Assembly (NCBI RefSeq): GCF_040684925.1
Contig: NZ_JBFBGZ010000005.1
Span: 5,775-37,774, forward strand
Reading direction: 5' to 3'
DNA length: 32,000 nucleotides
Origin: Arthrobacter sp. NPDC089319
GTDB lineage: Bacteria; Actinomycetota; Actinomycetes; Actinomycetales; Micrococcaceae
The notes under the pieces are model-generated. The model searched no databases. It was not told where the DNA came from and saw only the letters and a list, made by a program, of their open reading frames with translations. This document shows, piece after piece, positions 1 through 32,000 of this stretch. The position numbers and the translations under genes were made by a program. The number at the start of each line of letters is the position of its first letter. The first letter of the stretch is position 1.

Positions 1-600
1 GGGCTGGAAAGGTTGCGCACGGCCACTGTGCCTGAGGATCCGCCGGAAGTCCTGGCCATGCTGCAGCGCCGAACCCAGGAGCGCAGCTTGGCAGCTTGGG
101 AGCGGCTGGGCCGGCCGGAAACCGAAATCCGCACACCCAGCCACCGCTATGCGCAGCTGCGGGTGGCCATGCTGGACGCCGAACGGGCCAAAGTCCTGGA
201 ACTTCGCGGAACGGGTGCCTACCCTGCCGAGGTAGTGGATGAGGTGCTGGAGCGGTTGGATGTCGAAGAATCGATGCTCGACGCCGCGATCGGCGACTGC
301 GGCACCCGCCACGGGGCATTCTTGGCCGTACCGCAGGAGGTGGCGGCCGGCTGCGGGCACCTCGGCCAGGCACCGGACCGGCCGGTTCCGGTCGACCCGC
401 AGTGCCGCGACTGTCACACCGAAGGAACCACTCCGGTCCACTTGCGCCTGTGCCTGGAATGCGGCAACGTCGGGTGCTGCGATTCTTCCCCGGGCCTGCA
501 CGCGGCCCGGCACCACAGCACCACGGGACACGCAGTCATGCGCAGCGTCGAACCGGGTGAGTCGTGGCGCTGGTGCTATGTGGACGAAGTCCTGGGCTGA
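1..600 (+). CDS. 3' part of a CDS entering from upstream: probable Na+/H+ (CPA1-type) antiporter cytoplasmic tail fused to a UBP-type zinc finger
   Basis: Frame 1 is open from base 1; the ORF-track start at 13 is an internal TTG. The tail YAQLRVAMLDAERAKVLELRGTG...VVDEVLERLDVEESMLD resembles the C-terminal helix of actinobacterial Na+/H+ antiporters. The last ~75 aa, CRDCHTEG..HLRLCLECGNVGCCDSSPGLHAARHHSTTGHAVMRS..WRWCYVDE, carry the Cys/His pattern of zf-UBP. Stop TGA at 598-600. Confidence 0.6.
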   Translation, partial: GLERLRTATVPEDPPEVLAMLQRRTQERSLAAWERLGRPETEIRTPSHRYAQLRVAMLDAERAKVLELRGTGAYPAEVVDEVLERLDVEESMLDAAIGDCGTRHGAFLAVPQEVAAGCGHLGQAPDRPVPVDPQCRDCHTEGTTPVHLRLCLECGNVGCCDSSPGLHAARHHSTTGHAVMRSVEPGESWRWCYVDEVLG

Positions 601-863
601 GGCACGCCCCTAGGTGTTCGCCTAGTAGTAGTCTTCATGCAGCCCGAGACACTCGCCCCGCATACAGGCTCTTGCCGCACGAGGGCGATTCCTCCTTCGG
701 CGTGCCGGCTCGCGCGGGGCTTGAGGATGATCCCGGATGTTGCCCGGCCTGTACGTCCGCGGCGCGCATCCAGAGGCAACCCGGCCCACTGCCTCAAAAG
801 CTCAGCATGGGACCACGCTGCGAGCGGTCACTTCGCGGAACATGAAGGAGCGTCCAGGAAGAT

Positions 864-1937
864 CTAGCGGCCGGATTCCTTGACCAGCAGAGCTCGCTCC
901 CAGAAGCTCGGGCCGACTGGTTCATGGAAGTCGCTCCGGGCGATCAGGTAGCCCTCGCTGTTCACGGTGATCGGCAGTTGCGGCAGCGGTCGGAATGCCG
1001 GGCCAAAAATCACCTTGCATTGCTGCGTCACGTCGAAGGTGGACTGGTGGCAAGGGCAGAGCAGATGGTGGGTATGCTGCTCGTACAGGGCCACCGGGCA
1101 GCCGACGTGCGTGCAGATCTTCGAATAGGCAACGATGCCGTTGTAGGCCCAGTCCTCCCGGCCGGGACTGGGATGCAGATCCGCCGGGTTCAGCCGGACG
1201 AGCAGGACCACTGACTTGGCTTTTTCGACGAGCTTGCCTTCGGACAGTTCATTCAAGCCTTCGGGGATGACATGAAAGATAGCGCCGAAGGTCACGTCCG
1301 AGGCCTTGATCGGCGTGCCCTCGGGGTCCCGTGCCAGGCGCGTCCCCTCCCTCCACAGCGTCTGTCCCAGGACCTTCGGGTCGAGGTTCTTGGACAAGTC
1401 CCGGAAAATGCCGATGGCCGGCAGGATGGCCAGGAGCCCGGCACCGATGAGGGTGTTGCGGATCAACGGCCGGCGCTTGATGCCAGACTCGTCAACGACC
1501 TGGCCGATAATCTGCTCCGCGTCCCGGCGGTCCTCTTCGGTGCGGACCTCGTGGCGCTCCTCGGCCACCTCATGGTCCGGCATCAGGGTCTTCGCCCAGT
1601 GCACGATGCCGACGCCGATGCCGAGCATCGCGAAGGCGATGCCCATGCCGAGCAGCAGGTTCTGCAAGCGCAGCGTGGAAATCGACGTGGATTCACCCAA
1701 CGGGATGGCAAAGTAGCCGACGAAGAACAGCAGGGTACCGATCACGGAAATTACGAAGAGAATTGCAACCTGCCGCTCGGCACGCTTTTCGGCCCCGGGA
1801 TCCTTATCGGCACGGCGCGGGCGGTGGGGAGGTAGTCCAGGATCCTGGAACTTCTCTACTTGGCCCTGGCCAGCGGTAGCAGCCGTAACCGGGGTGTTCG
1901 GGTCGCCGTGACTCTGGTCGCCCATGATCCCTCTCAT
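864..1937 (-). CDS. qcrA: Rieske [2Fe-2S] subunit of cytochrome bc1/bcc type (QcrA-like), not adjacent to qcrC/qcrB
   Basis: C-terminal Rieske boxes CTHVGCP ... CPCHQSTF. The N-terminal half has three hydrophobic helices (VAILFVISVIGTLLFFVGYFAI, LLLGMGIAFAMLGIGVGIVHW, LIGAGLLAILPAIGIF), which is the actinobacterial QcrA architecture. SD-like GGGGAAGG/GAGAGGG lies upstream; alternative ATG at 1925. Confidence 0.85.
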   Translation of the reverse strand: MRGIMGDQSHGDPNTPVTAATAGQGQVEKFQDPGLPPHRPRRADKDPGAEKRAERQVAILFVISVIGTLLFFVGYFAIPLGESTSISTLRLQNLLLGMGIAFAMLGIGVGIVHWAKTLMPDHEVAEERHEVRTEEDRRDAEQIIGQVVDESGIKRRPLIRNTLIGAGLLAILPAIGIFRDLSKNLDPKVLGQTLWREGTRLARDPEGTPIKASDVTFGAIFHVIPEGLNELSEGKLVEKAKSVVLLVRLNPADLHPSPGREDWAYNGIVAYSKICTHVGCPVALYEQHTHHLLCPCHQSTFDVTQQCKVIFGPAFRPLPQLPITVNSEGYLIARSDFHEPVGPSFWERALLVKESGR

Positions 1938-1952
1938 CCTTCCCCATAAACG

Positions 1953-1981
1953 ACATTAAGAGTGCGTCTGCGTTATTTCAA
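1953..1981 (-). promoter_or_regulatory. putative sigma-70-like promoter for the qcrA-like gene
   Basis: On the minus strand TTGAAA (1981-1976), a 17-nt spacer, then TAATGT (1958-1953), in a locally AT-rich patch about 16-28 nt upstream of the candidate start codons. Confidence 0.35.
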
Positions 1982-2021
1982 CGGTTTGGGAGTCCGCGAC
2001 CAGGGAGGACGCGGCAGCGCT

Positions 2022-2044
2022 CTGCTCGGTGGTCCGCCGAGCAG
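2022..2044 (-). terminator. hairpin just downstream of zwf stop (possible terminator, no U-tract)
   Basis: CTGCTCGG (2022-2029) and CCGAGCAG (2037-2044) form a perfect 8-bp stem with a 7-nt loop, starting 10 nt beyond the zwf stop codon (2054-2056). Confidence 0.3.
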
Positions 2045-2053
2045 CGTTGGGAC

Positions 2054-3499
2054 TCATGACGCTAGCCAGGGCCGGTGCCAACCGGCGTAGTCGGCGGTCA
2101 GTGCGTCTGCAACTGCCGGGCCCCAAGACCCGGGCGTGTAACTGTGCACCGGTGGCGGCGCATCCAGGAGTGGCTGCATGATCCGCCACGTCTCCTCGAC
2201 CCCGTCCTGGCGGGTGAACCGCGTACTCTTTCCGACCATTGCCGCATGGAGCAACACCTCATACGGAGTCGGCCCCTCGCCCCCTTCATCGGCGAACTCC
2301 ATGTCGAGATCGATGGCGCCGGGACCGACCGTGTCCGCACGCAGAGCCTCAACCTTGAGCCTGGCGCCGGTCGACGGATCAAGCCTGATGACGATCTGGT
2401 TGGGCTCTGGCCGGCGATCGGAGCCGAAGTTGAAGCCAAGCCGGGGCGGCTGCTTGAACACCAGCCGAAGCTCGGTCTGAGTGACCGGAAGCATCTTGCC
2501 GGTCCGGATGAAGAACGGCACCCCCGACCAGCGCCAATTGTCGATGTCGAGCCGCAACGCGGCGTACGTCTCCGTCGTCGACTCCGGGGCCACGCCGTTG
2601 ATGCTCTGGTAACCCTCGTACTGGCCGCGGACGTAGTGGACAGGATCGGCCTCCGAGACCGCGCGGAAGAGAGCGACCTGCGAGTCCTTGAGCGTCTGCG
2701 GATCACCCCCGGACGGTGGCTCCATTGCAGCCGCGGACACTACCTGCATGAGGTGGTTGACCACCACGTCGCGCAGCGCACCGACGGGATCGTAGAAGTG
2801 GCCGCGGTCCTCGACGCCGAAGTCCTCGGCCATCGTAATCTGCACGCATTCGACGTAGTTTCGGTTCCAGATCGGTTCAAGCATCGTGTTGGCGAACCGC
2901 AGATAGATGATCTCCTCCAGGCCCATCTTCCCCAGGTAGTGGTCGATCCGGTACAACTGCGACTCGTCGAGGAACTGGTGCAACTCTTCGGCCAGGGCGC
3001 GAGCCGAGGCTCGGTCCCTCCCGAACGGCTTTTCCACCACTACCCGCGCCGTCGCGGTCAGCCCGGCCCCGGCTAAGCCCTTGACGACTGTGCCGAACAG
3101 GAAGGGCGGTATTTCGAGGTAGAACACAGGACTGTCGGCACCCTTAATCGACTCGGCGACCCGGCCATAGGTCGCTGCGTCGCCGAAATCGCCCTGCACA
3201 TAGGACAGCCGGGCTGCGAAGCGGCCGAAGACGGCGGCATCGATCACCTCCCCAGTGCCCTCGATGGACACCCTGGCCCGTTCCACCAACTGGTCAACCG
3301 TCCAATCATCGACGGCCACCCCGACGATCGGACACTGCAACAGACCCCGCTGCTCCAGCCGGTACAACGATCTGAACGTCATCACCTTGGCCAGGTCTCC
3401 GGTGATCCCGAAGACCACGAACGCATCGGCGGAACATTGACCTGCGCCAGCCGGCTGGCCGCGACCGGCCGCGTTTGGGCTATCCGTCCTCGCTGTCAT
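2054..3499 (-). CDS. zwf: glucose-6-phosphate dehydrogenase (NADP-type)
   Basis: 481 aa. N-terminal dinucleotide motif [16 protein letters not shown], active-site motif RIDHYLGK, and overall G6PD-like sequence. SD GAGGAG lies 5-6 nt upstream of ATG 3499. Confidence 0.92.
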
Positions 3500-3719
3500 G
3501 GCATCTCCTCGACGTGATCGGGCTTCAACCGGCTAAAGGAACCTGCCGGTGGCCTCCGTGCCGGAATTGACGCAGGCCGGCTCCTATCAGAGCCAACCAC
3601 CGCCTTCCTGTCCCCGTCATCACCCATTTTGGGTGATGACGCCGTCCGGCCCGGGGGACAGGATCAGTGCCTAGAGGCAGCATCGGTAGATCCGATTACC
3701 CGCTCCAGGAGGCTTCGGC

Positions 3720-4289
3720 GTGACAGACAACCAGCACTATGACGTTGTCATCATCGGGACCGGAGCCGGGGGCGGGACGCTCGGCCACCGGCTTGCTACG
3801 AACGGGGCGAAGGTGCTCTGGCTGGAGCGAGGTCCGTTCCTGCCGCGCGAGCGCGACAACTGGCAGACCGAGGAGGTGTTCGTCCGCGGAAAGTACCTTG
3901 CGAAAGAGCTGTGGTACGACCGGCACGGCCGCGAGTTCCAGCCCGAGGTCAACTATTACGTCGGCGGCAACACCAAGTTCTATGGCGCCGCACTGTTCCG
4001 CCTCCGTCCGGAGGACTTTGGCGAGCTGCGCCACCATGGCGGAATCTCACCGGCCTGGCCGATCTCCTACGACGACTTGGAGCCCTACTACACTCAAGCC
4101 GAACATCTCTACCTGGTGCACGGTCAGCACGGCGAGGACCCGAGCGAAGGTCATGCCAGCGCGCACCTGGACAACCTGTACGTCGTCGACACCAGCTTCT
4201 TCCCCAGCATCGGCGCCGTGAACCCGTCCCTGACCGTGATCGCCAATGCCCTGCGGGTGGGAGATCACCTCGCCGAACGCCTTGGCTAG
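3720..4289 (+). pseudogene. GMC-family FAD oxidoreductase remnant: N-terminal FAD-binding segment fused in frame to the extreme C-terminal segment (internal deletion)
   Basis: GTG start with SD CCAGGAGG. Residues 1-~145 are YDVVIIGTGAGGGTLGHRLA..VLWLERG...YVGGNTKFYGAALFRLRPEDF...YYTQAEHLYLVHGQHGEDPSEG. Residues ~147-189, HLDNLYVVDTSFFPSIGAVNPSLTVIANALRVGDHLAERLG, are the conserved GMC C-terminus. The product is only 189 aa, whereas family members are typically >500 aa. Confidence 0.7.
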
Positions 4290-4337
4290 TCCCCGGGTCG
4301 CCATGGCAGCCGTCAATCTAGCCGGAAGGGGTGCGAC

Positions 4338-5744
4338 ATGGCGTTCGCGGACGTCCTGATCCCCATGATGGAGGTGAACCCGGTTCCGTGGGCTCGAGCA
4401 CAGATGGCGTTCACGCTGGCCTTCCACATCGTCTTGGTGCCACTGGGCGTGTCCTGGTCAGTGATGGCGCTGATCGCCAACTATCGAGGCATCAGGCGGG
4501 CCGATGCTGACGCCATCCGGCTCGCGCAGCGCTGGTCGAAGTACATGGCGGTCACCTTCGCAGTCGGCGCCGTCACCGGAACTGTTCTTTCCTTCGAGTT
4601 CGGCCTGCTGTGGCCCCAGTTCATGGGTCAATGGGGCGAGGCGTTCGGCGTGCCCTTCGCGTTTGAGGGTCTCTTCTTCTTTCTTGAGGCTGTTTTCATC
4701 TCGATCTACATCTTCGGCTGGCGGCGGCTCAAGCCCTGGACACACTTCTGGACAGGGGCCCCGATCGCCGTCGCAGGCATCTTCGGCAGTGTTTCAGTGG
4801 TGGCCGCCAACGCGTGGATGAACTCCCCGGAAGGGGTCACTCTGGACACGGCCGGGAACGTCGTGGCGGTAGACCCGCTCGGGGTCATCTTCAACCGGGC
4901 GATGCCGCTGATGGCGGCGCACATGGTGATTGCCGCCTACCTGGTCGGCGGCTTCCTGGTGGCCATGGTCTACGCGACGGCGATGCTGCGCGGGCGGCGG
5001 GACCACTACCACAGGCTTGGCTTTCTAATCGCCTTCACTGTGGCCGCCAGCGCGGTCCCGGTGCAGATGGGGGTCGGTGACGGTCTAGCTCGCTGGGTCT
5101 ATAACAACCAGCCCGTCAAGTTCGCCGCCATCGAGATGGTGCCGACGACCGGCAGCGACGTGCCCGAGACGCTGCTCGGCCATCTCAACTCAGAGGGAGA
5201 AGTGGTGGGCGGCGTCCCCATCCCCGGGCTCGCCTCGTGGTTGTCGGACCCCAGTACCGGCCGGGCGACCGTGGTGCAGGGACTCGACACAGTACCCGCC
5301 GACGAGCGACCGACGAACCGCCAGGTGAACGTCGTCCATCTCGCTTGGGACATCATGGTCGGCGTCGGCACTGCCCTGTTCCTGCTGACGCTGTGGTACT
5401 GGGCATCGTGGATCTTCCGACGAGACATGCCCCGCAGCAAGTGGTTCCTGCGCTGCGCCGTCGCCGCCGGACCCCTCGCCGTCCTGACGTTGGAGGCGGG
5501 CTGGACCGTGAGCGAGGTCGGCCGTCAGCCATGGATCGTCTACAACAAGATGCGGGTCGAGGACGCCGCGACCACCAACACCGGAGTGTGGATCACCTTC
5601 ATCGCGGTCACGCTCCTCTATATAGGGCTGGGCATCACCACAATCCTCGTCCTGCGCGGGATGAGTCGGCGCTACCGGGAGGCACGACAATTCGAGGAGA
5701 CAGACTCCCCATACGGCCCGCGCAAGCCGGTGGAAGAGACCTAG
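4338..5744 (+). CDS. cydA: cytochrome bd ubiquinol/menaquinol oxidase subunit I
   Basis: 468-aa polytopic membrane protein. N-terminus ...ARAQMAFTLAFHIVLVPLGV, conserved GRQPWIVY motif near the C-terminus, SD GGAAGGGG upstream, immediately followed by cydB. Confidence 0.9.
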   Translation: MAFADVLIPMMEVNPVPWARAQMAFTLAFHIVLVPLGVSWSVMALIANYRGIRRADADAIRLAQRWSKYMAVTFAVGAVTGTVLSFEFGLLWPQFMGQWGEAFGVPFAFEGLFFFLEAVFISIYIFGWRRLKPWTHFWTGAPIAVAGIFGSVSVVAANAWMNSPEGVTLDTAGNVVAVDPLGVIFNRAMPLMAAHMVIAAYLVGGFLVAMVYATAMLRGRRDHYHRLGFLIAFTVAASAVPVQMGVGDGLARWVYNNQPVKFAAIEMVPTTGSDVPETLLGHLNSEGEVVGGVPIPGLASWLSDPSTGRATVVQGLDTVPADERPTNRQVNVVHLAWDIMVGVGTALFLLTLWYWASWIFRRDMPRSKWFLRCAVAAGPLAVLTLEAGWTVSEVGRQPWIVYNKMRVEDAATTNTGVWITFIAVTLLYIGLGITTILVLRGMSRRYREARQFEETDSPYGPRKPVEET

Positions 5745-5752
5745 GGGTCCCC

Positions 5753-6796
5753 ATGGTTACCGCCGCAGCCCTGCTCTTGTTCGCTGCCATCACCATCTAC
5801 GCGATTTTCGGCGGCGCTGACTTCGGTGCCGGCTTCTGGGACCTGACCGCCGGTGGCGCGCAGCGTGGGCAGCGGCCGCGCGAGGTGATCGATCACTCGA
5901 TCGGGCCCGTGTGGGAAGCAAACCACGTGTGGCTGATTTTCATCTTCGTGGTGCTCTGGACGTGTTTCCCCGAGGCCTACGCGTCGATCACCTTGACCAT
6001 GTTCGTGCCCCTCACCCTGGCGGCCCTCGGCATCGTCCTGCGCGGCGCCAGCTTCGCCTTCGGGAAGGCGGTGTTTCGGCAGCGAGCCCGCCGCAGCTTC
6101 GGCGCCATCTTCGCCGTCTCCTCGGTGCTGGTGCCCTACTGCTTCGGCGCGATCGCCGGAGGCATCGCATCCGGCCAGGTCCCGGCCGGCGGCCGGGCAG
6201 GCGATCCGCTGCACAGCTGGGTCAACCCGACATCGGTCGTCATGGGTCTGCTGGCCGTATTCGTGACGGCCTACGTCGCCGCGGTACTGCTCACCTGGGA
6301 TGCCCATCGTCTCTCCGACGAGGCCATGGTCGGCTACTTCCGCGTCCGCGCCGTGGCGGCTGGGGCTGTGGCCGGAGCCGTCGCGCTGGTCGGGCTCTTT
6401 GTTGTGCGCAGCGAAGCCAGCTACGTCTTCGAGGGACTCACCTCACGCGCCCTGCCGCTGGTGATCATCTCGGCGGTCGCCGGCCTCGGCGCGCTTTTCC
6501 TGCTCCGAGGCCGACCCCACCGCGGAGGGCGGCTGGCTGCGGTCGCCGCGGCCGGCGCCCTCGTGCTGGCCTGGGGGGTCGCGCAGTGGAACTACCTGCT
6601 GCCCGAAACCCTCACGGTCTCGGCGGCCGCAGCGCCGTCAGGCACGATCACGGCCGTGTTGGTCGCGGCCGGTCTCGCTGTGCTGTTGATCGTCCCGGCC
6701 TTCATCTTGTTGTACGTGCTCGACCAGCGCGGACTGCTGCCCGAAGAAGGCGACGACGACGAGCCCAACCGGGGCCCCGGGGTGGTCAGCACCTGA
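5753..6796 (+). CDS. cydB: cytochrome bd oxidase subunit II
   Basis: ATG at 5753 lies 9 nt after the cydA stop. MVTAAALLLFAAITIYAIFGGADFGAGFWDL is typical of a CydB N-terminus; 347 aa, about 8-9 TM helices. The ORF-track start at 5237 overlaps cydA out of frame and is rejected. Confidence 0.9.
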   Translation: MVTAAALLLFAAITIYAIFGGADFGAGFWDLTAGGAQRGQRPREVIDHSIGPVWEANHVWLIFIFVVLWTCFPEAYASITLTMFVPLTLAALGIVLRGASFAFGKAVFRQRARRSFGAIFAVSSVLVPYCFGAIAGGIASGQVPAGGRAGDPLHSWVNPTSVVMGLLAVFVTAYVAAVLLTWDAHRLSDEAMVGYFRVRAVAAGAVAGAVALVGLFVVRSEASYVFEGLTSRALPLVIISAVAGLGALFLLRGRPHRGGRLAAVAAAGALVLAWGVAQWNYLLPETLTVSAAAAPSGTITAVLVAAGLAVLLIVPAFILLYVLDQRGLLPEEGDDDEPNRGPGVVST

Positions 6797-7025
6797 CTTC
6801 ACTGATGACGGGGCAAGCAAGCGAGCCGTGGACCGGGCACGCGCACACTCTTAGCCACCCCTAAACAAGGCTGACGATGACAGGTCACCCTGGTCGATCT
6901 GGACGGTCTTTTGACTGCCTATCGAAAATAACGCGGCTGTGGTAATTGCTGCATGGGTTAGGAGTCCTCACGCGATTGCCTCCCGATTCGGCTCCTAATA
7001 CCGCCTTTCGAAAGCAGAGGCGACG

Positions 7026-7298
7026 ATGGCAACCCTATTGATCTTTCACGAGGTCGACGACGTTGACCACTGGCTCAGCTCGCGGCGGCGTCAAGAACTC
7101 TTCGGTCCGCTGGGCATGACTGTTCGGACCTTTGTAGACCAGGAGAAAACCAACCGCGTCGGGCTGATCGTCGAAGTCCCGGACACGGCCACGTTCCAGC
7201 GGATGATGGAGTCCGAAGCCGCGGCCGATGCCATGAAATTCGACGGCGTACGCCCCGACACGATCCTGGTTCTGGTCGAACCCGAGCGCAACCGCTGA
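7026..7298 (+). CDS. small hypothetical protein (90 aa), probable ferredoxin-like alpha/beta fold
   Basis: ORF with good third-position GC, SD-like AGCAGAGG upstream, and no recognisable motif. Distantly similar to the 8160-8465 product. Confidence 0.5.
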   Translation: MATLLIFHEVDDVDHWLSSRRRQELFGPLGMTVRTFVDQEKTNRVGLIVEVPDTATFQRMMESEAAADAMKFDGVRPDTILVLVEPERNR

Positions 7299-7380
7299 GC
7301 ACCGGACGTGATGCCGGCTGGTCGTCACCTTTGAATATGCACTGAGCCGGCAGATTCTGGCCTTGCAGTAAAAAAGGGGC

Positions 7381-7410
7381 CCCACCGGCGAGAATCCGCG
7401 CAGCGGTGGG
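7381..7410 (-). terminator. hairpin followed (minus strand) by GCCCC-TTTTTT; candidate terminator about 160-200 nt downstream of arfB
   Basis: CCCACCG (7381-7387) pairs with CGGTGGG (7404-7410), with inner GCG/CGC pairs. On the minus strand the stem is followed by GCCCC and then six T (7375-7370). The 5-nt gap between stem and T-run weakens the call. Confidence 0.35.
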
Positions 7411-7571
7411 ATCCGGCAGTGGCAAAGCGTGTGTGGAAGCATCGGGCGGGATGACGAGGGCCTCTCGAAGCCTCAGCTTTTGACGCGGTGTACCGAGTGG
7501 ACAGCGGCTGGACCGCCCACTGAACGAGCGGGCGGCAGTCTGAGAGCCCGGCCATCGCGCTAGCAGTCAGG

Positions 7572-8084
7572 TCATTCGGGGTTGGGGCGTCGTCGGTTGC
7601 GTTTGGTTTCGGAGCGCAACCGTTTTCCTTCGAGCCGACGACGCCGCGAGCCACTCGTCGGCCGGCTAGGCCGCCGAACGACAGCTGGAGCCACTGCGTC
7701 TCTCAGGGCGGCGGCGAGGCGTTGCCTGGCCGCAGTCCTGTTTAGCCGCTGGGAGCGGTGCTCGGAAGCGCTGATGGTGAGCACCGTGCCCGAAATCCTC
7801 GCCGAGAGCCGCTCGAGGGCGCGTTCGCGCTGGACCTCGCTCAGCGCGGTTGTCGTGCCGAGATCGAGACTGAGTTGTACACGTGAGTCGGCGGTGTTGA
7901 CGCTCTGTCCGCCCGGTCCGGAGGCTCGGGAGAACTGCTCGAGCAGTTCTCCCGCCGGGACCCGTAGGCCGCGGGGCGCGCCGGGTCCCGGGGGCACATG
8001 CAGGTCGTCCACAGGATCATTGTCCCGCAGCACCGAAGCGGTTGCCTCGATCAGGGCCTGCTGGAAGCAGCACCGGATCAACAC
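7572..8084 (-). CDS. arfB: alternative ribosome-rescue factor / peptidyl-tRNA hydrolase ArfB (RF-1 domain protein)
   Basis: GGQ motif in SRASGPGGQSVNT and a strongly basic C-terminal tail RRPSRPTSGSRRRRLEGKRLRSETKRNRRRPNPE. The 8084 start is a GTG. A second GTG at 8033 would give a length closer to the typical ~140 aa. Confidence 0.8.
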   Translation of the reverse strand: MLIRCCFQQALIEATASVLRDNDPVDDLHVPPGPGAPRGLRVPAGELLEQFSRASGPGGQSVNTADSRVQLSLDLGTTTALSEVQRERALERLSARISGTVLTISASEHRSQRLNRTAARQRLAAALRDAVAPAVVRRPSRPTSGSRRRRLEGKRLRSETKRNRRRPNPE

Positions 8085-8159
8085 CAGCCTTGAGCCCTAC
8101 CCGGAGGATACTCGTTGGCCTAACGTTGTCCTTACCCAAGCGGAGGGAAAGGAACGAGG

Positions 8160-8465
8160 ATGTTCACCTTACAGATTGGCTATCCGGTCCGGGATTACGC
8201 GGAATGGAAGAAAGTTTTCGACAGCGATCCCGCAGGCCGCGCCGCCTCGGGCGCCCGGTCTGTCCGGGTATTCCGGGACACAGACGACCAAAACAACGTG
8301 GCCGTGCTCCTCGACTTCGATACCAGGGACGCCGCGACCGCCTTTTTGGAACGGCTGCGCAGCCAGGTGTGGGACAAACCGGAGGTGATAGGGCAACTGA
8401 TGTCGGGATCGCCGACAGCCAGGATTCTGGAGGAGGTGGCCCGCGAGGGTCAGGCCGCGGGTTGA
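8160..8465 (+). CDS. small hypothetical protein (101 aa), probable ferredoxin-like alpha/beta fold
   Basis: Strong SD GGAGGGAAAGGAACGAGG directly upstream of the ATG, and good GC3. Distant similarity to the 7026-7298 product (..V.D...W.......G..vR.F.D....N.V.lll-..d...f..). Confidence 0.55.
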   Translation: MFTLQIGYPVRDYAEWKKVFDSDPAGRAASGARSVRVFRDTDDQNNVAVLLDFDTRDAATAFLERLRSQVWDKPEVIGQLMSGSPTARILEEVAREGQAAG

Positions 8466-8570
8466 CCACTCATCGGCCAGCGGGTGACGACCGGCCCCTT
8501 CAGCCATTCGCGCGTCGCCGGCCACCGGTGGCTGGTAGAGGGCTTCTGTCTGGACTCTCAGCTCGTTAGC

Positions 8571-9017
8571 ATGTGGCGCATGGCCATCAAACTTGAGAAC
8601 GTCGGCATCGCCGTTCGCGACCTCGAAGCAACGATCGCCTTTTTCACCGACCTCGGTCTGACGGTTATCGGCCGTGACACGGTCAGTGGTGAGTGGACGG
8701 ACACCGCCGTCGGACTTGATGGCAACCACGCCAAGATCGCGATGCTGCAGACCCCGGACGGCCACGGCCGGCTCGAGCTTTTCGAATACATCCACCCCGA
8801 AGCGATCGAGTCGATGCCGACCCGCCCCAACGAGATCGGCATGCACCGCGTCGCTTTCTCGGTCGATGATTTGGACAAGGCCCTGGAGATTGCTGAGACC
8901 CACGGCTGCCGTCCGCTTCGCGGTGTGGCGACTTATGCGGACGTCTACAGGCTCACGTACGTCCGCGGCCCCAGCGGCATCATCGTGATGCTCGCTGAGG
9001 AACTGAAGAAAAGCTGA
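8571..9017 (+). CDS. VOC / glyoxalase-bleomycin resistance family protein
   Basis: MAIKLENVGIAVRDLEATIAFFTDLGLTVIG...GHGRLELFEY...GMHRVAFSVDDLDKALE is a typical paired beta-alpha-beta-beta-beta VOC module. The start could be ATG 8571 or ATG 8580. The 8484 start in the ORF track adds a non-homologous extension. Confidence 0.8.
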   Translation: MWRMAIKLENVGIAVRDLEATIAFFTDLGLTVIGRDTVSGEWTDTAVGLDGNHAKIAMLQTPDGHGRLELFEYIHPEAIESMPTRPNEIGMHRVAFSVDDLDKALEIAETHGCRPLRGVATYADVYRLTYVRGPSGIIVMLAEELKKS

Positions 9018-9066
9018 CCGCCGATTTGCCCATCCGGATGCAGGCGGGGGCGCGAACCATATCCCG

Positions 9067-9582
9067 TCAGCCCATCGGAGGAGTGAGGCCGTACCGTGCG
9101 ATGATGTCCGGGAGCCACGGGGCCTCGCCGAACTGGAGTCCGTACTCGGCTGCCAGCTTGGCGATGGCTTCGGGGTCGGTTGGTTCCCCGGCTTCGAGTT
9201 GATCGGCCACACCCCAGAAGAAGTGCTCGAAACCGGCGGGGCTGATCACTTCGATCATCCTCGCGGGAGTCTTGCCTGCGTTCCACATGGTGTGCAGTTC
9301 GCCGCGCGGCTTCGTGATGTAACCCCCGGCGCCCAGCACCGCCTCGCGCTCGCCGGAGCGGAACCCGATCTCGCCTTCAAGGACGATCGAATACTCGTCC
9401 TCGCGGGTGTGCAGGTGCGGCGGAACCAAAGCCCCAACCGGGAACGGATGCTCCACGATCGAGATCTGCTCGTTGGTGTGTTCGCCGAACAGTTTGAAGA
9501 CAACCCCGATACTCCCGAGACTGCCTTGGCGTCCTTCGCCTGGCTGCACGACGGTGAGCCGCGGAGCCTCCTCAGCGCCCAT
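9067..9582 (-). CDS. cupin domain protein
   Basis: 171 aa. Cupin motifs ...PPHLHTREDEYSIVLEGEIGF...GGYITKPRGELHTMWN. SD GAAGGGGTGG upstream of ATG 9582. Confidence 0.8.
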   Translation of the reverse strand: MGAEEAPRLTVVQPGEGRQGSLGSIGVVFKLFGEHTNEQISIVEHPFPVGALVPPHLHTREDEYSIVLEGEIGFRSGEREAVLGAGGYITKPRGELHTMWNAGKTPARMIEVISPAGFEHFFWGVADQLEAGEPTDPEAIAKLAAEYGLQFGEAPWLPDIIARYGLTPPMG

Positions 9583-9599
9583 GACCGGCCACCCCTTCT

Positions 9600-9629
9600 A
9601 ATTCGATATACACTTGTGTATATCGAATT
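9600..9629. promoter_or_regulatory. 30-bp perfect palindrome, probable TetR operator in the cupin/tetR divergent intergenic region
   Basis: AATTCGATATACAC-TT-GTGTATATCGAATT has 14-bp perfect arms and is AT-rich in a GC-rich genome. It lies 18 nt upstream of the cupin start and 74 nt upstream of the TetR start. Confidence 0.65.
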
Positions 9630-9702
9630 GTCCAACCGCAAAGGGATCGGCGTCAATACTTTGAGCGAACAGCAACGTTCAACCACATCGCGGCCGTATC
9701 AA

Positions 9703-10278
9703 ATGGTTAAGCGCGCCGAGCAGGTGGACACCACGCGTCAGCGCATCGTCGACGCGGCGGTGGCCCTGCACGGTTCGGTAGGCCCAGCCCGCACGACGAT
9801 CGCCGGCGTCGCCGAGCGGGCCGGCGTGACCCGTCTGACGGTCTACCGGCATTTTTCCGACGACGAGGCGCTGTTCGCTGCCTGTTCCTCGCATTGGCTG
9901 TCACAGCAACAGCTTCCGAATCCAGCTGCTTGGGCAGAGCTTCCGGATCCTCTGGAACGCCTGCACGCTGGACTAACGGATCTCTACCGGTTTTATCGCG
10001 GTGGCGAGTCGATGCTCGCGCGCATCTATGCGGATTGGGAAGCACTCCCGGACAAACGCCGCAGAGAGCTCAAGGAGCGCAACACGTTTTTCCGCGATGC
10101 CCTGCTCGAGCCGTTTCCGGTCTCCCGCAGGCGCGATCAGCTGCGCGCCGTCGTCGGCCATGCTGTCTCCTTCTGGACGTGGCGGTCGCTCTGCCTCGAC
10201 AACGGGCTTTCTAATCGGGACGCCGTCCAGGTCATGACCGCCTTGGCGGTAGCGACGGTCGGCGAGGGCAGGCGGTAG
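9703..10278 (+). CDS. TetR/AcrR family transcriptional regulator
   Basis: From ATG 9703: MVKRAEQVDTTRQRIVDAAVALHGSVGPARTTIAGVAERAGVTRLTVYRHFSDDEALF, an N-terminal HTH; 191 aa. The upstream part of the 9199 ORF is antisense to the cupin gene and is rejected. Confidence 0.85.
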   Translation: MVKRAEQVDTTRQRIVDAAVALHGSVGPARTTIAGVAERAGVTRLTVYRHFSDDEALFAACSSHWLSQQQLPNPAAWAELPDPLERLHAGLTDLYRFYRGGESMLARIYADWEALPDKRRRELKERNTFFRDALLEPFPVSRRRDQLRAVVGHAVSFWTWRSLCLDNGLSNRDAVQVMTALAVATVGEGRR

Positions 10279-10341
10279 CCCTGAGGCAGCAGCAGGGCAA
10301 AACGGACAGTGGCGGCCCGTCCCCTCGGGTAGGCTGCGGGC

Positions 10342-10797
10342 ATGACGTTGCGTCCAGTTTTCGGCGCCTTGGCCGCCGCCCTGCTCCTCTCCGTGACGGC
10401 TTGTGGCCCCCTGGGCGTGACTCCGGAGACAGCGAATACCCAAGTCCAGCGCGACCCGGATGAGTGGGTGAACCAGCAGTTCAGCGGAGGGAAGTGGGGG
10501 CCGCCCGGCGTCTATCGTGCAGGCGGCGGCATCGGCGGCCCTGGCGACGAAACAGGATTGGAGTTCACACCGGCGAAGCCGGGTTGGTACCGCATCGGGA
10601 TGGTGTGCGAGGGCGCAAGCTCCATGACTGTAACCGCCACAGCCAGCGGCGAGGCACTCGGCACCGGCAGCACGGACTGCGGATCCGAAGTGACCACCAC
10701 TATGGAGTTGCCCGCCAGCAAGGTCATGATTGCAGTCGAAGGTGCCGAGGCCCAGGGCATGTGGGCCTTGGCCGTGGCGCCGACCGAAGCCCCCTAG
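10342..10797 (+). CDS. putative secreted lipoprotein, function unknown
   Basis: Signal peptide with lipobox MTLRPVFGALAAALLLSVTAC|G; 151 aa; beta-rich mature part with two further Cys. Confidence 0.6.
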   Translation: MTLRPVFGALAAALLLSVTACGPLGVTPETANTQVQRDPDEWVNQQFSGGKWGPPGVYRAGGGIGGPGDETGLEFTPAKPGWYRIGMVCEGASSMTVTATASGEALGTGSTDCGSEVTTTMELPASKVMIAVEGAEAQGMWALAVAPTEAP

Positions 10798-10896
10798 CCG
10801 ACGTCTGAAGCGGCAGAGGATCGGCCATCGGATCACTGCCCGGGTGGCGCACGCTTCGTCATTCCCGACGACGAACGGGGTGCGGCCGATTGAGTC

Positions 10897-11541
10897 CTAG
10901 CGCCGGAATGTCAGGTGGACCGTGCCGGTCTCGGCCGTCTCGGCGGTGATGTCGTAGTCGGACTCCAAGCCGCGCAGGCCGTCCCAGAGACGAGTGCCGC
11001 TACCCAGGATGATCGGAGCGATCGCCACGTGGAGTTGGTCGACGAGCCCGGCCTTCAGGAAATCGCGGACGACGCTCGCTCCGCCGCCAACACGGATGTC
11101 CTTGCCTCCGGCAGCTTCCCGCGCGCGATCGAGCGCCTCGCGCGGCGTTGCGGAGAGGAAGTGGAATGTGGTGCCGCCGTTCATCTCGATCGAGGGCCGA
11201 GGGACGCGGTGCGTGAGCACGAAAACCGGGATTCGAAAAGGGGGCTCGTCGCCCCACCATCCTCGCCAGTCCGGATCGTCGGGGAAGTTGTGCAGGCCGA
11301 ACATGCCCGCGCCCATGATCTCTGCTCCGGTGTCAGCGAAGTACGCCTTCGCATACTCGTCGTCCACTCCGGTAGTTCCCTCACCCGAGGTGTCGTGTAG
11401 GACGCGCTCGCGGAAGGTCCGGGTCGCGGCATATGCGCCAACCAGGCGAGGCCAGTCTTCGCCGAAGGGTTTCTCCGGGGTTTGATCCGTTGTCGTCGCA
11501 AATCCGTCGAGCGAGATGTTGAGGTCAACGCGAACAGCCAT
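10897..11541 (-). CDS. dihydrofolate reductase-like (RibD C-terminal domain) family protein
   Basis: MAVRVDLNISLDGFATT...GKDIRVGGGASVVRDFLKAGLVDQLHVAIAPIILGSGTRLWDG is typical of the DHFR-like/RibD_C family; 214 aa. Confidence 0.8.
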   Translation of the reverse strand: MAVRVDLNISLDGFATTTDQTPEKPFGEDWPRLVGAYAATRTFRERVLHDTSGEGTTGVDDEYAKAYFADTGAEIMGAGMFGLHNFPDDPDWRGWWGDEPPFRIPVFVLTHRVPRPSIEMNGGTTFHFLSATPREALDRAREAAGGKDIRVGGGASVVRDFLKAGLVDQLHVAIAPIILGSGTRLWDGLRGLESDYDITAETAETGTVHLTFRR

Positions 11542-11778
11542 CGTTACTCCGAGTCATGAGTGCTTGCCGATTGCCAACACGATACTGGAGGCGCCGAGCT
11601 CGTCAAGGAGTATTCCGTGGACCCACAGTCCGGTTGACGGATCGTGCCTCTTCCACCTCATCGATCCGTAGCGCCTCAAGCGCCGGCTGAGGTGTGAGGA
11701 GTGCTCGGCGGACGGCATCTTTGATGAGCCAACGTGGACTCTTGACAGCCAGATGCGTGCTCTGCATTCTGGGCGGAG

Positions 11779-12906
11779 GTGCTCCATCGATATTCCACAG
11801 GCGAAGCAGTCATGCGGCCAGAGTGGCAGGAAACCGTGAAACGTCACCTCCAACGACGGGCGGCAAGTAGCCGGCGCAGTATCTTGGGCATGGCCTCGGT
11901 GATTGTGTTCCTTTTGGTCGTCGGGTGGGGCATGTTCTTCGCCGTCGTCTTACCGGGACAGTACGAAGTGGCCGACCGGGCGCCGTTCGGCCTGGGACTG
12001 GCATTCACGGCATTCATCCTGGGCGCGCGGCACGCGTTTGACGCCGACCACATTGCGGCGGTGGACAACACAACACGCAAGCTGGTGGGGGAGGGTCGCC
12101 GGCCGGTGTCCGCGGGGTTCTGGTTCGCCCTGGGACATTCGACCGTCGTGATCGTTGCTGTCACGCTGCTGGCCGCCGGGCTGAATAGGTTGGCGGACCA
12201 GATTTCCGACGGCGATTCATTGCTGGCTTCCCTCACCGGAGTGTGGGGTGTCATCGTCTCGGGACTGTTCCTGCTCCTGATCGGTTCACTGAATCTCTAT
12301 TCGCTTATCGGGATCGCCCGCGTATTCCGCCAGTTGAGGAGCGGCGAATACAACGAAGCTGAAATCGAGGACCTGCTGCAAAAGCGCGGCGTCCTTAACC
12401 GGGTCTTGGCACCGCTGGCCCGACAGATCGACCGACCGTGGAAGATGTACCCCATCGGAGTGCTGTTCGGATTGGGGTTCGATACGGCAACGACGATTGG
12501 GTTGTTTGTCATCGGCGGCAGCGCCGCCCTGACCGCTCCCTGGTATGTGGTTCTTGTCCTACCGATCTTGTTCACCGCGGGCATGACGTTGTTCGACACA
12601 CTCGACGGCGTCTTCATGCACCGGGCCTATCAGTGGGCCTACGCGCGCCCGGTCCGGAAGGTGTACTACAACCTCATGGTGACCGGCACATCCGTCATCG
12701 TGGCTTTCCTCGTCGGGGGAGTAGGCCTGTTGGGGCTGGTGGCCGAGAGAATGCAGGTAGATAGCGGTCCCGTTGCCTGGGTGGCTTCCGTGAACCTGGA
12801 GAACTTCGGCTTTTTGATCTGCGGGCTGTTTGCCGCAACCTGGCTGGCGGCGGTCGCGTACTGGAAACTGGGCAAAGTCGAGGCCCGCTATTCACTGCCC
12901 GACTAA
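11779..12906 (+). CDS. hoxN: HoxN/HupN/NixA-family (NiCoT) nickel/cobalt permease
   Basis: NiCoT signature in TM2, GARHAFDADHIAAVDNTTRKL, then FALGHSTVV and LFGLGFDTATTIGL; about 8 TM helices. The true start is uncertain (ATG 11779, ATG 11812, or later). Confidence 0.85.
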   Translation: MLHRYSTGEAVMRPEWQETVKRHLQRRAASSRRSILGMASVIVFLLVVGWGMFFAVVLPGQYEVADRAPFGLGLAFTAFILGARHAFDADHIAAVDNTTRKLVGEGRRPVSAGFWFALGHSTVVIVAVTLLAAGLNRLADQISDGDSLLASLTGVWGVIVSGLFLLLIGSLNLYSLIGIARVFRQLRSGEYNEAEIEDLLQKRGVLNRVLAPLARQIDRPWKMYPIGVLFGLGFDTATTIGLFVIGGSAALTAPWYVVLVLPILFTAGMTLFDTLDGVFMHRAYQWAYARPVRKVYYNLMVTGTSVIVAFLVGGVGLLGLVAERMQVDSGPVAWVASVNLENFGFLICGLFAATWLAAVAYWKLGKVEARYSLPD

Positions 12907-13119
12907 CTGTCCAAACCGGGTGCCACCGCGCAGCACCCGGGACAACGCGATCGCTTCACGCGGCGCTGGCGGCATCCGGGACACGATCTCGACGGCACCT
13001 ACGGTTCGCTCCTCGACAGTTCCTGCTGGACTTGGACGGCTGGTCCGCTTCACGACTGAGCGCCTGAATGACAGGCTGGGGCCCATACGCGGCAACCTTC
13101 GATGCGTCAAGGCTTATGG

Positions 13120-13148
13120 TTGCGCATTGTCCCGCACACGCCTATCTT
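13120..13148 (+). promoter_or_regulatory. putative promoter of the hypA-hypB-hhy operon
   Basis: TTGCGC (13120-13125), a 17-nt spacer, then TATCTT (13143-13148), followed about 22 nt later by SD GAGGTGG and hypA ATG 13171. Sequence-pattern call only. Confidence 0.25.
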
Positions 13149-13170
13149 GGAGTTCACGAGGTGGCAGACC

Positions 13171-13500
13171 ATGCATGAGCTCTCACTGACGGAAAGCCTT
13201 ATCGACGCCGTCCTGGAAAGAACAGGTGATCGGCAGGTTACCCTCGTGAATCTTCGCATTGGGGCGCTCTCAGGTGTGTTGCCGGATGCCATGCGCTTTT
13301 GCTTCGAAGTCGCCTCCGCCGGGACGGCGCTGGCCGGGGCGCAGCTGAATATCGATGAGCCCCGCGGCCTGGGCCGGTGTCGCAATTGCAAGCGTGATTT
13401 CGTGTTGGAAGACGTGATTCTGCTGTGCCCCTGCGGCAGTGCCGACGTGGAAGTCCTCGGCGGCCGTGAACTGACGGTGACGTCGGTGGAGGTGGCATAG
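13171..13500 (+). CDS. hypA: hydrogenase nickel-insertion metallochaperone HypA
   Basis: N-terminal MHE Ni-binding motif (MHELSLTESL), zinc-site Cys CRNC...CPC; 109 aa. The stop TAG 13498-13500 abuts hypB ATG 13501. Confidence 0.9.
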   Translation: MHELSLTESLIDAVLERTGDRQVTLVNLRIGALSGVLPDAMRFCFEVASAGTALAGAQLNIDEPRGLGRCRNCKRDFVLEDVILLCPCGSADVEVLGGRELTVTSVEVA

Positions 13501-14367
13501 ATGTGTACCACCTGTGGCTGTGGAGACGCCGAAAATACGAGGGTGTCGGGCCTCGAGATTGCGCCGGCCGGCCACGACCATCCACATGATCCCAGTCATC
13601 CCCATGACCATGCCCATGACCATGCCCATGCCCACGGGCATGCCCATGAACACGACCACGGGCATGCTCCCAACGGCGCGCAAACCCTTGTGCTTGAGCA
13701 GGACCTGCTCGCCAAAAACGACCTGCTCGCAGCCCGGAACCGCGGCTGGCTGGAGGGCCGGAGCATCCGCGCCCTCAACGTGATGAGCTCGCCCGGCGCC
13801 GGCAAGACCACGCTGCTGGTCAGGACTCTGCAGGAACTGGGCGACCGGCTGCGGGCCGGCGTTATCGAAGGCGACCAGGAAACGTCGCTGGATGCCGACC
13901 GCATCCGTGCACTGGGACGGCCTGTCATCCAGATCAACACGGGGGCCGGTTGCCACCTCGATGCCGACATGCTCCGCCGAGGACTCGATGCCCTAAACCC
14001 GGCCACGGATTCGACGGTGTTCATCGAAAACGTCGGCAACCTCGTGTGTCCGGCGCTCTTCGACCTAGGCGAAGCAGCCAAGGTGGTGATCATTTCGGTG
14101 ACGGAAGGTGATGACAAACCCCAGAAGTACCCGCACATGTTCATGGCGGCCGACTTGGTGATCGTCAATAAGTCGGACTTGTTGCCTTACGTGGATTTCG
14201 ATACCGGTGCGTGCCTGGAGCGCATCCGCCAGCTCAATCCGCGGACAGAATTCATGGTCGTTTCGGCCACCACCGGCGAGGGGCTGCCCCGCTGGTATGA
14301 GTGGCTCGAAGGCGACTCACCCGAGCCGGAAACCCTGACCGGGTCACTGACTACCGACGCTCACTGA
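13501..14367 (+). CDS. hypB: hydrogenase nickel-incorporation GTPase HypB with His-rich tract
   Basis: N-terminal MCTTCGCGD high-affinity metal motif, His-rich HDHPHDPSHPHDHAHDHAHAHGHAHEHDHGH, P-loop SSPGAGKTTLL, ENVGNLVCPA, and NKSDL. Confidence 0.93.
   Translation: MCTTCGCGDAENTRVSGLEIAPAGHDHPHDPSHPHDHAHDHAHAHGHAHEHDHGHAPNGAQTLVLEQDLLAKNDLLAARNRGWLEGRSIRALNVMSSPGAGKTTLLVRTLQELGDRLRAGVIEGDQETSLDADRIRALGRPVIQINTGAGCHLDADMLRRGLDALNPATDSTVFIENVGNLVCPALFDLGEAAKVVIISVTEGDDKPQKYPHMFMAADLVIVNKSDLLPYVDFDTGACLERIRQLNPRTEFMVVSATTGEGLPRWYEWLEGDSPEPETLTGSLTTDAH
13571..13668 (+). repeat. imperfect short tandem repeat (CAY GAC / CAT GCC units) encoding the HypB poly-His/Asp/Ala tract
   Basis: catgaccatgcccatgaccatgcccatgcccacgggcatgcccatgaacacgaccacgggcat. 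This is a coding low-complexity repeat. Confidence 0.7.
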
Positions 14368-14396
14368 GTCCTTCAAGGGCTCTGAAGGAGGCACTG

Positions 14397-15455
14397 ATGC
14401 CTACCGAAACTTCCTTGCAGGCCGAAGAAGCTCTCATCCACGTGCTGTGGATCAACGCGGGGCTCAGTTGCGACGGAGATTCGGTCGCGCTGACGGCGGC
14501 CACCCAGCCCAGCGTCGAGGAGATCGCGCTCGGGGCGCTGCCCGGGTTGCCGAGGATCGCCATGCACTGGCCGCTGATCGACTTCGAGTGCGGGCCCCAG
14601 GAAGGGGCCGACGACTTCCTCGAGTGGTTCCGGAAGGCGGACCGCGGCGAACTGGAGCCGTTCGTCCTGGTGGTCGAGGGCTCCATCCCGAACGAGCAGC
14701 TCCACGATCCGGGCGGCTACTGGTGCGGCTTCGGCAATGACTTGGAGACCGGACAGCCGATCACCACCAGCGAATGGCTGGACCGGCTGGCACCGAAAGC
14801 CACCGCGATCATTGCGGCCGGCACCTGCGCCACGTACGGCGGCATCCATGCGATGGCCGGCAACCCGACCGGTGCCATGGGAGTACCCGACTATCTGGGG
14901 TACGACTGGAATTCCAAAGCAGGCATCCCGATCGTTTGCGTCCCGGGTTGTCCCATCCAGCCGGACAACCTTTCGGAAACCATCACGTATCTGCTCTACC
15001 AAGCCACGGGGCAGGCACCCCCGATTCCGCTGGACGAGTCGCTGCGCCCCACCTGGCTGTTCGGCAAGACCGTCCATGAAGGCTGCGACCGCGCCGGTTA
15101 CTACGAGCAGGCCGATTTCGCCACCGAGTACGGGTCGCCGAAGTGCATCGTCAAGCTCGGCTGCTGGGGCCCAGTGGTCAAGTGCAATGTCCCGAAGCGG
15201 GGCTGGATGAACGGTCTCGGCGGCTGCCCCAACGTCGGCGGTATCTGCATCGGCTGCACGATGCCGGGATTCCCGGACAAGTTCATGCCGTTCATGGACG
15301 AACCTCCCGGCGGCAAGCTGTCAACCAATGCCGTCCGCCCGTACGGTTCGGCGATCAAGGCCTTGCGCGGCATTACGGCCAACACACTGGACAAGGAACC
15401 CAAGTGGCGCAGGCCCGGACGTGAACTTCTGACCGGTGCCCGGCGCACCTGGTAA
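14397..15455 (+). CDS. hhyS: [NiFe]-hydrogenase small subunit, group 1h/5 type (no Tat signal)
   Basis: SD GAAGGAGG upstream of ATG 14397. LWINAGLSCDGDS (N-terminal cluster motif with Asp where most small subunits have the second Cys), GTCATYGG, and a C-terminal Cys-rich region HEGCDRAGYY..CIVKLGCWGPVVKCNVP..GGCPNVGGICIGCTMPGFPD. There is no RRxF twin-arginine leader. Confidence 0.9.
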   Translation: MPTETSLQAEEALIHVLWINAGLSCDGDSVALTAATQPSVEEIALGALPGLPRIAMHWPLIDFECGPQEGADDFLEWFRKADRGELEPFVLVVEGSIPNEQLHDPGGYWCGFGNDLETGQPITTSEWLDRLAPKATAIIAAGTCATYGGIHAMAGNPTGAMGVPDYLGYDWNSKAGIPIVCVPGCPIQPDNLSETITYLLYQATGQAPPIPLDESLRPTWLFGKTVHEGCDRAGYYEQADFATEYGSPKCIVKLGCWGPVVKCNVPKRGWMNGLGGCPNVGGICIGCTMPGFPDKFMPFMDEPPGGKLSTNAVRPYGSAIKALRGITANTLDKEPKWRRPGRELLTGARRTW

Positions 15456-15488
15456 CCGAACGGCTACTTCCAGACAAGGCGAAGCACA

Positions 15489-17282
15489 ATGACCTCCACA
15501 ATTCCAACGCCTTCCCCAAGCAGCACCGGCGGCAACAACCTTGTGGAGATGGCATGGGACCCCATCACCCGGATCGTCGGCAGCCTCGGCATCTACACCA
15601 AGATTGATTTCGAGAACAACCAGGTTGTCGAGTGCCGCAGCACGTCCTCGATCTTCCGCGGCTACTCGTTGTTCATGAAAGGCAAGGATCCCCGCGACGC
15701 CCACTTCATCACCAGCCGGATCTGCGGCATCTGCGGCGACAACCATGCCACCTGCTCCTGCTATGCCCAGAACATGGCCTACGGGGTCAAACCTCCGAAT
15801 CTGGGCGAGTGGATCGTGAACCTCGGCGAAGCTGCCGAGTACATGTTCGACCACAACATCTTCCAGGAGAACCTCGTCGGCGTGGACTACTGCGAAAAGA
15901 TGGTCTCCGAAACCAACCCCGGCGTGCTGGCGAAGGCGGAGAACACCCGCGCCCCGCACGAAGCCGACCATGGCTACCGGACGATCGCGGACATCATGCG
16001 CTCCTTGAACCCGTTCACCGGCGAGTTCTACCGGGAGGCCCTGCAGGTCAGCCGGCTCACGCGTGAAATGTTCTGCCTGATGGAGGGACGCCACGTCCAC
16101 CCGTCGACGCTGTACCCAGGTGGCGTCGGCACGGTGGCGACCATCCAACTCATGACCGACTACATCACCCGGCTGATGCGCTACGTCGAGTTCATGAAGA
16201 AGGTTGTGCCGATGCATGACGACCTCTTCGACTTCTTCTACGAGGCCCTGCCGGGCTACGAGCAGGTGGGCCTGCGGCGCACCCTGCTCGGCTGCTGGGG
16301 TGCCTTCCAGGACCCGGAGGTCTGCAATTTCGAGTACAAGGACATGACCGACTGGGGCCGGAAGATGTTCGTGACTCCCGGCGTCGTGGTGGACGGAAAT
16401 CTGGTAACCACCGATCTCGTGCGGATCAACCTCGGAATACGGATCATGCTCGGTTCCTCGTACTACGAGGACTGGGAGGGCCAGGAGATGTTCGTGACGC
16501 GGGATCCGCTGGGAAACCCGGTGGACCGCCGGCACCCATGGAACCAGCACACCAACCCGAAGCCGCAGAAGCGCGACCTGTCGGAGAAGTACAGCTGGGT
16601 CATGTCCCCGCGCTGGTTCGACGGCACGGACAACCTCGCCCTGGACACCGGCGGCGGCCCGCTGGCCCGGCTCTGGTCGACGGCGCTCGCAGGGCTGGTC
16701 GACATCGGCTACATCAAGGCCACCGGCCACAGCGTGCAGATCAACCTGCCCAAGACCGCGCTGAAGGGGCCGGTATCCTTCGAGTGGCACACCCCGCAGT
16801 GGAGCAACACGCTGGAGCGCAACCGGGCCCGGACATACTTCCAGGCCTACGCCGCCGCAGCCGCACTGCATTTCGCCGAGCAGGCGCTCGAAGAGATCCG
16901 CGCCGGCAGGACCAAGACCTGGGAAACCTTCGAAGTCCCGGACGAGGCCTTCAGTTGCGGCTTCACCGAGGCCGTGCGCGGCGTGCTGTCGCACCACATG
17001 GTGATCCGCGACGGCAAGATCGCCAACTACCACCCGTACCCGCCGACCCCGTGGAACGCGAGCCCCACGGATTCCCAGGGCATTTCCGGGCCGTACGAGG
17101 ACGCGGTCCAGGGGCAGCCCATCTTCGAGGAGAACGACCGCGAGCATTTCAAGGGGATCGACATCATGCGCACGGTGCGTAGCTTCGACCCGTGCCTGCC
17201 CTGCGGTGTCCACATGTACCTGGGCAAGGGACAGACCCTGGACAAACTGCACTCGCCAACCCAGACGATGACCGGCGAGTGA
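15489..17282 (+). CDS. hhyL: [NiFe]-hydrogenase large subunit, group 1h/5 (high-affinity, O2-insensitive 'actinobacterial' type)
   Basis: 597 aa. L1 motif TSRICGICGDNH and L2 motif SFDPCLPCGVH, which as I recall are the published group 5/1h signatures. A 22-aa extension (MYLGKGQTLDKLHSPTQTMTGE) follows the terminal His, as expected for protease-processed precursors. Confidence 0.95.
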   Translation: MTSTIPTPSPSSTGGNNLVEMAWDPITRIVGSLGIYTKIDFENNQVVECRSTSSIFRGYSLFMKGKDPRDAHFITSRICGICGDNHATCSCYAQNMAYGVKPPNLGEWIVNLGEAAEYMFDHNIFQENLVGVDYCEKMVSETNPGVLAKAENTRAPHEADHGYRTIADIMRSLNPFTGEFYREALQVSRLTREMFCLMEGRHVHPSTLYPGGVGTVATIQLMTDYITRLMRYVEFMKKVVPMHDDLFDFFYEALPGYEQVGLRRTLLGCWGAFQDPEVCNFEYKDMTDWGRKMFVTPGVVVDGNLVTTDLVRINLGIRIMLGSSYYEDWEGQEMFVTRDPLGNPVDRRHPWNQHTNPKPQKRDLSEKYSWVMSPRWFDGTDNLALDTGGGPLARLWSTALAGLVDIGYIKATGHSVQINLPKTALKGPVSFEWHTPQWSNTLERNRARTYFQAYAAAAALHFAEQALEEIRAGRTKTWETFEVPDEAFSCGFTEAVRGVLSHHMVIRDGKIANYHPYPPTPWNASPTDSQGISGPYEDAVQGQPIFEENDREHFKGIDIMRTVRSFDPCLPCGVHMYLGKGQTLDKLHSPTQTMTGE

Positions 17283-17288
17283 CCCGCC

Positions 17289-18218
17289 ATGCCAGCCGGG
17301 GAGACACGCCAGATCGGTGACCGCATCGGGACTCTGCTGGACGCGCTCGGGGCCGGCGGCGCCGTCGCCCGCGGGCGCGCGGAGGATCTGGTCCGCGAGG
17401 TGGCTGACCTGTACGGGGCGGGGCTGGAACGGCTGCTGGAAATCCTCAGGGAGCGCGGCGTGCTTGATCCCGCCACCATGCAGGCGCTGACCGCGGATGA
17501 GCTGGTGTCCGCTGTGCTGCTCATCCACGGGCTGCACCCGCAGGATCTGCAGACCCGGGTTGCCGCCGCATTGGACAGCGTCCGGCCCTACCTCGGCTCA
17601 CACGGCGGCGACGTGGAACTGCTGGAAATCAACGACGACGGCGTGGTGCGGCTGCGCCTGCTGGGCACCTGCCAGGGCTGCCCGTCGTCGTCCGTTACCC
17701 TCAAGTACGCGGTGGAGGACGCGATTGAAGCCGCCGCCCCGGAAGTGGCCGCGATCGAGGTGGTCGAGGCCGAAAGGGCCGCCGCCTCGCCGGCCGTGAT
17801 CCCCGTGGACGCACTGCTGGTCCGGCTGAACCGGGAACCCGATGGTTCCGGCGACCAGCCGGCGGGCTCCTGGGAACCGTTGCCCCAACTGGCCGAGCTT
17901 GAACCCGGGGAGGTGGCGGGCTTCCAGATCGGCGGCTATTCCCTGCTGGCCTGCCGGACCGGGCAGGACGTGTACGCCTACCGCGACTACTGCCCGCGCT
18001 GCACCCGCTCGCTGGAAGGCGCTACGCTGCAGCGGGCACTCGCGGCACCGGTCGGCGGCGGCCTGCTGCGCTGCCCGTCCTGCCGCAGCCACTTCGACGT
18101 GCGGCAGGCCGGCGCCTGTCTGGAGGACAAGGCCATGCATCTGGATCCGCTGCCGCTGCTGAGCCGCGGCGGCGTGATGTGCGTGGCCGTCCCGGTGTCC
18201 GCCGGTCACGGGGGCTGA
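17289..18218 (+). CDS. Fe-S protein: NifU C-terminal (Nfu) domain fused to a Rieske-fold-like domain with CxxC...CxxC
   Basis: The central part VRPYLGSHGGDVELLEINDDGVVRLRLLGTCQGCPSSSVTLKYAVEDAIE is an Nfu/NifU_C domain with CxxC. The C-terminal part WEPLPQLAELEPGEVAGFQIGGYSLLACR..VYAYRDYCPRCTRSLEG...LLRCPSCRSHFDVRQAG...PLPLL follows the Rieske/NirD-like topology, but with Cys in place of the His ligands. The ATG lies 6 nt after the hhyL stop. Confidence 0.8.
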   Translation: MPAGETRQIGDRIGTLLDALGAGGAVARGRAEDLVREVADLYGAGLERLLEILRERGVLDPATMQALTADELVSAVLLIHGLHPQDLQTRVAAALDSVRPYLGSHGGDVELLEINDDGVVRLRLLGTCQGCPSSSVTLKYAVEDAIEAAAPEVAAIEVVEAERAAASPAVIPVDALLVRLNREPDGSGDQPAGSWEPLPQLAELEPGEVAGFQIGGYSLLACRTGQDVYAYRDYCPRCTRSLEGATLQRALAAPVGGGLLRCPSCRSHFDVRQAGACLEDKAMHLDPLPLLSRGGVMCVAVPVSAGHGG

Positions 18219-18219
18219 G

Positions 18220-18876
18220 ATGGATATTGCGCTGCTGCGCAAGATCGCGGCCACCAAACGGACCGAGCCCGGTGCGCGCTGCGAAATGTGCGGCGAGCCC
18301 ATCGCGGAGCAACACCAGCATGTGGTCGATGTGGAAAGCCGCGGCATGCTGTGCACCTGCCGCCCGTGCTACCTGCTCTTCACTGACGCCTCCGCCTGGC
18401 TCCGCTACCGCGCCGTCCCCGACCGCTACCTTTCCTTCCCCGACTTCGAGCTCGGCCCCGGCCAGTGGGAGGAGCTCGAAATCCCGGTGGGTCTGGCCTT
18501 CTTCTTCCACAGTTCCAAGTTGGAGCGCACGGTCGCGTTCTATCCGGGCCCCGCGGGAGCCACCGAATCAGAACTTTCGCTGGAGGCATGGGGAGCGGTG
18601 TTAGCGCGCAATCCGCACCTGTCCGTCGCGGCCGCTGATACGGAGGCGCTGCTGATCCGCGGTCCGGGACCCGAGCGGGCACAGGCGGAGTGCTATCTGG
18701 TTCCGGTGGACGCCTGCTACGAACTGGTGGGCCAGCTGCGCCGTGTGTGGCGCGGGTTCGACGGCGGCCAGCAGTCCCGAGAGCAGCTCAGGATGTTCTT
18801 CGAGCAGGTCCAGAGCCGGTGCCGGCCGGTGCGCGAGGAGGACCGGGGCGGCGCCGGGCCGGGGGAGTTGCCGTGA
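18220..18876 (+). CDS. conserved hypothetical protein of group 1h hydrogenase loci (I believe DUF5947-like); N-terminal Cys cluster
   Basis: 218 aa. ATG is 1 nt after the preceding stop, and GC3 is high. Cys motifs CEMCGE...CTCRPC. No catalytic motif recognised. Confidence 0.7.
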   Translation: MDIALLRKIAATKRTEPGARCEMCGEPIAEQHQHVVDVESRGMLCTCRPCYLLFTDASAWLRYRAVPDRYLSFPDFELGPGQWEELEIPVGLAFFFHSSKLERTVAFYPGPAGATESELSLEAWGAVLARNPHLSVAAADTEALLIRGPGPERAQAECYLVPVDACYELVGQLRRVWRGFDGGQQSREQLRMFFEQVQSRCRPVREEDRGGAGPGELP

Positions 18877-19529
18877 CCGACTTGTCCTTCACGGTCCTCG
18901 ATATCCAGCCCGAGCCCTACTCGGCGGCACCCCAGCTGACGGCCCGGCTGCGGGTCACCGAGTCCAGCGGCGCCGTCGTCCATGCGATCGCGCTGCGCTG
19001 CCAGGTCCGCATTCTGCCGCAGCGGCGCGGCTACGGCCCGGGCGAGGAACCGGGGCTGCTGGATCTCTTCGGCGAGCGCGGCCGCTGGCCCTCGACGCTT
19101 AAGTCTTTCCTGTGGCTGCAGTGCAGCGCCCTCGTGCAGGGCTTTACCGACAGCACCGAGGTTGAGCTGCCGCTTCCTTGCACCTTCGATTTCGAGGTCG
19201 CGGCGTCCAAATACCTGAACGCCCTGCAGGAGGGCATGATCCCGCTGGAATTGCTGTTCTCCGGCACCGTCTTCACCAAGGGCCAAACCGGGTTCACGGT
19301 GGAACAGGTTCCGTGGGACCTCGAGGCCTCCCACCAGCTGCCGGTGGAGGCCTGGCGCCGGCTCATGGACCTGCACTTCCCCAACACCGGCTGGCTCCGG
19401 CTGGACCGCGAGGTGCTCGCATCGTTGGCCCATTTCAAGGCAGTCCGGGGCCTTACCTCGTGGGAGGCAACCATTCAGGCACTGCTGGCCGGCGCCACCG
19501 CAGACGTTATGGGTGAGCCGCCGCGATGA
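18873..19529 (+). CDS. conserved hypothetical protein of group 1h hydrogenase loci (I believe DUF6084-like)
   Basis: GTG 18873 overlaps the upstream TGA (GTGA). VTDLSFTVLDIQPEPYSAAPQLTARLRV...; 218 aa, beta-rich. The portion of the 18690 ORF upstream of 18873 is out-of-frame overlap with the preceding gene. Confidence 0.7.
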   Translation: MTDLSFTVLDIQPEPYSAAPQLTARLRVTESSGAVVHAIALRCQVRILPQRRGYGPGEEPGLLDLFGERGRWPSTLKSFLWLQCSALVQGFTDSTEVELPLPCTFDFEVAASKYLNALQEGMIPLELLFSGTVFTKGQTGFTVEQVPWDLEASHQLPVEAWRRLMDLHFPNTGWLRLDREVLASLAHFKAVRGLTSWEATIQALLAGATADVMGEPPR

Positions 19530-20974
19530 ACATGGGACTGAGCCTGGCCCGCGCCGTCGCCGATGCAGTCCTCTACGAGGGGTACCTGCTCTACCCGTAC
19601 CGCGCATCGTCCCGGAAGAACCAGGCACGCTGGCAGTTCGGTATCCTCGGCCCGCCCGGCGCCGCGGCGGCGGGGGTCGGTGAGGAACCGTACCTGTCCG
19701 CGGACTGCCTGCTCACGGCCGGCCGGAACGCAGCGCTGGAGGTGCACTTGCGCTTCCTCCAGCTGCAGACCCGTACCGTGGAGGAAAAGTGCGACGACGG
19801 CGCGTTCAGGGCCGTCGGACAGCTCATCCTGGGTGCCACCCAGTGGCTGACCTGGGATGAAGCCGTGGAGCAGGAAATTGCCTTGGGCCCGTTCACGTTG
19901 GCGGATCTGGCCGGCCCGCAGGGAGGCGGGCTGGCGCTGCCGGTCGACGTGCCGGCCGGCCGGGACACAGAGCTGCTCACCGACAGCGTGGGGCAGATCG
20001 CCGGGCGGCTGGAGCGGCGCCGTCGTCGGCTCCGTGGAGAGGTCAGGCTGACCGCTACGCCACACGGCGACGGAATCGTTCGGCTGCGCGTCACCGCGGA
20101 AAACCTCGGTCCTGCTACGGACATGCCCGGAGGCGCAGACAAACAGGATGCGATCGCCTCCTCCTTCATCGGAACCCACGCCCTGCTGACCCTGCAGGAC
20201 GGGGATTTCCTCTCCCTGCTCGACCCGCCGGAAGCGGCAGCAGCCGCGGCGCAATCCTGCACGCAGCACCGCTGCTGGCCGGTCCTCGCCGGACCCGAAG
20301 GCCAGACCGACGTGCTGCTCATCTCGCCCATCATCCTCTACGACCACCCCGCCATCGCGCCGGAAAGCTCGGTGGAACTGTATGACTCGACGGAGATCGA
20401 CGAGATTCTCACCCTGCGGGTGCTGACCTTGACGGACGAGGAAAAGGCAGAGGCCCGCGCCACCGATCCGCGGGCGGCAGCGGTGATCGATCGCTGCGCC
20501 GCGATGTCGCCCGAGGAACTGCAGCAGCTGCACGGCGTCCTGCGCGATCCCCACGCCCCGGCCTTCCCGACGCTCACCGAAGAACCGGCGGCCGGATCCG
20601 CGCACAACAGCGGACCCGGGAGCCTCCCGTGGTGGGATCCCGCGGCGGACGCCAGCGTCCATCCCGACGAGGACGCCGTGCTGATCGGAAGCGTTCCGGT
20701 CGCCCGCGGCAGCCGGGTGCGGGTGAAACCGGGCCGGCGGGCAGATGCGCAGGATCTCTTCTTCGCCGGCCAGTCGGCGAGGGTCACCAGCGTCCATTTT
20801 GACGTCGACGGCAGCACTCATGTCGGCCTGGTCTTCGAAGAGGACCCCGCAGCCGACCTGCACGAGGGCTACGGCCGTTCCTTCTACTACGCGCCGGACG
20901 AACTGGAGCCTCTTGATCCGGCCCCGTCCGGCGGACTGACCGAAACCCAGCACGGAAGGGACAACCAATCATGA
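19526..20974 (+). CDS. conserved hypothetical protein (482 aa) of group 1h hydrogenase loci
   Basis: ATGA start/stop overlap at 19526-19529, and high GC3. N-terminal AVLYEGYLLYPYRASSRKNQARWQFGILGP. The C-terminal ~90 aa are beta-rich (VRVKPGRRADAQDLFFAGQSARVTSVHFDVDGSTHVGLVFEED). No known motif recognised. Confidence 0.7.
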   Translation: MNMGLSLARAVADAVLYEGYLLYPYRASSRKNQARWQFGILGPPGAAAAGVGEEPYLSADCLLTAGRNAALEVHLRFLQLQTRTVEEKCDDGAFRAVGQLILGATQWLTWDEAVEQEIALGPFTLADLAGPQGGGLALPVDVPAGRDTELLTDSVGQIAGRLERRRRRLRGEVRLTATPHGDGIVRLRVTAENLGPATDMPGGADKQDAIASSFIGTHALLTLQDGDFLSLLDPPEAAAAAAQSCTQHRCWPVLAGPEGQTDVLLISPIILYDHPAIAPESSVELYDSTEIDEILTLRVLTLTDEEKAEARATDPRAAAVIDRCAAMSPEELQQLHGVLRDPHAPAFPTLTEEPAAGSAHNSGPGSLPWWDPAADASVHPDEDAVLIGSVPVARGSRVRVKPGRRADAQDLFFAGQSARVTSVHFDVDGSTHVGLVFEEDPAADLHEGYGRSFYYAPDELEPLDPAPSGGLTETQHGRDNQS

Positions 20975-21090
20975 GAGCTGTAGGCATGGTGGCCACGGGC
21001 CTGCTATCCGCCGTCGCGCTCGGCCTCGTCTACGTCGGGCTGCGGTCGCTCCCGGACATCCGGCGCTACCTGAAGGTGAGCCGGATGTGA
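20971..21090 (+). CDS. 39-aa single-pass membrane micro-protein (not in the ORF track)
   Basis: My translation: MRAVGMVATGLLSAVALGLVYVGLRSLPDIRRYLKVSRM. Its ATG overlaps the upstream stop (ATGA, 20971-20974). Its stop overlaps the GTG of the protease gene (ATGTGA, 21085-21090). It has one hydrophobic helix followed by a basic tail, and third-position GC like the neighbouring genes. Confidence 0.55.
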   Translation: MRAVGMVATGLLSAVALGLVYVGLRSLPDIRRYLKVSRM

Positions 21091-21629
21091 AGACCCGGTT
21101 CCAACCGCGCCCAGCCGTCGGCGGCACCGCCGCGGACCTCACCGGACGGACCCTGGTGGCCGGCGTCGGCAACATGTTCCTGCGCGACGACGGCTTCGGT
21201 CCGGAGGTCGCCCGGCGCCTGAGCGCAGCCGCGGCCGGTCAGCGGCCCGGAGTGCAAGTGGTCGACTATGGAATCCGGGGGATGCATCTGGCCTACGACC
21301 TGCTGGCCGGGGTGGACGCGCTGGTCCTGGTGGATACCGTCCCTCCCGATGCGCACGATGCACAACCGGGAAGCATCCGGGTCCTTCGCGTCGGTGCCGA
21401 AGACCTCGCGGAAGCAGGGCCGCTGGATCCTCATGGCATGGATCCCGCCGCGGTGTTGAACCGGCTGCGTTCACTTGGCGGCACACTGCCGCCAACTTAC
21501 GTCGTCGGCTGCGTGCCGGCCGATACGACGGAAGGCATCGGGCTCTCGCCGGCGGTCGCTGCCGCTGTGCCGAAGGCGATGGCCGTCGTCGTCACGCTCC
21601 TCGAAGACAACGTTCCCCATCCCAGCTAA
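21087..21629 (+). CDS. [NiFe]-hydrogenase maturation endopeptidase (HyaD/HybD/HupD family)
   Basis: LVAGVGNMFLRDDGFGPEVARRL..VVDYGIRGMHLAYDLL..DALVLVD...LDPHGMDP carries the family motifs GxGNxxxxDDGxG and the metal-binding Asp/His; 180 aa. Confidence 0.85.
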   Translation: MKTRFQPRPAVGGTAADLTGRTLVAGVGNMFLRDDGFGPEVARRLSAAAAGQRPGVQVVDYGIRGMHLAYDLLAGVDALVLVDTVPPDAHDAQPGSIRVLRVGAEDLAEAGPLDPHGMDPAAVLNRLRSLGGTLPPTYVVGCVPADTTEGIGLSPAVAAAVPKAMAVVVTLLEDNVPHPS

Positions 21630-21641
21630 GGAGGTACCGCC

Positions 21642-21899
21642 ATGTGCCTAGGAATACCGGGGCGGGTCATCGGGCTCATTGAAGGTTACGGAGGCCAGCT
21701 CGCCCTCGTGGATGTTGCCGGCGCGGAGCGGAAAATCAACATTGGGCTGCTGGACGACGGCCCACCCGAAGTCGGCAGCTGGATCCTGATCCACATGGGC
21801 TTCGCCTTGGAACGGGTGGATGCAGAGGGCGCGGAGGAGGCGATGAACGGCCTCGAATTGATGGGGCAAGAGCGGGATCCCGGCGGCAGATTGCCCTAG
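21642..21899 (+). CDS. hypC: hydrogenase assembly chaperone HypC/HybG/HupF
   Basis: N-terminal MCLGIPGRV with the essential Cys2; 85 aa; SD AAGGAGG upstream. Confidence 0.9.
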   Translation: MCLGIPGRVIGLIEGYGGQLALVDVAGAERKINIGLLDDGPPEVGSWILIHMGFALERVDAEGAEEAMNGLELMGQERDPGGRLP

Positions 21900-21963
21900 A
21901 CCGCGATTGCTGGAATTCGAACAGCACTGTTCATTCCAGCACCGACTATTTGAGGAGGAGACC

Positions 21964-22320
21964 ATGTCAGAGGACCACCCGTCCGAGACCGGTGAACAGC
22001 GGGAACACGAGACCGACCGGCAGGGCAACGACAACAAGGGCGCAGCCCGCGCCTGGGGTAGCGAACCTCCGGCGAAAGAACCGGAGCAACCCGGCCAGGA
22101 GGAGACTCCCGACGACGCCAGGATGGCTCCGGAAGGAGTCGGCACGAGCATGACCCGCGGCGGCGAAGAAGTGGCCGGGCAGGACGGCAAAGAGCCGGGC
22201 CGGGAAGACACCGGGACCCAGGGTGCATCCGGACGCCCGACGGGCACGTCAACGCCCCGCGATTCCAGCGGGGTCGACACCGATGAGGCCTCGGGGGAGG
22301 CCGCGCCACAGGCGCCGTAG
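21964..22320 (+). CDS. acidic, low-complexity (probably disordered) small protein, function unknown
   Basis: Strong SD GAGGAGGAG 3-4 nt upstream of ATG 21964. 118 aa rich in E/D/G/P/T (MSEDHPSETGEQREHETDRQGNDNKG...KEPGREDTGTQGASGRPTGTSTPRDSSGVD). GC3 is consistent with coding. Confidence 0.5.
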   Translation: MSEDHPSETGEQREHETDRQGNDNKGAARAWGSEPPAKEPEQPGQEETPDDARMAPEGVGTSMTRGGEEVAGQDGKEPGREDTGTQGASGRPTGTSTPRDSSGVDTDEASGEAAPQAP

Positions 22321-22326
22321 TCCTTG

Positions 22327-22345
22327 GTTGCCCGCCCGGGGCAAC
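22327..22345. terminator. hairpin between convergent genes (possible bidirectional terminator)
   Basis: GTTGCCC (22327-22333), loop GCCCG, GGGCAAC (22339-22345). No clear U-tract. Confidence 0.3.
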
Positions 22346-22371
22346 GTTCCCGAGGCTAAGGCTCCCGGGAG

Positions 22372-23145
22372 CTAATGTTCGAGCGCGATCGCCGCGCCCC
22401 GATGCTCGACGCCCTTGTTGGCGATGTCCAGGTGCCGGGCGGTGAAGTGCTGCAGTTGCCGCAGACCTCGCGGGGTCAGGACATCACACACCCAGTCCCA
22501 ATGGAGGGAGACGACATCGCCGACGTTGAGCGTCTCCACGAAACCCGTCCCCGCCACGGCGTATTTCGCGGTCTCGACCACCGGTTCGCCGACGGAGAGA
22601 AACGTACCGTTCCAGACCAGCTGAGGCGAGCTGACCACGGCCTCGTCGCCCGCAAGGCCGCGGACCTGTCCCCAGCGGATCCGGCAGCGGTCCAGCACGG
22701 TGAGCGCGGTGGCGTACCGCCGCTCGTCACGCAGCAGGCCCAGCCACGGGTAAATCTCGAGGACATGGAAGCTGTGGTGGGGAACGCCGCCGGCGAGGAC
22801 CCCTTCCACCAAGTGCGGGAACTGTTGGCCGGTCCGAGCGCGGAAGCGGTCCTCCATGGAATTGCCCATGTTCCGAATCCCCACGGAATCCAACAGGTCA
22901 TTGCCCACCCAATAGGCCTCGACAACGCGGCGGTCCAATGGATCCGGGATGCCGTTCGCTCCGGCGATCAGCTCCAGGTACGGGTAGGCGCCGGCGAAAC
23001 CTTTCGCGAGTTCCCGGAGCCCCTGATCGGTCACACCCGTCTGTCCGTAGTGGAGAAGCGCGTCGCTGTCCGGTGGACCGCAGCTGCCCCGGGAATTGGG
23101 CGGGTAAGCGTAACGGACAAACAACTGGGCGCCGTCGATGACCAT
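22372..23145 (-). CDS. conserved hypothetical protein (I believe DUF6390-like), commonly seen near actinobacterial hyp/hhy genes
   Basis: Start ATG 23145 with SD GGAAGGTGG upstream. MVIDGAQLFVRYAYPPNSRGSCGPPDS...; 257 aa. The ORF-track extension to 23646 runs antisense through the ABC-transporter leader and SBP gene and is rejected. Confidence 0.65.
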   Translation of the reverse strand: MVIDGAQLFVRYAYPPNSRGSCGPPDSDALLHYGQTGVTDQGLRELAKGFAGAYPYLELIAGANGIPDPLDRRVVEAYWVGNDLLDSVGIRNMGNSMEDRFRARTGQQFPHLVEGVLAGGVPHHSFHVLEIYPWLGLLRDERRYATALTVLDRCRIRWGQVRGLAGDEAVVSSPQLVWNGTFLSVGEPVVETAKYAVAGTGFVETLNVGDVVSLHWDWVCDVLTPRGLRQLQHFTARHLDIANKGVEHRGAAIALEH

Positions 23146-23341
23146 GATGTGCCACCTTCCGCTGATGCGTGTTTTGACGGTAGCACCGGGGTTGACACAC
23201 CGGCAAGGAACATGGACGGGCCCCGTCGAGTCGTTGACAGGCCTGATCCCGAGGGCGATGCTGTTTACACTGAAGCGCCGCGGCCTCAGCATCCCTGATG
23301 CCCGCAACGGCGCAAGGCGACAGCATCCGGGGAGCGTACCC

Positions 23342-24475
23342 ATGAACGCTGAAATCAACCGCCGGTCAATCCTGCAGGTCATCGGACTGGGCGGCGGCGT
23401 CGCCTTTCTAGCCGGCTGCGGTGCCGGCCGCACGGCACCGGCACAGACCGAAGGCAGTACGTCTGCAGGCATCAGCTTCCGTGACCAACAGGGCCGGACC
23501 ATCTCTTTCGACCGGCCGGTCACCCGTGTGGTGACCATCCCCATGCCGGCCGCCTCACTGCTGGTGGCGGTGGACGGCGGCGCAGACCATCTGGCCGCCA
23601 TGCACAACGCATCCTGGGTCGCCATGCGCGACGGCATCCTCGGCACGATGTTCCCCCAGGCCCTTCAGCTTCCACATGAGATCGCCACACAGGATTTCAC
23701 GCCCAACGTCGAGAGCGTACGGGCGCTGGACCCCGACGTCGTCATCCAATGGAGCGATGCCCAGCTGGTGGCCCCCTTGGAAAACGCAGGGTTGAAAGTG
23801 GTCGGTTTGGTCAACAACGGCACGCAGGAGGACGTGGACGCGTGGATCGCCATGTTTTCCGCCATGCTCGGGAAGCCCGAACGGGCCACAGAGATCAAGG
23901 AGCACAGCGACCGGGAACTCGCCGAGGTCAAGGAACTCGCGGCCGGGCGCAGCGGCCCCGGCCCCAGCATCCTGTACTTCAACCGGTTTGAGGGCGGACT
24001 CAAAGCCGCGGCCGCCAAGACCTACAACGACTTCTACATCAAGCTGGTAGGCGGCAGCAATCCCGCCACCGGCGAGGACGCCCTGCCTGGTACCGGGATG
24101 GTGGGACTGGACGTGGAACAGGTCCTGAGCTGGGACCCGGAGGTCATCCTGCTGGGTAATTTCGACGGCGCCATGCCGCAGGACGTCTACAACGATCCGG
24201 TCTGGAAGAACGTCGCAGCGGTCCAGTCCCGGCGGGTCTACAAGGTACCGCTCGGCGGCTATCGCTGGGATCCACCAGGCCAGGAATCGCCGCTCATGTG
24301 GCACTGGCTGAGCGGCATCGCCTTCCCGCAGGAGCAGTCCGGCTTGCGCGGCAAAGTAGCCGACTACTACCGGATGCTCTACAACTACCGGCCCACCAAC
24401 GCGGACCTCGATCGGATCCTCTGGACCGAGCAGAACCGCCAATCCGCCGACTATCAGCAGTTCAATGCTGGATGA
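23342..24475 (+). CDS. ABC transporter substrate-binding lipoprotein, Fe-siderophore/cobalamin (FecB/BtuF, cluster A-II) type
   Basis: MNAEINRRSILQVIGLGGGVAFLAGC has a twin-Arg-like n-region plus lipobox; 377 aa. ...RVVTIPMPAASLLVAVDGG... and ...WDPEVILLGNFDG... are typical of this periplasmic-binding-protein class. Followed by a FecCD permease and an ATPase. Confidence 0.8.
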   Translation: MNAEINRRSILQVIGLGGGVAFLAGCGAGRTAPAQTEGSTSAGISFRDQQGRTISFDRPVTRVVTIPMPAASLLVAVDGGADHLAAMHNASWVAMRDGILGTMFPQALQLPHEIATQDFTPNVESVRALDPDVVIQWSDAQLVAPLENAGLKVVGLVNNGTQEDVDAWIAMFSAMLGKPERATEIKEHSDRELAEVKELAAGRSGPGPSILYFNRFEGGLKAAAAKTYNDFYIKLVGGSNPATGEDALPGTGMVGLDVEQVLSWDPEVILLGNFDGAMPQDVYNDPVWKNVAAVQSRRVYKVPLGGYRWDPPGQESPLMWHWLSGIAFPQEQSGLRGKVADYYRMLYNYRPTNADLDRILWTEQNRQSADYQQFNAG

Positions 24476-25574
24476 GGCGGCCCATCCACGGTCGAAAAAA
24501 CGGCGAAAGGCGGCTCGCCGTTCCCCGCTCCGCCGGGACCGGCGTGAGCGCCCCGGCGGCCCGTCCATCTTCACCCCGATCGCCGTCTCCGCCGGCCTGC
24601 TGACGGTCGTCTGCCTGGTGGCGCTGGCGGTGGGCCGCTACAACGTCCCGCTCTGGCATGTGGCGCAGATTCTGGCCGCCCAATTTTTCCCCGCCGGCCC
24701 CGACGTCAGCGCCACGGAAGAAAGCGTGGTTGTCTTGGTGCGGCTGCCGCGGGTCCTGCTCGCGCTGTTGGTGGGGGCCGGGCTGTCCATCGGCGGCGCT
24801 GCCCTCCAGGCTATCTTCCGTAACCCGCTGGTCAGTCCCGAGATCATCGGGGTGTCGTCCGGCGCATCCTTTGGCGGCGCTCTGGCCCTGCTTCTCGGTT
24901 TGGGGTCACTGCTGCTTGTCAGCGGCGCGTTCGTCTTTGGTCTATTGGCCCTCGTCATGCTCTTCCTGATCACCTCCGGGCGCGGCGGGACGCCGCTGCT
25001 GATGATCGTGCTTGGCGGGGTAGTCATCGGCTCCTTCTTCTCCGCGCTCGTCGCCTTCATCACCTACATCGCGGATCCGAACACCACACTGCCCGCGATT
25101 GTCTTCTGGCTGCTCGGCAGCGTTGCATCCGCGACCTTCGCGAAGGTCCTGGTGGCGGCGATCCCTGTCCTGCTCGGCACCACCGTGCTGTTGGTGCTGC
25201 GCTGGCGGATCAACGTGCTCTCCCTGGGCGACGACGACGCTGCCGCGCTGGGGCTGCGACCCGCGACCCTGCGCTGGGTGGTGCTGGTGGCCGTCGCGCT
25301 GATGGTGGCAGGCGCCGTCGCCGTCAGTGGGGCGGTCAGTTGGGTGGGTCTGGTGATCCCGCATGTGGCCAGGATGTGGGTGGGGCCCGACCACCGGGTG
25401 CTGCTGCCGGTGTCGTTCCTGCTCGGCGGAACCTACCTCATCGTGATCGACACCATCGCCCGGACGCTGACGGCCGGGGAGATTCCGCTCGGAGTGCTCA
25501 CCGCCCTGATCGGCGCGCCGGTGTTCTTCCTCCTCCTGCGCCAAAACCGGGACAGGATCTGGGACAGTGCTTGA
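24465..25574 (+). CDS. FecCD/BtuC-family ABC transporter permease
   Basis: LLVGAGLSIGGAALQAIFRNPLVSPEIIGVSSGASFGGAL and ...IPLGVLTALIGAPVFFLLL are hallmark FecCD segments; about 9-10 TM. The basic N-terminal extension makes the exact start uncertain. Confidence 0.85.
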   Translation: MLDEAAHPRSKKRRKAARRSPLRRDRRERPGGPSIFTPIAVSAGLLTVVCLVALAVGRYNVPLWHVAQILAAQFFPAGPDVSATEESVVVLVRLPRVLLALLVGAGLSIGGAALQAIFRNPLVSPEIIGVSSGASFGGALALLLGLGSLLLVSGAFVFGLLALVMLFLITSGRGGTPLLMIVLGGVVIGSFFSALVAFITYIADPNTTLPAIVFWLLGSVASATFAKVLVAAIPVLLGTTVLLVLRWRINVLSLGDDDAAALGLRPATLRWVVLVAVALMVAGAVAVSGAVSWVGLVIPHVARMWVGPDHRVLLPVSFLLGGTYLIVIDTIARTLTAGEIPLGVLTALIGAPVFFLLLRQNRDRIWDSA

Positions 25575-26310
25575 GCTCGACGGCGTAGGGTTCGGCTACA
25601 GCCCGCGGGAATGGACATTCCGCGGCGTCAGCTTCCAAGTCAACGCCGGCACCGCGACGGCGGTGCTGGGGCCTAACGGCAGCGGAAAGACGACACTGGT
25701 GCGCTGCGCTGCCGGCTTGCTGTCTCCGGTGGAGGGCGCCGTCCGCCGGGACGGAGACGCCGGCTACGTGCCGCAGGCGCATGGGAGCGCTTTCGCCTAC
25801 CCCGCACTGGAAATGGTGCTGATGGGGCGGGCCCGGCAGGTCCGCTTTTTCCGCTCACCCGGACCGGCGGACCGAGCGGCGGCGCTGGAAGCGATGGACC
25901 GGATCGGCATCGCTGAACTGCAGGACCGGCTGTTTCCCACCCTGAGCGGCGGCGAGCAGCAACTGGTCCTGCTCGCCCGCGCCATCGCCACCGGCTGCCC
26001 CGTCCTGATCCTCGACGAGCCCGCCACCGGGCTGGACCTGAAGAATCAGGCCCGCATCCTGACGCTGCTGCGCGAACTGTGCTCCGACGGCATGACCGTA
26101 CTGCTGAGCACGCACCACCCCGACCACGCGCTGTATCTGGCGGATCGGGTCGTCCTGATGGGCGGATCCGGGCCGACAACCGGGACGGCGGAAGAGTTGC
26201 TCACCGACAGGGAACTCTCCGCGCTGTACGGCGTTCCGGTCAGCACGCTCCTGTACTCCGACGGAGACACGCAACAGCGCACCATCGTTGTCCACTACGG
26301 AGGGCTTTGA
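25567..26310 (+). CDS. ABC transporter ATP-binding protein
   Basis: GTG start overlaps the permease stop. Walker A GPNGSGKTTL, signature LSGGEQQ, Walker B VLILDEP, H-loop STHH. Confidence 0.9.
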   Translation: MLELDGVGFGYSPREWTFRGVSFQVNAGTATAVLGPNGSGKTTLVRCAAGLLSPVEGAVRRDGDAGYVPQAHGSAFAYPALEMVLMGRARQVRFFRSPGPADRAAALEAMDRIGIAELQDRLFPTLSGGEQQLVLLARAIATGCPVLILDEPATGLDLKNQARILTLLRELCSDGMTVLLSTHHPDHALYLADRVVLMGGSGPTTGTAEELLTDRELSALYGVPVSTLLYSDGDTQQRTIVVHYGGL

Positions 26311-26387
26311 CCCCTACCCGTACCGATCGGCCAAATGGGCCGAACTGCCGGGCAGCCACAGCCAAAGGGCAGTTCCGGGCAACCGGC

Positions 26388-27830
26388 TCACTGCACGGCC
26401 CGGTGGCGCGGGCTGTCCGGGTTCATCAGCGAGTGCTTGCGGCTGTAGAACATGTAGATAATCAGGCCGATGATCAGCCAGACCACAAAGCGCAGCCAGG
26501 TTTCCCAGTGCAGTTGGAACATCAGGAACAAGGAGGCGAAGACGCCGAAGGCAGGAACCACCGGCATCAGCGGCAGCCGGAAGGTCCGCGGCACGTCCGG
26601 CCGGGTGCGCCGCAGCACGATCACGGCGATGCTGACCACCACGAAGGCGGCCAGGATGCCGATGTTGGTCAGGTCCGCCACGGCCCGGATGGGGAACACT
26701 CCTGCCAGCAGCGCTGCCGCGATGCCGGCGATCCAGGTCACCCGCTGCGGCGTGCCGTGCCGGTCCGTCGCCGCGAACCAGGACGGCAGCAGCCCGTCGC
26801 GGCTCATCGAGAACCACACCCGGGTCACGCCCAGCAGGAAGGTGAGCATTACGGTCAGGATCGAGATCACGGCGAAGGCGGAAATGATCGTGGCCACGGC
26901 CGGCAGCCCGACCGACTCGAAGGCCGACGCAAACCCCGCGGTGGGACTGATATCCGAATAGTTCTGCATGCCGGTCAGCACCAGGGTGGCCAGCACATAG
27001 AGGGTCATCGCGATGCCCAGCGACAGCAGGATCGCCTTGGGCATGTACTTCTTGCCGTCGACGGATTCCTCCGCCGCCGTGCTCATCGCGTCATAGCCGA
27101 AGACGGCGAAGAAGACGGTGGCTGCCCCGGCCAGCACCGGGCCGAATCCGGAGGGCATGAACGGGGTGTAGTTGTCCGGGTTCACATAGAAGAAGCCCAG
27201 CCCGATGATGAAGAGGATCAGCGCGATCTTCAGCCCCACCGCTATCAGTTCGAACCGGCCGAAGGTGCGGGTCCCGCGGCTGAGGATCCAGGCAATCAAT
27301 AGGCAGACCACAATGGCCGGCAGGTTGATCACGCCGCCCTCGACCGTGTCGCCGGTGCCCTGCATCCAGGCCGGCACGGTGACGCCGATGCCCTCCATAA
27401 AGGCGCTGAAATAGCCAGAGATGCCGATGGCGACGACGGCGACGATGGCCGTATATTCCAGCAACAGATCCCAGCCGATAAACCATCCGATGAGCTCCCC
27501 GAGGGCAACATAGCCATAGGTGTAGGCGGAGCCGGCAAACGGGATCATGCCCGCAAATTCTGCATATGAGAGTGCGGCCGCCGCGCTGGCTAAGCCGGCG
27601 ATGAGGAAAGAAATGAGCACCGCCGGGCCGACCGGCGGCGCGTCGGGGCCGCCGTTGGCCACCAGCCCGGCCAGTGTGAAGATGCCGATGCCGATGATTC
27701 CGCCGACGCCGATCGCGGTCAGCTGCCACAGGCCCAGGCTTTTGGAAAGATGGCTTTCCCCGCTCTCCTCCACCATCTCTGTGATCGGCTTGCGCCTGAG
27801 GATTGATTGGGAACCGCTCCAGATGGACAT
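26388..27830 (-). CDS. APC-superfamily amino acid permease
   Basis: From ATG 27830: MSIWSGSQSILRRKPITEMVEESGESHLSKSLGLWQLTAIGVGGIIGIGIFTLAG...; about 12 TM helices, 480 aa. The upstream ORF-track extension to 28037 is Pro/Gly/Arg-rich and not homologous. Alternative ATG at 27857. Confidence 0.85.
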   Translation of the reverse strand: MSIWSGSQSILRRKPITEMVEESGESHLSKSLGLWQLTAIGVGGIIGIGIFTLAGLVANGGPDAPPVGPAVLISFLIAGLASAAAALSYAEFAGMIPFAGSAYTYGYVALGELIGWFIGWDLLLEYTAIVAVVAIGISGYFSAFMEGIGVTVPAWMQGTGDTVEGGVINLPAIVVCLLIAWILSRGTRTFGRFELIAVGLKIALILFIIGLGFFYVNPDNYTPFMPSGFGPVLAGAATVFFAVFGYDAMSTAAEESVDGKKYMPKAILLSLGIAMTLYVLATLVLTGMQNYSDISPTAGFASAFESVGLPAVATIISAFAVISILTVMLTFLLGVTRVWFSMSRDGLLPSWFAATDRHGTPQRVTWIAGIAAALLAGVFPIRAVADLTNIGILAAFVVVSIAVIVLRRTRPDVPRTFRLPLMPVVPAFGVFASLFLMFQLHWETWLRFVVWLIIGLIIYMFYSRKHSLMNPDSPRHRAVQ

Positions 27831-28040
27831 GCCGGACTCCGATGTTCGAGCCTGCATCTGCCGCCGGAACCCTGTGCAAGGGGCGGCTCCGCCGTGCGGA
27901 TGCCCTGTACGTGTTCGAGTATGGACCGCCCACTGCCCGCAGGGAATAGTTTGCCGGTCCTCAGGTGGAAATTTTCGGCGCCCCGCCGGAGGTCCCGAAC
28001 CGTGCTTGGATCCGGAACACGGCGGCGGTAGCGTCAAACT

Positions 28041-28409
28041 GTGGGCAAGCCGAAGACCGTAGACGAATACCTGGCCGCGTTCCCCGAAGACGCCCGTGAG
28101 GTTCTGCTCGAGCTGCGGGCGCTGAGCCGCACGCAGGTATCCGAAGCCTCAGAGGCCCTGAAATGGGGTTCTCCGGCGTACTCTCTCGACGGCACCATCA
28201 TGTTTGTTTTTGCCGGTTACCGGCAGCACGCGAACTTCGTTTTCACGCCGAGCACCCGAGCGGCGTTCGCGGACGAACTGACCGATTTTCGAACAGGGAA
28301 GGGGTCGGTTCAGCTTCCCTACAAGCAACCCGTTCCCGCGGAACTGCTCGGGCGAATGATTGCCTACCGCATCCGGGAATTCCGGGACGACGGTGTCCTA
28401 TGGATGTAG
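28041..28409 (+). CDS. DUF1801 (YdhG-like) domain protein
   Basis: GTG start. KTVDEYLAAFPEDAREVLLELRAL...LKWGSPAYSLDGTIMFVFAGYRQHANFVFTPS matches the DUF1801 pattern as I recall it; 122 aa. Confidence 0.65.
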   Translation: MGKPKTVDEYLAAFPEDAREVLLELRALSRTQVSEASEALKWGSPAYSLDGTIMFVFAGYRQHANFVFTPSTRAAFADELTDFRTGKGSVQLPYKQPVPAELLGRMIAYRIREFRDDGVLWM

Positions 28410-28546
28410 GCACGCAGTGCTTACGGCGGCGTCCCGAGGTTCCCCGGAACGTCTCATCCTGCACCCGCTGACGGGTCTACGACGCCGGTCGGCTTCCCGC
28501 CGTCGTACCCCTGTTGTCCGTGCATCGTTTGGGTTAGGGTGGGCGC

Positions 28547-31500
28547 ATGTCGCGGTTCAGCTACTTGGAGTGGCCCGTTGTACGGCAGCTCCGGTCGAGT
28601 GATTCACTCGGGCGGGGCGAGGCTGTCACGTCGCCACGAACCCGCGACATCGCTCCCCGGACGTCCACCGCTGACCGCGTGGTGCAAAGCGTGTGCCCCT
28701 ACTGTGCGGTGGGATGCGGCCAGCGTGTTTTCGTCAAGGACGAGAAGGTTGTCCAGATTGAAGGCGACCCGGATTCGCCGATCTCCCGGGGCCGGCTCTG
28801 CCCCAAGGGATCCGCCAGCGAGCAGTTGGTCAATGCACCGAGCAGGCAGACGCAGGTGCTGTATCGGGCGCCCCATGCCAAGGATTGGCAGCACCTTGAC
28901 CTGGACACCGCCGTCGAGATGGTGGCCGAGAGGTTCCTCGCCGCACGCCGGAACCACTGGCAGCAAAACGATGAGCACGGCCGGCCGCTCCGGCGGACCA
29001 TGGGCATCGCGGGCCTGGGCGGGGCAACCCTGGACAACGAAGAGAACTATCTGATCAAGAAGCTCTTCACCGCAGCGGGGGCCATTCAGCTCGAAAACCA
29101 AGCACGCATTTGACACTCCGCCACGGTTCCCAGTTTGGGAACCTCCTTTGGGCGCGGGGGAGCGACGCAATCGCTCCAGGACATGGCCAATGCCGACTGC
29201 ATTGTTATCCAGGGCTCTAACATGGCCGAGTGCCATCCCGTCGGCTACCAGTGGGTGACGGAGGCCAAGGCGCGCGGCGCGAAGATCATCCACGTGGATC
29301 CGCGGTTCACCCGGACCAGTGCGGTGGCCGACAAACACGTCCCGATCCGCGCCGGATCGGACATCGTCCTTCTGGGTGCCCTGATCAACCATGTGATCAG
29401 CAATGATCTGTGGTTCAAGGAATACGTTCTTGCCTATACGAACGCGGCAACGCTGGTGGGCGAAGACTTCCGTGACACCGAGGACTTGGAAGGGCTGTTC
29501 TCCGGATTCGATCCGGAGACGGGCCACTACAACCTGGCTTCCTGGGCTTACGAGCGGAAGCCAGAGGCAGAAGAAGCGGCAGAACTCGGACACGAACATG
29601 GCGCCGATACCGCCGCCCGGGCCGCCGGCGATCAATACGGCAGCGGCGGCCCGCCCCTGGGGCGCCCGGATTTCGAGCAGGATCTGACCCTTGAGCATCC
29701 GCGCACGGTGTTCCAGATCCTGAAACGCCATTACTCGCGCTACACCCCGGAAATGGTCCGGGACGCCTGCGGCTTCTCCCTCGAGGATTTCGACTACCTC
29801 GCGCGGGCCGTCACGGAGAACTCCGGCCGCGACCGGACCACCTGCTTTGCGTATGCCGTCGGCTGGACCCAGCACACGGTGGGCGCTCAGTTCATCCGGA
29901 CCGCGGCGATCCTGCAGCTGTTGTTGGGCAACGTGGGGCGGCCAGGCGGTGGAATCATGGCGCTGCGCGGCCATGCCAGCATCCAAGGTTCCACCGACAT
30001 CCCCACGCTGTTCAACCTGCTACCCGGATACCTCCCGATGCCGAAGGCCGGCATTGAGACGCTGCGCGAATACTGCGAAGGCATCGCGTCCCCGGAGCAG
30101 AAGGGCTTCTGGGCAGACGCGGACGCCTACACCATCAGCTTGCTCAAGGCCTGGTGGGGCGACGCGGCCAACGAAGACTCGGACTGGGGCTACGGCTACC
30201 TGCCCCGGATCAATGGCCCGCACGGGACGTACCAGACCGTGATGAGCATGCTCGATGACGAGGTGGAGGGCTACTTCATCTTTGGCCAGAATCCCGCCAT
30301 CGGGTCCGCCAACGGCAGGATGCAGCGCCTGGGCATGTCCCACCTGAAATGGCTGGTGGTGCGCGACCTCAACCTGATCGAGTCGGCCACCTGGTGGAAG
30401 GACGGTCCGGAGATCGCCTCGGGCGAGCTGCGCACCGAGGACATCGGCACCGAGGTCTTCTTCTTGCCGGCCGCGACCCATGTGGAAAAGGCCGGCTCCT
30501 TCACGCAGACCCAGCGGCTGCTGCAATGGCGGCACCAGGCGGTCCGGCCGCCGGGGGACTGCCAGAGCGAACTGCAGTTCTTCTACGAGCTGGGCAAGCG
30601 GCTCCGGGCCAAGCTGGCGGATTCGACCGATGAACGGGACCGGCCGCTGCTGGATCTGACCTGGGACTATCCCACCGATGAGAATGGCGAACCTGACGGC
30701 GAGGCGGTGCTCGCCGAGATCAACGGCCGGCATCTCACAGGTCCCAAAGCAGGCCAGCCCCTTTCGTCGTACACCGAGATGCGGCCCGACGGCTCGACGT
30801 CGGGCGGATGCTGGATCTACACCGGCGTCTACGCGGACGGCATCAACCACGCCGCGGACCGGAAGCCGGGTCAGGAACAAGGGCCGGTCGCCGCCGAATG
30901 GGGCTGGGCCTGGCCGGCCAACCGGCGCATCCTTTACAACCGTGCCTCGGCGGACCCCGAGGGCAAGCCCTGGAGCGAACGCAAGAAGTACATCTGGTGG
31001 GATCAGGAGCAGAACCGGTGGACCGGCGAGGACGTCCCCGATTTCCCCGTGGACCGCGCTCCGGGGAGCCGTCCGGATCTATCCCTGGGCGGCGCGGCCG
31101 CGCTGGCCGGGGATGACCCGTTCATCATGCAGGCCGACGGTAAGGGATGGCTGTTCGCGCCGAAGGGCATGGTGGACGGCCCGCTGCCGACGCACTATGA
31201 GCCGCAGGAGTCCCCGGTGGCGAACCCGCTCTACCGGCAGCAGCAGAACCCCGCGCGACTGATCTATCCGCGCGAAGACAACCTCAGTGCGCCCAGCGCG
31301 GGCACACCCGGGTGGGACATCTACCCGTACGTCTTCACCACGTACCGCTTGACCGAACACCACACAGCCGGCGGGATGAGCCGGTGGCTGCCGTACCTCT
31401 CCGAGCTTCAGCCGGAGATGTTCTGCGAGGTGTCGCCGGAATTGGCGGCCGAACGTGGATTGGAACCCTACGGATGGGCAACCATCATCTCCCCCCGGGC

Positions 31501-31852
31501 CGCCATTGAGGCCAAGGTGTTGGTCACCGAGCGGATGCGGCCGTTGGTGGTGGGCGGTCGCACGATGCACCAGATCGGGCTTCCTTACCACTGGGGAGTC
31601 GGCGGTGACGCCGTCGTCAGCGGCGACGCTGCCAACGACCTGCTGGGGGTGACCTTGGATCCGAATGTGCAGATCCAGGAGTCCAAGGCCGGATCATGCG
31701 ACATCCGTCCGGGCCGGCGGCCGCAGGGACCGGAACTGCTCTCCTTGGTTGCGGACTATCAAGCCCGCGCCGGGGTAACGACCGAGACCGGCAGCGACAA
31801 GGTCACCGACCCCAACCGCGCGTTGGGCGACGACTCGACGAGGGAAGGCTAA
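28547..31852 (+). CDS. fdnG: formate dehydrogenase alpha subunit (FDH-N/O-like molybdopterin enzyme) with in-frame TGA = selenocysteine at codon 189
   Basis: ORF-track pieces 28547-29113 and 29135-31852 are in the same frame and are joined by ...LENQARI-TGA-HSATVPSLGTSFGRGGAT... This reproduces the FdnG/FdoG active-site context (QAR[IV]-U-H..TV..L...FGRG). N-terminal [4Fe-4S] motif CPYCAVGCG...C. Molybdopterin-family sequence continues throughout. 1101 codons in total. Confidence 0.88.
29111..29113 (+). other. UGA selenocysteine recoding codon
   Basis: The TGA lies exactly at the position of the catalytic Sec/Cys of formate dehydrogenases, and the reading frame and homology continue across it. 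Confidence 0.8.
29114..29143 (+). promoter_or_regulatory. SECIS-like hairpin downstream of the UGA
   Basis: GGTTCCC(A) 29125-29132 pairs with (T)GGGAACC 29136-29143, giving a 7-8 bp perfect stem and a small G/U-containing loop (AGUUU or GUU). It starts 11 nt after the UGA, a position compatible with bacterial SECIS elements. Confidence 0.6.
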
Positions 31853-32000
31853 ATGAACAAGCTGACCGAAGCTCCCGGACACATTCCGCACACGGGACAC
31901 CCGCGCAAGGGCTTCTTCACCGACACCTCGATCTGCATCGGCTGCAAAGCGTGCGAAGTGGCCTGCAAGGAATGGAACCGCAACCCCCACGATTCGGAGT
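31853..32000 (+). CDS. fdnH: 5' part of formate dehydrogenase beta (4x[4Fe-4S]) subunit, continues past the window
   Basis: ATG 31853 lies directly after the alpha-subunit TAA. MNKLTEAPGHIPHTGHPRKGFFTDTSICIGCKACEVACKEWN carries the first ferredoxin CxxCxxCxxxC motif in the FdnH-like context. Confidence 0.85.
   Translation, partial: MNKLTEAPGHIPHTGHPRKGFFTDTSICIGCKACEVACKEWNRNPHDSE

What the first reader, a model, noticed from the sequence alone, without database searches (positions are those of the whole stretch)
18220..20974. Three translationally coupled proteins of unknown function embedded in the hydrogenase operon
ORFs of 218, 218 and 482 aa lie between the Fe-S protein and the maturation protease. 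They are chained by start/stop overlaps: a 1-nt gap at 18218/18220, GTGA at 18873-18876, ATGA at 19526-19529, and ATGA at 20971-20974 into the next gene. Such coupling suggests stoichiometric co-production.

- The first has a CxxC...CxCxxC cluster (CEMCGE / CTCRPC), suggesting a metal site.
- The second has no motif I recognise.
- The third has a conserved-looking N-terminus (YEGYLLYPYR...WQFGILGP) and a small beta-rich C-terminal domain.

I recall that equivalents accompany group 1h/5 hydrogenases across phyla (referred to as hhaABC, DUF5947/DUF6084) without experimentally assigned roles. They could be assembly, oligomerisation/tethering or quinone-coupling factors specific to atmospheric H2 oxidation. 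This is my best candidate for an undescribed functional module in the window.
Basis: partly seen in the sequence, partly recalled or inferred. Interest (0 to 1): 0.7.

Follow-up and report, generated by a model that had tools for sequence, protein, structure and literature searches.

The report
Unexplained accessory genes of Hhy hydrogenase
Three real, tightly packed genes travel with one class of oxygen-tolerant hydrogen-consuming enzyme in many bacteria; they were already known as unexplained companions, and natural gene fusions now suggest that they help build the enzyme rather than carry its electrons.

Summary
In detail: ORFs of 218, 218 and 482 aa lie at exactly the stated coordinates with the stated overlaps. 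One correction: the gene entered at 20971 is a 39-aa membrane micro-protein (DUF6893), not the protease.

The window is from Arthrobacter sp. NPDC089319. It carries a group 1h [NiFe]-hydrogenase cluster: nicO, hypA, hypB, hhyS, hhyL, hhyE, A, B, C, duf6893, protease, hypC.
- A is DUF5947.
- B is DUF6084.
- C has no Pfam family but belongs to a large family (about 3,900 clusters at 50% identity).

The order is conserved in 80 of 80 genome loci and in Cupriavidus and Methylocystis plasmids. The proteins are already in the literature as unknown-function HhaABC, PHG067-069 and MSMEG_2717.

New here:
- Natural fusions link HhyE-like to A, B to C, and C to the maturation protease.
- C has a beta domain related to the N-terminal "chassis" of the DISARM helicase DrmA, plus an SH3-like tail.
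- A keeps six Cys and two His invariant and has no structural analogue in the PDB.
- A, B and C diverge as fast as the maturation factors do, not as slowly as the enzyme subunits.

Best reading (about 0.45): a lineage-specific late-assembly module. A role in redox or membrane coupling remains possible. This is not a new discovery, but it is a well-posed open question.

The parts
17289..18218 (+). HhyE-like protein (309 aa): NifU-like domain plus a weak Rieske-like C-terminal domain. It is the upstream neighbour, and in some lineages its N-terminal half is fused to A.
   Evidence: Pfam NifU 6e-23 and Rieske 2e-4. A 375-aa protein in L085/L084 joins a HhyE-like N-terminal half (31% identity to window HhyE residues 31-158, E 1e-11) to DUF5947.
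18220..18876 (+). Protein A (218 aa), DUF5947; orthologue of C. necator PHG067.
   Evidence: Pfam PF19372, E 7e-73. The orthologue in pHG1 is annotated DUF5947. AlphaFold model: pLDDT 82.4, pTM 0.79. No PDB fold match (best E 0.24).
18280..18369 (+). Cys/His-rich N-terminal element of A (residues 21-50): C21-x2-C24, H32-x-H34, C45-x-C47-x2-C50. A distal invariant C166 lies at 18715-18717.
   Evidence: All eight residues are invariant in a cross-phylum alignment of six sequences. In the 65-sequence alignment C45, C47, C50 and C166 are invariant, and C21, C24, H32 and H34 are nearly so. The secondary-structure order is knuckle, beta-hairpin 33-37/43-46, helix 48-52. There are weak sub-threshold C4 zinc-finger matches.
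18873..19529 (+). Protein B (218 aa), DUF6084; orthologue of PHG068. No cofactor motif; only C103 is an invariant Cys.
   Evidence: Pfam PF19562, E 8e-92. Invariant residues. Occurs fused to C in P0474, seen on two independent contigs. No PDB sequence relative.
19526..20974 (+). Protein C (482 aa), an unnamed family; orthologue of PHG069.
   Evidence: No Pfam or NCBIfam family. 3,912 cluster representatives at E <= 1e-3. AlphaFold model: pLDDT 86.6, pTM 0.74.
19577..19642 (+). C residues 18-39: invariant motif EGYxLYPYRxSxxKNxxRWxFG.
   Evidence: Invariant across Actinomycetota, Proteobacteria and metagenome lineages.
19691..20326 (+). C residues 56-267: large all-beta domain related to the N-terminal region of the DISARM helicase DrmA.
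   Evidence: Foldseek hit to 7s9w_A (DrmA), E 5e-6. The PADLOC DrmA HMM matches C residues 63-283 to profile positions 84-300 of 1018, E 1.9e-4; 34 of 82 family members match, best E 1.8e-10.
20327..20536 (+). C residues 268-337: conserved acidic segment SPIxLxDxPxxAPxS ... DxTEIDExLxLR, followed by helices.
   Evidence: Invariant residues D273, D287, E290, D292, E293, E306, D314 and H336. Helices at 292-337 in the model.
20540..20617 (+). C residues 339-364: disordered linker of variable length.
   Evidence: pLDDT below 50. The segment is deleted in Methylocystis and expanded in P0464 and P0373.
20675..20911 (+). C residues 384-462: small SH3-like beta-barrel.
   Evidence: Foldseek matches to PetP (2n5u, TMt 0.65; 7r0w_V, TMt 0.76; probability 1.0) and to nitrile hydratase beta chains.
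20971..21090 (+). DUF6893 micro-protein (39 aa): one transmembrane helix plus a conserved tail, D-x2-RY-x5-M at the C-terminus. Coupled to both C and the protease.
   Evidence: Pfam PF21833, E 2e-12. Kyte-Doolittle 19-residue maximum of 2.08. Alignment A4. Unannotated copies are present in C. necator pHG1 and M. parvus.
21087..21629 (+). HycI/HupD-type maturation endopeptidase (180 aa). In seven divergent lineages it is fused to the C-terminus of C.
   Evidence: TIGR00072, E 1e-32. Fusions P0378, P0394, P0421, P0422, P0430, P0439 and P0445.
21642..21899 (+). HypC chaperone (85 aa), the last gene of the run.
   Evidence: Pfam HupF_HypC, E 5e-20.
14397..17282 (+). HhyS and HhyL, the group 1h [NiFe]-hydrogenase small and large subunits. 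This is the enzyme the module accompanies.
   Evidence: Translations. HhyL is 78% identical to C. necator HofG.

Best explanation
A, B and C are soluble accessory proteins of the group 1h (Hhy) [NiFe]-hydrogenase. I propose that they act as a lineage-specific late-maturation and assembly module, together with HhyE and the C-terminal endopeptidase.

Proposed mechanism (all inferred, none shown):
- B and C form a scaffold. It consists of C's DrmA-like beta 'chassis', an acidic helical segment and a flexibly tethered SH3-like domain.
- The scaffold holds the nickel-loaded HhyL precursor and/or apo-HhyS next to the protease.
- A is a Cys6His2 metal-binding protein that works with the NifU-like HhyE on the small-subunit or metal-centre side.
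- After cleavage and subunit pairing the helpers leave, so they are absent from the purified enzyme.

Shown: the genes are real and conserved, they are syntenic with 1h hydrogenases, and they are joined to one another and to the protease by natural fusions.

Inferred: physical complex formation, the client protein, and the metal bound by A.
For: 1. Fusion network.
- The N-terminal half of a HhyE-like protein is fused to A in L084/L085.
- B is fused to C in P0474, on two independent assemblies.
- C is fused in frame to the HycI protease in seven representatives. These are only 40-56% identical to one another, and their nearest relatives are unfused, which suggests repeated fusion.
- A protease acts only during maturation.

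2. Invariant gene order. hhyS-hhyL-hhyE-A-B-C-(duf6893)-protease-hypC holds in 80/80 loci wherever the contig reaches and in C. necator and M. parvus. In one lineage C-HycI sits among hypC/hypA, upstream of hhyS.

3. Co-occurrence. In the plasmid collection the 13 records with a 1h HhyL are exactly the 13 with C.

4. Evolutionary rate, Arthrobacter versus Cupriavidus identities.
- A 40%, B 42%, C 37%.
- Protease 46%, HypC 41%, HhyE 41%.
- HhyL 78%, HhyS 67%.

5. Cofactors and localisation. B and C have no redox-cofactor motif, and none of the three has a transmembrane segment. [quoted passage not shown]

6. Purified enzyme and genetics.
- Purified 1h enzyme contains only HhyL and HhyS (M. fumariolicum, PMC7174314). 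The same holds for the C. necator enzyme, from my own knowledge of Schafer et al. 2013/2016.
- Deleting hhyE abolishes activity even with an artificial acceptor, and the authors themselves allow an assembly role (PMC6883350).
Against: - There is no experimental datum on A, B or C.
- M. fumariolicum SolV is reported to lack these genes yet makes an active, membrane-associated 1h enzyme. The module therefore cannot be universally required for 1h maturation.
- One lineage (L089/L090) lacks A at the conserved position.
- Each C-protease fusion was seen on a single contig. Some could be assembly frameshifts, although seven divergent in-frame cases make that unlikely.
- Gene fusion shows functional linkage, not the kind of function.
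- No similarity to any known Hyp/Hox/Hup maturation factor was found.
- A's invariant Cys/His residues could equally bind a redox-active Fe-S cluster.
- In T. roseum hhaABC are reported on the structural operon, not the maturation operon.
Confidence: 0.45

Rival explanations
1. Redox and membrane-coupling module. A is the physiological electron acceptor of HhyS, alone or together with the Rieske-like HhyE. B and C form a docking scaffold. The DUF6893 micro-protein anchors the assembly to the membrane so that electrons reach menaquinone.
For: - A has six invariant Cys and two invariant His.
- PHG067/MSMEG_2717 has been proposed as an electron acceptor (PMC6883350).
- Hhy is tightly membrane-bound, has no transmembrane segment, and feeds menaquinone (bioRxiv 769216).
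- DUF6893 is the only membrane element in the cluster and is conserved from Actinomycetota to Proteobacteria.
- In T. roseum hhaABC are co-transcribed with hhyLS and induced 5.5-fold in persistence.
Against: - C is repeatedly fused to a maturation protease.
- B and C have no cofactor motifs.
- A's Cys spacing and secondary-structure order look like a zinc treble clef rather than a ferredoxin, and it gives no Fe-S Pfam hit.
- M. fumariolicum lacks the genes but has a membrane-associated, high-affinity enzyme. C. necator has them, plus DUF6893, yet its enzyme is cytoplasmic with low affinity.
- The trio evolves about as fast as the Hyp proteins do.
Confidence: 0.25
2. Post-assembly maintenance or quality-control factors. 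The trio stabilises, oligomerises, repairs or protects the mature enzyme (for example its metal centres against O2) during long-term persistence. It is needed neither for first assembly nor for electron transfer.
For: - Expression rises in starvation and persistence together with hhyLS (PMC4377017).
- The trio is dispensable in at least one 1h-bearing organism, and A is dispensable in one lineage.
- NifU-like partners are typical Fe-S carrier or repair proteins (established knowledge of NfuA).
- C has a scaffold-like architecture.
Against: - Fusion to the endopeptidase points to the pre-cleavage stage.
- There is no direct evidence of any kind.
- In proteobacterial and several metagenomic HhyE-like proteins the NifU CxxC is missing, so Fe-S delivery cannot be the general role.
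Confidence: 0.15
3. The three proteins do not work together. They are independent factors that only share an operon, and the fusions are by-products of overlapping reading frames.
For: 4-nt overlaps are common in this genome, including in unrelated operons. Such overlaps make accidental fusions easy. Most of the fusions were seen on one contig each.
Against: - The order is invariant in 80/80 loci and across phyla.
- The B-C fusion is replicated in two independent assemblies.
- Seven divergent C-protease fusions keep the frame through long downstream domains.
- C occurs in the plasmid collection only where a 1h HhyL does.
Confidence: 0.1

Closest known systems
HhaABC, PHG067-PHG069 (C. necator pHG1) and MSMEG_2717-2715 (M. 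smegmatis): 'conserved hypothetical proteins' of group 1h/5 hydrogenase clusters
   Same: Same families, same order and same overlaps directly after hhyL and the NifU-like gene and before the protease. A is DUF5947 and B is DUF6084, as annotated in pHG1. The literature treats them as unknown-function ORFs.
   Different: Nothing essential; this is an Arthrobacter instance. Identity to the C. necator proteins is only 37-42%. The one-to-one mapping of T. roseum trd_1876-1874 onto A, B and C was not checked. The name 'hha' is also used for Hyp-like genes.
Hydrogenase-specific auxiliary maturation proteins of membrane-bound group 1d enzymes (HoxO/HyaE, HoxQ/HyaF, HoxR, HoxT, HoxL, HoxV in C. necator)
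   Same: The proposed way of working is the same: isoenzyme-specific helpers encoded between the structural genes and the hyp genes, absent from the purified enzyme, and acting around subunit maturation under O2 (established knowledge; an analogy only).
   Different: No sequence or profile similarity to any of these families. Group 1h small subunits lack a Tat signal, so the client step must differ.
N-terminal 'structural chassis' of the DISARM helicase DrmA (PDB 7S9W chain A)
   Same: C residues ~63-283 match the DrmA profile at positions 84-300 of 1018. 34 of 82 family members match, best E 1.8e-10. The model also hits 7s9w_A by Foldseek at E 5e-6. In DrmA this half holds other domains in place and contacts DrmB.
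   Different: C has no RecA/helicase domains, no defence-island context and no DrmB partner. The global superposition is poor (TM 0.24). A profile of the C family does not retrieve the 7S9W sequence. This is a shared domain, not shared function.
PetP (cytochrome b6f accessory subunit) and the SH3-like domain of nitrile hydratase beta
   Same: The C-terminal domain of C (residues 384-462) superposes on PetP with TMt 0.65-0.76 and probability 1.0. Both are small SH3-like barrels used as protein-docking modules.
   Different: Fold-level resemblance only (15-21% identity). There is no evidence of common ancestry or of binding a respiratory complex.
HucM, the membrane-associated stalk of the group 2a hydrogenase Huc
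   Same: It is the functional analogy for the rival reading: an operon-encoded non-catalytic protein that links an atmospheric-H2 hydrogenase to menaquinone (PMC10017518, listed; details from my own knowledge).
   Different: No similarity was tested or found. A, B and C have no membrane segment, and they are not found in purified 1h enzyme.

Membership tests
Pfam DUF5947 (PF19372) | Whole-protein score above the gathering cut-off (25 bits) over the full model | tested here: met
   A scores 244.4 bits, E 7e-73, covering model positions 1-176 of 177.
Pfam DUF6084 (PF19562) | Whole-protein score above the gathering cut-off (25 bits) over the full model | tested here: met
   B scores 307 bits, E 8e-92, covering model positions 1-210 of 213.
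PHG069 / MSMEG_2715-like family (unnamed) | Full-length homology to the ORF that follows DUF6084 in group 1h clusters | tested here: met
   C aligns over 94-98% of its length with the pHG1 and M. parvus ORFs (E 3e-58 and 2e-58). No Pfam or NCBIfam model exists for it.
HhaABC (group 1h accessory trio) | Encoded directly downstream of hhyS-hhyL (and hhyE where present), in the same orientation | tested here: met
   Seen in the window. The order is kept in 80/80 loci; the six loci that lack hhyL are cut off by contig ends.
HhaABC (group 1h accessory trio) | Co-occurrence with a group 1h large subunit and absence elsewhere | tested here: inconclusive
   Plasmids: 13 records with a 1h HhyL are the same 13 records with C. 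All inspected distant members whose contigs extend beyond the gene sit in hydrogenase clusters; L088 was too short to tell. However, only the best 80 of more than 593 genome hits were seen, and M. fumariolicum is reported to lack the genes.
Fe-S electron carrier (ferredoxin- or Rieske-type), for protein A | Canonical cluster-binding motif or domain (CxxCxxCxxxCP; CxH...CxxH) or a match to a Pfam Fe-S family | tested here: not met
   There are no Fe-S family hits; the only weak hits are sub-threshold C4 zinc-finger matches. The motif is CxxC-x7-HxH-x10-CxCxxC plus C166. Actual metal content cannot be determined with these tools.
Known [NiFe]-hydrogenase maturation factors (HypA-F, HupK/HoxV, HyaE/HoxO, HyaF/HoxQ, HoxR, HoxT) | Profile match to the respective Pfam or NCBIfam models | tested here: not met
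   A, B and C give no hits, while the neighbouring protease and HypC are recognised in the same scans.
DrmA (DISARM helicase) | SF2 helicase core (tandem RecA domains) with full-length profile coverage | tested here: not met
   The match is confined to profile positions 84-300 of 1018. C has no helicase domain. Only the N-terminal domain is shared.
Stable subunit of the Hhy holoenzyme | Co-purifies with HhyL and HhyS | not testable with these tools
   Literature only. Purified M. fumariolicum enzyme shows two bands, HhyL and HhyS, but that organism is said to lack the genes. The C. necator enzyme is described as two subunits (my own knowledge of Schafer et al. 2016).

The most novel reading that the evidence does not exclude
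A, B and C, together with the conserved DUF6893 micro-protein and HhyE, are the long-sought apparatus that docks the otherwise soluble group 1h hydrogenase onto the membrane and passes its electrons to menaquinone. In this reading A carries a redox-active Cys/His-ligated centre, and the DrmA-like scaffold of C plus its SH3-like domain act as the adaptor.
Probability: 0.2. Interest if true: 0.8.

Novelty: new member of a known kind. Interest (0 to 1): 0.45.

Why it matters
Group 1h hydrogenases are a main biological sink for atmospheric H2 and are candidates for O2-insensitive catalysts. Two things are still unknown: which extra factors are needed to make them, which limits heterologous production, and how an enzyme without membrane segments is tied to the respiratory chain.

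This trio, with HhyE and the DUF6893 micro-protein, is the set of conserved genes in the cluster that remains unexplained. The fusion network found here (HhyE-A, B-C, C-protease) gives a concrete, testable ordering of partners. It also suggests which genes must be co-expressed to obtain active enzyme.

The shared domain between C and the DISARM helicase DrmA is an unexpected evolutionary link, and it gives the first non-defence context for that 'chassis' domain.

Tried and rejected
Searches that found nothing useful:
- Sequence and profile searches of A, B and C against PDB sequences found nothing significant.
- Foldseek of the A model against the PDB found nothing significant (best E 0.24).
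- NCBIfam and PHROGs gave no hits.
- hhalign of B against C showed no internal homology.
- The Phage_TAC_7 hit on C residues 287-336 is below Pfam's cut-off and lies in an acidic helical segment, so I treated it as spurious.
- The promoter and terminator scan of 11500-24000 gave counts at or below the shuffled expectation, so it does not help define the transcription unit.

Hypothesis tested and rejected:
- I tested whether the DUF6893 anchor is absent from C. necator, whose enzyme is cytoplasmic. It is not: unannotated DUF6893-like ORFs are present in pHG1 and in M. parvus.

Tools or material not available:
- An evolutionary-rate-covariation analysis across the 80 loci could not be completed because the script machine was lost.
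- The papers of Schafer 2013, Constant 2011 and Greening 2015 are not held in the library.
- The reported absence of the genes from M. fumariolicum could not be checked directly and rests on PMC7174314.


Full report
OBSERVATION

The ORF list, the sequence and my translations reproduce the finding exactly.
- A: 18220-18876 (ATG, 218 aa).
- B: 18873-19529 (GTG, 218 aa).
- C: 19526-20974 (ATG, 482 aa).

All three are on the + strand. There is a 1-nt gap after the upstream gene, then overlaps of GTGA, ATGA and ATGA.

One correction is needed. The ATGA at 20971 does not lead into the protease. It leads into a 39-aa ORF, 20971-21090 (MRAVGMVATGLLSAVALGLVYVGLRSLPDIRRYLKVSRM), which matches Pfam DUF6893 (E 2e-12). 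That ORF overlaps the GTG start of the protease at 21087 (ATGTGA). The run of coupled genes is therefore hhyE, A, B, C, duf6893, protease.

Overlaps of this kind also occur in the unrelated transporter operon at 23138-26310. They are normal for this genome and are weak evidence for stoichiometric complexes.

CONTEXT

C is 100% identical to a hypothetical protein of Arthrobacter sp. NPDC089319 (taxonomy). Pfam and NCBIfam identify the surrounding genes:

| Gene | Coordinates |
|---|---|
| NicO nickel transporter | 11779-12906 |
| HypA, HypB | 13102-14367 |
| HhyS, HhyL | 14397-17282 |
| NifU + Rieske-like protein (HhyE-like) | 17289-18218 |
| A (DUF5947, E 7e-73) | 18220-18876 |
| B (DUF6084, E 8e-92) | 18873-19529 |
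| C (no family) | 19526-20974 |
| DUF6893 | 20971-21090 |
| HycI/HupD-type endopeptidase | 21087-21629 |
| HypC | 21642-21899 |

This is a group 1h (Hhy) uptake hydrogenase cluster. The large subunit is 78% identical to that of the Cupriavidus necator 'actinobacterial hydrogenase'.

DISTRIBUTION AND SYNTENY

All three families are large.
- A: 7,720 database proteins.
- B: 2,743.
- C: about 8,000, or 3,912 cluster representatives at 50% identity.

A scan of species-representative genomes found at least 593 relatives of C, and the best 80 were fetched. tblastn with the window's proteins gave these results for the 80 loci:
- Every one keeps the order hhyS-hhyL-hhyE-A-B-C-(duf6893)-protease-hypC.
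- The six loci without hhyL are cut off by a contig end.

The same order and the same 4- to 8-nt overlaps occur on C. necator pHG1 (PHG064-070) and on a Methylocystis parvus plasmid. They also occur in distant metagenomic lineages.

In the plasmid collection the 13 records with a 1h-type HhyL are exactly the 13 with C. Two Rhizobium plasmids carrying a different hydrogenase lack it.

I found no member outside a hydrogenase cluster. I could inspect only a small fraction of the family.

WHAT IS ALREADY KNOWN

- They also appear as 'conserved hypothetical proteins hhaABC', induced 5.5-fold in persisting Thermomicrobium roseum (PMC6776052).
- MSMEG_2717/PHG067 is named as a possible electron acceptor (PMC6883350).
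- No paper in the library mentions DUF5947 or DUF6084, or assigns a function.
- PMC7174314 states that the homologous hypothetical genes are absent from Methylacidiphilum fumariolicum SolV. Its 1h enzyme is nevertheless active and membrane-associated, oxidises sub-atmospheric H2, and purifies as HhyL plus HhyS only.
- C. necator has the trio but a low-affinity, cytoplasmic enzyme.

The module therefore tracks most of the 1h lineage, not the 'atmospheric' phenotype, and it is not universally essential.

ANATOMY

Protein A
- The model has pLDDT 82. It shows an N-terminal CxxC knuckle, a beta-hairpin and a helix carrying CxxC. That order fits a treble-clef zinc site; this is inferred from the order of elements only. 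An alpha/beta domain follows.
- There is no PDB analogue.
- C21, C24, H32, H34, C45, C47, C50 and C166 are invariant from Actinomycetota to Proteobacteria. That is enough ligands for two metal sites.

Protein B
- It has no cofactor motif; only C103 is invariant among its Cys.

Protein C (pLDDT 86.6)
- An N-terminal helix, then the invariant EGYxLYPYRxSxxKNxxRWxFG segment.
- A large beta domain (residues 56-267).
- An invariant acidic stretch, SPIxLxDxPxxAPxS...DxTEIDExLxLR, with helices (residues 268-337).
- A disordered, length-variable linker.
- An SH3-like barrel (residues 384-462) that superposes on PetP and on nitrile hydratase beta.

The beta domain of C hits the DISARM helicase DrmA by Foldseek (7s9w_A, E 5e-6). 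Independently, the PADLOC DrmA profile matches it at positions 84-300 of 1018; 34 of 82 family members match, best E 1.8e-10. In DrmA this N-terminal half is a 'structural chassis' that holds domains in place and contacts DrmB, and it had no known homologues (PMC9142583).

None of A, B or C has a membrane segment. DUF6893 has one.

GENE FUSIONS

Three kinds of natural fusion tie the module together.
1. A 375-aa protein in L084/L085 joins a HhyE-like NifU-like half (E 1e-11 to window HhyE) to DUF5947.
2. P0474 is DUF6084 fused to C, and it is found on two independent assemblies.
3. Seven representatives are C fused in frame to the HycI protease. They are 40-56% identical to one another, and their nearest relatives are unfused. 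This suggests repeated fusion, although each was seen on a single contig.

One of these fusions sits among hypC and hypA, upstream of hhyS.

One lineage lacks A altogether at the conserved position. B and C with the protease therefore look like the constant core.

RATES OF DIVERGENCE

Between Arthrobacter and Cupriavidus:

| Protein | Identity |
|---|---|
| HhyL | 78% |
| HhyS | 67% |
| Protease | 46% |
| B | 42% |
| HypC | 41% |
| HhyE | 41% |
| A | 40% |
| C | 37% |

The trio behaves like the helper proteins, not like the enzyme subunits.

INTERPRETATION

The most economical reading is that A, B and C, with HhyE and the endopeptidase, form a 1h-specific late-maturation and assembly module.
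- B and C act as a scaffold that presents the HhyL precursor and/or HhyS to the protease.
- A acts as a metal-binding partner of HhyE.

I put this at about 0.45. Linkage to a protease, the lack of cofactor motifs in B and C, absence from purified enzyme, and the loss of dye-linked activity in the hhyE mutant all point this way. The reported absence of the genes from M. fumariolicum and the total lack of experiments weigh against it.

The main rival (about 0.25) is a redox and membrane-coupling role, with A as acceptor and DUF6893 as anchor. It would answer a long-standing question but fits the fusions and the phyletic exceptions less well. A maintenance or protection role (0.15) and mere co-location (0.1) remain possible.

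VERDICT

The genes are ordinary members of known but uncharacterised families.

The value added here is:
- the fusion network;
- the DrmA-like domain;
- the invariant Cys6His2 set in A;
- the recognition of a conserved, often unannotated micro-protein.

Together these turn a 'known unknown' into specific experiments.

Noticed in passing
window 20971-21090 (+); L081 about 11002-11100; L082 about 10750-10848: A 32-45 aa single-helix micro-protein (DUF6893) with an invariant tail, D-x2-RY-x5-M at the C-terminus. It sits either between C and the protease or just after the protease. Unannotated copies exist in C. necator pHG1 (MKGFLKYLVLPALVVALLANIKDIRRYIRIRSM) and in M. parvus. It is the only membrane element in the cluster and a candidate anchor for the membrane-bound Hhy.
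   Followed up: partly
window 22372-23646 (-): A 424-aa DUF6390 protein lies convergent to the cluster. Homologues lie within about 10 kb downstream of C in 65 of the 80 related loci, mostly on the same strand as the cluster. It may be another uncharacterised accessory gene of the hydrogenase.
   Followed up: partly
window 21907-22320 (+): A 137-aa acidic, Gly/Glu/Thr-rich, low-complexity ORF directly after hypC. It has no family and was found in only four close Arthrobacter loci. It may be a disordered protein or may not be a gene.
   Followed up: partly
L081 7112-7690; L082 7198-7722; L083 6079-6603; L089 6583-7143: The HhyE-like proteins of Proteobacteria and several metagenomic lineages are short (174-192 aa). 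They lack both the Rieske-like domain and the CxxC of the NifU-like domain that the window's HhyE has (GTCQGCPSS). Fe-S binding therefore cannot be the conserved function of this protein.
   Followed up: partly
L089 and L090 (GCA_041825655.1 and SRR18192416): A lineage in which DUF5947 (A) is missing from the conserved position. The HhyE-like gene is followed after 16 nt by a DUF6084 gene with a short N-terminal extension, then C, the protease and DUF6893.
   Followed up: partly
L081 4208-5263; L082 4305-5384: The group 1h small subunit is annotated in RefSeq as 'hydrogenase expression protein HypE' in C. necator and M. parvus. This looks like a propagated mis-annotation, and PMC13332983 notes the same for R. 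equi.
   Followed up: no
L084, L087, L089, L090; contig of P0445: YceI-family genes (often after DUF6893) and a hemerythrin gene recur inside 1h clusters of some lineages. YceI proteins bind polyisoprenoids, which may bear on quinone coupling.
   Followed up: no
L013 (MAG labelled Candidatus Sericytochromatia): This contig carries a B-C-protease-hypC segment that is 58% identical to the Arthrobacter protein, among otherwise actinobacterial best hits. Either the cluster was transferred horizontally or the bin is contaminated.
   Followed up: no
window 864-1937 (-), 4338-5744 (+): A QcrA-like Rieske subunit gene and a cytochrome bd oxidase subunit I gene lie a few kb upstream of the hydrogenase cluster. 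In M. smegmatis Hhy is reported to feed both terminal oxidases.
   Followed up: no

Follow-up and report, generated by a model that had tools for sequence, protein, structure and literature searches.

Formate dehydrogenase (FDH) supplies, in its catalytic subunit FdhA, the commonest bacterial selenoprotein, and switches between selenocysteine (Sec) and cysteine forms of the enzyme have been documented (PMC1794560). For actinobacteria, the described systems include that of Actinomycetospora chiangmaiensis, in which a Sec-containing FdhA1 of 1078 aa is encoded in a cluster together with FdhB1, FdhC1, SelA and SelB, and where formate removal depends on selenite (PMC7176365). A 2026 study extended the picture to mycobacteria, where about 40% of 244 genomes contain selA, selB, selC and selD together with a single selenoprotein FDH, with selC lying directly upstream of selA (PMC13449736). 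The same study noted that Prokka-style annotation splits the mycobacterial gene into 'fdhA' and 'fdoG', and that true FDH pseudogenes occur in M. ulcerans. Moreover, two Arthrobacter strains have been listed as having gained the Sec trait by horizontal transfer (PMC5029168).

The window analysed here, that is the whole stretch of 32,000 nucleotides, spans positions 5775 to 37774 of contig C5 in an Arthrobacter genome of 4.05 Mb that is 100% complete. In an ORF listing made under translation table 11, the fdhA gene of this window appears as two ORFs, split by an in-frame TGA. An earlier note on this DNA had proposed that the two ORFs share one frame and are joined by the TGA, and direct reading of the sequence bears this out. 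The ATG at 28547 and the TGA at 29111-29113 are 564 nt, or 188 codons, apart in the same frame and, when TGA is translated as U, the frame remains open to the stop at 31850-31852. Among the resulting 1101 codons this TGA is the sole internal stop, and the peptide around it reads ...NQARI-U-HSATVPSLGTSFGRGGAT. A TAG at 28535-28537 closes the frame on its upstream side and precludes any extension in that direction. The TTG at 29135 that is listed as the start of the second ORF was rejected as an artefact of the ORF rules and lies within the hairpin described below. Two antisense ORFs, at 28604-29986 and 30020-30880, gave no Pfam match and were taken to be shadow ORFs of high-GC DNA. Exact matches to the two ORF fragments, and to full-length FdhA, were absent from the protein collection that was searched.

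Judged from sequence, positions 28547-31852 very probably constitute a single gene in which UGA189 is read as Sec with the aid of the hairpin, and which would encode the catalytic subunit of a membrane-bound Mo (or W) bis-PGD formate dehydrogenase. The case for this gene is real, and its function is predicted from several concordant comparisons. The product matches the NCBIfam model NF041513 ('formate_DH_Act') at 1946 bits, relative to a curated cut-off of 1400, with residues 7-1073 corresponding to positions 4-1066 of the 1067 in the profile. Pfam domains detected were PF04879 (Fe4S4), spanning residues 44-96, PF00384 (molybdopterin oxidoreductase) and PF01568 (dinucleotide-binding). The best matches among solved structures are the D. 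gigas W-FDH (1h0h, E 5e-207) and E. coli FdnG (1kqf, E 1e-201), and the U189-H190 pair aligns with the X-H of 1h0h_A and 1kqf_A, where X is their selenocysteine, in keeping with the FdnG/FdoG Sec active-site context that had been claimed for this position. A second selenoprotein FDH was sought in the genome and, although other molybdoenzyme genes were found, all of them lacked in-frame stops. The features of the locus are summarised in Table 1.

Table 1. Features of the fdhA locus and the adjoining genes. Coordinates without a prefix refer to the window; those prefixed L020 refer to the segment C5:34000-46000, where L020 coordinate + 28225 = window coordinate.
Feature	Coordinates	Strand	Basis and remarks
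fdhA, predicted Sec-containing catalytic subunit of Mo/W-bis-PGD formate dehydrogenase, one 1101-codon gene	28547..31852	+	Translation; NF041513; PDB 1h0h/1kqf; Pfam
N-terminal [4Fe-4S] site, Cys50-x2-Cys53-x3-Cys57; fourth ligand Cys85 in LCPKG	28694..28717	+	PF04879; motif positions
SECIS_3 (RF01989) alignment, end to end, model positions 1-59 of 59	29108..29166	+	Rfam; 33.5 bits vs gathering score 63; sub-threshold
UGA codon 189, predicted to be read as Sec (Mo/W ligand), followed by His190	29111..29113	+	Alignment to known Sec position; orthologue codons
Spacer, 11 nt, UGA to hairpin	29114..29124	+	Read from sequence; length invariant in ungapped alignment of 87 sequences
Putative SECIS core: 8-bp stem, 29125-29132 with 29136-29143, loop GUU 29133-29135	29125..29143	+	Pairing; RNAalifold; entropy; codons; Cys forms; model R1
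ALRGH, residues 472-476, conserved Arg/His segment of FDH active site	29960..29974	+	Aligns with LRGH of 1kqf and LRGE of 1h0h
fdhA, gene under study	L020:322-3627	+	
fdhB, 337 aa, four-cluster ferredoxin subunit with C-terminal hydrophobic/membrane helix	L020:3628-4641	+	Fer4_11/Fer4_7
fdhC, NrfD-type membrane protein	L020:4638-5717		PF03916, 63.9 bits; overlaps fdhB by 4 nt
selD	L020:5731-6783	minus	381.3 bits vs cut-off 125
tRNA-Sec (selC), anticodon UCA	L020:6786-6880		ARAGORN tRNA-SeC(tca)
selA	L020:6919-8250		405.5 bits vs cut-off 267.9
selB	L020:8210-10054		302.3 bits vs cut-off 242.25

The minimal selenocysteine insertion sequence (SECIS) of E. coli, as known from fdhF, is characterised by an 11-nt spacing from the UGA and by a G-U rule for the loop. 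A perfect hairpin beginning 11 nt past the UGA had been pointed out in the earlier note, and is present with all eight pairs of the stem perfect Watson-Crick and a loop of GUU. Its conservation was examined in a gap-free alignment of 87 distinct sequences covering -6 to +63 relative to the UGA. Pairing was found in 98.9% of the 696 cells of the stem, as against 25-70% when the 3' partner was slid by one to three columns, and the G and U of the loop never vary. Three of the pairs never change, a further three vary on one side (U-A/U-G and A-U/G-U) and two are changed on both sides, from G-C to A-U and from U-A to C-G. Covariation is confined to these two pairs, as most positions of the stem are invariant and, since the orthologues are related, the counts of pairing and covariation overstate the independence of the observations. 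RNAalifold, applied to the alignment, returned the identical eight pairs and no others.

Further evidence comes from the codons that make up the hairpin. In a codon alignment of 94 orthologues, the third-position entropy of 7-codon windows reaches its lowest value among all 1092 windows of fdhA, 0.237 bits, at residues 190-197, where the median of the windows is 0.968 and the 5th percentile 0.587. The codons of the stem are minor members of their families at this locus (GTT 10%, AGT 4%, TTG 14% and GGA 17%), and a synonymous choice of this kind has a joint probability of about 6e-6. Perfect 8-bp stems with a 3-nt loop occur at 402 of 8.09 million positions genome-wide, and the chance that any perfect 8-bp hairpin, with a loop of 3-7 nt, starts at +8 to +20 of a given site is about 0.004. 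From the rarity of such stems in the genome, the placement of this one is beyond chance.

The folding energy of the single sequence did not differ significantly from that of shuffled sequences (z = -1.12), and the evidence for the hairpin comes from the comparison of orthologues. An extended structure, taken from the single-sequence minimum free energy (MFE) fold, was rejected when its lower stem proved to be 77% paired in the alignment and its two 3' helices only 37% and 47%. A scan of the whole window against Rfam at gathering thresholds produced no match, but a permissive scan yielded the end-to-end SECIS_3 alignment listed in Table 1, with an E value of 2.4e-6 over the 141 nt of that scan; a bulge is part of the Rfam model, and the stem at 29125-29143 has none. 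A covariance model, R1, built from the hairpin element, matches the 4.05-Mb genome once, at this same hairpin, with 92 bits. No promoter-like site was found, nor any terminator-like site overlapping the hairpin, which for the latter reason was not read as a terminator. The assignment of the hairpin as a SECIS, made originally from its position, is supported by its conservation with covariation and by the full-length, if sub-threshold, match to SECIS_3, and we consider that it probably serves as the Sec insertion signal, to which SelB would bind.

The orthologue set consisted of 80 loci, from a scan of one genome per species, and 18 loci from relatives, giving 98 in total, with hosts that include Arthrobacter, Paenarthrobacter, Kocuria, Sinomonas, Mycobacterium, Gordonia, Brevibacterium and Knoellia, among others. 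The closest match, at 95%, comes from A. sulfonylureivorans; orthologues from mycobacteria show 78-81% identity and have this hairpin as well. Codon 189 is TGA in 97 of the 98 loci and TGC in the remaining one and, with the stop recurring at one codon, it constitutes a fixed feature rather than one of several scattered disruptions; disruptions at variable positions, named earlier as the mark of a true pseudogene, were not seen in this orthologue check. Use of the selenoprotein is patchy, as had been anticipated. In an even, class-level sample, 80 of 301 genomes hold an orthologue (E <= 1e-150), and most of the full-length matches in this sample carry one TGA, with about a dozen carrying none; within the genus, the gene is present in 12 of 16 genomes. 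One same-genus relative, G008, has a seemingly broken copy in two pieces that cover residues 1-755 and 847-1101.

Eleven Cys-form orthologues, with TGC or TGT at codon 189, provide a natural comparison. They keep four to seven of the eight hairpin pairs, whereas all 97 Sec forms keep seven or eight; they have also regained G+C-rich codons in this segment, and Ala or Val replaces Pro195. The MFE of the segment +3 to +45 does not separate the Sec forms (mean -15.6) from the Cys forms (-10.7 to -18.2), and it is the in-register hairpin alone, rather than total folding energy, that distinguishes the two. These comparative data illustrate how a SECIS can constrain both synonymous sites and one residue, Pro195, of its host protein.

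The genes that follow fdhA are consistent with its assignment. The ATG of fdhB comes directly after the fdhA stop, at 31853, and the gene runs past the end of the window at 32000; its product scores 169 bits against the FDH-beta model TIGR01582, which is below the cut-off. No NCBIfam family matched the product of fdhC. The presence of selA, selB, selC and selD in the genome had been predicted from the UGA alone, and all four were located on the same contig, 2-6 kb downstream of fdhA and above their curated cut-offs, with selD divergent from selC. The tRNA-Sec was also found with Rfam RF01852 (76.9 bits, gathering score 47) at C5:40785-40875. The accessory gene fdhD occurs elsewhere in the genome. 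The upstream neighbours of fdhA, a small DUF1801 gene, a minus-strand gene for an amino-acid permease and an ABC importer, show no obvious relation to FDH. A locus for a group 1h/5 high-affinity hydrogenase is situated about 7 kb from the FDH genes.

Among 40 relatives and the genome itself, selA scored above its cut-off in all 17 genomes with the TGA form, and it was absent from the Cys-form genome G039. Genomes lacking fdhA also lack selA, with the single exception of G032. As the genomes are related, this co-occurrence is to be read as consistency and not as a statistical test.

Three other explanations of the interrupted frame have to be weighed. The first is that of a pseudogene, created by a nonsense mutation and followed only by coincidence by a hairpin: under table 11 the frame is indeed split, the relative G008 seems to carry a broken copy, and FDH pseudogenes are real in M. 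ulcerans (PMC13449736). However, the stop falls exactly at the catalytic Sec position and at an identical codon in 97 of the 98 loci, from many genera, with the remaining frame intact, while the hairpin lies under the strongest synonymous constraint in the whole of fdhA and a complete set of sel genes adjoins. The orthologue comparison in effect refutes decay of the gene, to which we give next to no weight. It is no less improbable that the ORF listing is correct in showing two genes, for a 188-aa N-terminal Fe-S protein and for a 905-aa C-terminal protein starting from TTG 29135 or ATG 29183, even though mycobacterial annotations likewise give 'fdhA' and 'fdoG' (PMC13449736). A single family model covers both parts end to end, one chain runs through the junction in the solved homologues and the Cys-form orthologues are uninterrupted; moreover, TTG 29135 lies within the conserved hairpin and the seven codons from the TGA to this TTG encode residues that all orthologues conserve.

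The remaining possibility concerns the residue inserted, which is predicted from sequence evidence. UGA might be read without selenium, by a near-cognate Trp or Cys tRNA or by Cys-tRNA(Sec) under selenium limitation, such that the active enzyme would not always be a selenoprotein; the selenium supply of soils is variable, and the Cys-form orthologues demonstrate that the family works with Cys. Nevertheless, dedicated selA, selB, selC and selD genes adjoin fdhA, the TGA form always occurs together with selA, the SelB-type hairpin is conserved and, in Actinomycetospora, which carries the same cluster, formate removal is selenium-dependent (PMC7176365), so that we regard read-through of this kind as very unlikely. 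Taken together, a pseudogene, two genes and selenium-independent read-through command a small share of the probability, and a single gene with Sec at position 189 is the reading adopted here.

On this reading, a conventional mechanism can be proposed; selenium insertion and the binding of SelB are predictions within it, as are the choice of metal and quinone and the membrane orientation. At UGA189, SelB carrying GTP and Sec-tRNA(Sec) would be held by the 8-bp hairpin located 11 nt downstream, and would deliver selenocysteine in place of termination by release factor 2, with the decoding machinery supplied from the genes immediately downstream, the divergent selD and selC, selA and selB. Sec189 would then act as a ligand of Mo or W beside His190, and electrons from formate would enter the N-terminal [4Fe-4S] cluster and move on to FdhB, with its four clusters, and to the NrfD-type FdhC, with menaquinone presumably the last acceptor.

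A Tat signal was sought in FdhA and was not found: the N-terminus is polar, has a single Arg and no h-region, and those of the orthologues present at most an RRxFL without a hydrophobic core. Given that both FdhA and FdhB lack a Tat signal, and that FdhA retains only a remnant RRxFL-like N-terminus, one can speculate that the enzyme faces the cytoplasm on its NrfD-type anchor, which would set it apart from all FdnG-type enzymes of known structure, and that it forms with the hydrogenase a module for scavenging H2 and formate during persistence. We consider this proposal unlikely as a whole, but, if true, selenocysteine would lend high affinity and oxygen tolerance to the scavenging of trace donors in an aerobe. 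The apparent cytoplasmic orientation is the sole point which seems to retain some novelty.

The finding bears mainly on annotation: fdhA should be entered as a single selenoprotein CDS carrying a translation exception, and not as a pseudogene or two genes. The concern, voiced in the earlier note, that automated annotation would split the gene is justified by the mycobacterial example (PMC13449736), but NCBI maintains a dedicated model, NF041513, for the family. The novelty of the finding had been overrated. For physiology, formate oxidation by the Arthrobacter host is predicted to need trace selenium; such a dependence has been shown for a relative carrying the same cluster (PMC7176365).

Compared with structurally characterised enzymes, FdhA shares with the alpha subunits of E. 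coli FDH-N and FDH-O (FdnG/FdoG, 1kqf) and with the D. gigas W-FDH (1h0h) a common fold family, the Sec-His pair, the LRGH segment and the N-terminal [4Fe-4S] motif. It differs in lacking the Tat signal peptide of the E. coli alpha subunits and in carrying an extra stretch of about 40 residues (approximately 338-377) that does not align with 1kqf or 1h0h, and its membrane partner is of the NrfD type where E. coli FDH-N employs the cytochrome b FdnI. The absence of a Tat signal and the NrfD-type anchor are, however, common to the whole actinobacterial family. The hairpin resembles known bacterial SECIS elements (E. coli fdhF and fdnG; SECIS_3) in being an intragenic stem-loop with its upper stem 11 nt past the UGA and with G-U in the loop, but it differs from them in forming a continuous 8-bp stem with a 3-nt loop and no bulged U, and its lower stem is poorly conserved.

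The closest resemblance is to the actinobacterial FdhABC systems (NF041513; Actinomycetospora chiangmaiensis FDH1, PMC7176365; mycobacterial FDH, PMC13449736). In these, as here, a protein of about 1080-1100 aa has its Sec close to residue 190, and the neighbouring genes encode a beta subunit (about 340-360 aa) and a gamma subunit (about 360 aa); selA and selB are adjacent and selC is directly upstream of selA. The selD gene is located inside the cluster, divergent from selC, in the Arthrobacter genome and elsewhere in Actinomycetospora. This Sec arrangement, with its hairpin and sel genes, was already known: the actinobacterial form of FDH, its SECIS and its linkage to selABCD have all been published (PMC13449736, PMC7176365), and the finding, though correct, is an ordinary one, since related bacteria have already been described with this arrangement. 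Relative to the actinobacterial FdhABC systems only the host, Arthrobacter, differs, and the locus is one more member of the actinobacterial Sec-FDH family, with a conventional mechanism that involves no new principle.

Part of the FdhA protein sequence appears to be set by the SECIS element, the 8-bp stem hairpin that lies downstream of the selenocysteine codon UGA189. Pro195, whose codon contributes to the hairpin stem, is unchanged across all orthologues carrying TGA at codon 189 (Sec forms) and is replaced by Ala or Val in all 11 of those carrying a Cys codon there, while the alternatives at residues 196 and 199 are limited to codons that preserve the pairing (Ser/Gly and Thr/Ala/Val). Coordinates of this and the other features are summarised in the table.

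Features of the formate dehydrogenase and selenocysteine loci (L020, the locus carrying fdhABC and the sel genes; G008, a relative of the same genus)
Feature	Position	Remarks
Pro195	window 29129-29131	codon CCC; three bases of hairpin stem
fdhB and fdhC	window 31853-32000 (fdhB start) and L020:3628-5717	
selD start to selA region	L020:5731-6919 = contig C5:39730-40918	downstream of window
fdhD and FdhF/YdeP-like oxidoreductase gene	contig C12:57123-60269	
Split fdhA match	G008:C6:540082-543392	L037 + L039

In G008, FdhA was matched as two pieces, residues 1-755 and 847-1101, at 95-97% identity and with about 90 residues absent between them; the gene may truly be broken there, with the TGA and selA nevertheless retained. 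Six class-level orthologues (G071, G131, G144, G184, G217 and G068) contain two in-frame TGA codons inside the matched span, a pattern that could arise if Sec were encoded at a second position, if the span crossed a frame boundary or if the gene were disrupted. In G032, a genome of the same order, selA is present (418 bits), and the search at E <= 1e-100 gave no orthologue of this enzyme; the Sec machinery there is presumably used for another selenoprotein.

The anchor subunit FdhC is of the NrfD type (PF03916) and matched no NCBIfam model. FdhB scored 169 bits against an FDH-beta cut-off of 335 and carries a Pro/Gly/Asp-rich insert of about 60 residues between its cluster motifs. The sulfurtransferase gene fdhD (158.8 bits) is distant from the fdhABC-sel cluster and lies immediately upstream of the oxidoreductase gene, which has no in-frame stops.

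The FdhA N-terminus (residues 1-49, window 28547-28693) is polar and lacks a Tat signal. Several orthologues start with M-A-R-R-S-F-L-Q/E-W-P, which is twin-arginine-like without a hydrophobic core. Molybdoenzymes that are not exported, NarG among them, have similar Tat-peptide remnants; this likeness suggests either a cytoplasm-facing enzyme or an N-terminal chaperone-binding tail.

The selD start, taken from the longest ORF, is 2 nt away from the 5' end of selC, the tRNA-Sec gene, which runs divergently, and the real selD start may lie further inside that ORF because the profile match begins only at residue 29. The gap from the end of selC to selA is 38 nt, the same arrangement as in mycobacteria, for which co-transcription and regulation have been proposed (PMC13449736).
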